This document shows, in pieces, positions 1 through 64,000 of a stretch of 64,000 bases of DNA. Every line of letters starts with the position of its first letter. Within the stretch, counting starts at the first letter, position 1. The translations under genes and the position numbers were made by a program. The notes beneath the pieces were generated by a model. It did not search any database, had not been told where the DNA came from, and saw only the letters and a program-made list of their open reading frames with translations. This stretch comes from SAR86 cluster bacterium (GTDB lineage Bacteria; Pseudomonadota; Gammaproteobacteria; Magnimaribacterales; TMED112), in NCBI GenBank assembly GCA_023703555.1, contig CP097968.1, positions 842,307 through 906,306 of the forward strand. The letters run 5' to 3'.

Positions 1-999
1 AACATCAATTTTTGTTATGCATAGCTCTGACAAGTTATTTAATTTTGCTGAGTATTTTAAAGCTACTAGATCCAACCAACCACATCTCCTTGGTCTTCCT
101 GTTGTTGCTCCAAACTCATTCCCAAGCTCTGCTATTTTCTCCCCCTCTAAATCAAATAATTCAGTGGGAAATGGACCAGCTCCTACTCTGGTTGTATATG
201 CTTTAGCTACCCCCAGAACGTTAGAATAAATACTTTTTGGAAAGCCTGAGCCTACACCCACTGAAGTTGCAAGGGTATTTGATGAAGTTACGAAAGGATA
301 AGTACCATAGTCAACATCAAGAAGTGTTCCTTGTGCACCCTCATAGAGAATATTGCCCCCTTTGTTATGTATTTCCTCCAAAGTATCTGTAACGTCTCCA
401 AAATATTTCTCAAGATTATCAAAGGCTTTTTGGGTCTCTACAAGCATCTCTGATGCATCAACTGGCTTTGAATTATGTATGTTAACAATTTGGAAATTGT
501 AATACTCAACAATGCTTTCTATCTTTTTTTTGAGATTGGTCTGATCTTCAAGATCGAAAACCTTAATACTTCGCCTTGCTGTTTTATCTTCATAGGCTGG
601 ACCTATGCCTCTTTTTGTTGTGCCTATGGAGTTTTTATTATCCTCTCTTAACTGGTCAATAGTTGCATGTATTGGCAAAAGTAAGCTGCAATACCTACTA
701 ATACGTAATTTTCCTTCAAGATTAATTCCTCTTTCTTTGAGTTTATTAACTTCCTCCAGAAGAGAATCAAGCGAAAGAATCACTCCTTGACCAATGAAAC
801 ATTGAACATGATTGTAAAAAATACCAGATGGCACTAGGTGTAAAACAAACTTCTCGTTTTGTGAATAGATTGTATGGCCTGCATTGTGGCCGCCTTGAAA
901 ACGACAGACAGCATCAAACTTTTGTGAAAAGTAGTCTACTATTTTGCCTTTTCCTTCATCTCCCCACTGAGTGCCAACGAGGATTAGGGACTCTTTCAT
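1..999 (-). CDS. purA: Adenylosuccinate synthetase, 3' end cut by window edge (first 333 codons present)
   Basis: Absent from the ORF track because it runs off the window. Reverse translation from ATG (999-997) gives MKESLILVGTQWGDEGKGKIVDYFSQKFDAVCRFQGGHNAGHTI..., with the canonical PurA QWGDEGKGK and GGHNAGHT motifs. The frame stays open to base 1 (...LSELCITKIDV). It follows hflC as in the classical synteny. Confidence 0.95.
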   Translation of the reverse strand, partial: MKESLILVGTQWGDEGKGKIVDYFSQKFDAVCRFQGGHNAGHTIYSQNEKFVLHLVPSGIFYNHVQCFIGQGVILSLDSLLEEVNKLKERGINLEGKLRISRYCSLLLPIHATIDQLREDNKNSIGTTKRGIGPAYEDKTARRSIKVFDLEDQTNLKKKIESIVEYYNFQIVNIHNSKPVDASEMLVETQKAFDNLEKYFGDVTDTLEEIHNKGGNILYEGAQGTLLDVDYGTYPFVTSSNTLATSVGVGSGFPKSIYSNVLGVAKAYTTRVGAGPFPTELFDLEGEKIAELGNEFGATTGRPRRCGWLDLVALKYSAKLNNLSELCITKIDV

Positions 1000-1869
1000 C
1001 TAATCAGGCTGTTCAGACCTGTTGAGATATTTGAAGTAATCAGAATCAGGATCAAGCAAAAGTATATCGCTTTGATCATTAAAAGTTGCTTTGTATGCTT
1101 TTAAGCTTCTTGTAAAGTCATAAAATTCTGGATCTTTATTAAAAGCAGAAGCATATGTAGAGGTCGCTACTGCGTCCCCTTCCCCTCTAATTTTTTCAGA
1201 TTCCTTAGTTGCATTTGCTAAGATAATTGTACGATTCTTGTCAGCATCAGCTCGAATCTTTTCACCTGCTTCACGACCTTCAGCTCTTAATTCTTCTGCA
1301 ATTCTATTTCTCTCAGTTTTCATCCTCTCAAATACAGTTGCACGTAGTTCTCTTTCAAAGTCGATTCTTTTAACCCTGAAATCAACAATCTCAATTCCAA
1401 GCTCTCCAGAATCTTCTCCTAGAGAATTTTTTAGCGCTAGCATTAAGCCATCTCTGTCACCAGAAACAACCTCTTGTAGTGTTCTTTCACCAAATGCATT
1501 CCTTAATTTGTCTCTTACTCTTCTTTGGAGTGTATCTTCAGCAACTCTATCTTGACCGCCATTTGTTGAAGTATAAAAAGTTTCAGCATCAATTATTTTG
1601 TACTTTACAAAAGAATCGACAAGCAGTGGTTTTGATTCACTAGATAGTACCCTGTCAGGTTGTGTGTCAAGCGTTCTTAACCGACCTTCAAACTTTAAAA
1701 CACTATCTAAAAACGGCACTTTAAAATTTAATCCTGGTTCCAGCAATCTTTCAAATGCGCCCAACTTTAGAAGTATCGCTTTTTCAGTATCTTTAACAAT
1801 AACTAATGATTGTGTTGCTAAGACAATTATGAGTAATAAGACTAAACCTAATATCGTATTTCTATTCAT
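1000..1869 (-). CDS. hflC: Protease modulator HflC (SPFH/band 7 family)
   Basis: 289 aa with an N-terminal TM segment and an SPFH domain (LNFKVPFLDSV..., coiled Arg/Glu-rich C-terminal half). Overlaps hflK by 8 nt. Its stop abuts the purA start. Confidence 0.9.
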   Translation of the reverse strand: MNRNTILGLVLLLIIVLATQSLVIVKDTEKAILLKLGAFERLLEPGLNFKVPFLDSVLKFEGRLRTLDTQPDRVLSSESKPLLVDSFVKYKIIDAETFYTSTNGGQDRVAEDTLQRRVRDKLRNAFGERTLQEVVSGDRDGLMLALKNSLGEDSGELGIEIVDFRVKRIDFERELRATVFERMKTERNRIAEELRAEGREAGEKIRADADKNRTIILANATKESEKIRGEGDAVATSTYASAFNKDPEFYDFTRSLKAYKATFNDQSDILLLDPDSDYFKYLNRSEQPD

Positions 1870-2896
1870 CTTCTTCCTCCTCTCTTTTCATCAATTGGTC
1901 GAGTGGAAGGTACAGCAGATTATTTCCTCCCTCAACGTCTATCATAACCTTTGTACTTGAAGCGAAAACCTCTTCAAGTGCATCAAGGTATAATCTTTCT
2001 CTGGTTACTTCGGGCGCTTTTTGATATTCGGTGAGAAGTGCTTCAAATCTTTCTGCTTCACCTTCAGCAATTGCGATGACTTTCTGTTTGTAAGCTTCAG
2101 CATCTTGCAGTTGTCTTTGTGCGTCACCTCTAGCAACTGGCACTATTGATAGTGCATACTTTTCTGCTTCGTTTTGAAGTCTTTCCTTATCCTCTCGAGC
2201 AGCAACAACATCCCTAAAGGAATCTATTACATCTGCAGGTGGTTGTCTTTGTTCGATGTTTACTTGTTGAACCGATATACCTGCATCATATATTGCAAGG
2301 TACTCATCCAATCTTAATTGAATTCCCGAACTGATTGTAGCAGCACCAGAAGTCAAGAGATCATCCATTATGTTCTCCCCAACTACATGCCTTAATGCAC
2401 TTTCTGTTGCTTGTTTAATTGTAACTTCAGGATCTTCGACGTTTAATGAATATTTTTTTAAGTCACTTATTGTGTATTGAACATTAAGCTCAACGTCGAC
2501 AATATTTTCATCTTTCGTCAACATGTTTGTTGGCAAGTTTACAGCTCTTATTCTTGATATATTTTCTGAAGCAAAAATCTCTTCTATAACAGGAAAATGA
2601 AATTGTAGGCCAGGGCCTAAAACTCTATTATATTTTCCTAGAGTAAAAACTACTTCCCTGTCAGCCTCATTAACAATTCTGATTCCAAGAAAAGCATATA
2701 AAGCCAGAAGAATGAGCAGCAAGTAGGAGAAAAATTTAAAATTTAAAGCTAATTTCGGTCCACCACCAGAGCTCCCACCAGCACCTCCTCCAGAGAAAAA
2801 CATATCTCTAAGTTTTTTTATAGCCTCATCTAGGTCAGGAGGGTTGTTATTGTTTTTCCTTCCCCAAGGGTCATTATCATTAGGATTCCAGCTCAT
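1862..2896 (-). CDS. hflK: Protease modulator HflK (SPFH/band 7 family)
   Basis: 344 aa with the typical HflK N-terminus (MSWNPNDNDPWG...PPDLDE), a Gly-rich spacer, a TM segment and an SPFH domain. Paired with hflC. Confidence 0.9.
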   Translation of the reverse strand: MSWNPNDNDPWGRKNNNNPPDLDEAIKKLRDMFFSGGGAGGSSGGGPKLALNFKFFSYLLLILLALYAFLGIRIVNEADREVVFTLGKYNRVLGPGLQFHFPVIEEIFASENISRIRAVNLPTNMLTKDENIVDVELNVQYTISDLKKYSLNVEDPEVTIKQATESALRHVVGENIMDDLLTSGAATISSGIQLRLDEYLAIYDAGISVQQVNIEQRQPPADVIDSFRDVVAAREDKERLQNEAEKYALSIVPVARGDAQRQLQDAEAYKQKVIAIAEGEAERFEALLTEYQKAPEVTRERLYLDALEEVFASSTKVMIDVEGGNNLLYLPLDQLMKREEEEDE

Positions 2897-2897
2897 C

Positions 2898-3842
2898 TTA
2901 ATTACTCCGTAAATATTTTGTTATTGTAGCAGAAAAAGTTTCTATACTTTCTGATTCTCCCGCTTTTATACATGTGTCTTTATCTATTTTTTTCAACCAA
3001 TTAATTTGTGTTTTACCTAAGTTCTTTGTGGCTTTGAGTGCGTCTTGAAAGCATGCTTCAAGAGATTTTCCATTTAAACAATAAGGAAGGAACTGCTTAT
3101 AATTTATACATTGCATGCTTTGATGCTCCTGATTAAGGTTATATTTGTCTAGCACAGTTTCCAGTTCTTTCAGAAAACCACTTTTAATAATTTTATCAAG
3201 CCTTTCTTCAATTTTTTTTGTAAGTGTTTGCTTTTCCAGCATAGTTGAAAGCTTTAAGACTTTTTTTGGCTTAAAAAAAAGTTGCTTCTGTTCCTTTTTT
3301 AAATTTGAAAGTTTTTCCCCTGTGATCTGTATTATTTCAATTGCTCTTATTAATCTTCTTGGGTTCTGGTTATCAAGTGTTTCAAAAGTTTTTTTGTCAA
3401 GCCTCCTCAAGAGCTCTTGAATTTCTTTGATACCTGAGGTCTCGTAAGATTTCTCAATTTCACTTTTAATTTTCTTATCAGACGGAAAATCATGAAAACC
3501 ATTTAAAAGAACATATACATACATCATAGACCCGCCTACAAAAAATGGTATGTTGCCACGTTTCAGGATATCACTGATAGAAATATCTAAATGTTTTTTT
3601 AAAGTGCCTAAATCAAAGCTCTCTGATGGTAGCAGAATGTCAACCAAATGATGTTTGGCTTGTTTTAATTCTCTCTTATTAGGTTTGCAAGATCCAATAT
3701 TCATATCTTTGTAAACCATTGCTGAATCCAGACTTATAATCTCAACAGGAAATTTTTTTGCAATGTTTAATGAGATATTTGTTTTACCAGAAGCGGTAGG
3801 TCCGAAAAGAAATATTGCTTTTGTATTATATCTATACATCAA
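2898..3842 (-). CDS. miaA: tRNA dimethylallyltransferase
   Basis: 314 aa with P-loop GPTASGKT, followed by IISLDSAMVYKDMNIGSCKP, typical of MiaA. Confidence 0.9.
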   Translation of the reverse strand: MMYRYNTKAIFLFGPTASGKTNISLNIAKKFPVEIISLDSAMVYKDMNIGSCKPNKRELKQAKHHLVDILLPSESFDLGTLKKHLDISISDILKRGNIPFFVGGSMMYVYVLLNGFHDFPSDKKIKSEIEKSYETSGIKEIQELLRRLDKKTFETLDNQNPRRLIRAIEIIQITGEKLSNLKKEQKQLFFKPKKVLKLSTMLEKQTLTKKIEERLDKIIKSGFLKELETVLDKYNLNQEHQSMQCINYKQFLPYCLNGKSLEACFQDALKATKNLGKTQINWLKKIDKDTCIKAGESESIETFSATITKYLRSN

Positions 3843-5049
3843 GTATTGATCTAATTAATCCACTATAAGAACCAGGTAAGTTTTGCAAAGCTTTTTTTTG
3901 CATTTTCAAACGTTCATTTCTTTTTTTTGGTGAAGAGTACTTTTCGACAAGTGTTCTTAACATTTCTTTGTTGGAAAAAGTTTCGATAATTTTGGTATCA
4001 CAAAATTGTTTTTTTAGTTCAGAATAATTTTTTAAAAATTCTCCTGTGATAACTGGAGAACCGCAAAAAACTGGTTCAATAAAATTATGTCCCTTTTTAA
4101 AAACTATACTTCCTGCAACAATTGCCAAAGCTGAAAATGAATATAATTCTTTTAGATATCCAACCTTATTGAAGATAACTACAGAATTTACTTCTTCACT
4201 AAGATCAGTAAAAAAATCTGTTGAAATTTTATTTCGTTGCAATGTTCTTTGTACTTGTTTGAATCTCTCTGGATGTCTAGGAACAATTACTATGTTAAAA
4301 TCATTTCTCTCAACCAAAGCTTTAAGAACGAACTCTTCTTCACCAGCATGGGTACTTGCAACCACTAAGATAGGCTTTTTAAATAAATGAATTTTTCTAC
4401 CGACAAAATCTAGGCGATCCTTTTGAAGGGTATAATTTTCTGCATATAGTTTTATATTTCCAATAATAGATACATTCTCACATCCCTTTAAAGTTAAAAA
4501 CTCATAGACCTCTTTTGACTGCACATGGAAACTATCAATATTTTGTAAGAGCTCTTTCGAAGTCTTATGGAAAAACTCCAACGTCTTTATTGTTTTTTCT
4601 GATAATTTTGTATTCAAGGAGATTATTTTTATTGAATTGAGCTTTTGAAAAAGCATATTTGGCCAAAATTCACTTTCAAATAAGATTATTTTTTTGACCC
4701 TAAAAGTCTTTATGATCTTTTTATAAATTGGTCCTATGTCATATGGGAATGGAATAATTTCAATTTTTTCTCCCTTGAATGAGTTTTTGATTTCATTGAT
4801 TCCTGTATCTGTAGTGGATGAGAAAAGAATATTTAAGCGTTTCTCAGATAGTCTCCTTGCTATTGGCACGAGTGCCCGTACTTCCCCAAGGCTTACTCCA
4901 TGAAGCCAAATGTGTTCTTCACTGCATTCATCAAAATTAAACCCTAATCTTTTAAGTTTAAATCGCAAATCTTGAGCTCTAAACAGAATATCTTTTACTA
5001 CGATGAAAGGTAGTAAAAAAAAATATATGAAGTTATATACAATAAACAT
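3832..5049 (-). CDS. waaA: 3-deoxy-D-manno-octulosonic acid (Kdo) transferase
   Basis: 405 aa with IWLHGVSLGEVRA and IVPRHPERF motifs matching E. coli WaaA (HSVSVGE, LVPRHPERF). Confidence 0.85.
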   Translation of the reverse strand: MFIVYNFIYFFLLPFIVVKDILFRAQDLRFKLKRLGFNFDECSEEHIWLHGVSLGEVRALVPIARRLSEKRLNILFSSTTDTGINEIKNSFKGEKIEIIPFPYDIGPIYKKIIKTFRVKKIILFESEFWPNMLFQKLNSIKIISLNTKLSEKTIKTLEFFHKTSKELLQNIDSFHVQSKEVYEFLTLKGCENVSIIGNIKLYAENYTLQKDRLDFVGRKIHLFKKPILVVASTHAGEEEFVLKALVERNDFNIVIVPRHPERFKQVQRTLQRNKISTDFFTDLSEEVNSVVIFNKVGYLKELYSFSALAIVAGSIVFKKGHNFIEPVFCGSPVITGEFLKNYSELKKQFCDTKIIETFSNKEMLRTLVEKYSSPKKRNERLKMQKKALQNLPGSYSGLIRSILDV

Positions 5050-5050
5050 A

Positions 5051-5914
5051 ATGAATAGAGTTATTCTTGCATTTTTGCTAACTATAACAAGACTGATATC
5101 TTTATTTCCAAGATCTATTGTCTATAAAAATAAATCTGTTTTAGCAAAATTTCTTAAATCTCAACTAAAGAGAAGAAACAGAATCATTAAAGCGAATATC
5201 AAATATTGTTTTTCTGATAAATCTAAGGAATGGCGTGACCAGCTTGTTGATAATATTTGGGAAGAATCTGTAATAGGTATTTTTGAAAATAATTTTGCAT
5301 GGAATGCATCACATAAAAGGATTGAAAAAATCAACTTTTCTTTTAAAGGGGATGAAATACTTGAAGAAGCACTTAAAGAAAATAAGGGCGTAATATTATT
5401 ATTTAAACACACTCTGTATCTTGAATTATCGGCAAGACTTTTATCAACGAAATATAAATATGCTGCAATGGAACGTCCAAATAACAATGAAATTATTCAG
5501 AAACTTCAACAAATTGGTAGGGCATATTCTTCTGATTTAGTTTTGAGTAACTCAAATATTAAAGATTGTGTTCGTGAATTAAAGAATAACGCAATAGTCT
5601 TTTATGGGCCTGATCAGGATTACCGAAATAAAAGATCAATTATTTCAAAATTTTTTAAAAGAAAATGTCTCTCCACTACAGTTCCTTTTGCACTGCAACA
5701 AATTGTTGGTTCCAATGTGGTCTTTTTTGATTTTTATAGAGAGGATAGTAAGTTCTATATAGAGTTTAAAAAGTTAAAGGTAGACAAAAAAACTGCTAAA
5801 AATTTTGTAGATATGACTAACTTGGTTATTGAAGAAAGTGTTTTAGAACATCCAGAGCAATATCTCTGGCATCATAGAAGATTTAAATCCCAAGCACCTA
5901 ATATTTATGATTAG
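5051..5914 (+). CDS. lpxL: Lipid A biosynthesis (Kdo)2-lipid IVA acyltransferase, LpxL/HtrB family
   Basis: C-terminal HPEQYLWHHRRFK signature, plus an N-terminal TM segment and an H-x4-E region (KHTLYLE). The ORF track starts at 5003. I prefer ATG 5051 (MNRVILAFLL...) because the earlier in-frame ATGs overlap the waaA 5' end. Confidence 0.8.
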   Translation: MNRVILAFLLTITRLISLFPRSIVYKNKSVLAKFLKSQLKRRNRIIKANIKYCFSDKSKEWRDQLVDNIWEESVIGIFENNFAWNASHKRIEKINFSFKGDEILEEALKENKGVILLFKHTLYLELSARLLSTKYKYAAMERPNNNEIIQKLQQIGRAYSSDLVLSNSNIKDCVRELKNNAIVFYGPDQDYRNKRSIISKFFKRKCLSTTVPFALQQIVGSNVVFFDFYREDSKFYIEFKKLKVDKKTAKNFVDMTNLVIEESVLEHPEQYLWHHRRFKSQAPNIYD

Positions 5915-6506
5915 TAATTTCAAAAAAATTAAGGGGTTCCTGAAACATACAGAGGGAGTGGCATTATATGAAAATACAAAAGAAGTTTGTGTTCACGGTA
6001 ATGCTGCTGAAATTGGATCCTATTGTGGTAAGTCAACTTGTTATATTGCACAGGCTTGTAAAGAAAATAATTCTCTCCTTTATGCCATAGATCATCATAG
6101 AGGGTCTGAGGAGCAACAAAAGGGTCAAGAGTACTTTGATGAAGAAATATTTGATGTACTTGAAAATAGGATAAATACGTATCCATTATTTCTTAAAAAC
6201 ATTAAAGAATATGAGCTTGATAATTTCATAAAACCAATGGTTATGGATTCGATATCTGCATCTAAAGAAATTTCTGAAGCTCTCGATTTTATTTTTATTG
6301 ATGGTAGTCATACTTATGAATCAGCCAGAAATGACTATAAATATTGGAAGCCAAAATTAAGGGATGGGGGGATATTGGCAATTCATGATATTTATGATTC
6401 TGAAGATGATGGCGGACAAGCACCAAGAGAAATTTATGAAACAGCATTGAGAGAGGGTTTTACTCTGAAAAAGCGTGTTGAAAGCTTAGTATTGCTTGTT
6501 CGCTAG
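5907..6506 (+). CDS. Class I SAM-dependent methyltransferase (Methyltransf_24 / O-MT family 3-like)
   Basis: 199 aa with AEIGSYCGKST (motif I-like) and FIFIDGSHTYESARNDYKYW...GGILAIHDI, typical of this small MT family. The 8-nt overlap with lpxL suggests co-transcription. Confidence 0.7.
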   Translation: MISNFKKIKGFLKHTEGVALYENTKEVCVHGNAAEIGSYCGKSTCYIAQACKENNSLLYAIDHHRGSEEQQKGQEYFDEEIFDVLENRINTYPLFLKNIKEYELDNFIKPMVMDSISASKEISEALDFIFIDGSHTYESARNDYKYWKPKLRDGGILAIHDIYDSEDDGGQAPREIYETALREGFTLKKRVESLVLLVR

Positions 6507-7486
6507 TCAAGAATAACTTTCTTTTTGCCTGTTAAATCATGCACAGCGTCAGCAGCAATAACAATTGCTGCATTTGTCCAGGTAGAGCTCTCATCAGGCC
6601 AAAAGATATTCATCTTAAATTGATAGCCAGTAGGGTAAAAACCTTTATCATTTTTGTATTGAAGAATGTTATTAAATATTTTTTTTGCGATTTCAACTTT
6701 GCCGTTTTTTTTAAGTGAAACTACACACTCAGCTGTCTCTGCTAGCGTTACCCAAGGCTCTTCAATCACACACTTAATGCCTTTATCATTTACATAAAAT
6801 TTTTGGAGAAGAGTTTCAATTTCTTGTTCACCACCAATATTACATAACAAAGGGTAGTAGGAATCCATAGAGAATCTTCCTCGATCAACATTATCTCTAT
6901 TAAATTTACTTGATTTGATCATGTCTTTCGAAATAAAGCGCATATCCTCTGGAATATTTTTTTTAAGAATCTTTGAAATTTTAAAGAATGCTCTTCTTGA
7001 TAACTCCAATGAACAGGTCGCAGTTATTAATGAATTATCTACAAAGCCATTTTCATTTTTAGCCCAAAAAAAATACCCTTCTTCATCTTGAAAATCTTTC
7101 ATTCCTTTATAAACCGTTGATAAAAAGGGCCACAGATCGTCCAAATACTCTAAATCATTATCCAAATAATACTTCTGCAATATTGGCAGAAAAACGTAAG
7201 CTACATGATGGGGCTCGAAATAGTCTTTTGTGACCGCAAAATTAACAGATTCCGATTTAATGAGGCCATGTTCGTTACACTCATTAATCAAGAAATCTAT
7301 ACCTTTTTTAAAGGATTGCCATTCACCAAAAATAGCAAGGGCTATTAGACACTCAGAGTGGTCCCAAGCATCAAATTTTTTACCTTCATCCCAAAATATT
7401 GCACCCGAGCTGTCTTGATTCGTGATAATCCATTTAATACAACCCTCAAAATCTTTTTTATTAATCATTTTCGTAAATAAAAACAA
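6503..7486 (-). CDS. Hypothetical alpha/alpha-toroid protein (prenyltransferase/terpene-cyclase-repeat-like or GH15-like)
   Basis: 327 aa with three spaced Q/N-D-x-x-G-aromatic repeats (NQDSSGAIFW, FQDEEGYFFW, YKNDKGFYPTGY) and a C-terminal STWTNAAIVIAADA. These resemble QW-type repeats of alpha/alpha barrels. The fold call is inference. Confidence 0.35.
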   Translation of the reverse strand: MFLFTKMINKKDFEGCIKWIITNQDSSGAIFWDEGKKFDAWDHSECLIALAIFGEWQSFKKGIDFLINECNEHGLIKSESVNFAVTKDYFEPHHVAYVFLPILQKYYLDNDLEYLDDLWPFLSTVYKGMKDFQDEEGYFFWAKNENGFVDNSLITATCSLELSRRAFFKISKILKKNIPEDMRFISKDMIKSSKFNRDNVDRGRFSMDSYYPLLCNIGGEQEIETLLQKFYVNDKGIKCVIEEPWVTLAETAECVVSLKKNGKVEIAKKIFNNILQYKNDKGFYPTGYQFKMNIFWPDESSTWTNAAIVIAADAVHDLTGKKKVILD

Positions 7487-8160
7487 TCAGATTTTCCAAA
7501 AAATGGATTAAGACACCTCTCAAGATAAGCAGAAAACCATGCTTTACCAAACATTTGTTTAATTAATATCTCATGTATTGATTTGGTGAATTTTGAATCC
7601 TCCATATTATTTTTTGCTTTAAAGATCCAATAAAAGGAATGCAAAGCATGCTCTCTATGAAATTTAAAAATCTTAAGGCCTTGATCTTCTATGGATTTTT
7701 TCAAATATTCTCTTTTAAATATTCTTATATGGCCTCCTGGTGACTGCATATATTTTTTGGAGTAATTCCAACATAATCTTTCTGGTAGATAACTAGGCAC
7801 ACTTATCAACATGACACCTGAAGGTTTTAAAACCCTCTTACACTCTTCAATAACTTTTTTAAAATTAGGAACGTGTTCAAGCACCTCTGAACAAATTACT
7901 AAGTCTTGGCTATTGCTGCTTAATTCAATCTCTCTTATATCCTGATTAAAAAATTGATATAGATTATTATTTTGACAATTATGATTTTGAAATTCCCATT
8001 TAAGTTTATTTATTTCCTCAATTGAATGATCAAAACCTCTTATCTCTGCTTGTTTTAAAATCATGCCTAGAGATTTGAGATGTCGCCCATTGCCACAACC
8101 AATGTCTGCGACGTACTTTATTTTTTTCAAATTCAATAAATTAAACTTAAACGATACCAC
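7465..8160 (-). CDS. Class I SAM-dependent methyltransferase (type 11)
   Basis: 231 aa with VADIGCGNGRH (motif I), DLVICSEVLEHV and LKPSGVMLISVP. Confidence 0.8.
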   Translation of the reverse strand: MVSFKFNLLNLKKIKYVADIGCGNGRHLKSLGMILKQAEIRGFDHSIEEINKLKWEFQNHNCQNNNLYQFFNQDIREIELSSNSQDLVICSEVLEHVPNFKKVIEECKRVLKPSGVMLISVPSYLPERLCWNYSKKYMQSPGGHIRIFKREYLKKSIEDQGLKIFKFHREHALHSFYWIFKAKNNMEDSKFTKSIHEILIKQMFGKAWFSAYLERCLNPFFGKSDCFYLRK

Positions 8161-9385
8161 TTAATATTTTTTGGTAGATAACCTCAAGCCTTCTAGCATA
8201 CTCGTCCCACCCAAAAAAATCATCTGCTCTCAAAAGCGAATTATTTGAAGACATTTTATTCAGGGAGTCATTTCTTAGTAGCATTTTCATTTTTTGGGCG
8301 AGCTCATTTGGACTTGCAGGGTTAAAAATTATTGCATTATCTCCAGCAATCTCTGGGAGTGATCCAGAATTTGCAACAATTACTGGCAAACCCATAGACA
8401 TCATTTCAATCAGTGGGAATCCAAATCCCTCGTATAAAGACGGAGCTACACCAATATCGCTTTTTTCCAATACGTCTATTAGACGGTCTTTGGATAAAGA
8501 CTTAAATAAAACCACAGATTCTTCTAAGTTTAATTTTTTGATTAATTCTTTATTATTTTCCCTAAGATCGCCAACTAAGTTCAATTTAGCACTGGGATAT
8601 TCACTTTTAATTAATGAAAATCCCAAAAGTAAGTTTTTCATATTCTTCATAGGAACATCAGAGCTGATAATTGAGACGAAACTTTGCTTTTGTACTTGTG
8701 TGCGGTCTACAAAGTGGTTCTTAATATTTAATCCATTCCACAAAACCTCTATTTTTGACGTATCAAATTTGAAATATTTCTCTATATCTTTTTTTGAAGA
8801 TAAGCTTGGACAAATGACATATCTATAATTTTTAAGATTTTTTGTTTGGAAATTCAAGAATGAATACCAATTCTTTATTGCAAGTTTCATAAAAAAATCT
8901 ATCTCGTTTTCAATGTCAATCTTCTTGTCAATATGAATTGGATGATGGATGGTGGCAACAAGCCTATCATTAACAAAAGGTGGATATTCACTTAAGGATT
9001 GATTGTCATGGAAAATATCAAAGTCTTGAAACTCTTTTAAAAAAATTTTGTCTTTTGATAATCGTTTACCGAAGAACTTTGGCTCTGTAAAAATACCCAA
9101 AGAGGTTTCCAAAAAATCAGTAAGCTCTAGTAAATTTGGTGTTCTTTTTCTAAATAGTTTGAATCTCTCAAAGAAATCAAATGTTTCATAATATTTGGGT
9201 GTGTCAATTTCTACTACCCTGATGTTGCCATTTAACTTTGGTAAAGGATTTCCTGAGAAAACAGTTACCTTATGCCCTAATTCAGCTAATGCCTCAGAAA
9301 CATTCTTTATATAAATTCCCTGACCACCAGAAAGAGGATCGCTTCGATAGGAAATAAAGGCTATTTTAAGTTTTTCATTCGACAC
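8147..9385 (-). CDS. Glycosyltransferase family 4 (GT-B fold)
   Basis: 412 aa with an N-terminal SGGQGIY and a C-terminal APSLYEGFGFPLIEMMSMGLPVIVANSGSLPEI (the E-x7-E region of GT4). Confidence 0.85.
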   Translation of the reverse strand: MSNEKLKIAFISYRSDPLSGGQGIYIKNVSEALAELGHKVTVFSGNPLPKLNGNIRVVEIDTPKYYETFDFFERFKLFRKRTPNLLELTDFLETSLGIFTEPKFFGKRLSKDKIFLKEFQDFDIFHDNQSLSEYPPFVNDRLVATIHHPIHIDKKIDIENEIDFFMKLAIKNWYSFLNFQTKNLKNYRYVICPSLSSKKDIEKYFKFDTSKIEVLWNGLNIKNHFVDRTQVQKQSFVSIISSDVPMKNMKNLLLGFSLIKSEYPSAKLNLVGDLRENNKELIKKLNLEESVVLFKSLSKDRLIDVLEKSDIGVAPSLYEGFGFPLIEMMSMGLPVIVANSGSLPEIAGDNAIIFNPASPNELAQKMKMLLRNDSLNKMSSNNSLLRADDFFGWDEYARRLEVIYQKILSGIV

Positions 9386-10289
9386 TTGTGAGCCAGCTTT
9401 GATATTGTTCTAACTTTCCACTCACAGTATCAAAATAGAGTTTTTGAATTAATGCAGTAACATCGCCACGTCTGCCATTTCCAATTTTGATTTTATCAAC
9501 ACTTTTAACTGGGGCTATCTCTGATGCTGTTCCACAAAGGAATACTTCGTCAGCAACACAAATTTCGTCTCGTGTAATATTTCTCTCTTTTACAGGAATA
9601 TTATTGTCTTTTGCAAATTCCACAACAGTTCTTCTGGTTATCCCATTGAGGCAGCAATTAAGCGAGGGTGTTAAAAGCTCTCCATCTTTTACTAAAAAAA
9701 TATTTTGGCCACTCCCTTCAGCAATAAATCCATTTGTATCAAGCAAGATTGCCTCTTGAAAACCATTTTTTCTTGCTAAGTCATGAGCCATAATTCCATT
9801 AACATAACCACCAGAGATTTTGCTTTTCGTCATCAAGCTATTTGGAAATTGTCTTGTGAATGAAGAAATCATTACATCGATTCCTTTTTCCTGTGCGTCT
9901 GATCCAAAATAGTTTGGCCACTCAATACAAGAAATCATTACATGCCTGTCAATATCAATAATATCTAAACCCAGCCTTTCACTGCCGATATAAACGAGAG
10001 GCCTTATATATGAGTTTGTTAGCTTTGATCTTTTTACAACTTCTATTTGTGCTTCAATTAGTTGATCTAAGGAGTAATCTACGTCAACACCTATTATCTT
10101 TGCTGATTCAAGAAGTCTTTTTGTGTGATCCACAAGTCTAAAAATAAGAGATTTTTTTCCATCATGTGATTGATACGATCTGACGCCTTCAAATGCTCCA
10201 AGCCCATAATGAAGCGTATGAGTAAGAGGACTTATTTTTGCCTGCTCTTTCGGTATGTATTCTCCGTCAGCCCAATATATATTTGACAT
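9375..10289 (-). CDS. ilvE: Branched-chain amino acid aminotransferase
   Basis: 304 aa, collinear with E. coli IlvE (HTLHYGLGAFEGVRSY, SYIRPLVYIG, NIFLVKDGELLTP, CGTASEIAPVKSVD). Confidence 0.9.
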   Translation of the reverse strand: MSNIYWADGEYIPKEQAKISPLTHTLHYGLGAFEGVRSYQSHDGKKSLIFRLVDHTKRLLESAKIIGVDVDYSLDQLIEAQIEVVKRSKLTNSYIRPLVYIGSERLGLDIIDIDRHVMISCIEWPNYFGSDAQEKGIDVMISSFTRQFPNSLMTKSKISGGYVNGIMAHDLARKNGFQEAILLDTNGFIAEGSGQNIFLVKDGELLTPSLNCCLNGITRRTVVEFAKDNNIPVKERNITRDEICVADEVFLCGTASEIAPVKSVDKIKIGNGRRGDVTALIQKLYFDTVSGKLEQYQSWLTSVE

Positions 10290-10330
10290 AGAAGTAAGTA
10301 TAATTAAAAGCAGAGTTCATTAAAACTGTG

Positions 10331-11695
10331 ATGAATAAAAATATCTTTAGAGCATACGACATTCGTGGAAATGCAAACACAGATCTTACTGATGATGTTG
10401 TTATAAAAATTGGTCTCATTCTTGGAAGGCTTGTTACTAAATATGGAGATAGAAAAATTTATTTGGGATATGACTCTAGATTATCTGCAGATAGAATAAA
10501 AACCTCATTAATAAGAGGTCTAAATGCTTCTAAAGTTGAACCAGTTTTGCTTGGTTTAGTCCCTACTCCTTTACTTTACTATGCTACAAAAGTTGGGGAA
10601 GTAAAACATGGCGTAATGATAACAGGAAGTCACAATCCAAAAGACGATAATGGCTTTAAGATGGTTATCAATGATTTGCCAGTTTCTGGAGAAGAAATTC
10701 TTGCAGGCATGAATAAATATGAGGATTTCAATGCAACTGAGGATAAATGTTCTGAAGTTGATTTTTCAGAACGCTACGTAGATGAAATTAAATCTCAAGT
10801 ATCAATAAAAGAAAAACCAAGAATTATTCTTGATCCTGGTAATGGTGCATCCGGCCCACTAGCAGAGAAACTTTTCAAGAAATTAAATCTCGATTTTGAG
10901 ATTATTAATATTATTCCTAACGGAAGTTTTCCTAATCATCATCCTGACCCATCTAAAGAAAAGAACCTGAATCAAATCTATTCAGAGATAATTACCAAAA
11001 ATTTTGACTATGGTTTTGCATTTGATGGTGATGGTGACAGAGTTGCTTTAATTACCAAAACACAAAAAATTATTTTTTCTGATACATTGGTTATGGTTTT
11101 AGCTAAAAAATATCTGGAAGAATTAGGGAAAGGCTCAATAGTCTATGACGTAAAGTGCAGTGATGATTTAGCGAAATTAATCTTAAACTATGGTGGTACA
11201 CCAATAATGGAAAAAACTGGCCACTTTAATATTAAGAAATCTTTAAAAAGTCATAATGCTATTTTAGGTGGAGAAATGTCTGGTCATATTTTTATAAACC
11301 ATAACTGGTATGGATTTGATGACGCTCTATATACCGCAGTGAAACTTATAGAAATTTTTTCTTCAGCTGGTAAACCGGTTGATGACATTATCAAAGGCAT
11401 GATGAGTTCATTTGCCACTCCAGAGTTAAATCTTTACATTAAGGAGAATCAAAAATTTAGCTTCATTGAAAAGTTTAAAAAAGAAATGAACTTTGATGAT
11501 GCAACAATTTCAGAAATTGACGGTATTCGTGTTAGCTATGAAAACTCATGGGGGCTTTTAAGAGCATCTAATACTTCTCCAAAACTTGTTCTTCGCTTTG
11601 AGGGAAAAAATATGAATGAGATGGAATTTATAAAATCAAAGTTTGAAGAGAATCTAAAAAGAATCTTCCCTGAAATTAACTTAAATTATCATTGA
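10331..11695 (+). CDS. Phosphomannomutase/phosphoglucomutase
   Basis: Active-site TGSHNPKDDNGFK, metal loop FDGDGDR and GGEMSGH. The track starts at GTG 10328. The adjacent ATG 10331 is more likely. Confidence 0.9.
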   Translation: MNKNIFRAYDIRGNANTDLTDDVVIKIGLILGRLVTKYGDRKIYLGYDSRLSADRIKTSLIRGLNASKVEPVLLGLVPTPLLYYATKVGEVKHGVMITGSHNPKDDNGFKMVINDLPVSGEEILAGMNKYEDFNATEDKCSEVDFSERYVDEIKSQVSIKEKPRIILDPGNGASGPLAEKLFKKLNLDFEIINIIPNGSFPNHHPDPSKEKNLNQIYSEIITKNFDYGFAFDGDGDRVALITKTQKIIFSDTLVMVLAKKYLEELGKGSIVYDVKCSDDLAKLILNYGGTPIMEKTGHFNIKKSLKSHNAILGGEMSGHIFINHNWYGFDDALYTAVKLIEIFSSAGKPVDDIIKGMMSSFATPELNLYIKENQKFSFIEKFKKEMNFDDATISEIDGIRVSYENSWGLLRASNTSPKLVLRFEGKNMNEMEFIKSKFEENLKRIFPEINLNYH

Positions 11696-11697
11696 AC

Positions 11698-14109
11698 TTA
11701 TTGAGCTAATAAATCTTCAAGGTTTTCTTCAAGAAAAAATTCAAAAATACTATTATCAAAGGTATTTGATACTAAGCCATTTGTCTTATTAATACGTACC
11801 ACAGCAATTTTTTCAGGCATAACATAATCTTTTTTTTGAATTTTCTCTTTTGAAAGGGTAATGAAATCTAGCCAAATTGGTAAAGCTGTAGTGCTTCCGT
11901 ATTCATTAGCACCTAGAGAGTCGCCATTGTCCTTGCCAACCCAAGCTGTGGCTACAATATCTTCTGCGTAACCTGAAAACCAGGTACTTACAGAATCATT
12001 AGTCGTCCCTGTTTTTCCTCCCATTTCATCAAGAGGGAGAATTAGATTTCTTTGCTTTGCATTTCTAAGCAAAGCTTCTTTTAAAATGTCACTAAGTATA
12101 AATGCTACCCTTTCATCAAGCGCTTGGAAATCAGGATCATTTCCAATTTTAATCATTGCTCTGCCACTATAGTCAAAACCCTCATTAGATAACCAAGGAA
12201 AGTTGACTGCATCATGACTACTATATTTTCGTCCATACTTTTCTTTTGGGTCAAATACTATCTCACCCTCAAGGTTCTCAATTCTGTCGATATAAAAAAG
12301 TTCTACATATTTCCCACTGTTTGCAAAAAGACTAAAATTTTGAGCAGTAAAAAAAGGGTTTGTTTGCCCTGAGCCAAGGGCAACTGAAAGATTAGCAACA
12401 AAAAGGTCTCTATTTAATCTGTAATTATTGAAACACTTCTGAATCCTTTCTATGCCTAAGGATTGAGCAAGTTTAATGGAAATCATGTTTAGTGATTGAA
12501 CCAACGCCTCTCTTAATCTTGTTGGACCATAAAATTCTCCTGAATTATTTTTGGGCCTCCACACTGATTCCAAATTTTCATCTTCAATCGCAATAGGGCC
12601 ATCTATTAGAACAGTCGAAGGGTTAAAACTATTTTCAAAAGCACAAGCATAAATAAAAGGCTTGAGGTTAGAACCGGGTTGAAGTGTAGAATTTTTTACA
12701 CGATCAAATTTAGATTCATTAAAATCAAACCCCCCGACATAGGACAGAAGATTTCCATTCTTACTATTAACAGCTACAAATGCAGCTTCTGCACTAGGAG
12801 ACTGAAATATCTCGGCCTCTTCTCCATTTTGTTTTAAGTAAATTACACTGCCCTTTTCTAAAAAATCTGTAAATCCTTCAGCTTTTGCGTTTGACTCAAT
12901 ATTTTGTTTTCTTGCCCATGAAAAATTTTCTGACCAAAGAATTCTTTTAAAATTTAATGATTGATCAAGAGTTAGAATTTCTTGGTCTGATAGATCAATT
13001 ACAATTGAAGGTAATTGCTCATTTAATTTGATTAATCCACTTAAAAAGTCCTCAGCATCTTTCATGGTGTTATTCATGTAGCTTTCATTATCAAAACTTA
13101 GATCGTTGCTGATTAATTTTTGATAGTAATTTTTGATACTTTCAAAATCCAAACTTTTATAAATCGTTTCTGGCTCCCAGCCATATCTTTTTTGGTAATT
13201 GATCAAATTATTTGTTACTGATTTTACAGCGTTGGATTGCATCTCTGAATCTAATGTTGTGTAGACGTTTAAACCATCTTCATATGCACTCAGTCCAAAG
13301 CGATTAATTACATCCAGCCTAACTTGTTCTGCAAAATGTTGTGCACTTACCTCTATTTCAGGACCAAAACTTTTTGAAGTTACATTTACAGTTAAGCTAT
13401 TTTCATATTCTTCATTTGAAATATAGTCATTTGAAAGCATTCTTCGTAAAACCAAATCTCGTCTTCTTTCTGCCTGAAGGGGACTTCTAATAGGATTTAC
13501 AGTTGATGGTCTTTGCAATATTGCAGCTAAAAGTGCCGCTTCCGAAATACTAGCTTCAGAGATATCTTTTCCAAAATAATATTGATACGCTGCAGCAAAA
13601 CCATAATTCCTATTACCTAGAAATGCTTTATTAAAGTAAAGTTCAAAAATTTTTTCTTTCGTCAAGATATCTTCAAGACGTAATGCTAGGATTATTTCTT
13701 TAATTTTCCTTTCGTATGTTCTCTCGAATGATAAAACATAATTTCTTACAACTTGCATAGTTATTGTTCCACCTCCCCCAAGGGAAAGTCCAAACAATTC
13801 TCCATAAGTTGCTCTAAGTAAACTTGTTAATTTAATTCCAGAATGCTCGAAGAAGTCATTATCCTCAGCCGCTAAAATCGCAAGCTTTAAATTTTCTGGA
13901 ATTTCGTCATACTCCACAATTCGTCTTTTCTCAGTACCAAAAAGCCCAAGAAGTTTATTGTCTGCACTATAGATCCTCATGGGATTTGTAAGCTTTATCT
14001 CAGTGATAGTCTCAATTTTTGGCAAGTTTTGCGAAAAAGAGATAAATACACTGCCTAGAATAGACATCGAAGCCAAAAGAAAAACTAATATATAGCGTAG
14101 TAAAAGCAT
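11698..14109 (-). CDS. mrcA: Penicillin-binding protein 1A (bifunctional glycosyltransferase/transpeptidase)
   Basis: 803 aa with GT51 motifs EDNDFFEHSGI and RKIKE, and transpeptidase motifs SNLK (SxxK), SLN (SxN) and KTGTT. Confidence 0.9.
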   Translation of the reverse strand: MLLLRYILVFLLASMSILGSVFISFSQNLPKIETITEIKLTNPMRIYSADNKLLGLFGTEKRRIVEYDEIPENLKLAILAAEDNDFFEHSGIKLTSLLRATYGELFGLSLGGGGTITMQVVRNYVLSFERTYERKIKEIILALRLEDILTKEKIFELYFNKAFLGNRNYGFAAAYQYYFGKDISEASISEAALLAAILQRPSTVNPIRSPLQAERRRDLVLRRMLSNDYISNEEYENSLTVNVTSKSFGPEIEVSAQHFAEQVRLDVINRFGLSAYEDGLNVYTTLDSEMQSNAVKSVTNNLINYQKRYGWEPETIYKSLDFESIKNYYQKLISNDLSFDNESYMNNTMKDAEDFLSGLIKLNEQLPSIVIDLSDQEILTLDQSLNFKRILWSENFSWARKQNIESNAKAEGFTDFLEKGSVIYLKQNGEEAEIFQSPSAEAAFVAVNSKNGNLLSYVGGFDFNESKFDRVKNSTLQPGSNLKPFIYACAFENSFNPSTVLIDGPIAIEDENLESVWRPKNNSGEFYGPTRLREALVQSLNMISIKLAQSLGIERIQKCFNNYRLNRDLFVANLSVALGSGQTNPFFTAQNFSLFANSGKYVELFYIDRIENLEGEIVFDPKEKYGRKYSSHDAVNFPWLSNEGFDYSGRAMIKIGNDPDFQALDERVAFILSDILKEALLRNAKQRNLILPLDEMGGKTGTTNDSVSTWFSGYAEDIVATAWVGKDNGDSLGANEYGSTTALPIWLDFITLSKEKIQKKDYVMPEKIAVVRINKTNGLVSNTFDNSIFEFFLEENLEDLLAQ

Positions 14110-14151
14110 ACTGATATATTATTATGCAAAATTTAAAAAAAACTTAGTGAT

Positions 14152-14658
14152 ATGAATATTTTTCTTGTTGGAATGATGGGGGCTGGCAAATCCTCTGTAG
14201 GTTCACTTCTGGCTAGTGATCTTAGTTATGAATTCGTAGACCTTGATAAATCTATTGAAAGACAATTAGGCAAAAGCATAAATGCCATTTTTAAAACATA
14301 TGGAGAGAGTTATTTTAGAGAAATGGAGCAAAAAAAGTTATTTGAACATAAAAATACGGACAAGAAGGTAGTTTCTACAGGCGGTGGTGTTATTTTGAAC
14401 CAAGAAAATAAGGAATTTCTGTCACAAGAAAATACTTATTTTCTTGACGCTAGTGCCACTATTCTGTGGGAGAGAGCTTCTAGAAAGAAATATAAAAGAC
14501 CACTTCTTGAGGGGTTAACATTTAATGCATTTGATGAGCTTTACAATATTAGAAGAAGCCTTTATTCTTCATGCTCTAAAACAATAGTCAATACAGAGAA
14601 TAAGAGCATTGCTTTGATTGTCGAAGAAATAAAAAATTATGCAAACAATAATTATTGA
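14152..14658 (+). CDS. aroK: Shikimate kinase
   Basis: 168 aa with P-loop GMMGAGKSSVG. Immediately upstream of aroB, the classical aroKB pair. Confidence 0.9.
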   Translation: MNIFLVGMMGAGKSSVGSLLASDLSYEFVDLDKSIERQLGKSINAIFKTYGESYFREMEQKKLFEHKNTDKKVVSTGGGVILNQENKEFLSQENTYFLDASATILWERASRKKYKRPLLEGLTFNAFDELYNIRRSLYSSCSKTIVNTENKSIALIVEEIKNYANNNY

Positions 14659-15712
14659 AAATGGTAAAGATAAAGTTGATGTGCTTTATCATCAGGATAT
14701 TGATAACCTTAAAAAAGAATTTTCACTAAGAAGTAAATCAATCTTTGTTATTGATCATAAAGTTTTTCAAAATAAACAATTAAAAGATGCATTAGTTGGA
14801 TCAGAGGAAAATATTTTTTTAATTAAAGATCCTGAATTAAATAAAAGCTTCAAGGTGCTTGAAAAAATCCTCGAATTTTTCCACTCTAAAAAACTAAACA
14901 GAAACGACACAATTTTTGCCGTAGGAGGAGGTGCAGTAACGGATTTAGCTGCATTTGCCGCGTCTATCTTTAAAAGAGGCATAAACCTGACATTGATACC
15001 AACCTCCTTACTAGCTCAGGTTGACGCAACTATTGGAGGAAAAACTGGAATAAATTTCCATGGCATAAAGAACCTCATTGGAAGCTTCTATAACCCCAAA
15101 AAAATAATCATATGTACGGGATTCTTATCATCTTTAAACGATCAGGAATATTTGAATGGCTTTTCAGAAATAATTAAACACTCAATTTTAAAATCATCAG
15201 ATGAATGTTTAAATCTAATAGAAAATAGTGAAAAAATTAATTCCAGAGAAGAAACATTCTTAAGAGAATTAATAGAAAGGTCTTTGAAAATAAAAACCAA
15301 TGTAATTTCACAAGACTTTAAAGAGAAAGGACAAAGAAAATTTCTTAACTTTGGGCATACATTTGCTCATGGAATTGAATATGCTAACAAAGAAAATCCA
15401 GTTTTACATGGGCATGCAGTCCATATAGGAATGCAAATGGCTACTGAATTCTCAATACAAAAGAAAATTATTTCCATGGAAGACTATCAAATCTGTAAAG
15501 ATTTATTTGGTCTTTTTGGTTACGACTTTACTAAGATAAAACTGAATGCTGAAGAGATTTTTCAGGCTATGAAATTAGATAAAAAGAATGATAGCGACAA
15601 AGTTACTCTCATTCTTCTGAAGTCAATAGGAAGCCCTGTTGCTGTTGAGGTGGATGATGAGAATGAATTGTTGTCATTTCTTCAAGAATTTATAGATAAT
15701 TTTGAACGATAA
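14639..15712 (+). CDS. aroB: 3-dehydroquinate synthase
   Basis: 357 aa with GGGAVTDLAAFAAS, DATIGGKTGIN and GHTFAHGIE motifs. Confidence 0.9.
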   Translation: MQTIIIENGKDKVDVLYHQDIDNLKKEFSLRSKSIFVIDHKVFQNKQLKDALVGSEENIFLIKDPELNKSFKVLEKILEFFHSKKLNRNDTIFAVGGGAVTDLAAFAASIFKRGINLTLIPTSLLAQVDATIGGKTGINFHGIKNLIGSFYNPKKIIICTGFLSSLNDQEYLNGFSEIIKHSILKSSDECLNLIENSEKINSREETFLRELIERSLKIKTNVISQDFKEKGQRKFLNFGHTFAHGIEYANKENPVLHGHAVHIGMQMATEFSIQKKIISMEDYQICKDLFGLFGYDFTKIKLNAEEIFQAMKLDKKNDSDKVTLILLKSIGSPVAVEVDDENELLSFLQEFIDNFER

Positions 15713-16709
15713 TTTTTTAAATGCTCTGCAGAGAACAAATGCAAATAGGTATGTACCTGTATGGCTTTTAAGGCAAGCTGGTAGATATCTTCCCGAATAT
15801 AGAAAGATTCGAGCAAAGAATGAAGATTTTTTTGCAATGATTAAAAAACCGGAAGTGTGTTGTGAGCTAACACTTCAACCACTACGAAGATTTAAACTTG
15901 ATGCCGCTATTACTTTTACAGATATTTTAACTATCCCAGACGCTCTAGGCTTAGAAGTTGAATTTGTTAAAAATAAGGGTCCGGTATTTAAAAAATCTTT
16001 TCTTCAAAATAAGAGCCTCAGACTTGATCAAACCAATTTTCTTGACAGGCTTGATTATGTTTTTCAGGCAACCAATCTCATAAAATCTAATATTGATTTA
16101 CCACTTATAGGTTTCTGTGGAAGCCCTTGGACAATTTTTACTTATATGTTTTATGGAGAGTCTCCAAAAAATTTTGCAATCATAAAGGATTATATTAGAG
16201 AGAATATTGAAAGTACCGAAGAGACTCTAGACTTACTGACACAACTATCTATCGTCTATTTAAAGGAGCAAGCTAAATATGGAGCTGATTGTCTTCAAAT
16301 CTTTGACTCTTGGGGTGGTATTCTTGGAGATGATTATGTTAAGTACTCATTAAAGTATATAAATGAAATTCGTAAAGAGTTACCACAAAATATACCAATC
16401 ATCCTTTATTCAAGGGGTCAAAAAGTTATAGAGTTTCTTAAAGACTCAGATGTCAAGATATTTAATTTTGATTCATCAGAGAAACTCGAAAAGTACATTG
16501 ACTTACCTCTCACAGTTCAAGGTAATCTTGATCCAAAAGTATTTAATAATAGTGATCAAAAGCTAATATCTTTAGCCGAAGATATTTATTTAAAATTCTC
16601 TCAAAAAAATAACTACATATGTAATCTTGGAAGTGGTTTAACTCCTGATATTAATCCAGAAAAAGTAGGCACTTTTTTAAATCATCTAAGATTTCTTAAT
16701 TCTCAGTAA
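15702..16709 (+). CDS. hemE: Uroporphyrinogen decarboxylase
   Basis: 335 aa with the PVWLLRQAGRYLPEYR signature and FDSWGG. Confidence 0.9.
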   Translation: MNDNFLNALQRTNANRYVPVWLLRQAGRYLPEYRKIRAKNEDFFAMIKKPEVCCELTLQPLRRFKLDAAITFTDILTIPDALGLEVEFVKNKGPVFKKSFLQNKSLRLDQTNFLDRLDYVFQATNLIKSNIDLPLIGFCGSPWTIFTYMFYGESPKNFAIIKDYIRENIESTEETLDLLTQLSIVYLKEQAKYGADCLQIFDSWGGILGDDYVKYSLKYINEIRKELPQNIPIILYSRGQKVIEFLKDSDVKIFNFDSSEKLEKYIDLPLTVQGNLDPKVFNNSDQKLISLAEDIYLKFSQKNNYICNLGSGLTPDINPEKVGTFLNHLRFLNSQ

Positions 16710-17591
16710 TCCTTCTTGGATCACAGATGCTATAACTTCCCCATCTCTCGTAAAAAAAGTCCCTCTGCCAAGGTTCCTTGAGTTCCCTGTGAATGGACTA
16801 TCTGTTGAGTACAAGATCCAATCATTCCAGATAAAGTCTTTTTTATGAAACCACATAGCATGATCTAAACTTGCCATTAATATATCCGGTGACATATAAC
16901 TTAATCCATGTGCATAAAGCCCTGGTGCAAGCAAGCCAGCATCCGACACATAGGCAAGAAATGCTTTATTAAGAGTATTATCTAAAGGTATATCTCCATT
17001 AGGTTTAATCCAGACGTTTCTGATGGGAAGCATTTTCTTAGGGTCAAAGACATCGTTCCACTCTACAACTTTCTGAGCATACTCTCTTTGTTTAAGAAAA
17101 ATATCTTCTAGTCCTTTTGGAACTTTATCTATATTTTCTTCTCGCATTTGTATTTCGTCTTTTAGGTTTTCTGGCATTGGTACCTTAGGCATCTCTATAC
17201 TATGATGATATTGATTTGGCTCATCTTTTTGAAATGAAGCTGTCATGGTGAAAATTACCTCTTTGTTTTGAATAGCTTTTACAGTTCTCGTAAAAAAGCT
17301 TTTTCCATCTCTCACAGGATCAACATTAAATGTAATAGGTTTTTTCATGATGCCTGGACGTAAAAAGTAAGCATGGAGTGAGTGAAGATGTAAATCAGAG
17401 GATACAGTTGATTGGGCTGCAACAAAAGATTGAGCAATTACTTGGCCACCAAAAATCCTTGAAATTCCGGCACTTTTTCCGTTAAAACAAAAAATAAATT
17501 CTTCTAATTGCTCAAGCTGAAGTCTTTCAAGAACTCTATTAAAAGGGTTTGAGGATGAGTTAGTGCCGGAAAGACGATCACTCTTGCTCAT
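16686..17591 (-). CDS. tesB: Acyl-CoA thioesterase II
   Basis: 301 aa with IFGGQVIAQS...LHSLHAYFLRPG, typical of the TesB double hot-dog fold. Confidence 0.85.
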   Translation of the reverse strand: MSKSDRLSGTNSSSNPFNRVLERLQLEQLEEFIFCFNGKSAGISRIFGGQVIAQSFVAAQSTVSSDLHLHSLHAYFLRPGIMKKPITFNVDPVRDGKSFFTRTVKAIQNKEVIFTMTASFQKDEPNQYHHSIEMPKVPMPENLKDEIQMREENIDKVPKGLEDIFLKQREYAQKVVEWNDVFDPKKMLPIRNVWIKPNGDIPLDNTLNKAFLAYVSDAGLLAPGLYAHGLSYMSPDILMASLDHAMWFHKKDFIWNDWILYSTDSPFTGNSRNLGRGTFFTRDGEVIASVIQEGLLRIKKS

Positions 17592-18343
17592 TGTGCCGAT
17601 AAGCCTCCATCTATCAATAGCTCTGTACCCGTGATCATTTTGGATTCATCAGATGCTAGAAATAGTATGGCGTTTGCGATGTCCTCAACCTCTGCAAGTC
17701 TTCTTATTGGTACTTGTTTTTCAAGTTTTTTTAATAATTCTCCTGATGGATCGCTTGAAAAGAACGATTTCATCAATTCAGTGTTAGCAAATACTGGGTG
17801 AATGCTATTGCATCTCACTAGGTCTGTTGTGCGTGCGCAATGCAGAGCTACAGATTTTGATAAATGTCGCACAGCAGCTTTAGCACTGTTGTATGCAGCA
17901 AAATTATGGCCTGCAACAATGCCGGAAATAGACGAGACATTTATGATTGACCCATTGCCAGAATCTCTCAACACAGGTAATGCGTATTTGCAACCATAGA
18001 ATACAGAATCTAGGTCAACTTTATGGATTGTGTTCCAATCCTCAAGGGTGGTTGCTTCAACGTTCGAAACATGACCAATGCCAGCATTATTGACGAGAAT
18101 ATTTAAACCATGACCTTCTGATTTAACATGATCAATAACTTCCTGCCACCTTTCTGTATCTGTAACGTCATGCTCTAGAAAACTTACGCCTATCTCCTCA
18201 GCAATTTCTTCACCTTTTTTAGTATTTATATCAGTAATATATACAGTGCAGCCATTGTGTTTGAATAATTTTGCAGTGGCGCTTCCAAAGCCACCAGCTC
18301 CCCCTGTTATAAGAGCCACTTTATTTTTCAACCGGTCAGACAT
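17588..18343 (-). CDS. Short-chain dehydrogenase/reductase (SDR)
   Basis: 251 aa with TGGAGGFG (cofactor site), NNAG and YNSAK (YxxxK catalytic). Substrate unknown. Confidence 0.85.
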   Translation of the reverse strand: MSDRLKNKVALITGGAGGFGSATAKLFKHNGCTVYITDINTKKGEEIAEEIGVSFLEHDVTDTERWQEVIDHVKSEGHGLNILVNNAGIGHVSNVEATTLEDWNTIHKVDLDSVFYGCKYALPVLRDSGNGSIINVSSISGIVAGHNFAAYNSAKAAVRHLSKSVALHCARTTDLVRCNSIHPVFANTELMKSFFSSDPSGELLKKLEKQVPIRRLAEVEDIANAILFLASDESKMITGTELLIDGGLSAQ

Positions 18344-18385
18344 AAAATATGAGTAAGCCGTTAGTATACAGTTAGAAATTTAAAG

Positions 18386-19504
18386 ATGAAAAATAAAATT
18401 GTTCAAAATCGACCTGAAGAGATAATGCAATATCCGGAAATTAATCCAAAGGAGCAAGATGCTGTTGAATGTGTTAATGAAATCTTTAGAAGTCCTTTAA
18501 CAGGATCATATACTTGGGACTATACAGTTGTTGAAGACCGAATAAAAAAACTTTACGAGCTAGGTAAGAGACTAAACTGGAATGTTGAATTTGATCTGGA
18601 TTGGTCTCAAGAATTTCCCAAAGATAAACCTATGATAAATCAAGAAATCTTTAAATTTCCTGAGGAAAATTTGCCTGGTATTGAGGACTTAACAGAAGCT
18701 CAAAGAATTGAAATGGATAGGCACAGAGTATCATGGCAGTTGAGTCAGTTTTTACATGGTGAACAAGGTGCATTACTGGTAGCATCACAATTAGTTTCAT
18801 GTGCACCAACTTTCAATGCAAAAATGTATGCTGCATCGCAAACTTTTGATGAAGCAAGACATGTAGAAGGATTTAATAAGTTCCTTAAAGAAAAAATTGG
18901 TTTTCAGTATCCAGCAACAGATGGATTGAAGTCGCTTATGGATAAAATCCTTACAGATGAACGTTGGGATCTAAAATTTATTGGTATGCAAATTATTATT
19001 GAAGGTTTAGCCTTAGCTGCATTTAACAATATGAAAATAATATTAAATGATGGGCTTTTAAAACAATTACTGCATTATGTAATTCGTGATGAAGCAAGGC
19101 ATGTTACATTTGGTGTAAATTATCTTGAAGATTATTTAAAAACTCTTTCAAAGTCTCAAATCGAGGATAGGGCACAGTTTGCCTTTGAAGCATGTGTTGT
19201 TATGCGAGATAGGCTTATTACTGGTGATGTAATCTCAAGGTTTTTAGATATCTCAAAAGAGGAAGCAACTGAAATAACAGCTAATTCTGGCCAAGGTGAG
19301 CATTTTAAAAATATGCTTTTTACAAAAATCATTCCAAATCTAACAAGAATAGGTTTAATAACTGATAAGGTGAAACCAAAATATGACAAACTAGGTGTTC
19401 TTAGTTATCAAGAAATGGAAGATAACTTCAATGTGGATTGGGCGGAGATATCAAAACCATATGAAACTCAAGAAGAAATAGAACGAGAAATCGGTTTTAA
19501 TTAA
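18386..19504 (+). CDS. Ferritin-like di-iron carboxylate protein (AurF/R2-like oxygenase family)
   Basis: 372 aa with the four-helix di-iron ligand pattern E...ExxH...E...ExxH (HGEQG; DEARHVEGF; IIEGLA; RDEARHVTF). The family-level call is inference. Confidence 0.55.
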   Translation: MKNKIVQNRPEEIMQYPEINPKEQDAVECVNEIFRSPLTGSYTWDYTVVEDRIKKLYELGKRLNWNVEFDLDWSQEFPKDKPMINQEIFKFPEENLPGIEDLTEAQRIEMDRHRVSWQLSQFLHGEQGALLVASQLVSCAPTFNAKMYAASQTFDEARHVEGFNKFLKEKIGFQYPATDGLKSLMDKILTDERWDLKFIGMQIIIEGLALAAFNNMKIILNDGLLKQLLHYVIRDEARHVTFGVNYLEDYLKTLSKSQIEDRAQFAFEACVVMRDRLITGDVISRFLDISKEEATEITANSGQGEHFKNMLFTKIIPNLTRIGLITDKVKPKYDKLGVLSYQEMEDNFNVDWAEISKPYETQEEIEREIGFN

Positions 19505-20090
19505 CTAGCTCTGCCTTCAAAAGAACTACAACTTCAACAGGTACATCCTGATAGCCTTTGAGACCCCCAGTTTGTACTCCAGCAATTTCATCAACAACTT
19601 CAATCCCCTCTATGACTTGACCAAAGACTGCATAGCCCCATCCCTCATCAACTTGATTAGTTCTAAAATTTAAAAAAGGATTGTCCACATGGTTAATAAA
19701 AAACTGCGACGATGCTGAATGTGGGTTTGCTGTTCTAGCCATGGCAATGCTTCCTCGAACATTTTGTAGACCATTATTTGCTTCATTAAGTATTGGATCA
19801 AGCTTGTCGTCTTTTGGTGTCATATCTTCAAGATGCCCACCACCTTGAATCATAAAATTTGGAATTACACGATGAAAAATTGTGCCGTCATAGAATCCAC
19901 TCTCGACATATTTAAGAAAGTTTTCTGTTGTAATAGGTGCATTTTCTTGATCTAGTTGAATAGTTATCTCACCCATAGATGTTGTAAGTTTTACTGTCGG
20001 CATAGCTTCTCCTTTAAAAAATATTACTGATAAAAAATAAACGCCCAAGACAAATAAAATACCCGCTAGGACATACTTCAAATTTTTCAT
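19497..20090 (-). CDS. ppiA: Periplasmic peptidyl-prolyl cis-trans isomerase, cyclophilin type
   Basis: 197 aa with a signal peptide and FHRVIPNFMIQGGG...SQFFIN. Confidence 0.9.
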   Translation of the reverse strand: MKNLKYVLAGILFVLGVYFLSVIFFKGEAMPTVKLTTSMGEITIQLDQENAPITTENFLKYVESGFYDGTIFHRVIPNFMIQGGGHLEDMTPKDDKLDPILNEANNGLQNVRGSIAMARTANPHSASSQFFINHVDNPFLNFRTNQVDEGWGYAVFGQVIEGIEVVDEIAGVQTGGLKGYQDVPVEVVVLLKAELVN

Positions 20091-20107
20091 AAATTAATTA
20101 TATCCTA

Positions 20108-20308
20108 CTACTTATCAAGTTTTTTTGAATTACGAATTACAAGCAAATAAATTAATTCTGGTATCCCAAATAATTGTATAACGAGTGCCATGATAAAAAT
20201 CGGGATATTTTTTCTACGTGCAGAAAACCACATTGCCAGCCCTGTAAAAACAACATCCAAGACAACTGCTGGAATTAAAAAATAAGGTGATGAGATTAAT
20301 TCTGTCAT
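20108..20308 (-). CDS. Small two-TM membrane protein (resembles DUF5652)
   Basis: 66 aa with two hydrophobic helices flanking WFSARRKN and GIPELIYLLVI. No function assignable. Confidence 0.4.
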   Translation of the reverse strand: MTELISSPYFLIPAVVLDVVFTGLAMWFSARRKNIPIFIMALVIQLFGIPELIYLLVIRNSKKLDK

Positions 20309-20312
20309 GGAC

Positions 20313-21095
20313 CTAAGAAATTATTACCTCTCCTTTAAGGTACAGCCTTGCCTTGCCTGATATTTTTACTTTGCTATCTAGAAGATGACACTCTAAATAA
20401 CCTCCTCTTGGTGATAGTTGTTTTGCTCTAAAGTGTTGCTTTGATAATATTTTTGACCAATATGTTGTGAGAAGAGCATGCGCCGAACCTGTTACTGGAT
20501 CCTCATCAATACCAATGCCTGGTCCAAACACTCTTGAAACAAAATCTACTGATAATCCCTGTGCTGATATGATTAAACCACGACAATCAAGTTTTGCAAT
20601 TGCAGAAAAATTTGGTCTGCAATTTAAAACATCAACCTCTGAATTTAGAATTAACAAATAGTCATCAATACCCCGCACTACATCAACGATTTCACTATTG
20701 ATTAATTGATTAAATTTTTGGAAGTTATCAATTTTTCTTGGATTGTCTTTAGGAAGGAAGATAGATACACCATCGTTAGTTTTCTCAGCACGCAAAATAC
20801 CCCTATTTGATTGAAAATCAATATGTGTAGCCTCTTTTTTAAGGTGATTGAAAAATATATAAGCTGAGGCCATTGTTGCATGCCCGCATAAATCCACTTC
20901 CAATTGTGGAGCAAAAAATTTTATTAAATTATTTTTGTTTGTGTTTATAAAGGCTGTTTCTGAAAGATTATGTTCAGCTGCCATTTTTTGCATCATCTCA
21001 GATGGTATTTCTTCTGAATGAAAAACTACCCCTGCTGGGTTTCCTTTAAATAACTTGTCAGTAAATGTATCAACAAAGAACACCTCTAAATCCAT
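20313..21095 (-). CDS. PhzF-family isomerase/epimerase-like protein
   Basis: 260 aa with VDTFTDKLFKGNPAGVV, SETAF, CGHAT and GSAH motifs characteristic of the PhzF/YddE family. Confidence 0.8.
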   Translation of the reverse strand: MDLEVFFVDTFTDKLFKGNPAGVVFHSEEIPSEMMQKMAAEHNLSETAFINTNKNNLIKFFAPQLEVDLCGHATMASAYIFFNHLKKEATHIDFQSNRGILRAEKTNDGVSIFLPKDNPRKIDNFQKFNQLINSEIVDVVRGIDDYLLILNSEVDVLNCRPNFSAIAKLDCRGLIISAQGLSVDFVSRVFGPGIGIDEDPVTGSAHALLTTYWSKILSKQHFRAKQLSPRGGYLECHLLDSKVKISGKARLYLKGEVIIS

Positions 21096-21267
21096 TAATC
21101 TATTTTACAAACAAATGTTTGATAGAGCTATGTAGGATAGAACTAAAGAGATCTTATGCATGCAAAACATAAACTTTTTTAAATATACTAAAACCCCACA
21201 GGAACACAAATAATATTTTGCATTCTTGTTAATTCAAACATCCTAGAGTTAAAATGCTTAATCTGCT

Positions 21268-22851
21268 ATGTCTAAATTGCTTGAAATAAAAAACTTATCT
21301 GTAGACTTTAAATTAAGAGAAAGTATTTTTAGAGCAGTTAATGATATTTCGTTTGAGATTGAAAAAAATCAAACATTGGCATTAGTTGGTGAATCAGGTT
21401 CTGGAAAATCTGTAACAGCAATGTCGATTCTTAAACTTCTTCCTTATCCAAAAGCAATGCATCCAAATGATTCAAAAATAATTTTTGAGGGAAAAAATAT
21501 TTTAGGCTTCAACAGTGAAAGACTAAGACAAGTAAGAGGAAATATTGTATCAATGATTTTTCAAGAGCCTATGACATCGTTAAATCCATTTCATCGAGTT
21601 GGTGATCAAATAATCGAAGCCATTATCACTCATAATAAAATCTCTAAAAAAGAAGCAAAAAATAAGGCGTTTGAATTATTAGAACTTGTTGAGATTCCAG
21701 ATCTCTCAAGAAGGTTTAAATCATTTCCTCATGAACTTTCAGGAGGCCAAAGACAAAGAGTCATGATTGCTATGGCTCTAGTCAATAATCCAAAACTCCT
21801 CATTGCTGATGAACCTACAACTGCGTTAGATGTAACAATTCAGGCACAAATACTTGATTTAATGTCTAAACTTCAAAAAGAATTTGGCATGTCCATTCTT
21901 TTCATTACTCATGATCTAGGTCTTGTTGATAAATTCTCTGACAAAGTAGCAGTGATGAAAGAGGGAAGGATTGTTGAAATAGGTGAAACAAAAAAAGTCT
22001 TTACGAATCCCAAAGAAGCATATACCAAACTTCTACTTGCATCGATTCCAAAAGAAAAAACTAAGATAGAATCAGAGCCACAACCTTTAGTTGAGATAAG
22101 TGATCTTGATGTTTTCTATAGAATTGAGTCACAAAATATTTTTAAAGAAAATTATTTTCATGCAGTAAAAAATATAAATCTTAAAATTAATAAAAAAACT
22201 ACTATTGGTCTCGTTGGAGAATCTGGTTCGGGTAAATCAACACTCGGAAGAGCTATAGCAAATTTACTTCCTTACAAAGGTTCAGTTTTTTTTGATGGGA
22301 AAGAAATTTCATCATTTAAAGATCGTAGCATCAGAAAAGATATCCAAATCATTTTCCAAGATCCTTATGGATCACTATCACCAAGACTTACTGTGGGCGA
22401 TATCGTTGGAGAAGGCCTAGATATTCATATGAATTTAAGCAAACAAGAACGAAATGAGCAGATAGAGCAAACTATGCTAGAGGTTGAGCTTGATCCCAAG
22501 TATAGATTCAAATATCCACATGAGTTTTCAGGAGGTCAAAGGCAAAGAATAGCTATAGCTAGATCAATAATACTTAAACCTAAATTTATCATTTTAGATG
22601 AACCTACTTCAGCTTTAGATAGGTCTATTCAGATTCAAATCATTGATTTACTTAAGTCGCTTCAAGAAAAGTACAATTTAACTTATTTATTTATTAGTCA
22701 CGATTTGAAAGTGATAAGAGCAATGTCTGACATAATTCTTGTAATGCAAAATGGTGAAATGGTTGAAGAAGGCGATGCAAGATCTATTTTTGAAAAACCT
22801 AAAGATGAATATACAAGAGAGCTTTTATCTGCCGCAATTAAATATTCTTAA
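21268..22851 (+). CDS. Peptide-type ABC transporter ATP-binding protein, fused double ATPase (YejF/GsiA-like)
   Basis: 527 aa with two Walker A (GESGSGKS twice) and two signature motifs (LSGGQRQR twice). Convergent with the cognate permease genes. Confidence 0.9.
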   Translation: MSKLLEIKNLSVDFKLRESIFRAVNDISFEIEKNQTLALVGESGSGKSVTAMSILKLLPYPKAMHPNDSKIIFEGKNILGFNSERLRQVRGNIVSMIFQEPMTSLNPFHRVGDQIIEAIITHNKISKKEAKNKAFELLELVEIPDLSRRFKSFPHELSGGQRQRVMIAMALVNNPKLLIADEPTTALDVTIQAQILDLMSKLQKEFGMSILFITHDLGLVDKFSDKVAVMKEGRIVEIGETKKVFTNPKEAYTKLLLASIPKEKTKIESEPQPLVEISDLDVFYRIESQNIFKENYFHAVKNINLKINKKTTIGLVGESGSGKSTLGRAIANLLPYKGSVFFDGKEISSFKDRSIRKDIQIIFQDPYGSLSPRLTVGDIVGEGLDIHMNLSKQERNEQIEQTMLEVELDPKYRFKYPHEFSGGQRQRIAIARSIILKPKFIILDEPTSALDRSIQIQIIDLLKSLQEKYNLTYLFISHDLKVIRAMSDIILVMQNGEMVEEGDARSIFEKPKDEYTRELLSAAIKYS

Positions 22852-22853
22852 AT

Positions 22854-23705
22854 TTAATCTGAAGAGGTTTTTGGATCCAAAGCATCTCTAAGACCATCAC
22901 CAAAAAAGTTTAAGGAAAATAATGTAATGGTAAAAGTAATTCCAGGAAAAACTAACAACCACCAATATTCTTCCATAGATTCAACCCCATATCTTATCAA
23001 TGTTCCCCAACTGCTCATTGGAGGCTGAATCCCCAAACCTAAAAAACTTAAAAAAGCCTCTAGGAGCATAACCTGAGGAATGGTTAAAGTTGCATAGACT
23101 GCAATTGGTCCTAAAACATTTGGAAAGATATGTCTTCTGAACATATAAAAGTTTGACACTCCCATTGCTTTTGCTGAAAGGACATATTCTTGGTTTTTTA
23201 TACTTAATACCTGTCCCCTTATTATTCTTGCCATTGTTAACCATTCAACAGCTCCAATTGCTCCAAAAAGAAGCCAGATGTTTCTACCAAAAACAACCAT
23301 TAACAAAATGATGAAGATTATGAAAGGCAAACCATATAAAATATCAACTATCCTCATCATCACAGCATCAACTTTCCCCCCGAAATAGCCAGAAACAATC
23401 CCCCAAGTAACTCCTATAACCAAAGCTACAGCTGTTGCTACAAAACCTACCATTAAAGACACTCTGGAACCGTAAAGAAGCCTACTAAGAAGATCCCTTC
23501 CTAAAGTATCAGTGCCCAGCAAATAAGCGCTCGAAGGTGCTGATGCTCCAAGCTCTAAATTTTGATAATCATATGGGTACGGTGAAATAACTGGGGCTAA
23601 AATAGCTAAAATAATTAACGATATGAGAATAAATACTCCAAACATTGCTGCTCTGTTTTTTAAAAGCTTTCTTAGAGCATCAGACCACAACGAAGAATTA
23701 CTCAT
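22854..23705 (-). CDS. Peptide ABC transporter permease (OppC/DppC-like)
   Basis: 283 aa, multi-TM, with an N-terminal OppC-type segment and an EAA-like loop (AKAMGVSNFYMFRRHIFPN). Confidence 0.85.
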   Translation of the reverse strand: MSNSSLWSDALRKLLKNRAAMFGVFILISLIILAILAPVISPYPYDYQNLELGASAPSSAYLLGTDTLGRDLLSRLLYGSRVSLMVGFVATAVALVIGVTWGIVSGYFGGKVDAVMMRIVDILYGLPFIIFIILLMVVFGRNIWLLFGAIGAVEWLTMARIIRGQVLSIKNQEYVLSAKAMGVSNFYMFRRHIFPNVLGPIAVYATLTIPQVMLLEAFLSFLGLGIQPPMSSWGTLIRYGVESMEEYWWLLVFPGITFTITLFSLNFFGDGLRDALDPKTSSD

Positions 23706-24622
23706 GAATCTCTCGCTCTAGGATTCAAAATTAAAACTAATATATCTGAAACTAAATTAAAAAAAATAATCATTGCAGAGAAAAATATTGTTGTGCCAAG
23801 TATCATTGTGTAATCACGATTGAACGCAGCTTCTACATAAAATTTTCCTAAACCAGGAATTTGAAAAATTGTTTCAACTACAAAAGAACCAGCTAATAGG
23901 CCGGCAATAGCTGGTCCTAAAAAAGACACAACAGGTAAAATACCACCCTGCAAAGCATGATTAATTACAACCTTTGTTTCAGTAAGTCCTTTCGCTCTAG
24001 CAGTTCTGATAAAGTCTTGGCCCAATATTTCTATCATCCCACCCCTTCCAAGTCTGGCAATATATGCAGCATAAGCAGCACCCAAAGTAATAGAGGGAAG
24101 GATTTTATCACCAGGAAGTGTATCCCAACCTGACACTGGAAGAAGTTCTAAATAAATGCCAAAGATAAGAACTAAGAAAGGTCCTAATAGGAATGTAGGC
24201 ACACATATGCCAAGCATTGCAATTGCCATTGGGAAATAATCAAGGAAGGTATTTCTTTTTAGTGCTGCAATTGTTCCGGCCAAAAGACCTATGAGAAGCG
24301 CAAATAATATTGCATAGAAGGCTAGCTCAAAGGTTACAGGCAGTCCAGTAGATATCATTTCAGTCACTGTTCTTCCTGGATATCGAAAAGACGGACCAAA
24401 ATCTCCAACTAATACATTAGAAAAATAATCATAGAATTGTTCATATATAGGTGCGTTGAGGTTGTAGACTTCATTAAGATTATCAATGACCTCTTGAGGA
24501 AGTTTTTTTTCTGCATCAAATGGCCCTCCCGGGGCTAGCCTCGTAAGAAAGAAAGTTATGCTAGCAACAACAATTAATACTGGGATTGCGATCAGAATCC
24601 TTCTAAGAATTATTCCAATCAT
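23702..24622 (-). CDS. Peptide ABC transporter permease (OppB/DppB-like)
   Basis: 306 aa, starting MIGIILRRILIAIPVL... with the loop IRTARAKGLTETKVVINHALQ, typical of OppB/DppB. Confidence 0.85.
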   Translation of the reverse strand: MIGIILRRILIAIPVLIVVASITFFLTRLAPGGPFDAEKKLPQEVIDNLNEVYNLNAPIYEQFYDYFSNVLVGDFGPSFRYPGRTVTEMISTGLPVTFELAFYAILFALLIGLLAGTIAALKRNTFLDYFPMAIAMLGICVPTFLLGPFLVLIFGIYLELLPVSGWDTLPGDKILPSITLGAAYAAYIARLGRGGMIEILGQDFIRTARAKGLTETKVVINHALQGGILPVVSFLGPAIAGLLAGSFVVETIFQIPGLGKFYVEAAFNRDYTMILGTTIFFSAMIIFFNLVSDILVLILNPRARDS

Positions 24623-24626
24623 TAAA

Positions 24627-26240
24627 TTAGTCTCTCTCTAGATAAACAAATTTTGGATGATGATGGTCAAGAATGTTTGCGTCCCAACCTTTGACATCTG
24701 GATGTATTTGAAATTGCTTTACATAGGTATAGATTGGAATTAGTGGCATCTCATCTATTAATATTCGCTCTGCCTCCATCAGCTTTTTATACCTTTCTTC
24801 TTGGTCCGAAGTTTTATTTGCTTCAGCAACTAATTTCTCATACTCATAATTTGTCCAACCTGTCTGATTGTTTCCTCTGCCTGGTCTCATTATTTCAAGG
24901 AATGTATTAGGGTCTTGATAGTCTCCAATCCATCCAGCTCTAGAAATTTGATAATCTAAATTATCTTGTCTACTTAAATAAACTTTCCAATCGGTATTAT
25001 AGATTTCAACATTAATACCTAAATTCACTTTCCACATTTGTTGAATTGCTTCAGCTATTTTCCTATGGCCCTCTTGCGTATTGAATAAAATTTCAATTGT
25101 GGGAAATCCTTCTCCATTTGGGTAACCAGCTTCCGTTAATAATTCTTTACCCTTCTCTGGATTAAATTCAACTACCGTATCTGGATAATATTCAGAAGTT
25201 CCAGGAGGGGTAAATGAATATGCAGTTTTTTGTCCACATTTAGATACTTTTTCAACAATTAGTTTTCTGTTAATTCCCATTGCCAAAGCTTTTCTTACCC
25301 TAGAATCTGATAGATGTGGCAAAGTGGTATTTACTCTGTAGTAGTAAGTGCCCATATATGGGTCAATTCTTAAAGAGGGGTTTTTATTCTCTAAGTAAAC
25401 AGGACACTTCTCTTGTGGTACTACATTTGTGACATGAAGAGCACCTGCTCTAAACATTCTATCTTCAGTAGATTCATTTTGTATTGGATAGTAATGAATT
25501 TCATTTAGTTTTACTCTATCTGCATCCCAGTAATATTCATTTTTTTCTACGACAATCTTCTTATTAAGTTCCCAGCTTTTTAATTTCATTGGACCGTTAC
25601 AAACATGGTTGCCTGGTCTTGTCCATTTCATGCTTCTATCATCTATTTCCCCAAATTTTAAAACTGTTTCTTTATGTACTGGCCATGTCGAGTAATGAGC
25701 TAGAAGACCAACAAAAAAAGGTGTTTGATTTTCTAGTTCAACTTCAAGTTCATAATCTGAAATTGCCTTTACTCCAACCTCAGAAAAATCGTCAATCTTA
25801 CCGTCATAAAACTCTTTTGCATTCTTGACGTAGAAGAGCATTTCCGAATACTGCGAACCAAGGGTTGGGGTTAAGGCTCTTTGCCATGACCAAACAAAAT
25901 CTTCAGGTGTAACACGATCACCATTTGACCATCTAGCATTTGGATTAAAACTAAAGACGTATGTTTTTTGGTCCTCTTTGAGAGTCCAACTTTGTGCAAC
26001 TCCAGGCAAGTTTTCTCTACCACCTTTTGGATCGGTTATTGTAAGACCCTCACAAACACCAATTAAAATATGATGTTCTGGTACGCCTGTAACAATATGT
26101 GGGTCAATGCCCTGTGGCTCGCTACCATTTCCCCAATGTAAAATTTGATTTTCCAGCCCTTCTTCAACTGGAGTTTTCCCACTTGAGCAACTGGCTAATA
26201 TAAATATAGATAAAATAGAGATGAAATTTTTCATAACCAA
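24627..26240 (-). CDS. Peptide ABC transporter substrate-binding lipoprotein (SBP family 5)
   Basis: 537 aa with lipobox ILASC and family-5 SBP length and motifs (WSNGDRVTPEDFVWSW). Confidence 0.85.
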   Translation of the reverse strand: MVMKNFISILSIFILASCSSGKTPVEEGLENQILHWGNGSEPQGIDPHIVTGVPEHHILIGVCEGLTITDPKGGRENLPGVAQSWTLKEDQKTYVFSFNPNARWSNGDRVTPEDFVWSWQRALTPTLGSQYSEMLFYVKNAKEFYDGKIDDFSEVGVKAISDYELEVELENQTPFFVGLLAHYSTWPVHKETVLKFGEIDDRSMKWTRPGNHVCNGPMKLKSWELNKKIVVEKNEYYWDADRVKLNEIHYYPIQNESTEDRMFRAGALHVTNVVPQEKCPVYLENKNPSLRIDPYMGTYYYRVNTTLPHLSDSRVRKALAMGINRKLIVEKVSKCGQKTAYSFTPPGTSEYYPDTVVEFNPEKGKELLTEAGYPNGEGFPTIEILFNTQEGHRKIAEAIQQMWKVNLGINVEIYNTDWKVYLSRQDNLDYQISRAGWIGDYQDPNTFLEIMRPGRGNNQTGWTNYEYEKLVAEANKTSDQEERYKKLMEAERILIDEMPLIPIYTYVKQFQIHPDVKGWDANILDHHHPKFVYLERD

Positions 26241-26367
26241 AGATTAAACTCTTATTGTCTAAGTATCAATCAAGGAAATACTTTTAATTTAGTTAAAGGT
26301 ACTTACCACTTTTTCTTTAAAATCATCTAATCGCACAGTTGCAAAAATTCATTCACAACTAACTGAG

Positions 26368-26443
26368 TGGTGGAGCTATGCGGGATCGAACCGCAGACCT
26401 CCTGCGTGCAAAGCAGGCGCTCTCCCAGCTGAGCTATAGCCCC
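26368..26443 (-). tRNA. tRNA-Ala (anticodon UGC), CCA encoded
   Basis: Reverse complement reads GGGGCTATAGCTCAGCTGGGAGAGCGCCTGCTTTGCACGCAGGAGGTCTGCGGTTCGATCCCGCATAGCTCCACCA. It folds as a perfect cloverleaf with the G3:U70 Ala identity pair and anticodon loop CT-TGC-AC. Confidence 0.97.
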
Positions 26444-26482
26444 AAAGAATGAAATCATATCTAGGTATCAGAGAAATTTCAA

Positions 26483-26722
26483 CTAATCTTTATCTCTTGG
26501 ATCGTCTGAAAGCTTTTGACCTAGAAACCTTGAAAACGGTGAAATTAAAAAAATAATGGGCGTTCCAACCGACCAAGCCAACATCCATGCACTTATCCAT
26601 GAACTTAGTTTCGGAGGAAATTCATTTGTGTTTAATGATGTTATGAAAAAGCTTACCAACCCAGTTGCAATAGTCACTAATACGAGGGTAGATATTACAT
26701 ATGCTACTGTAAAATTTTTCAC
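26483..26722 (-). CDS. Small membrane protein (DUF2798-like)
   Basis: 79 aa with two TM helices and W-rich SAWMLAWSVGTPIIF. The family call comes from pattern memory only. Confidence 0.4.
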   Translation of the reverse strand: MKNFTVAYVISTLVLVTIATGLVSFFITSLNTNEFPPKLSSWISAWMLAWSVGTPIIFLISPFSRFLGQKLSDDPRDKD

Positions 26723-27160
26723 TTATTTAAAAAGGAAATATAGTGATATGGCAAGCAATGAAAGTTGATATTTAAATTCCTGCCACTGCTGCTCCCAAAG
26801 GTCAATATGCAGAAAATAAATTATTATAACCATGGTAATAGTTGCCAAAAAACCTCCCAAGGTCGATAGGGTTTTCGCAGATGCTCCAAGAAAGGAAAGC
26901 CCTCCCAGAAGAATACATGCGGGTATTATTATTGCTTCACTAATGGCAGCGACCCAAGAGAAGAAAATAGGAAAAGACTCAAAAAAAGCCATCCCAGTGA
27001 CTATTTCAAGTGGCATTGAAGGATTTTCACTTAGAAATAATACCTTCCCTTGGCCATGTGTAAACATGAGAAGTGAGAATATTATCCTCAATGACCACTC
27101 TGAAATAATACTAAATCTGGAATTCGAAATATTTCCAATTAATTCATTGACTGAGGACAT
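26723..27160 (-). CDS. DoxX-like four-TM membrane protein
   Basis: 145 aa with LRIIFSLLMFTHGQGKV (the DoxX H-G-x-x-K pattern) and four hydrophobic segments. Its stop abuts the downstream start. Confidence 0.45.
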   Translation of the reverse strand: MSSVNELIGNISNSRFSIISEWSLRIIFSLLMFTHGQGKVLFLSENPSMPLEIVTGMAFFESFPIFFSWVAAISEAIIIPACILLGGLSFLGASAKTLSTLGGFLATITMVIIIYFLHIDLWEQQWQEFKYQLSLLAISLYFLFK

Positions 27161-27202
27161 ATAAAAATATTAAGTTGTTTTGGAAATTAAAGCTATGAAT
27201 TC

Positions 27203-27607
27203 TTAGTCTACGAAGTGTTTTTCTTTTTCTTCGTTAATAATTTTTACTTCAGCACAATATTCTGCCGTAGGTCTTGAGATAAGACGCTCAAGTCCAATTT
27301 TTTCACCTGTTTCAACACAAAAACCATAGTCTCCTTTTTTGATGCGCATAATAGCTTTATCAATTTTAGGTAAGAGCTTTGACTCTCTTTCAACAATTCT
27401 TAAAAAAAGCATAGAATCAATCTCGTGCTGTGCTCTATCAACTTCATCACTGCAGTCTGGAGGATTACTTAATCTATTTTTTGCATCTTTAATGTGGCCA
27501 AGGGTCTCTAGTTTTAGCTCCTCTAAGAGAATTTTAAAGAACTCTAACTGCTCTTTATTCATATAGTTTTTCTTTGGAGCTTTTAAAATTTTTTCTTTTG
27601 TTAACAT
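27203..27607 (-). CDS. dksA: RNA polymerase-binding transcription factor DksA, C2 (zinc-independent, DksA2-like) variant
   Basis: 134 aa with coiled-coil tip DEVDRAQHE (DxxDxA). The C-terminal region FCVETGEKIGLERLISRPTAEYCAEVK aligns to E. coli [26 protein letters not shown] but keeps only 2 of the 4 Cys (CxxT...CxxV). Confidence 0.85.
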   Translation of the reverse strand: MLTKEKILKAPKKNYMNKEQLEFFKILLEELKLETLGHIKDAKNRLSNPPDCSDEVDRAQHEIDSMLFLRIVERESKLLPKIDKAIMRIKKGDYGFCVETGEKIGLERLISRPTAEYCAEVKIINEEKEKHFVD

Positions 27608-27666
27608 GATGAGGATGTAATTTTATGGGAGTGGATGAATATTTCAACTAAATAACGAACTTATTT

Positions 27667-28905
27667 CTATTTTTTTACAATTTCGACACGATTTGCAATT
27701 CTTATTCCAATAAATACAAGAATTCCTGCTAATGGAAGCATTAATAACGGTGCTGCATAAAGAATAATTCCAAAAGAGATGATCATATTAAATAAGATTC
27801 CACCAGAGGCATCGCCAGAACGATTAATAAGCGTATCTATAATCACAGTAGATTTATATTTTTCAGTTTTACTTAAAGTTGTATAAGCAACTTCTCTTGC
27901 CGGTTTGTTTAATCCATATTCATAGGGTCTTTGAAATAAAGATATTATGTAAAAAAGAATTATTCCCGATGCTGGCAAAAGTAATTGACTAAAGTGAAGA
28001 GACATAAGAGTAAAAGAAATCGCGAAAAATACGCCATACAAGCCCAATACAAAGCTAAGACCTAGACGTTTGTTGGTCAAAATTAGTATAGAAGATGCCT
28101 GGAAAAAAAGTGTTAAAGGTAAGACGATGTTATCTGCAAATGAAAAAATTTGAACTTTTCTACTAGTGTCTTCTGTGTAAGCATTAATTATTTCAAGATT
28201 AAAAAAATAAAGTGCAGTTGATAAACAAGTCCAAAAAAAACCATAAGAAACTAAATACTGAATATTTCTGTTTAAACGAATCTGCTTAAACTGCTCAAAA
28301 ACCTGTTCCATCAAAATTCCAATGTTTGCTTTAGCTGAAACTTTTTTGGGAGACAATTTTGAGGAAAAGAACATTGCACATCCTAATGAGACTGCTGATA
28401 ATCCAATTGATACCTCTTCGCCCTGGTCATAAAGAAAATTAGTAACTAAAATACCAGCCAACCATCCACCAAAAGTCCCAAAAGCACTAATTATTCCATA
28501 GTTTCTTTTTCCCTCCTCTTTGTCAAAACAATTAATCGTTCTAGCCCAAAAAACTGCAACCACGAAAAAATTAAAGATGTTATACCAGACATAAAAACTT
28601 GCTCTCAATATAAAACTATCAGGATATACCTGATAGCAAAGCAAAAATATAAACATATTGATAAGTAGGAATGAGTAGACATACGTTACAATTCTGTTTT
28701 CTTGAACTTTGGAGACCGTATATGAATAAATTAAGTTTGCTGCCACCATCACCAAAACAATGAGAACTAAATACATAGGCAAATTTTGTGTGCCAATATC
28801 AGCAGCAATAGCACTTCTAAACGGACGTGTTATAAATAAAGAGAATAGAACAAAGAAAAAAAATAGTCCTGAAAAAATGGTATTTTTAGAGAATGCACGA
28901 AACAT
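27667..28905 (-). CDS. Multi-pass transporter, TLC/Npt-like (ATP:ADP antiporter-like MFS)
   Basis: 412 aa with about 11-12 TM segments. ASFYVWYNIFNFFVVAVFWARTN and KPAREVAYTTLSKTEKYKSTVIIDTLINRSGDASGG resemble signature regions of the nucleotide translocase (TLC) family. Transporter is confident. The family and substrate are tentative. Confidence 0.5.
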   Translation of the reverse strand: MFRAFSKNTIFSGLFFFFVLFSLFITRPFRSAIAADIGTQNLPMYLVLIVLVMVAANLIYSYTVSKVQENRIVTYVYSFLLINMFIFLLCYQVYPDSFILRASFYVWYNIFNFFVVAVFWARTINCFDKEEGKRNYGIISAFGTFGGWLAGILVTNFLYDQGEEVSIGLSAVSLGCAMFFSSKLSPKKVSAKANIGILMEQVFEQFKQIRLNRNIQYLVSYGFFWTCLSTALYFFNLEIINAYTEDTSRKVQIFSFADNIVLPLTLFFQASSILILTNKRLGLSFVLGLYGVFFAISFTLMSLHFSQLLLPASGIILFYIISLFQRPYEYGLNKPAREVAYTTLSKTEKYKSTVIIDTLINRSGDASGGILFNMIISFGIILYAAPLLMLPLAGILVFIGIRIANRVEIVKK

Positions 28906-28925
28906 TTTTATTTTCCAATCGAGCC

Positions 28926-29738
28926 TTATTTTTCATCAAGGCTTTGAAACTTTTTAGATAGCTCGTCCTGTTGGCTAAGATTGTAATTAAAATCTATTAA
29001 AGCTCCTTCCCAATCTCCATACACAGGATTCGGAAGCATAAACCAAAAATTTCCCCAGTGAGAATCATATTTTTTAAAGATGTCGTTGCGCTCTATAACA
29101 CTTAAATTATTTTCTTCTGCCCCAACAAAATCACCAAGATTATCTCCAATTATCATTACAATCCTATATTTTTCTGCAATCCTTTGAATTCTTGAGTTTT
29201 TGTTTCGATCCCAGCCTTCTTGCTCATAACGCATTAAAAGTTGATCAATATTTTCTGAAAAAGTAAAGCCTAGCTGCTCAAGATTATTTTTTGTTGCTTC
29301 TTCAATTTCAACCACTCTGTTAGTTACAAAAAAGATTTCTAATCCAAGAGATATTGCATATCTTAGATATTCTTCAGCACCCTCAATATAATCAGCTTTC
29401 TCCTCTTTAGCCCAACTAATCCAGCCATCAGGATATGCAGATCGTTTTTTAATCATACGTGCTTGGTATGCAATATTGTTTAAAACAGTTTGATCAACAT
29501 CTAAGATAACTGCTGGTGGCTTTCCAGAATAATCAGTTTTTTGAACCAAAGCGGCTGTGTGACTTTTATCAGCAATTAAAGTAGGCAGCCTAGACATTGC
29601 AGCCCTATAGATGCTAGTGGTATTTGCCTTATACTCAGCAGAACTTTGTATGTAAAGTGTTCCAAGCAGGGATTCTTCTTCAAGATATTCAGTACTTAAA
29701 ACAAAAGAAAAAAATATTAAAGTTAGAAATCTTCCCAT
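28926..29738 (-). CDS. Class C acid phosphatase / 5'-nucleotidase, e(P4) family (HAD superfamily), secreted
   Basis: 270 aa with a signal peptide and the class C bipartite DDDD motif: AVILDVDQTVLNN ... FFVTNR ... IGDNLGDF. Confidence 0.8.
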   Translation of the reverse strand: MGRFLTLIFFSFVLSTEYLEEESLLGTLYIQSSAEYKANTTSIYRAAMSRLPTLIADKSHTAALVQKTDYSGKPPAVILDVDQTVLNNIAYQARMIKKRSAYPDGWISWAKEEKADYIEGAEEYLRYAISLGLEIFFVTNRVVEIEEATKNNLEQLGFTFSENIDQLLMRYEQEGWDRNKNSRIQRIAEKYRIVMIIGDNLGDFVGAEENNLSVIERNDIFKKYDSHWGNFWFMLPNPVYGDWEGALIDFNYNLSQQDELSKKFQSLDEK

Positions 29739-29772
29739 TTTGGTATTTTACATTGTATTTAACACAAGGTTA

Positions 29773-32349
29773 TTAGTTCCTTAGAAGGGAGAATTGGATA
29801 CTTATCATTCTGCCTCTAGGATCGTGAACCCTTGTATCATAGCTAAAGTCAGGTGCGTCATATAATAAAGGTGGGCCTTCGTCAAAAATGTTAATAATCG
29901 AGAAGGTTGTTTGCAAGGAAAAGTCAGTATTGGTTTTAAAAGCTCTAAAAAAATTATCCAATGGATATTCCAAAAATAAATCATGCACCAAGAAAGCATC
30001 AACTCTATTGGTATATCCAAGAGCTTGTGCGCTATTTGGTATTGATCTTAAATTTTCGTAACTATCAATAAATCTTGTAATCACTCCAGCTCGACTATCA
30101 TTTTTACTCCATACCAATTGGTTATTAATTCTAAATTTTGGCAATGAAAATGTATTATTATCAAAGTTAAATCTACCAACCCTGTTAATCATCACAGTGG
30201 AATCCAAACTCTCCGGAGTGAGGAACTCATCCAATTTCGTTCCTTTGAGGTCTATTGTGAATGTGCTGCTATCAAAGAAGTTAAATTCTTGAAAGTAATT
30301 GAAATCGATACCACTGACTAGTGTACTTGATTCATTAAAATATCTCGTTGTAACTCCAATCAAATCTCCTAAATTATTTCTTGTTATTGATGAGCCGTAG
30401 GGGTCAGATTCTATTAAAGCTTGTGCACTTTCAACCTCTATTCTGTTGGTATAGTCGATCTCCCATAAATCTAAAGAAACTTTTATTTGATTGTCTTGAT
30501 AATAAATGCCAAAGTTCGTATTTTGTGAGACTGATGGCTTTAATTCAGGATTTCCTAATTGGGCTTGCCTAACAAAAACACTTCCTTCAACATCTCTAAC
30601 ACTACCAAGTCTGATTTGACTTGAAAAAAGCTGTCCCATTGAGGGCATTTTAAAAGATTCGCCTTTTGCAATTCTCAGAGAAAGGTTTTCAAACGGCTTA
30701 AAATTTACAGAAAGTTTAGGATTAAATGATGAAAATTTATCTGCATCTTCATACCTTCCAGAAAATACTAAGGTAAATGATTTTGTAAAATCTCTACTTC
30801 CTTCAAAAAATAAAGACGATTTGTTTCTTGATCTTTCTACATTTTGCCCACCGCCCAAGAAAAATAAATCTGCTGTTTTAGTTAGCTTCCCATCTGAATC
30901 AAATTCAACTCTAGATAGTTCGTTAAATCGAATTTTTAGCCTGTCTCGACTTTGTTGAATACCAAAGCCAATATTTAAGTTAAGGTCCTTTTGAAACGTT
31001 CTGGCGATTAAATCAAAAACTGTCAAGCCTCCGGTTTTGTTTGACCTTTCAAAGCCCTTTATATAAGAAATAAGTGATGCTGAATTATTTGCTGGATTAA
31101 AAATGTCCCACTGTTCATTATTGCTTGATCCGCCAGACCCATTCAGTGCACTTAAAAATCTTGAATCAATAATATCTGGTCTTCGATGAAGATTTTCATG
31201 TTGACTATCAGTAACAGAAAATTCAACCTCAAAATCTCTGTAAATTAATTCGTACGCATAACTAAAATGGTGTTGTGAGATATCTTTTGGTGAAAAAGGT
31301 GAGGGGTATCTGCCTCCCAAAGGTCTTCCAAGCCATCTTACTGGAACATTAAATGGACTCCCACCAACACCTGGCATTATTTCTCTTGATAAAAATGGTA
31401 ATGCAGGATATGAGGGTGATTGAGGATTATCAATAACCTTTACATTTGATGCAATTAGCAAAAGAGAATGCTGAAAACTATTTAAGTTTAAATAAAATTT
31501 CTCATGTGACTCGTTATTTACTAAGTTAAATCTAGTGCCATACTGAAACCTGCAACGTCCAGATAAAATACCACCATTTTCAACACAATTTGGATCAGGA
31601 ACTAGGGCCCCTTCTTCATATTCCCCAGCGTAAGGTCCTTCTTCAACTGTATCTGCTTCGGTGAGGACAAACGAGTTCCCTAAGCCACTGACCGCTAATT
31701 CAGCAAGTTTTCTAAAGTCTATAACTGGTAGAGGGCTTCTCTGCAAGTTGTTATAGCCAAAGACAAATTTTAAGTCTTTGAAATTGGCTCCGTATAAGAA
31801 ACCAAAAGTATTATCGTTTTGATCGTAGTTAGCAGTTTGGCGACGTCCAAAATTAACTTTTAGCCCATTGAACTCTTTAAATGTTAAGACGTTGACAACA
31901 CCAGAAACTGCATCTGACCCGTAAGTTGTTGAGGCGCCTTCTTTTAAAATTTGTACTTCGCGTAATGCAACTTCAGGAATGATACCAATATCTATGTAAC
32001 TTCCCCCGTCATCAGAGGGAGTGCCTGCAAAAGTCTGTCTTTTGGAATTGATCAAAACAAGGGTAGATTCTTGTTCAAGACCCCTCAGGTTTATTGATGC
32101 CATTCCCTGATCTTGGCCCCCTAGAGTATTGCTTTGAAAACGCGAACCAGAAGAAGAAGTAATATATTGACTTAGCTCAGCAAAGCTTACCAGACCAAAA
32201 TCTTTAATTTGTTGGGTTTTAATTATTTCTTTTTCAACAGCATTTCCTGTTGTGCTTGTTAATAAACTTCCCGTGGTTACAACTTCTTCAATATCATCTG
32301 AAGAAAAAACATAAAATGAAATAATTAGTAAGACTAACCTCTTAAACAC
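29773..32349 (-). CDS. TonB-dependent receptor
   Basis: Plug and barrel, with TonB box DDIEEVVTTGS. The track start (32397) lies inside a terminator hairpin. I prefer GTG 32349-32347, which gives a clean signal peptide MFKRLVLLIISFYVFSS|DD. Confidence 0.85.
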   Translation of the reverse strand: MFKRLVLLIISFYVFSSDDIEEVVTTGSLLTSTTGNAVEKEIIKTQQIKDFGLVSFAELSQYITSSSGSRFQSNTLGGQDQGMASINLRGLEQESTLVLINSKRQTFAGTPSDDGGSYIDIGIIPEVALREVQILKEGASTTYGSDAVSGVVNVLTFKEFNGLKVNFGRRQTANYDQNDNTFGFLYGANFKDLKFVFGYNNLQRSPLPVIDFRKLAELAVSGLGNSFVLTEADTVEEGPYAGEYEEGALVPDPNCVENGGILSGRCRFQYGTRFNLVNNESHEKFYLNLNSFQHSLLLIASNVKVIDNPQSPSYPALPFLSREIMPGVGGSPFNVPVRWLGRPLGGRYPSPFSPKDISQHHFSYAYELIYRDFEVEFSVTDSQHENLHRRPDIIDSRFLSALNGSGGSSNNEQWDIFNPANNSASLISYIKGFERSNKTGGLTVFDLIARTFQKDLNLNIGFGIQQSRDRLKIRFNELSRVEFDSDGKLTKTADLFFLGGGQNVERSRNKSSLFFEGSRDFTKSFTLVFSGRYEDADKFSSFNPKLSVNFKPFENLSLRIAKGESFKMPSMGQLFSSQIRLGSVRDVEGSVFVRQAQLGNPELKPSVSQNTNFGIYYQDNQIKVSLDLWEIDYTNRIEVESAQALIESDPYGSSITRNNLGDLIGVTTRYFNESSTLVSGIDFNYFQEFNFFDSSTFTIDLKGTKLDEFLTPESLDSTVMINRVGRFNFDNNTFSLPKFRINNQLVWSKNDSRAGVITRFIDSYENLRSIPNSAQALGYTNRVDAFLVHDLFLEYPLDNFFRAFKTNTDFSLQTTFSIINIFDEGPPLLYDAPDFSYDTRVHDPRGRMISIQFSLLRN

Positions 32350-32365
32350 GAAATAGATTATATAT

Positions 32366-32395
32366 AAAAAAAGGGCAGGCCCAACGACCTGCCCC
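32366..32395 (-). terminator. Rho-independent terminator after the His-rich TBDR gene
   Basis: Minus strand reads GGGGCAGG-tcgttggg-CCTGCCC followed by TTTTTT(a). The stem is 7 bp of G/C, 23-52 nt downstream of the stop at 32418. Confidence 0.7.
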
Positions 32396-32417
32396 ATAAA
32401 AAGGAGTTTAATTTAAT

Positions 32418-34649
32418 TTAAAACTCTAAATTAAACCTAAGACCAAAATTAACCCCTGGAAGTGGCACCTCATCTTTGACATAGGAAGCATGATTTCTTG
32501 CAACCTCATCTAAAAGATTATTGGCAAAAAATGAAACACCAAGATTAAATTGACTAGATAGCCCAATCTCTTTTTTAACCAAAAGATTCAACATCTTGAA
32601 TCCTTCTGTTTCAGTTTCCCCATCTCCAATTATAGTTTGTCGATCAACATCTTTGAGAGTGAGTCTCATTCTGTAATCACTAGCCCTGTAAGATAATGTG
32701 TACAAACTTCTTGCTGGAACCAATCTAGGAACATTTTCTCCGTTACTGAATTCACCATTGACTGAATCTCTTCCATAGCTAAGCACAAATTCACCAGTAT
32801 CCGTAATGAATCTTCTACCAAATTCAAATTCATAGCCGTTAAATTCAGCATCCTGTTGAAGAAAATCCGCGTGGATCAAATCACCATGCTCTTCATGCTC
32901 ATCGTGATCTTCATCACCATGGTCCTCATCACCATGGTCCTCATCATGATGCTCTTCTAACTCATCTTGAAGATAAATATAATCGTCAATGTTATTTTGG
33001 AATAAAGTTAATTGACCAAAATAATCTCCATCATCAAAAAATAACGATCCCTCGAAGTTATTGGCTCTCTCTGAAGATAAGTTGATGTCACCTGTTTCAA
33101 ACCTGCCACGCGCTAAGTGTGGTCCATTCATTGCCATCGCAGTACCAGATGGAGCACTAGCAACACTTGAAAAACTTATATCGAAACTAACTGCATCAGT
33201 AAGCTGTCGACCAAGGCTTGCAGAGAAACTTAGATCGTCAAAATCTTTATCAAAATATTCAACTTCCATTTCTTCATGCTCATCATGATCCTCATCACCA
33301 TGATCCTCATCATCATGATCATCATGTCCTTCCTCTTCATGACCTTCTGTAATTGAGCCTTGTCTATTAACCTGATCATAGCGCAAACCTAAATCTAAGC
33401 TATAACCTGATAAATCAAGACCAGCATAATAGCCAAAATTTAAACTCTCGCTTTGCATTGGATCCATAAATGCTTCGTGTCCAGCAATGGATTCATCCAT
33501 GGAAAGAAAGTTCACCATTAATTTCTGAGATGATATGAGTCCTGATGTTGGAAGATCAAAGATAGCACCAAATTCTTGAGCAATGTTGGTAAAGACAGTT
33601 GGTCCCTCTTCATGACCATGATCGTCATGTTCTTCTTCATCATGATCACCTTCCTCTTCAGCATGCTGCTCTTGAAATGTATAATCAGTATCTCTAAAAA
33701 AGTAATCAACTTTATTTACAATAGAGCTATTTAAGACTAAACCACCACTGACATTTACAGCCTGTGAATCAGTGAAGGCATATATTCTTTCACCCTCGTG
33801 CTCATCGTGTCCTTCCTCTTCTTCACCCTCTTCTTCACTGTGTTCATCACCATGAAAAGGTATTCCATACTCTGTCTCTTGATCTTCAAGAGAGACACCA
33901 AGATAGCCCCAATCACCTGTAACTGAGAGGCCAACCCTTGAGGTTGTTGAACCAAAATCTGAATTTGCCAAAGTCTCAGCATCCATTTCATCATGATCCC
34001 CTTCTTCTTCATGCTCATCTTCCGAGTGAAGAATTGCACCATTTGGAATTGCATAATTTCCGAACTGGGAATCTTTGTAAGCCAAAGACAAATTTACACC
34101 TGCAACATTTTTTTGGTACGCAAAATTTTCAGCATTTCCCCAATTGACACTCTGTTTCTCAAAACCTAGGCTTCCAACTTGTTCCTCAAAATCAGTTTTT
34201 GCAATGGTGTTATCAATTACATTAATAACTCCTCCAATAGATCCTTTTGCATAAAGCAATGACGACGGGCCACGAATAATTTCAACTTGTGACACATTGT
34301 TAAGATCCACCTCATTTAAGTGATCCGCTCCCATGCCTGCGACGTCAGCGACACTAAGACCATTTCTAAGAATCTTTACCCTTCCATCTAAAAGCCCACG
34401 GATTGCTGGCTGACCAACAACTGCACCATAGTCCACTGAGGATACACCTAGCAATTCATCAAAGGATTCTCCAAGACTTTGTGTCCCTGAGTCCTCTAAA
34501 TCCTCTCCACTTACCACATGTATTGGGTCACCAATTTCTGATAATTGTCTATCATCACTTGTTAATGACGAAACAACTACCACCTCTTCAACTTCTTGTG
34601 ATACCAAGAATGACGATATAAAAATTAAACTTATTAAGATTTTTTTCAT
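32418..34649 (-). CDS. TonB-dependent receptor with five His/Asp/Glu-rich inserts (ZnuD-like metal receptor candidate)
   Basis: 743 aa with a signal peptide, TonB box EVEEVVVVSS, a plug (IRGPSSLLYAKGSIGGVINV) and a C-terminal ...RFNLEF. A strong AGGAGG lies 7 nt upstream. The five acidic His clusters are described in the findings. Confidence 0.9.
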   Translation of the reverse strand: MKKILISLIFISSFLVSQEVEEVVVVSSLTSDDRQLSEIGDPIHVVSGEDLEDSGTQSLGESFDELLGVSSVDYGAVVGQPAIRGLLDGRVKILRNGLSVADVAGMGADHLNEVDLNNVSQVEIIRGPSSLLYAKGSIGGVINVIDNTIAKTDFEEQVGSLGFEKQSVNWGNAENFAYQKNVAGVNLSLAYKDSQFGNYAIPNGAILHSEDEHEEEGDHDEMDAETLANSDFGSTTSRVGLSVTGDWGYLGVSLEDQETEYGIPFHGDEHSEEEGEEEEGHDEHEGERIYAFTDSQAVNVSGGLVLNSSIVNKVDYFFRDTDYTFQEQHAEEEGDHDEEEHDDHGHEEGPTVFTNIAQEFGAIFDLPTSGLISSQKLMVNFLSMDESIAGHEAFMDPMQSESLNFGYYAGLDLSGYSLDLGLRYDQVNRQGSITEGHEEEGHDDHDDEDHGDEDHDEHEEMEVEYFDKDFDDLSFSASLGRQLTDAVSFDISFSSVASAPSGTAMAMNGPHLARGRFETGDINLSSERANNFEGSLFFDDGDYFGQLTLFQNNIDDYIYLQDELEEHHDEDHGDEDHGDEDHDEHEEHGDLIHADFLQQDAEFNGYEFEFGRRFITDTGEFVLSYGRDSVNGEFSNGENVPRLVPARSLYTLSYRASDYRMRLTLKDVDRQTIIGDGETETEGFKMLNLLVKKEIGLSSQFNLGVSFFANNLLDEVARNHASYVKDEVPLPGVNFGLRFNLEF

Positions 34650-34691
34650 TTTGTTTCCTCCTTTTTAAAAAAAATTATTTCTATTAAAAAT

Positions 34692-34955
34692 TTATTTTTT
34701 CGGAGGTGCTCGAGATAAAGAATCTCTAAGAATTTTGTCGTGAGTAAGTTGTCTTAGTGAATTACTAACTACACTTGCAATAGGGTTTTTGTATATATTC
34801 TTATTTATAAAAAAATTTGTAGAATTTTCACTCTCACAAACGTGACAAGATATTACCTCAACCTCTTCGTGAAAATGATCGTGGCTAATTTCATGTAAGG
34901 GAAAGCTCACTCCCAAAATGAAAATTAGAAATAACTCAAAATACTTTTTATTCAT
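34692..34955 (-). CDS. Small exported/membrane-anchored protein with His cluster and CxxC
   Basis: 87 aa with an N-terminal hydrophobic segment, then HEISHDHFHEE and CHVCESE. It lies 42 nt upstream of the His-rich TBDR on the same strand. No obvious SD sequence. Confidence 0.5.
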   Translation of the reverse strand: MNKKYFELFLIFILGVSFPLHEISHDHFHEEVEVISCHVCESENSTNFFINKNIYKNPIASVVSNSLRQLTHDKILRDSLSRAPPKK

Positions 34956-35033
34956 TCAGGCAGATCACATCAGAAAATCCATTAAAATCTCAATTCATAT
35001 AATTTAATTCTTATTTTAATTTATATTTCTTAC

Positions 35034-36395
35034 TTATTTAGATAGTTCAATTAATTGGTTTGGCTTATTTTTATGTTTTTTTAATTTAAATTCATCATAT
35101 AGATTTCCTGTAGCATCAAAGGCTTGGAATCGTAAATCATTACCTGATATCTTGATTATCTGGTACAGCTGTGTATCTTCTAAAATTTTTTTTGCGTAGT
35201 TGCCTTTCGTAAATTCATACATTTTCGGGCCACTTACCGATACAACATAGACTGTCCCTACATCGGGATCATAAGCTTGTTGGTAACCATTAGGCACATT
35301 TTCAACCTTAGCTCCGGCAAGGTCTCCAGTTCGAGAATATACATGGTCATGACCGTTGAGCACTAGATCAACTTTAAATTCATCAAACAATGGCTTCCAT
35401 AGTTTCCTTAAATGAGGATTGTCACGATCGGTTCCAGGTGAATAAATAGGATGATGAAAAGTAACTACTGTCCATTTATTCGGATTTTTCTCTAAAACAG
35501 ATCTAATCCAAGGAACTTGCTCCTCTTGCGCAATATTTGAGTCGAGAGAAATGAATCTTACTCCTTGATAATCCAAGTAATAAACTGTCTCTTTCAAACG
35601 CTCATCTGGTATATTTTGAATAGGAAAGACAAATTGTGGTTGCCAGTGAGCACTTATTTCAGGAGCAGTTCTCTTAGCTTCTGAATATTTTACATACTCA
35701 TGATTTCCAGGAGTAGCTAACAGAGGTATTGTTGCATTTACCCAGTCTGGGCCTTCGTGCCACTCACCCCAATTGGAATCCATATCTTTAATATCCACAA
35801 GATCTCCAGCATGAAGTATAAAAGACGCTCTCGGAGCATCACGAAAAGCCTCCCTAAATACTCTTGACCAGTGAGTTCTTACTTCGTTCTGAGCATCACC
35901 AAAATAGATAAAACTAAAGGGTTCTGGGTAAGAGCTTGCTGTCTTGAAATGGAAATATTCACTCCAATTTACTCCATCTCCCACTCTATATACATAAAGG
36001 GTATTTGGATTCAAGCTCCTTATGGTAATACTATGGTAATGAGCTTGATTTATATCACTCTGAAAAAATAAAGTTTTTGCCTCGAATAAATCTGGGTTTA
36101 AGTCGCGCCCACTGGCATTTGCAACTGCTATTTGGACAAAAGCTTTTTTTACAGAAGTATCTGTTCTCCATGTGATGGATTGCGTTGTTGCTGGATTATC
36201 TTCCCAAGTCAGAACTATACGATCCGGCATTGGAGTTGGTTCATACATTTCTACAGATGAATATTTAACGATACCCGAATTATCATGAGCTAATGCATAG
36301 AGGCCTAAAAATAAACCTAGGAGTACTGCTCTTGCAAACTTAAACATTGTTTTTAACAAGTTGATTAAAGATGTATTTAATATGTTTTGGCTCAT
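35034..36395 (-). CDS. Secreted metallophosphoesterase, purple-acid-phosphatase-like
   Basis: Calcineurin-like motifs GDAQN, HAGDLVD, GNHEY, HHPIYS and GHDHVYSR, with an N-terminal PAP-type beta domain. An alternative start at 36347 (MFKFARAVLLGL...) gives a cleaner signal peptide. Confidence 0.8.
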   Translation of the reverse strand: MSQNILNTSLINLLKTMFKFARAVLLGLFLGLYALAHDNSGIVKYSSVEMYEPTPMPDRIVLTWEDNPATTQSITWRTDTSVKKAFVQIAVANASGRDLNPDLFEAKTLFFQSDINQAHYHSITIRSLNPNTLYVYRVGDGVNWSEYFHFKTASSYPEPFSFIYFGDAQNEVRTHWSRVFREAFRDAPRASFILHAGDLVDIKDMDSNWGEWHEGPDWVNATIPLLATPGNHEYVKYSEAKRTAPEISAHWQPQFVFPIQNIPDERLKETVYYLDYQGVRFISLDSNIAQEEQVPWIRSVLEKNPNKWTVVTFHHPIYSPGTDRDNPHLRKLWKPLFDEFKVDLVLNGHDHVYSRTGDLAGAKVENVPNGYQQAYDPDVGTVYVVSVSGPKMYEFTKGNYAKKILEDTQLYQIIKISGNDLRFQAFDATGNLYDEFKLKKHKNKPNQLIELSK

Positions 36396-36448
36396 TATGC
36401 TTCAAACCCAAAAAAATAAAAACTGTTGGCCAATACAAATTGTTACTA

Positions 36449-36525
<77 letters not shown>

Positions 36526-36570
36526 GAAGAACAAATTATTATAGGTTTTTTGACATGTAAGTCTAGACGT

Positions 36571-37215
36571 CTACTTATCCCATATCACTTTATAAATTAA
36601 ATAACCTAATAATCCTCCCATAATCTGAAAAATAATAAATAATGGAGCATCATTAAGATTAATGCCGGCAAATGTATCTGAAAAAATTCTCCCAAATGTA
36701 ACTGCAGGATTAGCAAAAGAAGTTGATGCTGTAAACCAATAGGCAGCACCAATATAAGAAGCTACCATTATTGGAACTTTTTTAGCATCTGAAGCAAAGA
36801 TAATCATTATTAGGCCGGCAGTAGCGATTAGCTCTGAAAACCACAAATTTGAACCTGTTCTTATTTTTGTTGATAATTCAATCAATGGTAAATTGAACAT
36901 TAAATTAGCAAGTACTGCCCCTAATAATCCTCCCAAACATTGAACTGCAGCGTAACTAATAAAAGCTGGAAATTTTAATTCTCCTCTAATGTAGCTAACT
37001 AAGGACACAACAGGATTAAAATGAGCGCTCAACGGAGCAAAAATTGTAATCAAAAAGTATAAACCCCAAAACGTAGCTAAGGAATTTGCTAAAAGTGCAA
37101 TACCATCGTTTCCATCCGATAAATTTTGCCCCATTATGCCTGAACCCACTACAACACAAACCAATAAAGCTGTGCCTGTAAATTCAGCAAATATTTTATT
37201 CTTAAATTTACCCAT
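36571..37215 (-). CDS. MIP-family channel (aquaglyceroporin, AqpS-like arsenite channel candidate)
   Basis: 214 aa with six TM segments and two half-helix motifs, HFNPVVSL (NPV) and NPAVTFGR (NPA). Overlaps arsC by 8 nt. Confidence 0.8.
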   Translation of the reverse strand: MGKFKNKIFAEFTGTALLVCVVVGSGIMGQNLSDGNDGIALLANSLATFWGLYFLITIFAPLSAHFNPVVSLVSYIRGELKFPAFISYAAVQCLGGLLGAVLANLMFNLPLIELSTKIRTGSNLWFSELIATAGLIMIIFASDAKKVPIMVASYIGAAYWFTASTSFANPAVTFGRIFSDTFAGINLNDAPLFIIFQIMGGLLGYLIYKVIWDK

Positions 37216-37594
37216 TCAATAGTTCAGTATTAATTTTCATCTCTATTAAGTCTCTAATATTATCAAAATCATCATCGTTCATATGTTTTGGATCAGGTAT
37301 CTTCCAATCTAAAGTTTTGGTATTTGGAAAAAAAGGACATTCATCGCCACAACCCATTGTTACAACATAATCAAATCTTTCGTTAGAAAAATTTGTGACA
37401 TTCTTTGGTTGAATTTCGTCAAATATAATACCAATCCTTTTGAGAGAATCTATAGCTTTTGGATTAACAGTTTTAGCAGGCTGAGATCCAGCTGATTTTG
37501 CAAAAATTTTATCACCATAAATTCTATTACTAATTTGTTCAGCTAATTGACTTCTGCATGCATTCTCAACACATACAAACAATACATTTAGCAT
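37208..37594 (-). CDS. arsC: Arsenate reductase, LMW-PTPase family
   Basis: 128 aa with VLFVCVENACRSQLAE (the CX5R P-loop) and TMGCGDECP (distal Cys pair). Confidence 0.85.
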   Translation of the reverse strand: MLNVLFVCVENACRSQLAEQISNRIYGDKIFAKSAGSQPAKTVNPKAIDSLKRIGIIFDEIQPKNVTNFSNERFDYVVTMGCGDECPFFPNTKTLDWKIPDPKHMNDDDFDNIRDLIEMKINTELLNG

Positions 37595-37595
37595 A

Positions 37596-40115
37596 CTAAA
37601 AGCTGTATTTTACACCTAAAGATATTGATGAAGCAGTGGAATAGCTTTCGAAAACTTCATTACCTTGTAGAGCTTCATAGGGGTCTTCTAATAAATTTCT
37701 CAGCTTTAAAGTGATGTCAAGCGTACCATCTAAAGCGTAGTAAGTTCTATTATAAACTACGTCCAACTGAGCTGGTAAATCTTCCATAACATTGGGGATA
37801 GTATCAACTCCAAGCTCTCTTATTCTATTGCCAACATCATTGTAAACAACGCTAAACCTTGAATCATCAGCTCCATAAAAACCAAACTGAAGATTAAAAA
37901 TATCATCAGGCTGCCCAACAAGAGGTCTATCGTCATAAGAGGATAAAGTTATGTATTCAGGATTGGTTACTGCATTTGAATCTGTATAGGTATAGTTCAC
38001 TTTTCCAAAAAAATCATACCCAGATATTAATTCGCCAAATTGTTTTTGAAATTCAAATTCTGCTCCCTCAAGAGTTGCAGATGCAGCATTTCTGTAACTT
38101 ACGTAAGAGTCGGTTGCTGCTGCTTCTAGAACTTGTTCAATTGGGTTTATAAAGCTCTTCTCAAAATAGGAGATCGTTAAAAACTCATCGAAGCCAAAGT
38201 AATACTCATATCGCAAATCAATATTTTCAATTTCCGCTGAAGTTAATTCTGCAAATCCTCTTTCAAACCTATCCGTTTCGAAGTTAACAAATAATACTGG
38301 AGACATTTCTCTAAATTGTGGTCTAGAAACTGTTTCACTAAAACCAATCCTTACTTGCATATTTTCTGCCAACTCATAAGTTAAAGTTAATGCGGGCAAT
38401 AATTTATCCAACTCATCAACAGATTGAATATTTGTTTGATTGCCAAAAAATTGTTGAGTATTTGTTTCGATAAAAGATTCTTCATTTCGAGCTCCGATGC
38501 TTAAACTCAATTGATCTGAAATATCTGTTTCCAGTGAAAAATAGTAGGCATCTATAGTCATATCACCAGTGTAATCATCGGTATTTAGCGATAATTCTTG
38601 CAACACCAAACCAGTACGATCATATCTAAAGTTTTGTGGATGCATTATTGAGTTAATTGGCTGTCTTCTAAATTCTTGATCAGCAAATAAAGCCCCATTA
38701 GTAAAATCTGGCAAGAATGCATATCTTTTCACGTCTGTTTGTCGGTTTTTTTCTGAATGAATTAAACCAAATTTGAAATCTATTAATAAATCCCCAGTTT
38801 CGATAGGATAGTAAAAATCTACTGCCGCCTCGGATGAGTCATCATTTAACCAGGAAAAATTTGTGTAATTACTATCTTGTCTTCGGGAAAATTCATATGC
38901 ACCATTGTTAAATTCATAAAAATGTTCTCTTTCAAATGGTGATTCTCTTTTACCAGTTGAACCATTCAATCTCCAATCAATGGATAACCCGTTTAATAAG
39001 TCGTGTTTACCTGACAATGTTACAGTTTTAATCTCTCGTTCAACCCATTCAGATTTTGTTCTACGCTCATCAAAATCTGCTTCAACATTCCTACCCTCAC
39101 TAATTGTTGTCCTACTATCTGTTTTTCTTACAATTAATCCTGTGAACTGTAGATAATTAAAATCATCAATATCCCACCCAAGAGTACTAAGAAAATTTGT
39201 ATCTATTTGATAATTTGCTTTTTTTACTGCGTAGTTATTTCTTCTAACTAAATTTTCTCCTGACCCACTTGACCATTCTGATCGAAGAATATCAGGTTGA
39301 TTATCTTTACTTGAATCGTAACCTGCACTAATTAATAGACCCAATCTGCCCAGCTCGTTTAAGTCATAAGCATTGCCATAACTGACATCAAAACCGAAAT
39401 CTGGATATAGTTCGGTTTTAAGTGGTTGCCAAGTACCAGTAAATCCTTGAGCAGCATATTGAATATCGTAATATGATGAAGTCGCTAGAGAAATGAAATC
39501 CGAATTTGCATAAAGTGGTGCTAGTGATGCAGGCAAGTCTCTGTCACCCATATCAAAACCTGTCCAATCATTATCGTATTGCGGCATCAAATCTACTTCC
39601 TCGCCCGTGGCTAAAGAATCGTAAGAAGTAGAAAAACTAATTTCAGTAAATTCTTGGTCTGGTATCAATTTTGTTCTCATATCGATCACTCCGCCACCAA
39701 ATTCACCTGGATATTGAGCGGAGTATGTTTTTTGTACTAAAACGGAGTCCAATATTGAAGTTGGAAAAATATCAAAGGGGACAACTCTTTTTAAAGGTTC
39801 GGGGCTAGGCAATAAAACACCATTCAACAACGCTGAGGAATATCTCTCACCTAATCCTCTAACATAAACATATTTTCCTTTTACTAAACTTAAACCCGTA
39901 ATTCTTTTTAATGCATCAGCAGCATCGCTATCTCCAGCAACACTAATGTCTTCTGCATCAATAACATTAGAAATTTCACTAGTATCTCTTTTCTCATCTG
40001 GAATAAAACTTTCTACAACCCTAACCTCTTCAACACTATCACTGGCCACATCTGTTTCTTGGGCATAAGAAATTATTGATATTAAAAGTGATGATATTGT
40101 GAACAAAATTCTCAT
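37596..40115 (-). CDS. TonB-dependent receptor
   Basis: 839 aa with a signal peptide ...SYAQE, TonB box VEEVRVVES, plug YVRGLGERYSSALLNG...PGEFGGGVIDMRTK and a C-terminal GVKYSF. Confidence 0.9.
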   Translation of the reverse strand: MRILFTISSLLISIISYAQETDVASDSVEEVRVVESFIPDEKRDTSEISNVIDAEDISVAGDSDAADALKRITGLSLVKGKYVYVRGLGERYSSALLNGVLLPSPEPLKRVVPFDIFPTSILDSVLVQKTYSAQYPGEFGGGVIDMRTKLIPDQEFTEISFSTSYDSLATGEEVDLMPQYDNDWTGFDMGDRDLPASLAPLYANSDFISLATSSYYDIQYAAQGFTGTWQPLKTELYPDFGFDVSYGNAYDLNELGRLGLLISAGYDSSKDNQPDILRSEWSSGSGENLVRRNNYAVKKANYQIDTNFLSTLGWDIDDFNYLQFTGLIVRKTDSRTTISEGRNVEADFDERRTKSEWVEREIKTVTLSGKHDLLNGLSIDWRLNGSTGKRESPFEREHFYEFNNGAYEFSRRQDSNYTNFSWLNDDSSEAAVDFYYPIETGDLLIDFKFGLIHSEKNRQTDVKRYAFLPDFTNGALFADQEFRRQPINSIMHPQNFRYDRTGLVLQELSLNTDDYTGDMTIDAYYFSLETDISDQLSLSIGARNEESFIETNTQQFFGNQTNIQSVDELDKLLPALTLTYELAENMQVRIGFSETVSRPQFREMSPVLFVNFETDRFERGFAELTSAEIENIDLRYEYYFGFDEFLTISYFEKSFINPIEQVLEAAATDSYVSYRNAASATLEGAEFEFQKQFGELISGYDFFGKVNYTYTDSNAVTNPEYITLSSYDDRPLVGQPDDIFNLQFGFYGADDSRFSVVYNDVGNRIRELGVDTIPNVMEDLPAQLDVVYNRTYYALDGTLDITLKLRNLLEDPYEALQGNEVFESYSTASSISLGVKYSF

Positions 40116-40167
40116 ATAGACTCCTACGAGATTAAAGTTAACTCTAAATTAATACTTTAAAGATTCC

Positions 40168-40188
40168 TTTTTGTAACAAATTTGTAAC
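40168..40188 (-). promoter_or_regulatory. Direct repeat GTTACAAAT-tt-GTTACAAAA upstream of the TBDR gene (candidate -35 element or operator)
   Basis: Minus strand reads aaaGTTACAAATTTGTTACAAAAAgg, 53-73 nt upstream of the ATG at 40115 and immediately after the terminator T-tract. TATTAA lies 16 nt downstream of TTACAA. The same TGTTACAAAA word occurs upstream of the lipoprotein gene. Confidence 0.3.
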
Positions 40189-40191
40189 TTT

Positions 40192-40218
40192 AAAAAAAGC
40201 TACCCTCGAAAGGGTAGC
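40192..40218 (-). terminator. Rho-independent terminator after the lipoprotein gene
   Basis: Minus strand reads GCTACCCT-ttcg-AGGGTAGC followed by TTTTTTT. It is an 8-bp perfect stem with a TTCG tetraloop, 21 nt after the stop at 40239. Confidence 0.85.
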
Positions 40219-40238
40219 TTTAATCATCAATATTTTTA

Positions 40239-43181
40239 CTATTCTGATGAACTAGCTGGCTTAAATGCCCAATTATCAGTCCAATCGGCATCTGCTGAAG
40301 GAACAGCTCCGACATGTCCTGTTACCTCGAAGAAGTCTCCTGCAACAGTAACTGGGGTTAAAGCTGACTCCGTAGCACCATTAACATATCCTGCTAATGA
40401 AGCGCCTCCTGCTGAAGCAGTATTAGTATTTGAGGATAATAAAGCTTCAATTTGAGCAGCAGTAGGGCCACTAGTATCTTCCTGTGCTAACGTTGCACAA
40501 GCAAACAAGTTACCATCATAGTCATGACCTTCTCCGGCAGTACCGTCACCATTAAAGTCATAAGTTTCATCATTATCTATATCCCAACATGTGCTTGCTC
40601 CTTCATCAGCAACCACTGAGTTATAAATATTCAGACCTGTACCCTCTCTAAGTAGTACTGCCTGCCCATCTCTACTAACAATTGTTAAGTTAGCAAATGT
40701 TGGTAATGATCTTGGCTCTCTATCCATATCTGAACCGTAGTTATCAGCTTCGATAGATCTGTCAACATCAAATGTTTGACCTTGATTTTGCCAAACAATT
40801 GCATGCTGTACATTACCTCGCCAACCATCAGTCCAATCTATAGAGTCATCCGAAGCACCCATTACAAGTAAGTGCTTAGCATTAACAGTACCTCCAAAGA
40901 ACTCTACACCGTCATCAGATGTATTGTAGGTCTGAATATAATTTAGTTCAGTTAGGTTACCCACAGCTTGGAATGCAATACCATTCAATTCATCTTCTGA
41001 GTTAAATAGTCTTCCAGCATGTTTTAATACAAGGTAGAAAATATTTCCACTATTGTCAGCATCGTCAATACCACCGTAAGAGCCTGAACCTCCTTCACCA
41101 TCTGCAGTACAATTTGCTGTACCAACATCTGAAAGATTACAAGCTGTTTGACTAGCTAGACCATTAATAACCAAACCACCCCAGTCGGATGCCACACTTG
41201 ACATATCTGCAGCTGTATCTCTAACTTCTCTACCTGAAGTCATAGTGACGGGAGCACCAGGTGCACCATTAATCATTATTTTAGAATGAATTGGGACAAG
41301 AACGGCATCAAAATCTGTTATTGCACCTTCACCAGCATAACTGTCACTGTATAGGGTAACACCAGGATCAATTTGCAAGTACTTAGCACCAGACCCATCT
41401 GCAGCCCCAGTTCCAACTTTTACTTGTTTAACCATCAAGTATGGTAAGCCACCACCGACAAGTCTTATATTCTTGTCTTCGGATTGAGCTGAAACAAGCT
41501 CACATGCCGCACCAGCACCATCTTTCATATTTCCAAGTGTCGTTCCATATGGACACTCAAATGAATCCATATGAAGACCAAAAGTCCAGCCTTTGGTCCA
41601 ATCGTTAGCATCACTTTCAACGCCACCAATAAAAGAGGCATCTTCTAGATTTGCATCTTGTGCACTAGCAGTCGCTAATGAATATCCTGAAGCAAGTGGG
41701 TGAGTAATATAAGCTGCATTTCTCATACTTCCATGTAAGCCAGAAGCACCAAAATGGGCGCCATTATTTCCTGTTAAGATATAGTCGCTTACACTAAAAG
41801 CATTTGGAAAATCTGCTTCGCCAACTTCTTCGTCTTGCACTAAGCCCCCTTGGCCAATTGCGCCACACTTAATGGAGTCAAAAAGAGTTCCAGCAAAGCT
41901 TAAACCGTTTTCTTGAGCCATAAAGCGATATGTTTCATCATCATCGACATCAACACAACCTGAACTACCTTCTGCGTTTCCTGATACTATTGAATTCAAA
42001 AGTTTTACACCAGTTCCCTCTCTAAGTTGTAGGGTATCGCCACCATAATCTTGGACAAAAGTAATATTTGCCAGAGCTGGGAATGATCTTGGCGATCTAT
42101 CCATATCACTGCCATAATTATCAGCTTCGATAACATTGTCTTTAGATCTTGCTGCATCTGTTACAGGGAAAAGTGTTTGTATAACCACACCGTATTGTGC
42201 AAAACCTCTCCATCCGTCTGTCCAGTCAACAGAGTCATCTGAAGCACCGGTGACAACAAAATGCTTCATACCTACAGTACCACCAAAAAATTCAATCCCA
42301 TCGTCTGAACCATTATGTACCTGAATGTAGTTAACAGATGTTCCAGAACCAACTGCTTGAAAAGCAACGCCATTCAATTCATCGTCATTAGAGAACCTAT
42401 AGCCTGCATATTTAACTTGCATGTAATTGATTGAACCAGAATTATCTTCATCGTCTGTGCCGCCGTAGTACCCTGAGTCTCCTTCACCTTCTGCAGTACA
42501 TGCAGCTGTTCCAAGGTCTGCTTCATTACAATTATTTTGAGCTGCGAGACCAGATATAACTAAACCACCCCATTGTGCTTCAGCACCATCTGTTACTTCA
42601 CCTGTTAAATCACTTACACCGGTCATGATGACAGGAGCTGAGGCAGTACCATTCACATTCAACTGAGAATTTGGACTAACAACCAAGTAATCCACATCAG
42701 AATCAGAGACTGAATCGCCGAGAGATGCAACAAAGCTTGTTGCGTCTTCAAATCCGGCACCTGCGGTACCAACTATTGTTGTACCTGCTTCAATTGTCAA
42801 TGATCCGTTATCTCCCGCACTTGAGCCATCGGCGTTAATCCCTGCACCAACAAATACTGCTCCATTTAAAGCATAAATTGCATCAGAGCTTATTGTTACA
42901 TCAGATGCTATTGGGGCTGATGATGGGAAAGTAAGAATACACACAGATTTACTTTGACCATCAAAGTCAGTAGCAACAATGCCTGAATCTTCACCAGCAG
43001 CACATGCAGAAGGTGCAGGTGTTGGTTCTGGTGTTGGTTCTGGCGTTGGAGCCGGCGTTGGCGCTGGCGTTGGAGCCGGCGTTGGAGCAGGAGTAGGAGC
43101 TGGCTCACTTGAACCACCACCACAAGCTGCAACAAATAAAGTCGTTATTACAATCGAAATAGGATTAAAAAAATTTTTCAT
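40239..43181 (-). CDS. Large lipoprotein of unknown function with Pro/Thr linker and two tandem copies of a roughly 450-aa module (beta-helix-like)
   Basis: 980 aa with lipobox LFVAAC (Cys20), a GGGSSE(PAPTP)n linker, then two homologous halves (about aa 76-535 and 540-975). Details are in the findings. Confidence 0.85.
43011..43103 (-). repeat. 12-nt-period tandem repeat encoding the (A/E)PTP linker of the lipoprotein
   Basis: Plus strand reads ggtgttggttct ggtgttggttct ggcgttggagcc ggcgttggcgct ggcgttggagcc ggcgttggagca..., encoding [31 protein letters not shown]. Confidence 0.9.
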
Positions 43182-43230
43182 AAAATTCCTCTCAAACGAA
43201 ATTGTTCTAAATTTAATGTTATGAGTTATT

Positions 43231-43292
43231 TGTTACAGAAATTTGAAGTATTGAAACAGTATTAAAAATTTTTTGTTTCTATTTTGTAACAG
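43231..43292. promoter_or_regulatory. Inverted pair of TGTTACA(A/G)AAT words upstream of the lipoprotein gene
   Basis: Plus strand has TGTTACAGAAAT at 43231-43242. Minus strand has CTGTTACAAAAT at 43292-43281. The pair sits 50-111 nt upstream of the ATG at 43181. Confidence 0.3.
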
Positions 43293-43295
43293 TTC

Positions 43296-44450
43296 TTATT
43301 CTTCAGCAAAAAACATAACATGTTTTTCTTCAAGCCGATCAAGTAATTTTTGACCCATAGCTGGGGCAGTAGTGTAAATGCCACCAGCTAATTCAGGGCA
43401 ATCAAATAACAAACACAAAGCACTTTCAGCAATCATTTTCGAAGTAGAGGAATAACCAGGATCCCCTTCACCTTTGACAGAGACATTAATTTTTATCTCC
43501 CCATCGTCTACTCCAGTAAATAACATATCGTAGCTTCCTGAATCTCTGGATTCTTTTGAAGGACCTTCGCCAGGTTTTGGAACCTTATCGCCAAGTAGTG
43601 GGTTATAAGCTGAAATTAACTCTGCTTTTTTTTGACCAGCTTCTCCTGGACCACAGGAGAACATCTCATCATAGAGGAAGCTCTCTCCATAAAGATGTCC
43701 CATCATTGTATTTGATCTGTGAACATTTTTCGTATTAATTGCAGCCATAAAGAATGGAGCAACCCACTCGTTAGTAATTTCATCGTAATAAGGCTTGTTA
43801 TCTCTGACTTGCTCAGGTCCTTTAAAACCCTCGCATAAGCAAAATGGATCAATCAATACTTTAAAGAAATCGGGGTTGGTTTTTAATTTTCCTAGTGTTG
43901 CCCGAAGTGATGCAGCTGTGCCACCAGAAAATTCTCCCTTCATTGTTCGTACCCTGCATTTTACTTGCTTGACTGGTTTGCCAAATCTCTCTTTTGCAAG
44001 CTTTTGCAGCATCAGTACACCTAAATCTGAAGGTATAGAATCAAAACCACAACTATGCACTATTCTGGCACCAGACTCTTTTGCAGCTGCCAAGTATTTT
44101 TGCATCTCAAACATCCAACCAGGTTCTCCAGATAAATCCACGTAATCAACACCATTTTTGGCGCACATTGCAAGAACATCGTTTCCATAAAGTTGGTAAG
44201 GGCCGACTGTAGTTAAAATTAAATTTGTCATGCCTATAGCTTTTTCAATATCCTTCATCTTGGTTGAATCCAATAATATAGTTGGAACATCACATTCAAG
44301 CTCTGTTTTAACTGCGTCCATTTTTTCTTGATTTCTGGCTGCTATAGCCCATTTGAGACCAGAATAATTTTCGTTTAAATATTCCACTACTAACGCTCCA
44401 GTAAAACTAGTTGCGCCAAAGACTAATAAGTCATATTCTTTTTCACTCAT
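43296..44450 (-). CDS. Saccharopine dehydrogenase-family NAD(P)-binding protein
   Basis: 384 aa with an N-terminal Rossmann motif YDLLVFGATSFTGALVVEYL and family-typical length. Substrate unknown. Confidence 0.7.
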   Translation of the reverse strand: MSEKEYDLLVFGATSFTGALVVEYLNENYSGLKWAIAARNQEKMDAVKTELECDVPTILLDSTKMKDIEKAIGMTNLILTTVGPYQLYGNDVLAMCAKNGVDYVDLSGEPGWMFEMQKYLAAAKESGARIVHSCGFDSIPSDLGVLMLQKLAKERFGKPVKQVKCRVRTMKGEFSGGTAASLRATLGKLKTNPDFFKVLIDPFCLCEGFKGPEQVRDNKPYYDEITNEWVAPFFMAAINTKNVHRSNTMMGHLYGESFLYDEMFSCGPGEAGQKKAELISAYNPLLGDKVPKPGEGPSKESRDSGSYDMLFTGVDDGEIKINVSVKGEGDPGYSSTSKMIAESALCLLFDCPELAGGIYTTAPAMGQKLLDRLEEKHVMFFAEE

Positions 44451-44452
44451 GT

Positions 44453-45652
44453 TTAACTCCCCTGAATCGTGATATAAATAATTTTTTTCTTGCCAACTTG
44501 GATAAGTTTTTTTGTGTTAGGTTCGACATGAAAATCTTTTGAGTCTATTTTGATTTGGTCAATTTTCACCGCACCTTGGCTTATAAGACGTAAAGCTTCA
44601 GATGTGCTAGAGGCAAAACCAATGTCTTTAAGAAGATTAGGTAAAGGATAGTCTCCCTTATGCTTTACAGTTTTTTCCTCAATATCACTGGGCAATTCGT
44701 TTTTTGCAAATTTTTTAAAAAAATTTTCTTTAGCAGTTTCTGCCTCTTTCACAGAGGTAAATCTCTCAGTCAGTTCGAACGCTAAGACAATTTTTGCATC
44801 TCTCGGATTACTACCTTCATCAACTGTTTTCTTTATTTGCTTTATCTCATTTGCTGGTAACAGACTTAATAAATCGAACCACTTAAACATTATCTCATCA
44901 GGAATGGACATAGTTTTTCCGAAGATTTGATCAGCATCTTCAGTAATTCCAATATAGTTGTTTTCCGACTTTGACATTTTTTTTATGCCATCAAGTCCTT
45001 CTAGTAATGGCAAAGTAATAATAGTTTGAGGAGACATGCCTTTGTTTTTTTGCAAATCCCTTCCAACCAAGAGATTAAACTTTTGGTCAGTACCACCTAA
45101 TTCAACATCTGCCTCAAGCTCCACTGAATCTTGGCCTTGCATTAATGGATATAAAAATTCGTGAATAGAAATTGGCTGATTATTTTTATATCTTTTAGAA
45201 AAATCATCCCTCTCAATCATTCTCGCTATGGTTGATTGAGCTGAGAGTTTTATCATATCTGCAGCGGTCATTTTATCGCCCCATCTGGAATTGAAGTCAA
45301 CTACAGTTTTATCTTTATCAAGCACGTTAAAGACCTGATCGGCATAGGTTTGGGCATTTTCTTTGATTTCTGTATCAGTTAGTGGAGGTCTTGTTTTGTT
45401 TTTTCCACTTGGATCGCCAATTTTTCCTGTAAAATCGCCGATCAAAAAAATTACTTTATGTCCCAAATCTTGGAATTGCCGCATTTTTCTTAAGATCACA
45501 GTATGACCAAGATGCAAATCAGGAGCAGTTGGGTCAAAACCAACTTTTACCTTGAGTTTTCTTCCACTTTTAAGCTTTTGAATAAGATTATCTTCCCCAA
45601 TAATTTCTTCTATACCATATTTAATGATTTCTAATTGTTTTTTATAATCCAT
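44453..45652 (-). CDS. tyrS: Tyrosine--tRNA ligase
   Basis: 399 aa with HLGH (the HIGH motif), KMSKS and a C-terminal S4-like domain. Confidence 0.95.
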
Positions 45653-45676
45653 AACTGCACTTATATAATATCAGAC

Positions 45677-46912
45677 ATGTATAGCAGGTCACATTTAAAA
45701 TATATTTTAATAATCCTACTTGTTCCGGTCTTTTTAGTGAGCTTAATAGCCGCCGACAGAGAAAACACTGTTACAAATGAGGAAATTGAAATAACTTCGC
45801 TTAATTTAAATCAAGTTCAAAATAGATCAATTAATTACGTAGGCACTGAAAATAAAATTAAGATCAAAAGTGGAGATACAATTTATTCAATACTCATCGA
45901 TTTAGGTGTTACTGCAAAGTTGATCAATAGAATCGCGAGTGATAAAAATGCAGAAAACTTTATACGACTTAAAGTAAATGAAGAAATATATGTAACCCAA
46001 AATAAAGAATTCTTGTTGCTCGAGAAATACGACGATGAATTTTATAATTTAAGTCTAACGATCAATGGAGATAGTTTTGACTACGCTAAAAGTCGTGATG
46101 ATCTTAAAAGATTAAAACAGTTTAAAGAGTTCGTAATAACTGATTCTCTGTATGCGTCTGGTAAAAAAATTGATGTGCCCGACAGTATTCTTGGTGATTT
46201 AATTTATATCTTTGGCTGGGATATTGATTATGTATACGACATCAGAAACGGCGATAAAGTAAGAATTCTTTATGAAAATATTTACTCCAAAGGAAGGTTG
46301 ATTAAAACTGGAGATATATTAGCCGCTGAATTTGTTAATCGTGGAGAGGAGTTATCAGTTATTAGGTTTACTCAAAGAGGCAGAAAGGATTATTACTCAC
46401 TCGATAGTACAAATATTAGAAAAGCTTTTCTGAGAACACCTATAGAGTTTGCCAGAATAAGCTCTCATTACAATCCTAATAGAAAGCACCCAATTCTTAA
46501 TACTATTAAAGCACATAAGGGGACCGACTACGCTGCAAAAAGAGGCACTCCAGTTAAGGTTACAGGCGATGGAGTTATCAAGACGATGAAATACTCAAAT
46601 TCTTATGGGAATTATATTGATGTAATTCATTACAATAAATATCTTACCAGATATGCACATCTTCAATCCTTTTCAAAAAATATAAAGCTTGGTGCAAAGG
46701 TCCAACAAGGAGATACTATTGGTTTCGTTGGATCAACAGGTCTTGCTACTGGACCACATCTACATTATGAGTTTCATATTGATGGGAAACATACGGATCC
46801 AGTGAAAGTAGAGCCTCCAAATGCTCAATCAATAAATTCATTTAACAAAAAGTATTTTGATAAGCTTGCAAGTGAAAGGAAGCAACTCATCAAAAAACTC
46901 ACGGCTATTTAA
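45677..46912 (+). CDS. M23-family murein DD-endopeptidase (MepM/YebA-like)
   Basis: HKGTDYAA and GSTGLATGPHLHYEF zinc-ligand motifs, with an N-terminal TM segment. The start was moved to ATG 45677 to avoid overlap with the tyrS 5' end. Confidence 0.85.
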   Translation: MYSRSHLKYILIILLVPVFLVSLIAADRENTVTNEEIEITSLNLNQVQNRSINYVGTENKIKIKSGDTIYSILIDLGVTAKLINRIASDKNAENFIRLKVNEEIYVTQNKEFLLLEKYDDEFYNLSLTINGDSFDYAKSRDDLKRLKQFKEFVITDSLYASGKKIDVPDSILGDLIYIFGWDIDYVYDIRNGDKVRILYENIYSKGRLIKTGDILAAEFVNRGEELSVIRFTQRGRKDYYSLDSTNIRKAFLRTPIEFARISSHYNPNRKHPILNTIKAHKGTDYAAKRGTPVKVTGDGVIKTMKYSNSYGNYIDVIHYNKYLTRYAHLQSFSKNIKLGAKVQQGDTIGFVGSTGLATGPHLHYEFHIDGKHTDPVKVEPPNAQSINSFNKKYFDKLASERKQLIKKLTAI

Positions 46913-46916
46913 ATTA

Positions 46917-47894
46917 ATGTCATATTTCTTAGGTTTAATGTCAGGGACTAGCCGAGACTCGCTCGATATTTGCTGTGTAAGCTTTGAACCTAAGTTTAAA
47001 GTTATTTCAAATGATACTTTAGGATTTTCAGAATCATATAAATCCACTAAAAATACGACCTATATCGATAATGAAATTACTTTAAAAAGCATTGAAGCTG
47101 TAAATAACCTCATTAAAAGAAATAGAATCAAACATGAGGATATCGAATGTATTGCTTTTCCAGGGCAAACACTGCTCCATACAAAAAACAAAAGTTTTCA
47201 AGCAGGCAATCCTCAAAAAATTGCTAAAGAAACTAAGTTAATCGTTCGATATGATTTCAGAAATCAAGATATCTCTGAGGGTGGCTTAGGAGCACCTTTG
47301 GTACCCTCCTTCCACAACTATTTATTTGGAGAAATTAACAAGAGTAAGATGATAGTAAATATAGGTGGTATTTGTAATGCAACCCACTTAAAGGGGAATC
47401 AGATACAAGAGGCATCTGATATTGGCCCTGGGAATTGTCTAATGGATTTTTATTGTGTAGGACAGGGACTAGGTGATTTCGATCTGCATGGAAGACTAGC
47501 GTCACAAGGAAGAATTTCTAAAGAGTTGTTTAGAGCATTAAGGAGCACAATACAGTTTGAGCTCTACCCAAGAGCAGACGATATTGCCAACTATTTAATA
47601 AAGCTTAAGACATATGAAAAAATTATAGATAAAACTAAAACAGAAGATGTTTTACGTACATTGATAGAAATTACAGTTTTAGGTATAGAAAAATTTTACC
47701 GTAGTTGTGGTGAGCCAGAAGAAATTATCGTCCATGGTGGAGGCATTTATAATAAATTTCTTATGTACTTGTTAAGTGTTAAGTTTGGAAATACTATCAA
47801 AACATCTGCAAACTATTTAGATCCAAAATTTGTGGAAGCTGCCGCTTTTGCATATTTAGCTTATCTTAAAAAAGGTGTTTTAATCAGACCGTAA
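46917..47894 (+). CDS. anmK: Anhydro-N-acetylmuramic acid kinase
   Basis: MSYFLGLMSGTSRDSLDI matches the AnmK N-terminus (GxMSGTSxDGxD). The start was moved from 46857 to ATG 46917, just after the mepM stop. Confidence 0.85.
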   Translation: MSYFLGLMSGTSRDSLDICCVSFEPKFKVISNDTLGFSESYKSTKNTTYIDNEITLKSIEAVNNLIKRNRIKHEDIECIAFPGQTLLHTKNKSFQAGNPQKIAKETKLIVRYDFRNQDISEGGLGAPLVPSFHNYLFGEINKSKMIVNIGGICNATHLKGNQIQEASDIGPGNCLMDFYCVGQGLGDFDLHGRLASQGRISKELFRALRSTIQFELYPRADDIANYLIKLKTYEKIIDKTKTEDVLRTLIEITVLGIEKFYRSCGEPEEIIVHGGGIYNKFLMYLLSVKFGNTIKTSANYLDPKFVEAAAFAYLAYLKKGVLIRP

Positions 47895-48231
47895 ATGAAG
47901 CACCACAACCGCATGTACTTTTGGCATTTGGATTTTCTACTGTAAACTTTGAACCCATTAAGTCTTCTTTGTAGTCTATATTTGAGCCAAGCAAATATGG
48001 ATAAGATAATTGATCTAGGACAACTTTTACTCCATTATCAAAATCAAGGATTGAATCCTCTTCAGAATCGAAAAGATCAAATTTAAACCCATACTGAAAT
48101 CCTGAGCAACCACCCCCAGTCACAAAGACTCTAAAATATTTATTATCTTCATCTTTGCCTAGTGAAAGGATCTTCACTTTCGCGTTGTTTGAAAGTGTAA
48201 AAGGTGTAGCTTTGTTAACACTAATACTCAT
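47884..48231 (-). CDS. erpA: Iron-sulfur cluster insertion protein (A-type carrier)
   Basis: 115 aa with GGGCSGFQY and a C-terminal CGCGASFTV. Confidence 0.9.
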   Translation of the reverse strand: MSISVNKATPFTLSNNAKVKILSLGKDEDNKYFRVFVTGGGCSGFQYGFKFDLFDSEEDSILDFDNGVKVVLDQLSYPYLLGSNIDYKEDLMGSKFTVENPNAKSTCGCGASFTV

Positions 48232-48275
48232 TAGATATATTCTAGCAAAATTAGTAAATCGATTATAATTTATAA

Positions 48276-48695
48276 ATGCTTTATCTGGTTTTCAAGTCCA
48301 TTCATCTGATATTGGTAATTTCATGGATGGCTGGGCTTTTTTATCTTCCAAGGCTATTTGTTTACCTAGCTGAGGACAGTGCTAAAAAAAATCATGACGT
48401 TTTTTTCATGCAAATCAAAAGACTCATGTACTTCATTACGCCAATTGGAATAATTGGAATATTTTTTGGAGCATTAATGATTGCATGGAATCCCTTGCTA
48501 TTAAATTCACTATGGTTAAAGATAAAAATTGGGCTTGTTTTTGTGCTTTTTTCATTCAATCTATATATTTTCTCAGAGTTTAGAAGAGTTAGATTAGGAG
48601 TCATTAAATCGACCCTATTCTATAGAATATTCAACGAATCAGTGGTAATTATATTAATTCCCATAATCTTACTTTCTGTATTTAAATGGCAGTAG
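48276..48695 (+). CDS. hemJ: Protoporphyrinogen IX oxidase HemJ
   Basis: 139 aa with four TM segments and the N-terminal FKSIHLILVISWMAGLFYLPRLFVY signature. Confidence 0.8.
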   Translation: MLYLVFKSIHLILVISWMAGLFYLPRLFVYLAEDSAKKNHDVFFMQIKRLMYFITPIGIIGIFFGALMIAWNPLLLNSLWLKIKIGLVFVLFSFNLYIFSEFRRVRLGVIKSTLFYRIFNESVVIILIPIILLSVFKWQ

Positions 48696-49318
48696 CTGAA
48701 AACTTTAAGGGAATATATGCAATTACCCCAGATTATTTATTTGGGGTTGAGCTTATTAAACTTGTAGAGCGAACACTCGATGCAGGAATTAATATTATTC
48801 AGTATAGGTTTAATAAAAATTTATCAAAGAGAGAGGTAATAGATACAGCAGAAACTCTATTTAAGAAGGTCCAAGCTTTTGGAGCAGAATTCATAGTTAA
48901 TAATGATGTAAATCTCGCGAATGATCTTTTCACAGGCCTTCATGTAGGCCCAGATTTTAAAAATGAGGAAGTTCTCGATCAAAAGAATAATATAAAGTTT
49001 GTTGGTTTTAGTTGTAAAAATAGCTTAGAACCCCAAAAAAACGACATAAACAACAGATTTGATTACTACTCTTTCGGCCCAATTTTTTTTTCAAAAACAA
49101 AAATGAGTCAAAATGGTACTATCGACATAAATAAAATTTCCTCTCAAATGGATAGTAAAAAAGTAAATGTTGCCATCGGAGGCATTAATTTAAAAAATCT
49201 TGCACAAATAAAACAAAAGGGCTTTGATTGTGCAGCAATATGCAACGGTATTTATCATGACTCAGACAAGATTGAGAGAAACATTAAGGAGATGATAAAA
49301 GTCTGGAATGAAAACTAA
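48686..49318 (+). CDS. thiE: Thiamine-phosphate synthase
   Basis: 210 aa with YAITPD, IIQYRFNK, VNNDVNLA, GLHVG and a C-terminal AIGGIN pattern, collinear with ThiE. Confidence 0.75.
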   Translation: MAVAENFKGIYAITPDYLFGVELIKLVERTLDAGINIIQYRFNKNLSKREVIDTAETLFKKVQAFGAEFIVNNDVNLANDLFTGLHVGPDFKNEEVLDQKNNIKFVGFSCKNSLEPQKNDINNRFDYYSFGPIFFSKTKMSQNGTIDINKISSQMDSKKVNVAIGGINLKNLAQIKQKGFDCAAICNGIYHDSDKIERNIKEMIKVWNEN

Positions 49319-50597
49319 AAATTCTCAAAATTTATTTAACAAATCTCAACTTCATATAGCTGGTGGTGTAAATTCACCAGTAAGGGCCTTTAAAAACGTA
49401 GGTGGAACACCAATTTTTTTTAAAAAGTCTAGAGATTGTTACTTGTACGATGAAGATGGTAATAAATACTTAGATTTTGTTGGATCTTGGGGCCCTATGA
49501 TCCTTGGACACTCGAATGAAGGAATTATAAAAGCGATTAGAAAACAAACTTCAAAAGCAATAAGCTTCGGTGCTCCAACAAAAAATGAATTAGAAATTGC
49601 AAAATTAATCAAATCTTTTTTCCCGAGCATGGAGAAGATCAGAATGGTGAACTCTGGCACTGAAGCGACTATGAGTTGTATAAGATTAGCCAGAGGGTTT
49701 ACAGGCAAAACCAAGATTTTAAAATTTTCAGGTTGTTACCATGGTCATGTTGATTCACTTCTTGTCAAAGCAGGATCAGGATTAGCCACACTCGGAATAC
49801 CTGATTCTCCTGGCATTCCTGAAGAACTTTCAAAACTGACTGTAAGCATTCCATACAATGATATTACCGCCTTAGAGAGAGCTTTTAATAAACACGGTAA
49901 TGATATTGCCGCAGTTATTGTAGAACCTATTGCAGGAAATATGGGTTTCATTGAACCATCAAAAGAATTTATTAAAAGCCTCTTCAACCTTAAGGATCAG
50001 CATGAATCTTTATTGATTTTTGATGAAGTTATGACTGGGTTTAGAGTTGCGCAAGGCGGCGCTCAGGAGTTATTTAAAGTAAAACCAGATTTAACGGCTT
50101 TGGGTAAAATTGTTGGTGGTGGATTGCCTGTTGGTGTCTATGGCGGAAAGACAGAAATTATGAGTATGATTGCTCCAGATGGACCTGTCTATCAAGCTGG
50201 TACACTTTCTGGTAATCCTGTAGCAGTAAGTGCTGGCACTGCTTTACTTAAACAACTTAAGGATGCAAATATTTATTTAGAATTGGATAGAGTAAGTAAA
50301 CTTTTTTTAAAAGGTGTTGCAGCTGCAGCTAAAAAAAATCTTATCCCATTCTCATATTCTGTTAGGGGTGGGATGTTTGGGTTCTTCTTTACAAATGATC
50401 TTCCACAAAACTTCGAAGACGTTAAAAATTCGAATCTTGAGTTATTCAAAAGGTTTTTTCAGGGTATGTTAGAAGAGAAGGTCTACTTACCACCCTCTGC
50501 ATTTGAAAGTTGTTTTATTTCTACAAAGCATTCTGAAGAAGTGATTCTAAAGGCTGTAAAATCAGCTGAAAAAGTTTTCTCCAAGATAAAATTATGA
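49308..50597 (+). CDS. hemL: Glutamate-1-semialdehyde 2,1-aminomutase
   Basis: 429 aa with GGVNSPVRAF, MVNSGTEATM, FDEVMTGFR and LGKIVGGGLPVG (PLP Lys). Confidence 0.95.
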   Translation: MKTKNSQNLFNKSQLHIAGGVNSPVRAFKNVGGTPIFFKKSRDCYLYDEDGNKYLDFVGSWGPMILGHSNEGIIKAIRKQTSKAISFGAPTKNELEIAKLIKSFFPSMEKIRMVNSGTEATMSCIRLARGFTGKTKILKFSGCYHGHVDSLLVKAGSGLATLGIPDSPGIPEELSKLTVSIPYNDITALERAFNKHGNDIAAVIVEPIAGNMGFIEPSKEFIKSLFNLKDQHESLLIFDEVMTGFRVAQGGAQELFKVKPDLTALGKIVGGGLPVGVYGGKTEIMSMIAPDGPVYQAGTLSGNPVAVSAGTALLKQLKDANIYLELDRVSKLFLKGVAAAAKKNLIPFSYSVRGGMFGFFFTNDLPQNFEDVKNSNLELFKRFFQGMLEEKVYLPPSAFESCFISTKHSEEVILKAVKSAEKVFSKIKL

Positions 50598-51580
50598 ATT
50601 TTGACATAATAGGTGTTGGTAATGCTCTGGTAGACCAAATTTATTACGTTTCTAAAGAATTTATCGATAAAACCGCACTGAATTTTAATCAATTTAAACC
50701 TATATCATTTCAGGAACAAGAGAGAATAATAGCCCTACTTCCAGATGGGGAAAAAAAGGAATTAGTTTGTGGTGGATCTTCAACCAATAGTCTAGCAGCA
50801 GCATCTAATTATGGTTCATTATGTGCACACATATGCCAATTAGGTGAAGACGAGATGGGAATAAAATATGAACAAGACTTGTCCCTAAATAACATTAAGA
50901 TAGTTAATACATTTAAGCATAAAAGTTTTAAGACTGGACGTTGCTTAGTCTTTATAACCCCAAATTCTGAAAGAACTATGGGGACTTACCTGGGAGCGTC
51001 TGAGCAATTAAATTTTTTAGACAGCTTTATTGATAATGTTAATAGCTCCAAAATTTTGTTCTCTGAAGGATATCAATTTACTTCAGATCAAAACTATTAC
51101 TCATTCACTAAAATACTGAAAAACACTGCATCTAATGTTAAATTTGCACTAAGCTTATCAGATCCTTTCGTCATTCAAAATTACAGGAAGCGTTTCGAAG
51201 AAGTTATAAAAATTAAGAAAATTGATTATCTTTTTTGCAATCGCGAAGAAGCCATTACGATGTGTGGAGATAATTATAGTGAGAGACTTAAAGAAATTTC
51301 TAATAATTTTGTTGTTACGGATGGATCAAATGAATCCATTATTTTTGACGGGAAAAATGAATCGAAACTTAAAGCTTTAAAAGTTAATGCAATTGATTCA
51401 AATGGAGCTGGGGATATTTTTGCTGGCTCTGCACTACATAAAATTATTGATGGCAAAGATTTTGTAACTGCATGTAGCTTTGGTAATTATGCATCCTCAA
51501 AAATTGTTCAGGAAAAAAGCCCAAGAATGTCAGCAGACGGCTACAAAAATATCAAAAATAGTTTTGAGTTACTGCAATGA
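50594..51580 (+). CDS. PfkB-family carbohydrate/nucleoside kinase (adenosine kinase-like)
   Basis: 328 aa with an N-terminal GNALVD and the C-terminal PfkB signature DSNGAGDIFAGS. Confidence 0.75.
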   Translation: MNFDIIGVGNALVDQIYYVSKEFIDKTALNFNQFKPISFQEQERIIALLPDGEKKELVCGGSSTNSLAAASNYGSLCAHICQLGEDEMGIKYEQDLSLNNIKIVNTFKHKSFKTGRCLVFITPNSERTMGTYLGASEQLNFLDSFIDNVNSSKILFSEGYQFTSDQNYYSFTKILKNTASNVKFALSLSDPFVIQNYRKRFEEVIKIKKIDYLFCNREEAITMCGDNYSERLKEISNNFVVTDGSNESIIFDGKNESKLKALKVNAIDSNGAGDIFAGSALHKIIDGKDFVTACSFGNYASSKIVQEKSPRMSADGYKNIKNSFELLQ

Positions 51581-52800
51581 TACCGAAAGTTTATACTGAT
51601 AAGAGATATGGCCTCAACAAAGAGCAGATATCAAATAATGCGCTTTCAATAATTTTGAAGCTTCAAAACAATGGGTACAAAGCCTTTTTAGTTGGTGGGT
51701 GCATTAGGGATTCAATAAAGGGTGAAAATCCTAAAGACTTTGATATTGTTACCAACTGCGAACCAGAGGAAATAAGAGGAATTTTTAGAAATTCCCGAAT
51801 AATTGGGAAAAGATTTAAATTGGTTCATATTACCTTTGCCAATGAAATCGTAGAAACAACAACCTTCAGATCTGGTACAGATGCCTCTTCTGAATCCATA
51901 GAAATTGATGAAGATGGGAAGATAGTTAGAGACAACCAATGGGGCACTCAAGAGGAAGATGCATTCCGTAGAGATTTTACTATCAATGCCTTGTATTACG
52001 ATCCCTACTCAAATGAAATCTCTGATTACACTACTGGCCTTAAAGATCTTAAAGAAAAAAAAATAAAATTTATTGGGGATCCTGAAACACGAATCCAAGA
52101 GGACCCGATCAGAATACTAAGAGCAATTCGTTTTGCATCAAAATTAAAGTTTCAAATTGACCACAAAGCACATAATCCAATCAAGAATAGTGTGCTAAAG
52201 CTCAAACATATGCCTCCAGCTAGATTATATGAGGAAATATTGAAACTTTTTCTTTCCGGTCATGCCTCTGAGAGTTATAGAAACTTGAAAGCATTTGGAA
52301 TAATGGAAGTTCTTTTTCCATTTCATGGCGTTGATATAGATGAATATCATGAATTTTTAGTAAAAGCTTTTTTTGACACCGACAACCGTATTAAAAATAA
52401 TAAACCTCTTAATCCAGGATTTTTATTTGCAACTCTAATGTGGCCGAGAGTTGCTCACAATTCAGGACTAAAAGAAAGGCTCGATTTTCAGAAATTTTAC
52501 AGAGTTGTTGCCACAACTATTAAGGAACAACAACAAATTTGTGCAATTCCGAGAAGATTCATAAGTTTTATTAAAGATATATGGATGAACCAAGTAAGAT
52601 TTAAAAATTTTGGAAAAAAATCAATAGGATTTACCCAAAGCCTAAGATTTCGTGCCGCCTATGATTTTTTTTTAATAAGAGGAGCAATCGAGCCAGAGTT
52701 AAAAACTGACATAAATTGGTGGACAGAATTTAGAGCATCAAATTATGATAAAAAGAACAGACTTTTAAAAGAAAAGCGCAAAGAAATGAGAAAAAATTGA
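51577..52800 (+). CDS. pcnB: Poly(A) polymerase I
   Basis: 407 aa with LVGGCIRD...KDFDIVT (the nucleotidyltransferase motif), RDFTINALYY and a basic C-terminal tail. Confidence 0.9.
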   Translation: MIPKVYTDKRYGLNKEQISNNALSIILKLQNNGYKAFLVGGCIRDSIKGENPKDFDIVTNCEPEEIRGIFRNSRIIGKRFKLVHITFANEIVETTTFRSGTDASSESIEIDEDGKIVRDNQWGTQEEDAFRRDFTINALYYDPYSNEISDYTTGLKDLKEKKIKFIGDPETRIQEDPIRILRAIRFASKLKFQIDHKAHNPIKNSVLKLKHMPPARLYEEILKLFLSGHASESYRNLKAFGIMEVLFPFHGVDIDEYHEFLVKAFFDTDNRIKNNKPLNPGFLFATLMWPRVAHNSGLKERLDFQKFYRVVATTIKEQQQICAIPRRFISFIKDIWMNQVRFKNFGKKSIGFTQSLRFRAAYDFFLIRGAIEPELKTDINWWTEFRASNYDKKNRLLKEKRKEMRKN

Positions 52801-53441
52801 ATCTTCCAAATTATATTGCTGTTGAAGGGCCAATAGGTGTTGGCAAAACTACTCTAGCAAAAAAAATAGCATTAAAATTTTCTTATGAATTATGTCTTGA
52901 AGACTCAGATGAAAATCCTTTTTTGGGAAATTTTTATAAAGACAGTAAAAAGTATGCTTTTGCCACGCAAATACATTTCGTAATGCAAAGGTCTAGACAG
53001 ATTAACAAATATTTTTCTGATGAACTTATTGATAGACGTATAGTATCTGACTTTATATTTCATAAAGAATCCATATTTGCTGAACTTAATCTAACAAATG
53101 AAGAATACAAGATTTTTGAAATTATAAAATCTAAATTTTATGAATCATTTCCAAAACCTGATTTGCTGATTTACTTACAAGCTTCGCCCAAAAAAGTAAT
53201 GGAGAGGGTAAAGAAAAGAGCCAGAACTTATGAAGAAAATATAGATTTAGAATACCTGGAAAAGATATGTCAAACATATTCGGAATTTTTCTTTAATTAT
53301 TCTGAGTCTCCACTACTAGTTTTGAATGTTGATGAGGTTGACTTTGTTGACAATCAGCGTGATCTAAAAATTGTTTTGGATTCAATTTCTAAGGATGTAA
53401 TTGGAAAAGAATTTATTAATCTTAGACCAAGCTTCTTCTAG
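52797..53441 (+). CDS. Deoxynucleoside kinase
   Basis: 214 aa with P-loop VEGPIGVGKTTLAKK and the dNK-family layout (ENPFL, SDFIF, basic lid KKRARTYE). Confidence 0.75.
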   Translation: MNLPNYIAVEGPIGVGKTTLAKKIALKFSYELCLEDSDENPFLGNFYKDSKKYAFATQIHFVMQRSRQINKYFSDELIDRRIVSDFIFHKESIFAELNLTNEEYKIFEIIKSKFYESFPKPDLLIYLQASPKKVMERVKKRARTYEENIDLEYLEKICQTYSEFFFNYSESPLLVLNVDEVDFVDNQRDLKIVLDSISKDVIGKEFINLRPSFF

Positions 53442-53902
53442 TGGACTTTGATATCACAAACATAAAAAATCTGCAGAAAATAGCAGAGCAACTATCAACC
53501 CTCATTTGTACAGAAAAAAAATTTTTTATTTTTTACCTAGAAGGCAATCTCGGTAGTGGGAAAACAACGCTCGTCAGGGAGATTATGAGTAAAATGGGCT
53601 GGAAAAAACCTGTTAAAAGTCCAACTTTTAGTATTCTTGAAGAGTATGAATTTAATGGGATGAAAGTACTGCATGCAGATCTTTATCGCTTGGAACAGGC
53701 TAAAGAATTTGAATTTATTGGCTTGGAAATAAATTTTGATGACCACGGAGCTTTTTTTATTGAGTGGCCAGAAAAAATTGATAGATTTAATTCTTCCAAT
53801 GAGATTTTTGTCAAATTAACAGTTACTGCTAAAAATAGAATACTTAATATTTCTTCTAAGCGAAAACGAATTCTAAGTTGCATTGATCGGATCAAAATCT
53901 AA
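53441..53902 (+). CDS. tsaE: tRNA t6A37 biosynthesis ATPase TsaE
   Basis: 153 aa with LEGNLGSGKTTLVREI, SPTFSI and HADLYRL. The GTG start overlaps the dNK stop (taGTG). Confidence 0.85.
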   Translation: MDFDITNIKNLQKIAEQLSTLICTEKKFFIFYLEGNLGSGKTTLVREIMSKMGWKKPVKSPTFSILEEYEFNGMKVLHADLYRLEQAKEFEFIGLEINFDDHGAFFIEWPEKIDRFNSSNEIFVKLTVTAKNRILNISSKRKRILSCIDRIKI

Positions 53903-55834
53903 CGCCCAGCTGGCAATTTTCCTACCATCTTTTGCTAATTCTTTTACTACCGATCTTACTTTGGCATTAAGTATTGAATCATTGTCACTTTGAATAATAC
54001 AAAACATTCTATATTTGTAATTTTTCTTTGGAACAGGATTTTCAAATGGTCCATATATCTCGACTCCATCAACAGAAAATTTCTTTTTTATTTCAAGTAG
54101 AAATTTATTAAGCCTATCTTGGTTTGTATCTTCTGCTTTGAAATAAACCATGTTGAGATAAGGGTAGAGTTTAAGCATTTTTCTCTCTTTGAGAAGGCTT
54201 TGAGCAACTGTACTAAAATCTCCATTTTGAAGCACTTTAAGCAAAGGATGATCTACAAGGCGTGATTGTAGTACAACTTCACTTCCTTCTTGTTTCCTTC
54301 CTGCCCTTCCAGCAACTTGTATAAGAAGTTGTGCTGTTTGCTCTTGTAAATGAACATCTGCACCAAATAGACCGAAATCTAAATTGAGAATAACTATTAA
54401 ACTTAAGTTTCTAAAATCATGGCCTTTAGCAAGAAGTTGTGTTCCAACAAATATCATGGGTTTGCTCTCTTTAATTAGTTCAGAAGTGGTACTTCTTTTA
54501 GACTTGCTTGATACAGAATCTCTATCAACCCTTACAACTTGGTAATCACTGAACTTTTCTTGCAATACTTCCTCAAGTTGCTGTGTACCAATACCTTTTG
54601 AATCAAAATCATCTGCACCACATGACCTACACTCCCTAGGTAGAGACCAGGCAGAACCACATCTATGACATCTTAATCTTTGATCAAACCTATGGTAGAC
54701 AAGGGGAGCATCGCAGCAATTACTCTTCACAACCCACCCACATGAATTACAAAAATATATAGGAGCGTATCCTCTCCTGTTTAATAAAATTAATGTTTGC
54801 TTTCCATCATTTAAGGTTTTCGTAATCTTTTCATAAACTTCGGGGTGTAAGCCTTTTTGCAGTTTTTTCTTACTGACATCAATCAGGCTTATTTTAGGTT
54901 TTGAAAATTCTCCATATCTTTGAGAGAGGTAGAATACTGATGTTTTCGACGACTCAACATCCCTCAGATTTGATAATGATGGAGTGGCTGATGCAAAGAC
55001 AACTTTAGCATTTTCATTGAGCACTTGCGCAACTCTTTTAGCATCATATCTAACCCCGTCTTGTTGCTTGAAAGATTGATCATGCTCTTCATCAAAAATG
55101 ATCAAACCTAAATTTTTCACTGGCAAGAAAACTGATGATCTTGTGCCAATAATAATTTTTGGACCTTTGAGCTTAGCTTTTAGAAAAACTTTATATTTCT
55201 GTAATTCTGTAAGAGAGGAGTGATAAAGAAGCACATGGTCACCAAATACTTTAACAAATGATTCATAAAGCTGCGGTGTTAAAAAAATCTCTGGAACAAG
55301 AACCAAAGAACTCTGTCCATTCATAAAATATTCCCTCACCAAATGTTTATAGATTTCTGTTTTACCTGAGCTGGTGACTCCAAACAAAAGAATTTTATTT
55401 TTCTTTTCTGCAAGAATGTTTTTTAAGCACTGTGTTTGCTGGTCTGTCAGGATGGATAATTCTCCTAATTTTTTTTTAGATAAGACTTGCTCTTGATATT
55501 TACGCAATGACTCTGTTGTTGTATTTTTTCTAAGCATATTAGGCAGAAATAAGGCAGCAACTTCACCCACTGGATGTTGATAAATGTCCGATATTTCACG
55601 GATTTTATCCAATTGCTGAGCGTTAAAAACGGGGCTTTCGTCTAATACTTTAGATATATATTTAACTTTGAATTTAACTTCTTTCTGATGGTTGTTTTTT
55701 ATTACAATGCCTACAAGCTTACGTCTTCCAAAATCAACTATTACTCGTTTACCTATTAAGCTTTCTTGTAGATTATGTTGATAAGTAAAAGTTGACCTTA
55801 AAGGAGTGGGTAAGGCAACCTCAACTAAATTCAT
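53873..55834 (-). CDS. priA: Primosomal replication restart helicase PriA
   Basis: 653 aa with Walker A GVTSSGKTE, a DEEHD box and a Cys-rich Zn insertion (CNSCGW...CHRCG...CRSCG). Confidence 0.95.
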   Translation of the reverse strand: MNLVEVALPTPLRSTFTYQHNLQESLIGKRVIVDFGRRKLVGIVIKNNHQKEVKFKVKYISKVLDESPVFNAQQLDKIREISDIYQHPVGEVAALFLPNMLRKNTTTESLRKYQEQVLSKKKLGELSILTDQQTQCLKNILAEKKNKILLFGVTSSGKTEIYKHLVREYFMNGQSSLVLVPEIFLTPQLYESFVKVFGDHVLLYHSSLTELQKYKVFLKAKLKGPKIIIGTRSSVFLPVKNLGLIIFDEEHDQSFKQQDGVRYDAKRVAQVLNENAKVVFASATPSLSNLRDVESSKTSVFYLSQRYGEFSKPKISLIDVSKKKLQKGLHPEVYEKITKTLNDGKQTLILLNRRGYAPIYFCNSCGWVVKSNCCDAPLVYHRFDQRLRCHRCGSAWSLPRECRSCGADDFDSKGIGTQQLEEVLQEKFSDYQVVRVDRDSVSSKSKRSTTSELIKESKPMIFVGTQLLAKGHDFRNLSLIVILNLDFGLFGADVHLQEQTAQLLIQVAGRAGRKQEGSEVVLQSRLVDHPLLKVLQNGDFSTVAQSLLKERKMLKLYPYLNMVYFKAEDTNQDRLNKFLLEIKKKFSVDGVEIYGPFENPVPKKNYKYRMFCIIQSDNDSILNAKVRSVVKELAKDGRKIASWALDFDPINAT

Positions 55835-55889
55835 GTATTTATTGTAATAGAAATTTTATTTGATATTATTCTTCCAACAATTATTCAAC

Positions 55890-56135
55890 ATGAAAAAAGA
55901 CATACATCCTGAGTACAGACCAGTATTATTCCATGACACTAGTGTGGACAAATACTTCTTGGTCAATTCAACTGCAAATACTACTCAAACAAAGAAATGG
56001 GAAGATGGTAATACTTATCCATACTACGTAATTGAGACTTCATCTGCATCACATCCTTTTTACACTGGTCAACAAAAAATTCTTGACACAGGTGGAAGAG
56101 TCCAAAAGTTCGAAAAAAAATTCGGCAAAAAATAA
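55890..56135 (+). CDS. rpmE2: 50S ribosomal protein L31, type B (Cys-less, zinc-independent)
   Basis: 81 aa, [29 protein letters not shown]...SHPFYTG, collinear with E. coli YkgM. The protein contains no Cys at all. The start was moved from 55860 to ATG 55890. Confidence 0.9.
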
Positions 56136-56139
56136 GAAA

Positions 56140-56592
56140 TTAATTTTTACCGGTACTTCCAAAACCTTGCGATCCTCTTTCGGTCTCATCAAAAAAATCA
56201 ACTTCTTCTAACTCTACTTGGTTCACTCTGATTACAACTAGTTGAGCTACTCGATCACCTGGAGTTATGCAAATATTTTTATCTGATCTATTCCATAAAG
56301 ATATACTTAAAGGGCCTTGATAATCTGAATCAATTAATCCTGTCAGATTCCCACAAACGAGCCCTTTTTTTGCCCCTAAACCTGAACGGGGTATTACCGC
56401 TCCAGCAAATTCTTTATTTTCAATAAATATTGATATCCCCGAGGGTATTATTGTTGATTCATTGGGTTTAAGAATGAGATTCTCTTTAGTGCATGCAATT
56501 AAATCAAGGCCTGCAGAGCCATTAGTTTGATATTTTGGTAAAGGAAAATCTGAACCAATTCTTTTATCTAAAATCTTGAACTTTAACTTCAT
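56140..56592 (-). CDS. dut: dUTP diphosphatase
   Basis: 150 aa with AGLDL, PRSGLG, IDSDYQG and a C-terminal RGSQGFGSTG. Confidence 0.95.
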   Translation of the reverse strand: MKLKFKILDKRIGSDFPLPKYQTNGSAGLDLIACTKENLILKPNESTIIPSGISIFIENKEFAGAVIPRSGLGAKKGLVCGNLTGLIDSDYQGPLSISLWNRSDKNICITPGDRVAQLVVIRVNQVELEEVDFFDETERGSQGFGSTGKN

Positions 56593-56645
56593 TGAAAACC
56601 TAATTATTGCATAAATTAAATTACTATTTTATTATCTCCCTTCTT

Positions 56646-56882
56646 ATGAGTAAGGTTTGCCAAGTTACTGGAAAAAAAGCGATGGTTGGAAATCATGTTT
56701 CCCATGCAAAAAATCGTGTCAAACGTTTATTCAAACCAAACTTGCATAAACATAAATTTTGGGTAGAGTCGGAAAGTAAATTTATAACCTTAACTGTTTC
56801 AAGTAGAGGATTAAGAACTATTGACAAAAAGGGCATTGACGTAGTTCTAAAAGAAATAAGATCAAAAGGTATCAAAGTTTAG
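56646..56882 (+). CDS. rpmB: 50S ribosomal protein L28
   Basis: 78 aa, [33 protein letters not shown]..., the canonical L28 sequence. The start was moved from 56607 to ATG 56646. Confidence 0.95.
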
Positions 56883-56883
56883 C

Positions 56884-57456
56884 TTGATTCTGCTAGCTTC
56901 AGCATCAATAAGACGCACTGAATTGCTGAGGATTATAAATGTTAAGCACAAGGTTGTATCACAAAACTTTGATGAAGATTCTGTTAAAGAAAAAGACCCT
57001 ATACTTTGTTCTCAAAAAATTGTTCTTGGAAAAAATTTAAGTGCCAGAAGTTTATTGGATGAAGAAGACAAAATTTTACCAGTTTTAACTTCTGACACAC
57101 TTGTATTTGCACCAGACAAAACAATTCTCGGTAAACCCCAAGATGCAGCTCAAAATTTAGAAATGTTAGAAATTTTCTCTGGCAAAACGCATAAAGTTTA
57201 TTCTTCTGTTTTAGTACATTTAAGTGGTAGAGAAATAATTAAAACGTCAGAAACTAGTGTGACTTTTACAAAGATGTCATCTCAGGAAATTAATGACTAT
57301 GTCGATTCAAAAGAGGGTTTTGGTAAAGCAGGAGGATACGGTATCCATGGTCCGGCTGCGAAATTTATTGAAAAAATTGAAGGAAGCTACACAAATGTTG
57401 TAGGCCTTCCACTGCACGAAACCTATGAAATACTTAAGTCCTTAAAGTTAGTTTAA
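56884..57456 (+). CDS. maf: Maf-like nucleoside triphosphate pyrophosphatase
   Basis: 190 aa with ILLASASIRR and GKAGGYGIHG motifs. TTG start 1 nt after the rpmB stop. Confidence 0.85.
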   Translation: MILLASASIRRTELLRIINVKHKVVSQNFDEDSVKEKDPILCSQKIVLGKNLSARSLLDEEDKILPVLTSDTLVFAPDKTILGKPQDAAQNLEMLEIFSGKTHKVYSSVLVHLSGREIIKTSETSVTFTKMSSQEINDYVDSKEGFGKAGGYGIHGPAAKFIEKIEGSYTNVVGLPLHETYEILKSLKLV

Positions 57457-58538
57457 TTTTTGTTTGCAAAGTCAATGATTGTCTCTTTTGCATTCGTGAA
57501 TTTATCCAAAAACTTCATTCCTGAAGATAGCATCAACTCAGATATGCCTGACATATTACTGAAAGCTCCAAAGAGACTTTGAATAATCCATGTCATTTGA
57601 AGATTCTTTTTATTTCTAGTCTTATTATATTTTTCCAAAGCGTTATTATCAGCATTCAATATTGCTTTTAAGTCGTATGAAATCTGCATTATGTCTCCAA
57701 TACCTAAATTCAGACTCTGACCAGCCATTGGATGAAATGAGTTTGAAGCATCCCCGCATAAAACAATCCTGTTTGAAAAAAGTTTTTTAGCACGCACATG
57801 TTTTAATTCAATACCTCCCACAAGAGGTTCTATTTTTGTTGATGCCTTGGCTAAGTCAAATCTATGTAGAAGTGATATGAGCTCTTTACGGGCGTCTTCA
57901 TTTGTATTTGTACAAAATATGACAGAATAGCAATCGTCAAAAGGTAAAAAAGCAAGCGTTCCTGATTTTAAAAAGTACTGTCGGGCAATATTTTGATGGT
58001 CATATTTAATCCTAGTGATATAAACTCTTTGGCCATAAAACCACTCTTCAGTATCAAAATTACTCATAACTCTAACTTTTGAGTTAGACCCATCTGTGGC
58101 AAAAAGAATAGAGCCTTTAATATTTTTATCACGAGCCTTAACAAGGATGGAATCTTCACACTCTTCAATTTCTTCAATCCTAGAATTCCATAGGATATCT
58201 CCATCTAATCCTTCATGAAGTTTTGAGCTGAGCTTATCAAGGGAACAAATTGTTGTTAACTTTGTTTGATCGACGTAGTTGAGCGATGTGTTAAGGTCTT
58301 TATCTTGGTAGAGCTGCATTTTTTTAACAGGCGTCCCCCACTGATTGATATTAATTCTTCTATCTACAGAATTTAAAAATGAGACTGAATCTTTTGTTAA
58401 AGCAACAGTCCTTGCAGGACTTAATTCAAAACTATTCTTTTCCTCTAATATTACAAATGGTATTTTCTTTTGTTTTAAGAATTTTCCAAGCAGCGAGCCC
58501 ACTACTCCCGCACCAACAATAATAACTGGTTGTGTCAT
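57453..58538 (-). CDS. FAD-dependent monooxygenase, UbiH/UbiF/VisC family
   Basis: 361 aa with VIIVGAGVVGS (GxGxxG) and CGDASNSFHPMAGQSLNLGIGD. It follows pepP as in the enterobacterial pepP-ubiH synteny. Confidence 0.8.
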   Translation of the reverse strand: MTQPVIIVGAGVVGSLLGKFLKQKKIPFVILEEKNSFELSPARTVALTKDSVSFLNSVDRRININQWGTPVKKMQLYQDKDLNTSLNYVDQTKLTTICSLDKLSSKLHEGLDGDILWNSRIEEIEECEDSILVKARDKNIKGSILFATDGSNSKVRVMSNFDTEEWFYGQRVYITRIKYDHQNIARQYFLKSGTLAFLPFDDCYSVIFCTNTNEDARKELISLLHRFDLAKASTKIEPLVGGIELKHVRAKKLFSNRIVLCGDASNSFHPMAGQSLNLGIGDIMQISYDLKAILNADNNALEKYNKTRNKKNLQMTWIIQSLFGAFSNMSGISELMLSSGMKFLDKFTNAKETIIDFANKN

Positions 58539-59836
58539 TAACTTTTCATTAAAGCTTCTATAGCGTCTGGCTCAGAAGGTACTGTTTGTGTTAAATTTTC
58601 GTAACCTAACTTAGTGGCCAGTATATCGTTTTCAAGACGGATACCAATACCCTTCCATCTCTCATCAACATCTGCAGAATCGTTAATGTATATTCCTGGC
58701 TCAATTGTCATAACCATATTTTCTTGGAATTTTATATCTTCACCATTAATTGAGTATGGACAATCATCATGAACATCTAACCCTAGCCAATGTCCAATCT
58801 TGTGATAGTAAAATTCTCTAAACAATTTCTTCTCTAAAATTTCATCTAAGCTTCCATGCAGAAGGCCGATATCTTTTAAACCCTGAGACAAAACAGTTTC
58901 TGACTCTATTTGTGGTTCAAGACAAGATGCTCCAACTTTTATTGCCTGACATGCTTTATTGTGTGCCTCAAGGACAATATTGTAAATTTCTCTTTGTTCA
59001 GAGGAGTATTTCCCATTAATTGGAAAGGTCCTGGTAATGTCTGATGCATATAAACCATATTCACAGCCAGCATCTACCAGAACCATATCTCCATCATTTA
59101 TAGTCTTGTTATTATCAATGTAGTGCAAAACGCAGGCATTTTTCCCTCCCGCAACAATTGGATTATATGAAGGAAACCTGGAGCCTCCTTTTTTAAACTC
59201 ATTTAAATACATTGATTCTAAGTCAAATTCAGTCATTCCCAATTTGGCATTTTTCATAACATTAATGTGTGCATTAGATGCAATCTCACATGACTTTCTC
59301 ATTAACTCTATTTCTTCATTGCTCTTAATTAACCTCTTCATACCAAGGGTATTAGAAAAATCTTTTAAGTTAATATTTTCTTGGTGTCTTTCCATAGAGT
59401 TTGCCTTACTCATCCATGAAATAAGCTTGTTATCAAAAAGCGTGTCCTTACCAATTAAACTGTAAAGGTTTGACAGACCTTGAATCAAAGTTGGTATCAA
59501 CTCGTCAGCTAATTTGATATCAAATGTTTTATCAAAATGAAATTCTTGTTTTGCTCCTTCAAGGCCAAACATAAACCCATCCCATTTTTCAAGATCAGGA
59601 TTCTTTTCACGACAAAATAATATGCTCTCACCACTACTCATCAATAGCATTATTGAATCTGGTTCTTCAAAGCCAGTAAGGTAATAGAAATTACTGTCTT
59701 GCCTAAAAGGAAATGTTGTATCATTATTTCTTAGAATCGTCGAAGATGAATTTAACAAAAGAACTGAGTTATCCTCCATATCTTTTGCAAGATTTAGTCT
59801 GCGATTCTTAAAAAAATTAATATTAATATCTGTCAT
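58538..59836 (-). CDS. pepP: Xaa-Pro aminopeptidase
   Basis: 432 aa with an N-terminal FRQDSNFYYLTGF and M24 metal ligands (VLVDAGCEYGLYASDITRT, HKIGHWLGLDVHD, MTIEPG). Confidence 0.9.
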   Translation of the reverse strand: MTDININFFKNRRLNLAKDMEDNSVLLLNSSSTILRNNDTTFPFRQDSNFYYLTGFEEPDSIMLLMSSGESILFCREKNPDLEKWDGFMFGLEGAKQEFHFDKTFDIKLADELIPTLIQGLSNLYSLIGKDTLFDNKLISWMSKANSMERHQENINLKDFSNTLGMKRLIKSNEEIELMRKSCEIASNAHINVMKNAKLGMTEFDLESMYLNEFKKGGSRFPSYNPIVAGGKNACVLHYIDNNKTINDGDMVLVDAGCEYGLYASDITRTFPINGKYSSEQREIYNIVLEAHNKACQAIKVGASCLEPQIESETVLSQGLKDIGLLHGSLDEILEKKLFREFYYHKIGHWLGLDVHDDCPYSINGEDIKFQENMVMTIEPGIYINDSADVDERWKGIGIRLENDILATKLGYENLTQTVPSEPDAIEALMKS

Positions 59837-59847
59837 AGACGCATATT

Positions 59848-60027
59848 ATGCACGAAAAAATAAAAAAGTTATCACTTCTTGTAGATAAACTGATTGAGCA
59901 AAATTTCAAGCTTAAAACAGAAAATAAATCATTAGTAAATAGAGTTGGGGCTATGGAGAAAGAAATATCTGGCTTAACTAAGGAAAATCAAAATTTAGTT
60001 ATTGAGCAAAATAACGATAATGAGTGA
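59848..60027 (+). CDS. Small coiled-coil protein (TIGR02449/ZapB-like), below the ORF-track length cut-off
   Basis: My own translation is MHEKIKKLSLLVDKLIEQNFKLKTENKSLVNRVGAMEKEISGLTKENQNLVIEQNNDNE (59 aa), with a heptad pattern. It sits divergent from pepP, where pseudomonads carry a TIGR02449-type gene next to zapA. It overlaps the next gene by 8 nt. Confidence 0.45.
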   Translation: MHEKIKKLSLLVDKLIEQNFKLKTENKSLVNRVGAMEKEISGLTKENQNLVIEQNNDNE

Positions 60028-61054
60028 TCAGTTTAGTGGGGTTAAAGATGTTAGTGAGCATCTTAAATTTGATTTAACGCACCTTAATACTTATCTTGAA
60101 GAAAATTTAGCTAGTATTGGTAGGGTTTTAGACTACAAGCAGTTTAAAGGCGGGCAATCTAATCCAACATACTTATTGGAGGCAGAGAAAGGGAAATTTG
60201 TTTTAAGAAGAAAGCCCCCTGGAAGTCTATTGAAATCTGCCCATGCAGTTGACAGAGAATACAGAGTTCTCACATCTTTGATGGATACAGACGTTCCTAC
60301 TCCCAAAACTTTTTTACTTTGTGAAGATGACAAAGTAATAGGAACTCAATTCTACATTATGGAGTTTTCAGAGGGAGTAATATATTGGGATCCTTTAGCT
60401 TCTGAAGCAGAGAAAGACAAAAGAAAAAAAATATTTGATGAGATGAATAAAGGAATTGCACTTTTACACCTTCAAGATATAAATAAAATTGGTTTAAATG
60501 ATTTTGGTAAAGAAGGGAACTATATTGAGAGGCAAATCTCTAGGTGGACAAGGCAGTATATTGACTCAGAGACTGAAAAAATTGATTCCATGCATAGACT
60601 TATTGAGTGGTTGCCAAAAAAAATACCTGATCAAAAATATACTTCTATCGTTCATGGTGACTATCGGCTAGACAATATTGTCTTTGATGGGTCAAATAAT
60701 AGTATTGCAATTCTTGATTGGGAACTCTCCACAATAGGAGACCCACTTGCAGACTTTGCATATCACTGCTTACTTTGGCATATCGGTGATATATCAGTTT
60801 CAGCAGCTTCTGAGATTGGAATTTTCTCGGAAAAGGAGTACTTAGAAAATTATCTTCGAAGAACAAATTTTAAGCTTGAGAATGATTGGAACTTTTATAT
60901 AATTTTTTCTCTTTTTAAAGTTGCTGGAATCTGCCAAGGAATTCTTGGCAGAGTAAGAGATGGAACTGCTTCAAGTGATTTTGCAATACAAATGGGCAAA
61001 CGCGCCAAAATGTTTGCTGATTTAGGTTGGGAGAAGGCCAAAAAAATATTATGA
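60020..61054 (+). CDS. Phosphotransferase-family protein (APH/choline-kinase-like fold)
   Basis: Brenner and catalytic motifs HGDYRLDNIVF and ILDWELSTIGDPLADFA. The start was moved from TTG 60002 to ATG 60020 (MSDQFSG...). Confidence 0.8.
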   Translation: MSDQFSGVKDVSEHLKFDLTHLNTYLEENLASIGRVLDYKQFKGGQSNPTYLLEAEKGKFVLRRKPPGSLLKSAHAVDREYRVLTSLMDTDVPTPKTFLLCEDDKVIGTQFYIMEFSEGVIYWDPLASEAEKDKRKKIFDEMNKGIALLHLQDINKIGLNDFGKEGNYIERQISRWTRQYIDSETEKIDSMHRLIEWLPKKIPDQKYTSIVHGDYRLDNIVFDGSNNSIAILDWELSTIGDPLADFAYHCLLWHIGDISVSAASEIGIFSEKEYLENYLRRTNFKLENDWNFYIIFSLFKVAGICQGILGRVRDGTASSDFAIQMGKRAKMFADLGWEKAKKIL

Positions 61055-61830
61055 GTAACATAAAAACTCTGCTTGATGGAATGTGGGAAAACTACATTTC
61101 ATATACTCCATCGGCAGCTAAAATAGCCAAGCTTTTTAATGAGGAATTAGTAAATGATCACATTGCTTTTAGAACTCTAAATTTAGCGGAATGTAATATA
61201 CATAAACAGGCAAACTATTTGTCTCAATTTGGTTATAGAGTTAGAGGCGATTATTATTTTGAACAAAAAAAATTAAATGCCATCCATCTAGAGAATGAAA
61301 ATAGTAGCCTGCCAAAAATATTTTTATCAGAACTGATGTTGGAGAAATTTTCATCTGAGCTTAGTGATTCTTTCAAGAAAATTTTTAACTCCATAAATGT
61401 CTCAAACAAAGATTTATTTTTGGGCGGCAGATCATGGAACATTGACTATGAGATTTACAAAAGACTCTCAAAGGAATCAGAATATGCCTCATGGTTTTAT
61501 GTGTGGGGCTTTTGCCCAAACCATTTTACGGTTTCGATTAATCATTTAAATGCATACCAGGATATTGTAGAAGTTAATGATATGCTTAAGGCGAATGGCT
61601 TTACTCTCAATGGATTTGGAGGTGAGGTAAAAGGGACTAAGGAAGAACTATTAGAACAATCGTCAATTATGGCTGACAAAATAAAGGTAACATTTGATGC
61701 TAATGAGGAAATTGTACCAAGCTGTTATTACGAATTTGCTAAGCGTTATCCTGATAGCTCAGGCAAGACCTACCAGGGTTTTGTGCCAACTTCTGCTGAT
61801 AAAATCTTTGAAAGCACTAATAAAGTTTAG
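61051..61830 (+). CDS. DUF1338 protein (HglS-like 2-oxoadipate dioxygenase/decarboxylase family)
   Basis: VNDHIAFRTL (a metal-binding His motif typical of DUF1338), with ATG 61051 overlapping the upstream stop (ATGA). The track start at 61027 is rejected. Confidence 0.6.
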   Translation: MSNIKTLLDGMWENYISYTPSAAKIAKLFNEELVNDHIAFRTLNLAECNIHKQANYLSQFGYRVRGDYYFEQKKLNAIHLENENSSLPKIFLSELMLEKFSSELSDSFKKIFNSINVSNKDLFLGGRSWNIDYEIYKRLSKESEYASWFYVWGFCPNHFTVSINHLNAYQDIVEVNDMLKANGFTLNGFGGEVKGTKEELLEQSSIMADKIKVTFDANEEIVPSCYYEFAKRYPDSSGKTYQGFVPTSADKIFESTNKV

Positions 61831-61900
61831 TTTACTTTTAAAGGTATATTTTGCATTACTGCCTAGACGAAAATTAAAAAATTTTGTTAAATTCATAATT

Positions 61901-62299
61901 ATGTATAAATTCTATTTATATATCTTAATTTTATTTTATTCATTAGAGATTGATGCAAATGAAAACTGCAATGCTAACGATCCAGATTTAACTGCTCTGT
62001 GCAATACTCTTGAAACTTCTGAGGATCTTCTCAATACCATGCTTCTTTTAGCAGGAGCTGGTGTAGTACTTATGGTTGCTACTGGTGGTGCTGGGTTAGG
62101 CGCTGAAGCAGGCAATGATGTTGAAGATACAAATTCTTCACTCACATATTATTTTACTGGCGACAAAATTGTTTTCGAAGGACACCATAGATTTGAAAAT
62201 TTAGAAATAAATTTTTCTAATCCTGTGAAGCTAAGTGAATATCAAAAATTCTATCAACAAAATGATGATCACTACATAGGCTTTACTTGGAGATTTTAA
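61901..62299 (+). CDS. Small secreted/membrane protein of unknown family, paralog A
   Basis: 132 aa from ATG 61901 (MYKFYLYILILFYSLEIDA...), with a second hydrophobic Gly/Ala-rich segment and C-terminal ...HYIGFTWRF. The track ORF start at 61694 is an upstream extension overlapping the DUF1338 gene. Confidence 0.55.
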   Translation: MYKFYLYILILFYSLEIDANENCNANDPDLTALCNTLETSEDLLNTMLLLAGAGVVLMVATGGAGLGAEAGNDVEDTNSSLTYYFTGDKIVFEGHHRFENLEINFSNPVKLSEYQKFYQQNDDHYIGFTWRF

Positions 62300-62640
62300 T
62301 GAAAAAAATTTTAATATTGTTGACGTTCTTTTTTGCTATAAAATTTGAAGCTGGAGAGTCTCCAGTGACTGATGATGATGTGAATAAATTATTTACAGCT
62401 ATGATCGTTGCAGGTAGTCTAGCGTTTATAGTAGCTTACAATAGTCAGACTGCTGATGAACCTGATTCCAACGATTATATGTTTTACGATAAGCAAAACA
62501 ATTCGATAATTTTTTCAGAGGCTTCAGGACTTGAAAATTTTGAAGTAAATTTTTCTAATCAAGTGACTCAAGACATGATTCTGACCAATAACTTATTTGC
62601 TGAAGAAAACCTATATATCGGCTTTAAATATCGGTTTTAA
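62299..62640 (+). CDS. Small secreted/membrane protein of unknown family, paralog B
   Basis: 113 aa from ATG 62299 (MKKILILLTFFFAIKFEA...), overlapping the paralog A stop (TAATG). It shares LENFEVNFSNQV and the C-terminal LYIGFKYRF with paralog A. Confidence 0.55.
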   Translation: MKKILILLTFFFAIKFEAGESPVTDDDVNKLFTAMIVAGSLAFIVAYNSQTADEPDSNDYMFYDKQNNSIIFSEASGLENFEVNFSNQVTQDMILTNNLFAEENLYIGFKYRF

Positions 62641-63031
62641 CTTCTAAATAAAGCTCTTTAATAAAATCATGCTTATTGATGTCTGGATCTGGCATTAAAT
62701 AGCCATCAATTTCGCCACTTACATTAGCCCAATCAATAATATCTAGATCTAGAGTTCTGCTAGTAAACTTATTATTCGGATCTCGTATTCGACCGCACCT
62801 AATCTCAATTTCTTTAAGTTGTTTCAAAGTATTTGAAAAATTCATATTTGTACTGCAAAGCATCACCTGGTTTAAAAAGTCATCTCCATCAAAACCTTGG
62901 GCTATGGTTTTTTTAATGGAACTTTCTTTGATGATAGCAATATTGGAAGAATTATTTAGTTCCTTTTTGCCCTTTGCTAGATTGATGCTTGGCTCTATAT
63001 TTGAACCCAATAACACAAAGAAATTATTCAT
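62624..63031 (-). CDS. folK: 2-amino-4-hydroxy-6-hydroxymethyldihydropteridine diphosphokinase
   Basis: 135 aa with VLLGSNIEP, RIRDPNNKFTSRTLDLDII (the HPPK pattern) and MPDPD. Confidence 0.8.
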   Translation of the reverse strand: MNNFFVLLGSNIEPSINLAKGKKELNNSSNIAIIKESSIKKTIAQGFDGDDFLNQVMLCSTNMNFSNTLKQLKEIEIRCGRIRDPNNKFTSRTLDLDIIDWANVSGEIDGYLMPDPDINKHDFIKELYLEVKTDI

Positions 63032-63395
63032 AATCAGATGCTGTACGCACTATTATGACCCCTACATCCTGAGAAAATCTTAACGCTCCTGGCTTTGAGA
63101 CCCTGAGTTTAATCCAGTTTACGTCAAAATCTGTTATCACCATTTCTGCAATTTTTTCAGCAAACGTTTCAACAAGCTCAAATTTATTTTCTTCAATAAA
63201 AGCTATAATTTTTTTCGTAATTGTCTTGTAGTCTGTGGTGGCTTCAATCTTATCTTCTTTTGAGGCTGATAAATTATCGTGATCTATCTCATAAGAAAGA
63301 CTAATTTCTTGTTTTATTTTCTTCTCCCAGTCAAAAATACCTATCGTGCCTTTAACACGTAAGTCTTCGACATAGATTCGGTCTTTCTTAATCAT
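63024..63395 (-). CDS. folB: Dihydroneopterin aldolase
   Basis: 123 aa with IYVEDLRVKGTIGIFDWEK...TTDYKTI, typical of FolB. Overlaps folK by 8 nt. Confidence 0.8.
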   Translation of the reverse strand: MIKKDRIYVEDLRVKGTIGIFDWEKKIKQEISLSYEIDHDNLSASKEDKIEATTDYKTITKKIIAFIEENKFELVETFAEKIAEMVITDFDVNWIKLRVSKPGALRFSQDVGVIIVRTASDYE

Positions 63396-64000
63396 AAAGC
63401 TCTCCTAAAGGCCATCTTGGTCTAGCTGAATTTGTATTGTATTTTGGTAGATTATATTTTTTTCTGATGTATCCAGCAAAAGCGATCATAGCTGCATTAT
63501 CAGTGCAGAACTCTAAGCTTGGGAAGCTTACAGTAACATTCTCTTCCTTGGCTAAACATTTAAGCTTCTCACGTAAATTAAAATTTGCTGCAACACCACC
63601 TGAGCATACAAGCCTTGATTGTTTTGTTTGATGCAGTGCAAGTTGAAGTTTTTTTATTAAAACATCACAAACTGCCTCCTGAAAAGATGCAGCTACATCG
63701 GGATAATCTTTTTTTTCTAAATCTTCAAGCGCATATAGAACCGAAGTTTTTATTCCACTAAAACTAAAATTAAGATTTTTTTCATTCATTAATGCACGTG
63801 GAAAACTGAACCTAGAACTGTTGCCTGATTGTGCAAGTTTTGAAATTTTTGGCCCTCCTGGGTATGAGAGCCCCAATAGTTTGCCAACTTTGTCAAATGC
63901 TTCACCGCAAGCATCATCAATTGTTTCTCCTAAAATTTCGTAGTCGCCGTAAGCCTTACAATTCAATATTTGGGTGTGTCCACCTGAAACTAACAAACAT
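63388..64000 (-). CDS. tsaD: tRNA N6-adenosine threonylcarbamoyltransferase, 5' end cut by window edge
   Basis: (L)LVSGGHTQI...DDACGEAFDKVGKLLGLSYPGGP...SGGVAAN are canonical TsaD/Kae1 motifs. The frame continues open past base 64000, so the track's TTG start is not the true start. Confidence 0.9.
   Translation of the reverse strand, partial: CLLVSGGHTQILNCKAYGDYEILGETIDDACGEAFDKVGKLLGLSYPGGPKISKLAQSGNSSRFSFPRALMNEKNLNFSFSGIKTSVLYALEDLEKKDYPDVAASFQEAVCDVLIKKLQLALHQTKQSRLVCSGGVAANFNLREKLKCLAKEENVTVSFPSLEFCTDNAAMIAFAGYIRKKYNLPKYNTNSARPRWPLGELYD

Follow-up and report, generated by a model that had tools for sequence, protein, structure and literature searches.

A SAR86 operon linking a TonB-dependent receptor, a periplasmic phosphatase and an NTT-like carrier is a candidate system for scavenging dissolved phosphoesters

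Introduction

NTT carriers are best known from intracellular parasites and plastids. In Haemophilus influenzae, NAD is taken up through the class C phosphatase e(P4), an outer-membrane lipoprotein that acts with NadN, and then through PnuC. Other Gram-negative bacteria pair genes for TonB-dependent receptors (TBDRs) with genes for periplasmic phosphatases or phytases to use organic phosphorus. NTT homologues are also found outside parasites and plastids; those assembled by Major, Embley and Williams (2017, PMC5381601) are recognizable NTT proteins, and in many of them the transporter is joined to a HEAT or cNBD domain.

Here we analyze a locus in a SAR86 bacterium (Magnimaribacterales) that resembles these systems in part. 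A sequence-only reading of the window, the whole 64,000-nucleotide stretch of DNA under study, had described an outer-membrane TBDR, a periplasmic phosphatase and an inner-membrane carrier encoded side by side, and this three-compartment anatomy is real. We propose, with a probability of roughly 55%, that the genes form a SAR86-specific operon that scavenges dissolved phosphoesters, most plausibly nucleotides, passing them from the TBDR to the phosphatase and on to an NTT-like carrier. Neither the SAR86 isolate paper with its supplements nor a paper on marine phosphorus stress mentions this operon.

Organization of the operon

The three genes are co-directional, as first described, and all lie on the minus strand: the TBDR (29773..32349), the acid phosphatase (28926..29738) and the carrier (27667..28905). 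The gaps of 34 nt (29739-29772) and 20 nt (28906-28925) also proved correct; both are short, AT-rich and devoid of hairpins. A terminator and a TATAAT had been placed ahead of the unit, and both are present. The terminator is an intrinsic one on the minus strand (32372..32395), with a 10-bp stem containing 7 GC pairs and a T-run. It closes the gene for an upstream His-rich TBDR and sets the three-gene unit apart. In most of the related lineages compared, a GC-rich hairpin of other sequence occupies the equivalent site, the exceptions being L025, L028 and L029. Overall, the single strand, the 34- and 20-nt gaps and a terminator ahead of the unit with none inside it argue for an operon.

The TATAAT (32357..32362, minus strand) is a -10-like hexamer that sits 7 nt upstream of the TBDR's GTG and is a consensus match only. 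Lineages L001, L005 and L025 have similar hexamers 7-9 nt ahead of the start codon. This element is a candidate promoter for the operon, and a transcript starting from it would possibly be leaderless.

The TonB-dependent receptor and the class C acid phosphatase

Read from the GTG at 32349, the TBDR has 858 residues and matches the Plug (8.4e-10) and barrel (1.1e-29) models. Because the first in-frame ATG (32397) falls inside the terminator hairpin, the GTG is the sensible start. The N-terminus that follows, MFKRLVLLIISFYVFS/SDDIEEVVTTGS, reads as a signal peptide and then a TonB-box-like stretch, DDIEEVVTTGS. The translation thus contains the signal peptide, N-terminal plug domain and barrel domain expected of the TBDR class, whose barrel has 22 strands. 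The siderophore, haem and B12 receptor models gave sub-threshold matches only, and the best solved relative matches chiefly in the plug. Across Pfam, NCBIfam and solved structures, neither the TBDR nor the carrier gave a substrate-diagnostic family match. We ruled out a siderophore TBDR and an MFS permease with a passenger phosphatase, since the phosphatase or phosphatases are translationally coupled between the two genes.

The second gene encodes a 270-residue class C (HAD-IIIB) acid phosphatase predicted to be soluble in the periplasm. Its match to PF03767 (1e-36) reaches 126.7 bits, where 27 is the cut-off, and the solved structures closest to it are those of class C enzymes: 2i33 (1e-35), 3pct and e(P4) itself (3ocy, 1e-21). 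The motifs DVDQTVLNN and GDNLGDF that had been quoted for it are there. They carry the class C signature (DxDxT ... GDxxxD) in the form DVDQT and GDNLGDF, and the catalytic aspartates D80, D82, D199 and D203 are invariant across 19 aligned sequences. The earlier assignment as a class C acid phosphatase with a signal peptide therefore stands, whereas its likening to the e(P4)-type lipoprotein does not: the N-terminal 30 residues of this protein and its SAR86 orthologues contain no lipobox Cys, leaving a plain signal peptide, and the score against the e(P4) equivalog TIGR01533 (178.5 bits) is under the cut-off of 216.05. The positions aligned to three aromatic residues of e(P4), which we take to be its nucleotide-binding aromatic clamp, are Y/W/Y and conserved. 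We regard the enzyme family as settled and infer the substrate.

In the contexts inspected outside SAR86, this class of phosphatase has neither a TBDR nor the carrier as a partner, a point against the proposed function of the operon. In one unrelated lineage, consecutive genes encode an acid phosphatase, an alkaline phosphatase and an inositol-monophosphatase-family protein, in line with a phosphoester theme. A survey of class C phosphatases found SAR86-type class C genes to be abundant in an estuary and says nothing further on the SAR86 system.

Family and fold of the carrier

The third gene encodes a 412-residue MFS-fold carrier of a SAR86-wide subfamily that is distantly related to the NTT/TLC translocators. 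About 12 transmembrane (TM) helices had been predicted, in agreement with an AlphaFold model (pLDDT 87.8) of 6+6 transmembrane helices and a linker helix. The motifs quoted in support of a TLC-like identity, FYVWYNIFNFFVVAVFW (aa 104-120) and KYKSTVIIDTLINRSGDASGG (aa 349-369), are also present. No model in Pfam (even at E<=10) or NCBIfam (E<=0.01) matched the carrier, including PF03219 and TIGR00769. Yet NTT1 is its only, or by far its best, sequence match in the PDB. With the single sequence, phmmer finds NTT1 at 9.4e-5; a profile of the wider family matches the solved NTT1 ATP/ADP translocators along almost the full length (8e-23 and 2e-21), compared to 7.5e-6 for the next-best MFS structure. 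The top three Foldseek matches of the model are likewise NTT1 structures (TM 0.73-0.81), led by AtNTT1 (TM 0.79-0.81). Carrier and NTT1 are 12-15% identical and have motifs in common in TM1, in TM4 and directly past it, and in TM10-11. In the SAR86 clade, Thr replaces one of the lysines that make up the KxKxK stretch of NTTs.

By both profile and fold, then, the closest known relatives are NTT/TLC translocators and not the sugar or drug carriers whose kinship would have spoken against the sequence-only reading. The TLC-like label survives as homology and a common fold with NTT1 and fails as family membership. Because no family model matches and NTT1 nevertheless comes out best in profile and predicted fold, we classify the protein as an NTT-like MFS carrier that is not a member of the TLC family. 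The superfamily comprises 5073 representatives; among 41 members of the wider family, 24 match TLC/TIGR00769 and 37 match MFS_1. Judged by these sequence matches, the carrier's subfamily escapes the family libraries now in use and forms a bridge from generic MFS proteins to NTT translocators. Automated pipelines label relatives of the carrier 'ATP:ADP antiporter' or 'Npt1/Npt2 family'.

Such a pedigree raises the possibility that the carrier works as NTTs do and imports nucleotides or NAD intact, either H+-coupled or in exchange for phosphate, with the TBDR as its supplier and the phosphatase as a parallel or overflow route. NTT1 leads in both the profile and the fold comparison, the motifs in TM1, around TM4 and in TM10-11 are common to both proteins, the pipeline labels point the same way, and free-living bacteria widely carry NTT homologues of no assigned role (PMC5381601). 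However, the protein is ~90 residues shorter than NTT1, with the low identity, the Lys-to-Thr change and the lack of a PF03219/TIGR00769 match given above, and its orthologues are found in aromatic or lipid catabolic clusters. Moreover, a periplasmic phosphatase translated together with the carrier would break down the very substrate that this reading requires. We consider this form of transport unlikely, and we give a slightly slimmer chance to the idea that SAR86, abundant and free-living in the ocean, takes intact nucleotides or NAD from seawater via an NTT-type carrier and a dedicated TBDR.

Gene order across SAR86

We compared the locus with other SAR86 genomes; each assembly among the loci kept gave one carrier match. 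A phosphatase gene followed by the carrier gene occurs in 28 of 79 species-level loci (context A), and in 23 of these 28 a TBDR orthologue lies upstream of the phosphatase. The gene for DksA (2-Cys type; 27203..27607, minus strand) lies downstream of the carrier in all 28. In nearly all context-A loci, the gaps are -11 to +45 nt, and many are 4-nt stop/start overlaps. Gene order is thus kept, often with such overlaps, between SAR86 lineages that share only ~50% protein identity. In the carrier tree, both branches of the basal split in this ~50% identity clade include context A, indicating that the arrangement is old.

In 12 of the 28 loci, the acid phosphatase and carrier genes flank an additional gene for a PhoA-type alkaline phosphatase (NF007810, 2.5e-54). 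These inserted enzymes are 56-68% identical between subclades. Their presence supports a role of the operon in phosphoester uptake and hydrolysis, and suggests that the hydrolysis is general and not part of a route specific to nucleotides.

Carrier orthologues in other contexts

Of 137 conserved columns, the carrier's orthologues in other SAR86 lineages keep 117, and they have lost none of the conserved charged or polar residues. Their genes reside in Rieske oxygenase/GST/acyl-CoA ligase clusters, in a Rieske ferredoxin/enoyl-CoA hydratase cluster and at tol-pal. In total, the carrier occupies at least five different gene contexts with its conserved polar residues unchanged, and in two independent ones it is tightly or translationally coupled to Rieske-type genes. 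Around more distant relatives of the carrier, the genes show a link to an epimerase that has no bearing on SAR86.

Because the orthologues adjoin unrelated genes, the carrier is not dedicated to the phosphatase pathway, and its substrate is not tied to the phosphatase. It seems able to operate without a phosphatase, and its substrate could be unrelated. The self-contained nucleotide or NAD pathway suggested by the sequence-only reading is weakened by these contexts and by the lack of a match to PF03219 or TIGR00769. We propose that the carrier is a core SAR86 permease recruited by the operon, not a part unique to the pathway.

These observations could be taken further, with the adjacency itself being uninformative. 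The carrier would then be a permease of general use in SAR86 that moves some unrelated organic compound, such as an aromatic or lipid-derived acid, and that sits by chance between the phosphatase and dksA, and the TBDR and phosphatase(s) would be the only functional pair. Its occurrence as one match per assembly among the loci kept, the five or more contexts with unchanged polar residues and the two cases of coupling to Rieske-type genes are all in line with such a permease. A chance site is harder to reconcile with the tight spacing to the phosphatase gene, by stop/start overlap or a gap of 5-45 nt, that is upheld over lineages diverged to ~50% identity. It also sits poorly with a phosphatase-carrier link that persists despite insertion of an alkaline phosphatase gene and with an arrangement that appears ancestral to the clade. 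Chance placement therefore strikes us as improbable, and we retain scavenging of phosphoesters as the preferred function of the operon.

Neighboring genes and regulation

Upstream of the terminator lies the gene for a second TBDR (32418..34649, minus strand) with long His/Asp/Glu-rich inserts and a sub-threshold, ZnuD-like match; it is a conserved upstream neighbor in relatives. The block is headed by a gene for a secreted purple-acid-phosphatase-like metallophosphatase (35034..36395, minus strand; Pur_ac_phosph_N 3e-19, Metallophos 1.5e-18), which has an equivalent position in relatives. On the other side, dksA has a promoter-like site of its own, TTGAAA-16-TAAAAT at 27647-27620. The His-rich TBDR and the 2-Cys DksA suggested a zinc-limitation island. 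This idea is disfavored by the zinc-dependent PhoA-type enzyme inside the operon in many lineages, and a search with the Zur-box consensus gave no more matches than shuffled sequences and none at the locus.

Two salvage kinases in the window had been cited as fitting a nucleotide theme. One is a PfkB-family kinase with no specificity assigned, and the other is a PF01712 deoxynucleoside kinase. Both lie ~20 kb away on the opposite strand among housekeeping genes (aminotransferase, PcnB, TsaE), too distant to count in support, and with this distance, strand and neighborhood we excluded them as parts of the system. The PF01712 gene does show that nucleoside salvage exists in the cell.

At gathering thresholds, Rfam models found only two tRNAs in the window and no TPP, FMN, cobalamin or other riboswitch, so regulation names no vitamin as the substrate. 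Allowing up to 3 mismatches to the gammaproteobacterial Pho-box consensus, from which a SAR86 Pho box may differ, we found 4 matches where 6.1 were expected, none of them near the locus.

This last result bears on a reading in which the operon serves phosphorus acquisition only, its carrier taking in the inorganic phosphate set free in the periplasm. The class C, PhoA-type and purple-acid-type phosphatases grouped here have no product in common other than phosphate, and most SAR86 have Pit only, with Pst patchy (PMC11582366). In addition, the title of entry 9j3m describes AtNTT1 in complex with ADP and Pi, implying that the fold can handle phosphate. Besides the missing match to the gammaproteobacterial Pho box, though, the carrier resembles no known phosphate carrier, and elsewhere its orthologues are translationally coupled to Rieske proteins. 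A device for phosphate alone is, in our estimation, a doubtful reading of the locus.

Discussion

In the scavenging route that we prefer, the TBDR would first move a phosphoester over the outer membrane. The soluble class C acid phosphatase would then strip its phosphate in the periplasm, as would the co-encoded PhoA-type alkaline phosphatase in many sister lineages. Finally, the co-translated NTT-like MFS carrier would bring the product over the inner membrane. Nucleoside, phosphate and intact nucleotide are all possible cargoes; most likely it would be the dephosphorylated organic moiety, of nucleoside type, and less likely the released phosphate. As a counterpoint, the two broad-specificity phosphatases have no shared product but phosphate, and this suits the uptake of phosphate no less than that of nucleosides.

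Cell-surface 5'-nucleotidase activity has long been measured in seawater, and this operon is a candidate for its molecular basis. It ties one TBDR to a defined periplasmic chemistry, the hydrolysis of phosphomonoesters, and to a specific inner-membrane carrier, a linkage that offers a testable route for the turnover of dissolved organic phosphorus or nucleotides. The carrier belongs to a core SAR86 subfamily, and its substrate would reveal what NTT-like carriers do in free-living bacteria. If uptake of intact nucleotides were true, it would amount to direct nucleotide piracy from the dissolved pool, and the SAR86-wide subfamily would be a new functional branch of the NTT superfamily.

The carrier resembles the NTT/TLC translocators (PF03219, TIGR00769, TC 2.A.12; AtNTT1, 9j3j/l/m; C. 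pneumoniae NTT1, 9j3n/o) in its predicted 12-TM MFS fold, its profile and the motifs of TM1, TM4 and TM10-11. It differs in having 412 residues compared to ~500, with 12-15% identity and no family-model match. Its host is free-living and planktonic, its gene shares an operon with periplasmic phosphatases, SAR86 orthologues lie in catabolic contexts, and it is known from sequence and predicted fold. Like the NTT homologues of free-living bacteria, it is an uncharacterized NTT-related carrier outside intracellular parasites and plastids, whereas the SAR86 subfamily is more divergent, single-domain and not mentioned in the study of those proteins (PMC5381601).

The proposed route in SAR86 parallels that of e(P4) and PnuC in H. 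influenzae, in which a periplasmic class C phosphatase makes a nucleotide importable by an inner-membrane carrier. The catalytic aspartates and the aligned aromatic positions of e(P4) are conserved in the SAR86 phosphatase, which in contrast has no lipobox Cys and scores under the TIGR01533 cut-off. A TBDR would replace the porin as the way in, the inner-membrane carrier is of the MFS type where H. influenzae has PnuC, and the SAR86 genes all belong to one operon. Compared to the pairs of TBDRs with phosphatases or phytases, the SAR86 operon has in common a TonB-dependent gate in the outer membrane and hydrolysis of phosphoesters in the periplasm. Its phosphatase is of a different class, HAD class C with or without PhoA, and the operon adds a dedicated NTT-like carrier in the inner membrane.

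Operon structure and conservation

Three minus-strand genes encode a TonB-dependent receptor (TBDR; 29773-32349, Plug and barrel in Pfam), an acid phosphatase (28926-29738; HAD-IIIB, PF03767, 1e-36 in Pfam) and a 412-aa membrane protein, the carrier (27667-28905). A sequence-only reading had described them as co-directional with 34-nt and 20-nt gaps, which we confirmed; both gaps are AT-rich and free of hairpins. The terminator and TATAAT-containing stretch it placed before the operon are also present: a strong hairpin at 32372-32395 closes the upstream gene, and TATAAT (32357-32362) lies just 7 nt upstream of the receptor's GTG. Because the receptor ORF's first in-frame ATG (32397) falls within the terminator hairpin, the GTG at 32349 chosen in that reading is the credible start, and the protein translated from it has a signal peptide and a TonB-box-like stretch. 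Across lineages this terminator, which separates two TBDR genes, keeps its position but differs in stem sequence, supporting a separate transcription unit that begins at the second TBDR. In four divergent lineages the second TBDR gene has a -10-like hexamer 7-9 nt ahead of its start codon (32349-32362, minus strand, in the window; L001, L005 and L025 among related loci). This spacing suggests a leaderless or near-leaderless transcript, although AT-rich DNA contains many such hexamers; the window is about 34% G+C.

The window belongs to a SAR86 (Magnimaribacterales) genome, and close relatives of its proteins (93-96% identity) come only from metagenomes. Scanning one genome per species for carrier relatives gave 79 loci, nearly all from SAR86 or marine Gammaproteobacteria MAGs and including the cultured strain HIMB1674. 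The three-gene order, whose conservation had been named as a check, recurs: the acid phosphatase gene is immediately upstream of the carrier gene in 28 of the 79 loci, with dksA downstream in all 28 and the receptor upstream in 23. Metagenomic contigs have the same order. Adjacent genes overlap by 4 or 11 nt or are at most 45 nt apart, except in four loci where an opposite-strand 120-aa ORF intervenes. This conserved, hydrophobic ORF lies between alkaline phosphatase and carrier (7589-7951, minus strand, in L005; equivalents in L018, L022, L024 and L048) and is restricted to one subclade, where it interrupts an otherwise tight operon. In a neighbour-joining carrier tree, the phosphatase-linked arrangement is found on either side of the deepest split in the ~50% identity clade and is therefore probably ancestral to it.

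Among solved structures, the phosphatase is closest to class C enzymes (Bacillus anthracis 2i33, Pasteurella 3pct and Haemophilus e(P4)), in agreement with the class first assigned, and all the motifs quoted in the sequence-only reading, the carrier's included, were found. A PhoA-type alkaline phosphatase gene separates acid phosphatase and carrier in 12 of the 28 linked loci, overlapping the acid phosphatase gene by 4-8 nt. Copies of this gene from different subclades share 56-68% identity. Outside SAR86, the gene contexts inspected showed the class C phosphatase linked neither to a receptor nor to the carrier. One lineage there has acid phosphatase, alkaline phosphatase and inositol-monophosphatase-family genes in succession.

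Ancestry of the carrier

Neither Pfam, searched up to E<=10, nor NCBIfam yields a match to the carrier. Its sequence alone matches one PDB sequence, chloroplast NTT1 (9.4e-5, residues 314-394). A profile from 31 SAR86 homologues retrieved 5073 cluster representatives (529 below 1e-30), most of them full-length and 410-490 aa long. We aligned the carrier with 40 of these wider relatives (22-49% identical to it, most ~25%) and compared the alignment with solved structures. Chlamydia pneumoniae NTT1 (8e-23) and Arabidopsis NTT1 (2e-21) matched over nearly the full length, well ahead of the next structure, OxlT (7.5e-6). In single-sequence scans, MFS_1 was touched by 37 of the 41 members and TLC and TIGR00769 by 24, and automated pipelines label some relatives "ATP:ADP antiporter" or "Npt1/Npt2 family". 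AlphaFold predicts the carrier's structure with confidence (pLDDT 87.8, pTM 0.88, 6+6 helices); the model's top three Foldseek hits are the Arabidopsis and C. pneumoniae NTT1 structures (TM 0.73-0.81), with LacY, NupG/YegT and other MFS proteins behind. In profile and fold comparisons the carrier stands closer to NTT translocators than to other MFS proteins. Since profile and fold point to NTT1 and no family model matches, the carrier is a distant NTT/TLC homologue inside the MFS that falls outside the family as presently defined; "TLC-like" holds for resemblance and not for membership.

This ancestry might suggest import of an intact nucleotide or NAD, yet homology at 12-15% identity is no firm guide to substrate, and we consider such import unlikely. 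Distant superfamily members (~25% identity) from non-SAR86 bacteria adjoin a PF01370 epimerase/dehydratase gene (377-394 aa) in each of the three loci inspected (L096 5001-7661, L097 3662-6353, L098 5001-7453), a conserved pairing.

The carrier away from the phosphatase

The other SAR86 lineages have the carrier gene in different places. In one arrangement it lies 10 nt downstream of a gene for the alpha subunit of a Rieske ring-hydroxylating oxygenase, in a row with acyl-CoA-ligase-type and GST genes; the HIMB1674 carrier gene shares 8 nt with a Rieske ferredoxin gene, and an enoyl-CoA hydratase gene follows the latter. Other carriers follow tolB-pal-cpoB or occupy two minor contexts. The two independent Rieske associations (L039 5795-8233, L066 6905-8483) may reflect chance in Rieske-rich genomes or hint at the carrier's substrate.

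To see whether the relocated carriers are paralogues with a different function, we compared the 137 alignment columns that are at least 95% conserved among phosphatase-linked carriers. Relocated carriers of the same clade leave 117 unchanged, including every conserved charged or polar residue; two deeper clades leave 83 and 70, nearly all charged positions included. Each assembly among the loci kept has one carrier hit. These results are most simply read as a single iso-functional core carrier, with a gene that moved during SAR86 evolution. Such a carrier would be independent of the phosphatase, with a substrate useful to all SAR86. The proposed self-contained import pathway accordingly keeps its tight phosphatase linkage in one large clade but not its exclusivity, as the carrier occurs elsewhere without the phosphatase and with these residues unchanged. 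An unrelated substrate with incidental linkage would suit the relocated genes, but sits poorly with that tight linkage; we think it improbable.

Neighboring genes

Relatives keep the order of a wider block: a secreted purple-acid-phosphatase-like enzyme (35034-36395), a conserved 87-aa His/Cys-rich ORF (34692-34955), a TBDR with several long His/Asp/Glu-rich inserts (32418-34649; best family match the zinc-piracy receptor ZnuD, 181 bits against a cut-off of 950), the operon and dksA (27203-27607; TIGR02420, 108.3, just below the cut-off of 115.5), all on the minus strand. The part of this block upstream of the operon may be a metal (Zn) supply module beside metallophosphatases. Relatives also carry a CIA30-domain gene in this upstream region. 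In the window DksA, a 2-Cys, DksA2-like form, CxxT-x17-CxxV replaces the four-Cys zinc finger. Minus-strand tRNA genes (26371-26443 and 36452-36525) flank the block from the purple-acid-phosphatase-like gene to a DUF2798 gene. Just upstream, 36571-43181 (minus strand) consecutively encodes a MIP-family channel, a sub-threshold LMW-PTP/ArsC-like arsenate reductase homologue, a TBDR with only its plug domain detected and a 980-aa protein without a Pfam match; these may be an arsenate-handling set next to phosphorus genes.

Proposed function

The analysis shows the operon's anatomy, its enzyme families, its periplasmic targeting signals, tight and conserved linkage within one large SAR86 clade and an NTT-like origin of the carrier; from these we infer a general scheme. 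The receptor would admit a phosphoester, the phosphatase or phosphatases would hydrolyze it in the periplasm, and the carrier would take up a product; we give this scheme, with a hydrolysis product as cargo, a probability of roughly 0.55. Nucleotides are the most plausible substrates, because class C enzymes are typically 5'/3'-nucleotidases, the phosphatase conserves the positions that align with what we take to be the aromatic clamp of e(P4), and the same cell encodes a deoxynucleoside kinase. The recurrent, broad-specificity second phosphatase suits a general phosphomonoester or phosphate-harvesting role equally well. Phosphate itself as the carrier's cargo would fit such harvesting, but we find it doubtful. 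No Pho box, Zur box or riboswitch was recognized at the operon.

SAR86 is very abundant, this operon ties a TBDR to a defined chemistry, and present family libraries miss the carrier subfamily. NTT homologues are known, and uncharacterized, in free-living bacteria (PMC5381601), and a survey of acid phosphatases found SAR86-type class C genes abundant in an estuary (PMC6438641); the SAR86 isolate paper mentions neither operon nor carrier. The operon's logic resembles both the pairing of TonB-dependent receptors with periplasmic phosphatases and the e(P4)/PnuC route of Haemophilus. Its parts differ from those of the latter: a TBDR stands in place of a porin, the class C enzyme is soluble whereas e(P4) is a lipoprotein, and an NTT-like MFS carrier takes the place of PnuC.

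Follow-up and report, generated by a model that had tools for sequence, protein, structure and literature searches.

A two-gene unit in a window of 64,000 nucleotides from a SAR86 cluster bacterium (the window being the whole stretch of DNA analysed) joins a TonB-dependent receptor of the ZnuD clade to a putative arrest leader, and probably serves to take up a divalent trace metal, of which Zn(II) is the likeliest, closely followed by Cu(II). The combination of such a leader with a multi-loop receptor of the ZnuD type is a variation on a described leader–receptor arrangement, and it is widespread in abundant marine bacteria. The unit stands out by its anatomy, its conservation, a fixed spacing of motifs in the leader, the loop topology of the receptor, and covariation in the pairing of the mRNA, from which we infer arrest, metal response and transport in this family. 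Its features are compiled in Table 1.

Table 1. Features of the leader–receptor unit, listed in the direction of transcription; positions are those of the window.
Feature	Position	Strand	Basis or remark
Leader ORF, 87 aa, putative divergent CruR/DUF2946-like RAPP arrest peptide	34692..34955	(-)	42 nt upstream of receptor, same strand
N-terminal hydrophobic segment FELFLIFILGVSFP, signal-peptide-like	34899..34940	(-)	sequence
His motif HEISHDHFHEE, putative metal-sensing part of nascent chain	34863..34895	(-)	H25 conserved
CHVC (CxxC) motif	34836..34847	(-)	first Cys invariant, alignment A2
RAPP, putative arrest motif (CGA GCA CCT CCG), two codons before stop	34701..34712	(-)	sequence; relatives
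Anti-Shine-Dalgarno CCUCC inside Pro-Pro codons	34702..34706	(-)	folds; covariation
Intergenic region, 42 nt, AT-rich, small internal hairpin	34650..34691	(-)	sequence; folds
Receptor Shine-Dalgarno GGAGG	34657..34661	(-)	sequence; folds
TonB-dependent receptor, ZnuD-related, 743 aa	32418..34649	(-)	Pfam, NCBIfam, PDB ZnuD, AF2
TonB-box-like VEEVVVVS after signal peptide	34569..34592	(-)	sequence; alignment A1
Plug-apex Asp109-His110, aligned to ZnuD zinc ligands Asp99-His100	34320..34325	(-)	HMMER alignments
Cluster 1, aa 208-222, predicted extracellular loop L2	33984..34028	(-)	between strands 185-196 and 232-245, pLDDT <50
Cluster 2, aa 266-287, predicted loop L3	33789..33854	(-)	start aligned with ZnuD loop-3 cluster 1 (HSHEYDD)
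Cluster 3, aa 327-348, predicted loop L4	33606..33671	(-)	first residues include invariant E327, H329
Cluster 4, aa 436-461, predicted loop L6	33267..33344	(-)	AF2 model; holds 15-nt repeat
His511, aligned to ZnuD zinc ligand His499	33117..33119	(-)	HMMER alignments
Cluster 5, aa 565-589, predicted loop L8	32883..32957	(-)	AF2 model; perfect 15-nt tandem repeat at 32911-32946
Intrinsic terminator at the end of the unit	32372..32395	(-)	10-bp stem, 7 G-C pairs, T-run; just past receptor stop

The receptor matches the plug (PF07715, 71.7 bits) and the barrel family (PF00593, TonB_dep_Rec, 63.7 bits) of Pfam, both above their cut-offs. Its top NCBIfam family is ZnuD (NF038289), with 181.2 bits against a curated cut-off of 950 that is not reached, and its closest solved relative by sequence and by fold is ZnuD (TdfJ) of Neisseria meningitidis (PDB 4RDR, 4RDT and 4RVW), likewise a 22-strand receptor, at an identity of only ≈ 21%. 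The entry 4rdr was matched by sequence (E = 9e-30) and by fold (E = 3.9e-37, TM 0.74–0.88), and ZnuD was also matched by profile (E = 1e-54). The AF2 model of the receptor (pTM 0.72) contains 22 strands with periplasmic turns of 2–7 residues, and its fold agrees with solved TonB-dependent receptors. By inspection, the chain begins with the putative signal peptide MKKILISLIFISSFLVS, followed by the TonB-box-like VEEVVVVS, in which alignment A1 shows no change at E21, E22 and V25, and it ends in LEF with a terminal aromatic residue. The buried zinc site of ZnuD includes Asp 99, His 100 and His 499 among its ligands (residue numbers from PMC4557270). Three of its four ligands have aligned invariant residues in the receptor, the plug Asp 109 and His 110 and the loop residue His 511 being unchanged in 85 of 85 sequences. 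For the fourth ligand, E340, the central region of the receptor gives no HMMER alignment to ZnuD, and the invariant E327 and E392 as well as the near-invariant E331 are candidates for its equivalent. The assignment to ZnuD-type receptors made in the sequence-only reading is supported, and the best reading of the receptor's role would be the capture of a divalent metal.

The receptor carries five clusters of His, Asp and Glu. A re-count reproduced exactly the residue and nucleotide coordinates of the sequence-only reading and its 3, 4, 5, 6 and 7 histidines for clusters 1–5; these 25 of the 31 histidines of the receptor fall within 110 of its 743 residues (hypergeometric P = 5e-17). In the 22-strand model each cluster sits between an odd strand and the next even strand, such that all five are predicted by strand parity to be extracellular, the loop residues having pLDDT values below 50. 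The earlier suggestion of successive barrel loops holds in so far as all are extracellular in the model, but L2, L3, L4, L6 and L8 are not strictly successive. In ZnuD a His/Asp/Glu cluster likewise begins loop 3, and cluster 2 (HGDEHSE...) aligns to 241-HSHEYDD of this loop; the only two clusters of ZnuD, however, share this loop. Five clusters are present in 120 of the 120 closest homologues, and the five positions recur in most of 85 loci from SAR86, SAR92/Porticoccaceae and OCS116, with loop lengths from 4 to 66 residues and His counts from 0 to 15. The escalation of histidines, true of this sequence, is not shared by the homologues (e.g., 6-6-5-6-4 or 5-5-6-5-5), and because loop length and His count vary so widely among relatives, it is a coincidence. 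The perfect direct repeat reported for cluster 5 was recovered as TCATCACCATGGTCC at 32911 and 32926 (Tandem Repeats Finder: 15-nt unit, 2.4 copies, 100% match), a second 15-nt repeat resides in cluster 4 (3.1 copies, 90% match, 33280–33325), and the length variation by slippage that had been anticipated is seen in a 98% identical relative (P0001), which carries one extra GDEDH unit (15 nt) in cluster 5. ZnuD-related receptors in sequence databases hold 0–5 clusters of this kind, multi-cluster loops being common, and no paper on multi-cluster His/Asp/Glu loops of ZnuD-related receptors was found in the literature. As for the architecture that the sequence-only reading took to be undescribed, the succession of leader peptide and receptor is a described one.

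The small ORF upstream of the receptor was confirmed at its distance of 42 nt with both HEISHDHFHEE and CHVC. Its proposed role as a dedicated capture partner is unlikely, as it bears the hallmarks of a RAPP leader and its 3' end pairs with the receptor Shine-Dalgarno (SD) sequence, with covariation; it is most likely, to judge by its motifs, a divergent metal-sensing leader peptide of the CruR/DUF2946 type. RAPP leader peptides of the CruR/DUF2946 class are known to head TonB-receptor operons, and arrest at RAPP has been shown experimentally for CruR (PMC9426467, PMC12992588); TonB receptors are preceded by RAPP leader ORFs more often than expected, and during arrest the P and A sites are occupied by Pro-Pro (PMC12992588). 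Here, KK separates RAPP from the stop codon, and the ORF is the sole one ending in R[AG]PP in six frames of the window. Of 85 loci, 77 have such an ORF ahead of the receptor; in these the C-terminus reads [RQ][AG]PP plus 1–5 residues with a single RASP exception (L006), and by inspection all relatives possess a hydrophobic N-terminal segment after basic residues. CxxC occurs in 59 of the 77 loci, and in all 59 its distance to RAPP is 40, 41 or 42 residues (23, 23 and 13 loci); leaders of the SAR92 branch have kept the His motif and the first Cys only, without CxxC. In alignment A2, built from 30 diverse relatives, C37 and P85 never change, H25, R82, A83 and P84 reach at least 90% conservation, and the remainder is variable at fixed length (mean column identity 29%). 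The pooled pN/pS of 0.39 (16 pairs) indicates purifying selection. The leader of the window itself does not match Pfam DUF2946 (PF11162, gathering score 23.7 bits); this family is the only recurrent Pfam match among the relatives (5 of 30, all sub-threshold, best E = 0.0043), and NCBI gives one relative the name 'DUF2946 family protein'. No obvious SD sequence of its own precedes the leader, and its promoter in the window reaches only a 4/6 match.

CruR (Bp2923, DUF2946), which precedes BfrG in Bordetella pertussis, is likewise encoded by a small gene at the head of its operon, directly upstream of a TonB-dependent receptor, and combines an export signal with CxxC, a fixed spacer and, 2–3 residues from the stop, a C-terminal RAPP. 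It differs from the SAR86 leader in length (145 versus 87 aa) and spacer (45 versus 40–42 residues), and it matches DUF2946, whereas the SAR86 leader stays below this family and has an additional His motif. In SecM-secA and ApdA/ApdP, too, a C-terminal RAPP/RAGP arrest combined with an export signal regulates the downstream gene (PMC10951233), but these peptides monitor the secretion machinery, while the SAR86 leader stands ahead of a metal receptor and has motifs of metal ligands.

The anti-SD sequence in the Pro-Pro codons pairs with the SD of the receptor in MFE and centroid folds alike, and the layout with an enclosed intergenic hairpin recurs in related loci. In MFE folds at least three of the four core SD nucleotides pair with the leader 3' end in 72 of 76 loci, and the SD/leader duplex is stronger than that of synonymous recodings in 67 of 76 (−9.9 versus −7.6 kcal/mol). 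The two partners covary across clades, by class: SD AGAGG goes with CCUCU (14/14), SD GGAGU with GCUCC (11/11), and SD GGAGG with CCUCC, CCUU or GCUCC in all 33 cases. The hairpin of the window is weak alone (−9.6 kcal/mol, z = −1.2), such that the case for SD pairing rests on conservation among loci that are themselves phylogenetically related.

Based on these features, the leader may be pictured as a regulatory peptide, targeted for export by its signal-like segment, that would display the His motif and Cys/CxxC at a set distance (first Cys ≈ 45 residues) from RAPP, where the ribosome would stall, its P and A sites occupied by the Pro-Pro codons. The mRNA around RAPP and the stop codon is complementary to the receptor SD; a stalled ribosome would therefore keep the ribosome-binding site open and the receptor would be translated, and upon release of the stall the helix would re-form and translation would be turned off. 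Metal binding to the nascent leader would tune this stall, presumably by shortening it, as the polarity of CruR suggests and as would fit an uptake gene. A related design is found in CutF/CutO of Rhodobacter capsulatus, where an exported nascent peptide of the DUF2946 type stalls at a C-terminal proline motif and thereby melts the mRNA hairpin masking the downstream ribosome-binding site (10.1101/2025.02.05.636593). In CutF, however, the motifs are CxxxC and PPP, and Cu induces the stall, switching on a detoxifying oxidase; because the downstream gene in SAR86 encodes an uptake receptor, the opposite polarity is expected. At the cell surface, the five disordered loops may form a low-affinity, high-capacity 'fishing net', as was proposed for the flexible loop 3 in the ZnuD paper, which would concentrate the scarce metal of seawater and hand it to a buried site of Asp 109, His 110, His 511 and probably one invariant Glu, with TonB-driven import to follow. 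Loop length would evolve fast through slippage of short in-frame repeats.

The candidates for the metal are Zn and Cu. Metal capture, as put forward in the sequence-only reading, is still the best interpretation, but zinc, considered there the best precedented, is not established, as the precedent of CruR is copper. An acquisition system for copper with the same anatomy, in which the leader would sense Cu via CxxC like CruR and the receptor would import Cu(II), is a possible but less probable alternative. The sole characterized members of the leader class, CruR and CutF, are copper-specific, Cu represses the TonB-receptor operon headed by CruR, whereas Fe does not and Zn acts only moderately, and CxxC is a classical Cu-binding motif. 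In line with the Irving-Williams series, Cu(II) is bound by His, Asp and Glu no less tightly than Zn(II). On the other hand, the receptor is nearest to ZnuD and not to OprC: the OprC family (TIGR01778) is missing from its list of NCBIfam matches, and OprC ranks far below ZnuD by fold. The conserved Asp/His/His site is that of ZnuD, without Cys or Met, and the SAR92 branch has lost the second Cys and retained the His motif, which speaks against copper. Furthermore, none of the Cu-linked partners of CruR operons (PepSY_TM, PCuAC, YcnI, CopC) adjoins the unit, and the PepSY_TM gene downstream in the CruR operon has no counterpart here. Concerning zinc regulation, for which the sequence-only reading had proposed a search of Zur/Fur boxes, no Zur consensus at ≤ 3 mismatches turned up in the 64-kb window, no Fur box was found, and the 25 window ORFs scanned include neither znuABC nor Zur. 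The SAR86 receptor differs from ZnuD in being preceded by a putative arrest leader, with no Zur box or znuABC neighbor seen in the window, and in belonging to a marine, free-living instead of a host-adapted bacterium.

A mechanism as in Bordetella, where a stalled ribosome blocks Rho and, once it is released, Rho terminates transcription between the genes, with no sequestration of the SD, is unlikely for the SAR86 unit, even if it has been demonstrated for CruR, the prototype of the class, and could in principle coexist with SD masking. The intergenic region of CruR comprises 162 nt, is C-rich and has a C>G bubble and a Rho-dependent terminator; that of the window is AT-rich and 42 nt long (35–50 nt in SAR86 loci), and a C-rich, G-poor unstructured tract is not evident in it. 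Termination by Rho would also leave the covariation of SD and anti-SD without a role.

It is very improbable that the 87-residue product is a stable exported His/Cys metal binder, a periplasmic chaperone or a surface metallophore, working with the receptor: the signal-like N-terminus, the His motif, CxxC and the purifying selection on an ORF conserved beside the receptor would agree with it, but hypervariability at fixed length outside the Cys, H25 and RAPP suits a spacer better than a folded binder, a chaperone role leaves the invariant RAPP and the codon/SD covariation unexplained, and the protein CruR escaped detection and is judged short-lived. Hardly more credible is the view of the inserts as tolerated low-complexity expansions by slippage, or as sequences variable to evade phages or grazers, with no role in metal capture; the wide range of loop lengths, family members with almost no insert, perfect short tandem repeats with copy-number polymorphism, and relatives spanning 0 to 5 clusters are what it would lead one to expect, yet the five loop positions are fixed and their composition is tightly confined to His, Asp, Glu and Gly in species only 45–50% identical, the histidines at the loop bases are anchored (H208 in 84 of 85 sequences, H266 and H329 invariant), and the metal-binding loop 3 of ZnuD shares this composition.

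If the preferred model of a metal-tuned arrest leader in front of a ZnuD-type receptor is true, metal-sensing arrest peptides extend beyond copper and beyond pathogens, in a compact regulatory design free of transcription factors and supported by covariation, and ocean metatranscriptomes gain a candidate marker gene of trace-metal stress. More tentatively, the leader could be the first non-copper sensor (Zn or broader divalent) of the RAPP/CruR class, acting purely at translation through SD unmasking and providing the genome-streamlined SAR86 and SAR92 with control of metal uptake free of transcription factors, and the five-loop polyhistidine receptor could be a major route for abundant marine heterotrophs to scavenge picomolar zinc. 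Few heterotrophic bacteria of the surface ocean are as abundant as SAR86 and SAR92. The pair is closed off by its own terminator, as the sequence-only reading had claimed, and the only terminator of the two genes follows the receptor. Across differing genomic contexts only leader and receptor travel together, the other neighbors being unrelated. The unit is found in hundreds of species-level genomes (at least 574 confirmed of 600 candidate stretches). The size of the leader–receptor junction suits reporter assays in E. coli, and the cultured SAR92 strain HTCC2207 carries the locus (L007).

Judged from its sequence, the unit in the window is a compact combination of a ZnuD-like TonB-dependent receptor and a probable arrest-peptide leader of the CruR/CutF type, and this combination is widespread in abundant marine bacteria. 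The sequence-only reading had described a metal receptor together with a small His/Cys capture partner. Its observations were confirmed; of its interpretation, the part on the receptor and its loops stands, whereas the small protein is now seen as a likely arrest leader.

Features of the leader-receptor locus and its surroundings (window positions), with the placement of the five receptor clusters in the AlphaFold2 model
Feature	Position	Strand	Details
Class B acid phosphatase	28926-29738		next to second TonB receptor
Second TonB-dependent receptor	29773-32397		ORF beyond the terminator; probable GTG start near 32347 after TATAAT box
Intrinsic terminator	32372-32395		directly after receptor stop codon; GGGGCAGG...CCTGCCC, then T-run
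Receptor	32418..34649	minus	ORF, 743 aa
Cluster 1	strands 3-4		loop L2
Cluster 2	strands 5-6		loop L3
Cluster 3	strands 7-8		loop L4
Cluster 4	strands 11-12		loop L6
Cluster 5	strands 15-16		loop L8
Leader	34692..34955	minus	87 aa, 42 nt upstream of receptor; HEISHDHFHEE and CHVC
Purple acid phosphatase	35034-36395		just upstream of leader
MIP-family channel	36571-37215		overlaps ArsC-like gene
Low-molecular-weight phosphatase/ArsC-like protein	37208-37594		ends 1 nt from next receptor start
Another TonB-type receptor	37596-40115		after ArsC-like gene

Domain searches assigned Plug and TonB-dependent barrel domains to the receptor, and a relationship to ZnuD is supported by the best curated family, the best structural relative, and the aligned zinc ligands. 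ZnuD is the top curated family with 181 bits, well under the equivalog cut-off of 950, and the closest solved structure by sequence, both for the single protein (E = 9e-30) and for a profile built from 16 family members (E = 1e-54). The AlphaFold2 model, for which the family alignment served as input, contains 22 strands (pTM 0.72); by fold, Foldseek ranked ZnuD first (E = 3.9e-37, TM 0.74-0.88), above heme receptors and OprC, a copper receptor. The buried zinc site of ZnuD consists of Asp99, His100, Glu340, and His499 (PMC4557270). In HMMER alignments, corrected for the 14-residue offset of the PDB chain, Asp99-His100 match D109-H110 and His499 matches H511 of the receptor, all three being invariant across 85 family members. 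Profile and sub-sequence searches against the PDB for an equivalent of Glu340 gave no alignment of the central region, the sole matches being chance acidic ones, e.g., NAP1; E327, E392, and the near-invariant E331 are candidates for this position. Furthermore, cluster 2 of the receptor starts at the same point as cluster 1 in loop 3 of ZnuD (241-HSHEYDD).

The five His/Asp/Glu clusters, with 3, 4, 5, 6, and 7 His residues, had been located exactly, at both the residue and the nucleotide level, and they gather 25 of the 31 His residues of the receptor within 110 of its 743 residues (hypergeometric P = 5e-17). In TonB-dependent receptors the first strand comes up from the plug on the periplasmic side, which makes the loops after odd-numbered strands extracellular, and by this parity all five clusters are predicted to lie in extracellular loops of the 22-strand model, as had been proposed. 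The connections on the opposite side of the barrel comprise just 2-7 residues, as periplasmic turns should, and the cluster residues are predicted to be disordered, given pLDDT values < 50. Over 85 loci the loops span 30-66 (L2), 12-47 (L3), 12-37 (L4), 4-50 (L6), and 10-45 (L8) residues, with 0-15 His per loop, and the loop-base residues H266, E287, R288, E327, and H329 are invariant, with H208 present in 84 of the 85. Because loop length and His count are hypervariable, the 3-4-5-6-7 escalation is, on this comparison, a coincidence of a single sequence; a meaning in the gradient was rejected, as it is not conserved among homologues. The direct repeat TCATCACCATGGTCC in cluster 5, from which slippage had been foreseen, is real (15-nt unit, 2.4 copies, 100% match, 32911-32946), and in-frame length polymorphism is confirmed by a 98%-identical relative whose cluster 5 carries exactly one more GDEDH unit, equal to one 15-nt repeat.

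Homologues of the receptor number more than 3,378 at E ≤ 1e-10, and the best 120 (46-98% identical) all have their clusters at the five positions seen here. More distant relatives, sought exhaustively among 1.84 billion cluster representatives, form a continuum at 28-45% identity; of 127 full-length proteins, 28 lack any cluster, and 29, 31, 20, 15, and 4 have one, two, three, four, and five, respectively, and one holds more than 50 His in a single loop. From these counts, several His/acid loops are a common and apparently undescribed theme in ZnuD-related receptors, and the clade of the window receptor occupies the top of the range in cluster number. An extreme example of the theme is P0315, a distant ZnuD-like protein of 868 aa and 66 His, in which one loop of ~170 residues is made up nearly entirely of His/Asp/Glu repeats.

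DUF2946 has two characterised proteins, CruR and CutF (PMC9426467; 10.1101/2025.02.05.636593). CruR from Bordetella pertussis (Bp2923) features an export signal, a CxxC motif, and a RAPP located three residues ahead of the stop codon, the CxxC-RAPP spacing being kept within 1-2 residues in > 2000 family members; it heads operons, often with TonB-dependent transporters among their genes, and its stall at RAPP allows downstream expression and is relieved by copper (PMC9426467). In vitro, CruR was shown to arrest with its Pro-Pro codons occupying the P and A sites, and a 2025 survey reported that TonB-receptor genes are enriched for upstream small proteins that bear a signal peptide and end in RAPP or RGPP (PMC12992588). 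In CutF from Rhodobacter capsulatus, the stall is induced by copper, and the ribosome melts a hairpin that shields the ribosome-binding site of the next gene (10.1101/2025.02.05.636593). The ORF upstream of the window receptor resembles CruR in its CxxC, fixed spacer, C-terminal RAPP, and position ahead of a TonB receptor, and the junction would resemble that of CutF, with an mRNA helix predicted to cover the downstream ribosome-binding site.

This ORF, its distance from the receptor, and its His and CHVC motifs had all been reported correctly, and 77 of the 85 loci have a small ORF ahead of the receptor. The sequence is nearly all variable (mean column identity 29%); conserved are a hydrophobic N-terminal segment, the His motif (with H25 kept in ≥ 90%), one Cys without exception (CxxC in SAR86 and OCS116, a single Cys in SAR92), and a C-terminal RAPP (or QAPP, RGPP) followed by just 1-5 residues. 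CxxC and RAPP stand 40, 41, or 42 residues apart in 59 of 59 CxxC-bearing loci, and across the six frames of the window the leader is the only ORF ending in R[AG]PP. A pooled pN/pS of 0.39 (16 independent pairs) indicates that the leader is translated and under selection. Against Pfam and NCBIfam the window leader gave nothing above threshold; DUF2946 is the sole recurrent Pfam family among its relatives (5 of 30, best E = 0.004, below threshold), and one member of the leader family bears the NCBI name 'DUF2946 family protein'. With its variable sequence, fixed CxxC-RAPP spacing, and C-terminal RAPP, the supposed capture partner is reinterpreted, by analogy with CruR and CutF, as a putative regulatory leader peptide of the arrest kind and not a partner protein.

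The Pro-Pro codons of the window leader (CCU CCG) include CCUCC, complementary to the receptor Shine-Dalgarno (SD) sequence GGAGG 40 nt downstream, and both the MFE and the centroid fold pair the two, with a small AU hairpin inside. The fold of the window by itself is weak (-9.6 kcal/mol, z = -1.2), and the case for the predicted pairing is built on comparison across loci rather than on this fold alone. At least 3/4 SD core bases pair with the leader 3' end in the MFE folds of 72 of 76 loci, and in 67 of 76 the duplex between the SD and the complementary leader bases (anti-SD) beats synonymous recodings of the same peptide, the mean energies being -9.9 vs -7.6 kcal/mol (Wilcoxon 6e-12, for loci that are phylogenetically related). 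Along these lines, SD and anti-SD covary: AGAGG (SAR92) occurs with CCUCU at the leader stop codon (14/14), GGAGU with GCUCC in Ala-Pro codons (11/11), GGAGG with CCUCC (20), CCUU (9), or GCUCC (4) (33/33), and the lone AAAGG locus with CCUU. In all SD classes the anti-SD falls inside the stretch that a RAPP-arrested ribosome would cover. SAR92-type spacers (e.g., in the loci L007, L014, and L032) measure ~75 nt and place two conserved G+C-rich hairpins within the anti-SD/SD helix, where the SAR86 spacer has a single AU hairpin.

A ribosome stalled at RAPP would keep the ribosome-binding site of the receptor open, and on stall release and termination the anti-SD/SD helix would re-form. The polarity of CruR was chosen for this scheme because the receptor is an uptake gene: metal on the nascent His/Cys segment would shorten the stall and turn the receptor off. 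At ~45-57 residues from the peptidyl-transferase centre, this segment would be just out of the ribosome. A Bordetella-like Rho mechanism instead of SD masking seems unlikely, the intergenic spacer being AT-rich and 42 nt long. Zur and Fur boxes, considered in the sequence-only reading, gave no match to the gammaproteobacterial consensus (≤ 3 mismatches) in the 64-kb window, and no common operator was visible ahead of the leaders of 77 loci; both results fit control exerted through the leader. In a promoter scan, good -35/-10 boxes that stop 5-11 nt short of the ATG occurred in some loci only (including L002, L036, L072, L073, and L084), and the leader has no obvious SD sequence of its own. The leader transcript may be nearly leaderless, in a pattern not uniform across loci; the best promoter candidate of the window, TTGAGA-18-TGTGAT (34956-35000), is weak.

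As to the metal, zinc is the leading, if tentative, assignment: the nearest relative is ZnuD, the conserved site is Asp/His/His without Cys or Met, SAR92 leaders have lost the second Cys and kept the His motif, and no copper-linked partner of CruR operons lies adjacent to the receptor. Copper is a possible but less probable choice; both characterised leaders of the class sense copper, CxxC is a copper motif, and His/carboxylate ligands bind Cu(II) strongly. Another metal or a mixture (Ni, Co, Cd) is unlikely.

A species-level scan (one genome per species) confirmed at least 574 of 600 candidate stretches, and 80 loci were retained, from SAR86, SAR92/Porticoccaceae (including the cultured HTCC2207), and some alphaproteobacterial OCS116/PS1 single-cell genomes. 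Given this spread, SAR86 is the most probable origin of the window, at 34% G+C. The search of the literature, excluding much subscription content, yielded no paper describing the combined unit, nor any account of the receptor family or a CruR of zinc type. Two Bacteroidota-like loci of distant multi-His-loop relatives (L085, L086) were checked for RAPP leaders and have none. Genomes labelled Alphaproteobacteria also hold the unit (L059, L060, L069, and L076 from OCS116/PS1 single cells; L070, L074, and L025), with RGPP replacing RAPP in four loci, and this occurrence stems from horizontal gene transfer between marine oligotrophs or else from contaminated single-cell assemblies. In L006, from a Pseudomonadales MAG, the leader ends in RASP, not RAPP, and the receptor loops are the most reduced of all (L6 of 4 residues, one cluster at the threshold used); switch and loops may be decaying together.

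The terminator ascribed to the pair is a canonical intrinsic one. Functional partners (znuABC, PepSY, etc.) sought near the unit were not found, only leader and receptor being conserved together; hisBH and asmA/mutY flank the unit in SAR92, and its neighbours vary in SAR86. The second TonB receptor apparently has its own TATAAT box and GTG start, and in many SAR86 loci a similar receptor of ~855-900 aa follows the His-rich one; the locus L001 has an alkaline phosphatase in addition. The phosphatases and second receptor of the window may form an organophosphate-acquisition cluster beside the metal receptor. The ArsC-like protein and the MIP channel together resemble a pair of arsenate reductase and aquaglyceroporin. 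Genes for tRNA-Ala(UGC) and tRNA-Ile(GAU), which are usually neighbours within the 16S-23S spacer, occur singly in the window, 10 kb apart (26368-26443 and 36449-36525). A 980-aa ORF (40239-43181), without a Pfam match, lies within the only stretch of raised G+C (0.40-0.41 vs ~0.34) in a window of 34% G+C.

Follow-up and report, generated by a model that had tools for sequence, protein, structure and literature searches.

What is the large, internally duplicated lipoprotein that a SAR86 cluster bacterium encodes ahead of a TonB-dependent receptor, and what would such a pair do? The genes lie in a stretch of 64,000 nucleotides (contig CP097968.1, positions 842,307 to 906,306), referred to here as the window. 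A sequence-only reading of this DNA had described the protein as uncharacterised and recognised no named family. That description is replaced here: the protein was placed in the ElpS family, PF28492 (Beta_helix_4), and the gene pair had already been described. The pair is the SAR86 form, with a doubled lipoprotein module, of the known and very widespread pair of ElpS and its TonB-dependent transporter. Feature coordinates are collected in Table 1.

Table 1. Features of the lipoprotein and receptor locus (window positions).
Feature	Position	Strand	Basis
ElpS-family lipoprotein gene, 980 aa, two beta-helix modules	40239..43181	(-)	ORF, self-alignment, AlphaFold2, alignment to ElpS
Signal peptide and lipobox, aa 1-20 (VAAC, predicted lipidated Cys20, Gly at +2)	43122..43181	(-)	Translation
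Low-complexity tether, aa 21-58, (A/E)PTP repeats	43008..43121	(-)	Translation
Module 1, aa about 60-535: right-handed beta-helix and C-terminal sub-domain ending DWTKGWTF	41577..43004	(-)	AlphaFold2; ElpS alignment
Module 2, aa 536-980: second beta-helix ending DWTDNWAF	40242..41576	(-)	ElpS alignment; invariant residues kept
Lipoprotein promoter region, two Pho-box-like sites: CTGTTACAAAATAGAAAC 43275-43292, CTGTAACAAATAACTCAT 43221-43238	43221..43292	(-)	Motif scan, relatives
Intrinsic terminator hairpin between lipoprotein and receptor genes	40192..40221	(-)	11-bp stem, -18 kcal/mol, z=-5.3
Repeated GTTACAAA element (AAGTTACAAATTTGTTACAAAAAGGAATC) ahead of receptor gene	40160..40190	(-)	Conserved in three SAR86 loci
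Cognate TonB-dependent transporter, 839 aa, CC0171 / BT4055 type	37596..40115	(-)	Plug; TIGR01782-like C-terminal half; neighbour of lipoprotein gene
ArsC-like arsenate reductase (37208-37594) and MIP channel (36571-37215)	36571..37594	(-)	Pfam LMWPc, MIP; NCBIfam arsenate reductase models

The lipobox, the (A/E)PTP tether of about 30 residues and the two homologous halves were recovered where the sequence-only reading had placed them. The tether proper covered residues 26-58 (33 residues). The lipobox cysteine was present and no inner-membrane retention residue was found. The nucleotide positions given for the conserved cores (aa 181-415, nt 41937-42641; aa 642-872, nt 40566-41258) were arithmetically right, and the Cys pair, the (S/E)PRS motif and the DWTKGWTF or DWTDNWAF end were found in each half. 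The gene had also been noted as rich in G+C, and at 0.425 against 0.344 it ranked highest of the 53 window genes. The whole excess is due to codon positions 1 and 2, because GC3 (0.225, rank 43/53) was below the window average of 0.251. It reflects the Gly/Ala/Asp-rich composition of the protein and carries no signal beyond it; foreign DNA as its cause was ruled out by the same GC3 value.

A Pfam scan of the lipoprotein returned no family; the Pfam copy scanned predates PF28492. NCBIfam models matched only on the Pro-rich tether (ClfB, SslE, TonB) and these matches were discarded as a composition artefact. Precomputed PF28492 annotation was carried by all of 120 homologues among the matches listed, including those at 97%, 71% and 69% identity, so that membership of the window lipoprotein in PF28492 is very likely. 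The Caulobacter elpS gene was found on a metagenome contig (L085) via published primers, the successful pattern being the native 3′ end of elpS. There were three exact primer matches on this gene, and two RT-PCR primers matched with 1-2 mismatches. In BLASTP, module 1 aligned to ElpS with 34% identity (E=3e-44) and module 2 with 30% identity over 417 aa (E=2e-40). The N-terminus of ElpS comprised a lipobox, LAGC, at residues 17-20 and a PT-rich tether, NNPTTPTTPTTPTTPTTPTG, analogous to that of the window protein. The ElpS/transporter pair has 3,769 cluster representatives at E<=1e-10 and occurred in no fewer than 580 species-level genomes.

The two modules of the window protein were 44% identical over 439 columns (E=6e-88). 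Among 227 homologues fetched, one module was present in 16, two in 174 and three in 37, and elsewhere in the family modules reach up to five; the duplication is not peculiar to the window gene. The AlphaFold2 model of the lipoprotein (pLDDT 82.9) contained two right-handed beta-helix domains. Its best Foldseek matches were beta-helix enzymes, namely PL6 alginate lyases and the epimerase AlgG. A parallel beta-helix had been guessed from the letters, and the model, the Foldseek matches and the Pfam name Beta_helix_4 all agree with it. Single-sequence and profile searches against PDB sequences returned no relative of the lipoprotein, the sole matches being insignificant ones to GlmU, a left-handed beta-helix. 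Residues invariant across the family (WGG; GG..D.SG; DDG.E.FGG; DDS.D; Q; E.D; N; R; N) reached at least 96% conservation in 605 non-identical modules, and all were present in ElpS and in both window modules. The acidic and polar members form a ladder on successive rungs of the helix: D293, D294 and E297; D315, D316 and D319; Q329; E352 and D354; N372; R387; and N396.

The downstream gene, noted earlier as a TonB-dependent receptor on the same strand after the terminator, was confirmed as such. Its Plug domain passed the cut-off (43.7 bits against 23.9). TIGR01782 scored 222.7 bits against a cut-off of 310, which identifies a TonB-dependent receptor and not a scored member of the 'Xanth-Caul' subfamily. 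The receptor gene begins 123 nt downstream of the lipoprotein gene and its product was 30% identical to the receptor encoded downstream of elpS (E=1e-82). The proposed pairing of the two genes proved general: a full-length relative of the receptor adjoined the lipoprotein gene in 78/84 loci from several phyla, and proximity of transporter and lipoprotein is reported as conserved in 621 genera (Price & Arkin, bioRxiv 10.1101/2023.03.17.533168).

The strong terminator that had been read after the lipoprotein gene was detected by direct folding; a simple consensus scan missed the hairpin. Two SAR86 relatives (loci L005 and L006) had a hairpin at the same place with a different stem sequence. The element ahead of the receptor gene was kept in the three SAR86 loci as TTGT(T/C/A)AC-4 nt-A(G/T/A)GA(A/T)TC, a weak match to the Pho-box consensus. 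It is possibly a separate promoter or a weak Pho box. The gap from receptor to arsC was 1 nt, arsC and the MIP gene overlapped by 8 nt, and the receptor-arsC-MIP order was kept in both relatives; these three genes would be co-transcribed. Two phosphatase genes, PAP-like and class B acid phosphatase, lie farther downstream in the same-strand cluster. They were rejected as parts of the system, not being conserved beside the pair in SAR86 relatives.

The main functional clue, absent from the earlier reading, is the link to the Pho regulon. Genes recurring beside the pair included phoBR (PhoB/PhoR), pstS, pstB and ppx. Pho-box matches of at least 12/14 positions were found upstream of 53% of pairs and 10% of control genes (p=9e-23). 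The best Pho box in the window, the proximal of the two upstream sites, matched 11/14 consensus positions, a level that 23% of control upstream regions also attained. This proximal site was shared with L005 and L006. In approximately 3 kb of intergenic DNA in the window, TGT[ACT]AC was confined to the surroundings of the lipoprotein gene, to position 388 and to a site next to a tRNA. The TGTTAC at 36441 directly adjoins the 3′ end of tRNA-Ile and was rejected as a Pho box. None of phoB, phoR, pstS, tonB or exbB was found in the window.

A near counterpart is ElpS (CC0170 / CCNA_00169) with CC0171 of Caulobacter crescentus (Le Blastier et al. 2010, PMC2996285), in which the module is homologous (30-34% identity, E down to 3e-44). 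As in the window, a lipobox is followed by a Pro/Thr-rich tether, the receptor gene lies immediately downstream on the same strand, a Pho-box-like sequence lies upstream and the family-wide invariant residues are present. ElpS was shown with proteinase K to be surface-exposed in Caulobacter and is made only under phosphate starvation (PMC2996285). It has one module in 515 aa, whereas the window protein has two in 980 aa. ElpS also departs from consensus at near-invariant positions (DVDVGAR for DWTxGWRG, EIDSNG for IEADN) at which the SAR86 modules are on consensus. The Caulobacter pair precedes an operon for type II secretion, through which ElpS is released. This linkage was found in 12 loci, alphaproteobacterial only. 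No gspD or other secretion genes were found in the window, and the SAR86 protein is accordingly likely to remain tethered.

The same transporter-plus-lipoprotein pair occurs as BT4055/BT4056 in Bacteroides thetaiotaomicron and Fjoh_0545/Fjoh_0546 ('FII') in Flavobacterium johnsoniae, both reported as ElpS homologues (bioRxiv 10.1101/2023.03.17.533168; Lidbury et al. 2021, PMC8115612); the likeness of BT4056 and Fjoh_0546 to the window protein runs via ElpS and the statements in those papers. Lipoproteins of this type have a pectin-lyase-type fold and are proposed as a 'lid' or capture partner, BT4055 being the transporter and BT4056 its putative 'lid' (bioRxiv 10.1101/2023.03.17.533168). In Flavobacterium, Fjoh_0545/0546 are part of a phoBR operon, and their levels increase by log2 8-10 when phosphate is depleted (PMC8115612). 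Unlike in the window, the receptor gene usually comes first in Bacteroidota; in four Bacteroidota loci it was upstream in two (L060, L065) and downstream in two (L071, L079).

By analogy, the idea of a tethered surface partner with SusD/SusC-like logic agrees with these published homologues, ElpS being surface-exposed (PMC2996285) and BT4056 a proposed 'lid' for BT4055 (bioRxiv 10.1101/2023.03.17.533168). SusD/SusC and TbpB/TbpA share the common logic, in which a surface lipoprotein captures the ligand for a dedicated TonB-dependent transporter encoded by the adjacent gene. The folds differ and there is no homology: SusD is all-helical and TPR-like, TbpB has a beta-barrel and handle, and the window lipoprotein is a right-handed beta-helix. 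The SusD Pfam families (PF07980/PF14322) did not match the lipoprotein, nor did TIGR04057, the SusC signature, match the receptor. In its mode of action the pair may resemble SusCD, but it does not belong to that group.

We consider the pair to be probably an outer-membrane uptake system that is switched on by phosphate starvation. By analogy with its homologues, its most likely role is to capture a phosphorus-bearing ligand on the cell surface during phosphate starvation and to import it with TonB energy. The analysis shows that the lipoprotein belongs to the family and has its fold, that the two genes are conserved as neighbours and that the pair is tied to Pho genes and Pho boxes; we infer that the SAR86 lipoprotein is surface-exposed and passes its ligand to the transporter, and likewise what kind of ligand this is. 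The lipoprotein would be exported, lipidated at Cys20, sorted to the outer membrane and displayed on the cell surface, as for Caulobacter ElpS. The Pro/Thr-rich tether of ~33 residues would keep both beta-helix modules off the membrane. In each module the invariant ladder may line a groove for metal-assisted binding, and perhaps cutting, of a phosphorus-bearing polyanion. The ligand would be handed to the neighbouring transporter and enter the periplasm, where phosphatases would free phosphate, and the ArsC and MIP products could handle arsenate that enters with it. With a terminator between the genes, the lipoprotein may be made in excess of the transporter.

Several observations count against this uptake model, among them the 11/14 score of the best Pho box in the window and the absence of phoB, phoR, pstS, tonB and exbB from the window. 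No ligand has been named for any ElpS-family member. Proteobacterial lipoproteins are not usually surface-exposed, and for SAR86 such exposure is a prediction. The nearest folds are polysaccharide lyases and epimerases, which are equally compatible with a glycan substrate. The Pst system is reported as missing from most SAR86 genomes. Purified, refolded ElpS was without phosphatase activity, and deletion of elpS left phosphatase activity in the supernatant unchanged (PMC2996285). AlphaFold-Multimer gave few high-confidence contacts between BT4055 and BT4056 (bioRxiv 10.1101/2023.03.17.533168).

The folds raise the question of whether the modules do more than close a transporter. They might be surface lyases, hydrolases or phosphodiesterases that cut an anionic polymer (a phosphorylated or uronic-acid polysaccharide, a teichoic-acid-like polymer or polyphosphate), with the transporter importing the fragments, so that the lipoprotein would be an enzyme more than a lid. 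The closest folds were PL6 alginate lyases, AlgG, PL9 and tailspike depolymerases. The best Foldseek matches (AlyGC, 5gkd; BcAlyPL6, 7dmk; AlgG, 4nk6; E=7e-5 to 2e-4) share the right-handed parallel beta-helix, and PL6 enzymes have two tandem helices, as in the window protein. The invariant carboxylates and Arg387 resemble the Ca2+-plus-base sites of pectate-lyase-type enzymes, a likeness drawn from general knowledge of the PL families. Over-production of ElpS raised extracellular phosphatase activity indirectly (PMC2996285), and plant-cell-wall-type targets were proposed by Lidbury et al. (PMC8115612). Identity to any such enzyme was only 8-9%, however. For the PL6 enzymes and AlgG the whole-chain TM-score was 0.12-0.18 with no sequence or profile match, and no profile match was obtained to solved structures or to CAZyme Pfam families. 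Context differs too: the family of the window protein is linked to the Pho regulon and has a transporter partner. Enzymatic activity has been shown for no ElpS-family member, and carbohydrate-catabolic genes do not recur near the pair. We regard an enzyme of this kind as unlikely.

The same absence of recurring glycoside hydrolase or sugar-catabolism genes tells against carbon scavenging, in which the pair would take up glycans as a proteobacterial counterpart of a PUL, without a special tie to phosphorus in SAR86. The pectin-lyase-like fold, the weak Pho box in the window, the heavy reliance of SAR86 on TonB-dependent transporters for organic substrates and the resemblance of the receptor to the TIGR01782 'Xanth-Caul' subfamily, home of sugar transporters, would all suit that explanation. 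It is made improbable by strict phosphate control in experiments on two distant organisms, by phoBR, pstS, pstB or ppx beside the pair in many loci and by the enrichment of upstream Pho boxes. An adhesin or surface-coat protein, with the receptor adjacent only incidentally in the SAR86 genome, was also considered. Antigen 43 and the adhesin PfbA were among the weak fold matches, the protein is repetitive with a Pro-rich stalk, and beta-helices are common in adhesins. Adjacency of one receptor clade in 78/84 loci across phyla excludes chance, and the invariant polar site is kept in both modules, which leaves this explanation extremely improbable.

Within the preferred phosphate-starvation uptake system, a bolder proposal can be made only tentatively and is doubtful as it stands: the ElpS-type beta-helix could be a new metal-assisted 'phosphophore'. 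It would act on the surface, as receptor or enzyme, on an inorganic or polymeric form of phosphorus (polyphosphate, metal-phosphate complexes and phosphorylated glycans are examples), with capture efficiency raised by multiplication of the module. With its transporter it would give SAR86 and other Pst-poor oligotrophs a TonB-powered route for phosphorus through the outer membrane. If so, arsC and the aquaporin gene behind the receptor hint at an oxyanion cargo mimicked by arsenate.

SAR86 bacteria are among the most abundant in the surface ocean, and phosphate is often in short supply there. The system is not of a new kind; the window places the pair in SAR86 with both modules intact and in a compact locus that comprises a Pho-box-like promoter, the lipoprotein gene, a terminator, the receptor gene, arsC and an aquaporin gene. 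In the two organisms tested, few systems are induced more strongly by phosphate starvation than the pair, and the identity of its cargo would name a form of phosphorus that bacteria import across the outer membrane with TonB energy.

The 980-residue translation of the lipoprotein ORF began with a signal peptide and lipobox (VAAC, Cys20, Gly at +2), followed by a 33-residue (A/E)PTP stretch and two long halves, which were 44% identical over 439 columns (BLASTP, E=6e-88). The lipobox, tether and homologous halves described in the sequence-only reading were all found, as was every motif it quoted, in both halves. The gene had also been described as G+C-rich, partly through Gly/Ala/Asp; its G+C content (0.425 against 0.344) was the highest of the 53 genes measured in the window. 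Third-position G+C (0.225) was below the window mean (0.251). The excess therefore comes wholly from the first two codon positions and is a product of the Gly/Ala/Asp-rich protein composition. Foreign DNA as its source was ruled out by the same third-position value.

Pfam and NCBIfam scans of the lipoprotein gave no meaningful match, and no solved structure was related to it by sequence. A large protein search returned 457 relatives; PF28492 (Beta_helix_4) was precomputed on 120 of the 120 relatives listed, of the 457. The closest reference-genome loci were in SAR86 genomes (69-73% identity). To locate elpS, which encodes the Caulobacter phosphate-starvation surface lipoprotein, primer sequences in Text S1 of PMC2996285 were used, and metagenome contigs were scanned with the native elpS 3' end. 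One contig (L085) matched. Its ORF fits the published ElpS descriptors (start MKLYRNL, LAGC at residues 17-20, Asn38, PTTP tether, end TACTSLPTN), and the contig contained three exact primer sites plus RT-PCR primer sites for elpS (2 mismatches) and cc0171 (1 mismatch). Because descriptors and primer sites match, the ORF is, as judged by sequence, elpS of a close Caulobacter relative. Module 1 of the window lipoprotein was 34% identical to this ElpS (E=3e-44) and module 2 was 30% identical over 417 residues (E=2e-40); the receptors downstream were 30% identical (E=1e-82). At the level of sequence, membership of the ElpS family is established. The earlier statement that the module had no named family did not hold, as homologues carry PF28492 and both modules align to a protein of a partly studied family.

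A module HMM run on 227 fetched homologues found one module in 16 proteins, two in 174 and three in 37. A full-library search, with 3,769 cluster representatives at E<=1e-10, gave up to five matched stretches per protein. In marine Proteobacteria a tandem arrangement of modules is thus the norm. Family members with three to five modules in tandem included P0228 (2035 aa), P0275 (2403 aa) and P0043 (1372 aa). Mean module identity was higher within one protein (69%) than between equivalent modules from separate proteins (55%), a pattern suggestive of gene conversion or of repeated duplication. The most diverged pair in the compared set (49%) was that of the SAR86 protein. In an alignment of 605 non-identical modules, residues conserved at >=96% were WGG; GG..D.SG; D293 D294 G.E297.FGG; D315 D316 S.D319; Q329; E352.D354; and N372, R387 and N396. 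All are kept in ElpS and in both window modules, which therefore both look functional.

The next gene encodes a TonB-dependent receptor with a Plug domain, whose C-terminal half is TIGR01782-like at a score under the subfamily cut-off. When the receptor was searched by tblastn against 84 loci encoding lipoprotein relatives, a full-length relative lay directly beside the lipoprotein gene in 78, usually downstream and sometimes upstream. These were 27-75% identical to the window receptor, with alignments covering residues ~37-839. Three of the six loci lacking an adjacent receptor were contigs ending too soon. The loci came from Alpha- and Gammaproteobacteria, Bacteroidota, Desulfobacterota, Bdellovibrionota and Acidobacteriota. 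Pairing on this scale, across several phyla, bears out the partnership proposed from sequence and makes the pair an old, co-inherited unit. BT4055/BT4056 have been described as a transporter and putative lipoprotein lid, BT4056 being an ElpS homologue that falls in the pectin-lyase superfamily but in no Pfam family; the two genes lie near each other in 621 genera, of which 171 are proteobacterial (Price and Arkin, bioRxiv 10.1101/2023.03.17.533168).

The AlphaFold2 model, built on 69 homologues, was confident (mean pLDDT 82.9, pTM 0.68) and comprised two beta-helix domains, in line with the fold guessed earlier. Foldseek against the PDB matched it to two-domain PL6 alginate lyases, the epimerase AlgG, tailspikes and pectate lyases. 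Identity to these was only 8-9%, so the likeness is one of fold only. Rival readings would make the pair a surface depolymerase or a carbon-glycan system, or the lipoprotein an adhesin.

Gene neighbourhoods link the pair to phosphate. All ORFs around the pair were clustered and recurrent clusters named. A response-regulator/sensor-kinase cluster occurred in 27 loci, often directly beside the pair; its scanned representative was PhoB (TIGR02154, 362 bits), and a PstS-family protein, PstB or exopolyphosphatase was often alongside. A TonB2-type energising system (DUF3450-ExbB-ExbB-ExbD-TonB-TPR) also recurred. The third context was alphaproteobacterial: there the pair is preceded by a prepilin peptidase gene and followed by GspC/GspD. 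Loci with this order (prepilin peptidase, ElpS-like gene, receptor, GspC, GspD) include L001, L007, L010, L036, L041, L050, L053 and L057, and it is the published layout of the Caulobacter elpS locus. Pho boxes (CTGT[CA]A[TC]-N4-CTGT[CA]A[TC]) were sought in the 270 nt preceding the pair. Matches of at least 12/14 were present in 53% of 75 pair loci versus 10% of 430 control regions (Mann-Whitney p=9e-23), typically some 80 nt ahead of the start codon. The best window site, CTGTAACAAATAACTCAT, matched 11/14 positions; its counterparts are kept in both SAR86 relatives while the remaining spacer has diverged. Among intergenic stretches of the window, TGT[ACT]AC half-sites were found almost solely around the lipoprotein gene. 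The 64-kb window contained none of phoBR, pst or tonB/exbBD, and no secretion genes.

Caulobacter ElpS (CC0170) is a lipoprotein of about 50 kDa, encoded immediately before receptor CC0171 and a type II secretion operon, and produced only under phosphate starvation (PMC2996285). The protein is palmitoylated and resides in the outer membrane; proteinase K attacks it on intact cells, and a cleavage before Asn38 that requires the secretion system releases it (PMC2996285). Over-production raised alkaline phosphatase activity in the supernatant; purified ElpS had no such activity (PMC2996285). Fjoh_0545/Fjoh_0546 lie within a phoBR operon and are induced by log2 8-10 when phosphate is depleted, the lipoprotein being plentiful in the exoproteome (PMC8115612).

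In five loci (L004, L026, L027, L032, L052) the ElpS-like gene was immediately preceded by a gene for a prolyl-hydroxylase-like 2OG-Fe(II) oxygenase, which itself came after phoB-phoR and, in most cases, pstS. L004 is labelled Flavobacterium sp., probably wrongly; the others are Alteromonas. As the tether is Pro-rich, the oxygenase might hydroxylate it.

The strong terminator noted earlier between lipoprotein gene and receptor was recovered by folding as a hairpin after the stop codon (-18 kcal/mol, z=-5.3), followed by a conserved repeat element. By analogy, this arrangement fits the separate regulation of elpS and cc0171 reported for Caulobacter (PMC2996285), and the terminator would permit an excess of lipoprotein. 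The order tyrS, saccharopine-dehydrogenase-like gene, lipoprotein, receptor, arsC-like gene, MIP channel was the same in the two SAR86 relatives. In the window 1 nt separates the receptor gene from the arsC-like gene, and the latter overlaps the MIP gene; all three are therefore probably co-transcribed. An arsenate reductase with an aquaporin-type channel is an arsenate-detoxifying pair in Sinorhizobium. Here the arrangement resembles arsenate detoxification tied to a phosphate-starvation transporter. A phosphate-like oxyanion as cargo would fit it, though this is only a hint.

Features of the lipoprotein-receptor pair, its surroundings and related loci
Feature	Sequence	Position	Strand	Remark
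Lipoprotein	window	40239-43181	-	modules at aa ~60-535 and 536-980
TonB-dependent receptor	window	37596-40115	-	839 aa
ArsC-like reductase + MIP channel	window	36571-37594	-	packed directly behind receptor
ArsC-like reductase + MIP channel	L005 (SAR86)	11628-12639		packed directly behind receptor
ArsC-like reductase + MIP channel	L006 (SAR86)	11669-12666		packed directly behind receptor
tRNA-Ile(GAT)	window	36449-36525	-	
Purple-acid-phosphatase-like metallophosphoesterase	window	35034-36395	-	
87-aa ORF	window	34692-34955	-	signal-like N-terminus; His/Cys-rich HEISHDHFHEE...CHVCE
TonB receptor	window	32418-34649	-	phosphatase cluster
TonB receptor	window	29773-32397	-	phosphatase cluster
Class B (HAD IIIB) acid phosphatase	window	28926-29738	-	
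Unannotated 412-aa ORF	window	27667-28905	-	same cluster as phosphatases
tRNA-Ala(TGC)	window	26368-26443	-	
tRNA-Ile	L006 (SAR86)	14693-14769		after ElpS locus, as in window
elpS-like ORF	L085 (metagenome contig)	2461-4008	-	fits published ElpS descriptors
2OG-Fe(II) oxygenase	L004	7055-7852		PF13640
2OG-Fe(II) oxygenase	L026	4799-5599		PF13640

Further down the same strand come tRNA-Ile, the purple-acid-phosphatase-like gene, two more receptors and the class B acid phosphatase; the phosphatase and receptor genes do not recur next to the pair in either SAR86 relative. This cluster may be a phosphorus-scavenging island varying among SAR86 genomes. The two tRNA genes, usually found together in the rRNA spacer, are about 10 kb apart, with phosphatase and TonB-receptor genes in between. 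The 87-aa ORF is directly upstream of a ZnuD-like receptor (32418-34649; NF038289 at 181 bits, under the model cut-off) and could be its small metal-binding partner.

The pair is best read as a device for uptake at the outer membrane during phosphate starvation. In this reading a protein of two beta-helix modules, anchored by its lipid and held on a tether, presumably surface-displayed in SAR86 as well, would capture and possibly cut a phosphorus-bearing ligand, which it would then deliver to its own TonB-dependent transporter. Eight invariant carboxylates and an arginine on successive rungs suggest a metal-assisted site for an anionic ligand. The family is already named and partly studied, and the gene pair has been described in hundreds of genera; what matters is the cargo of a very common phosphate-starvation system, here in the ecologically important SAR86.
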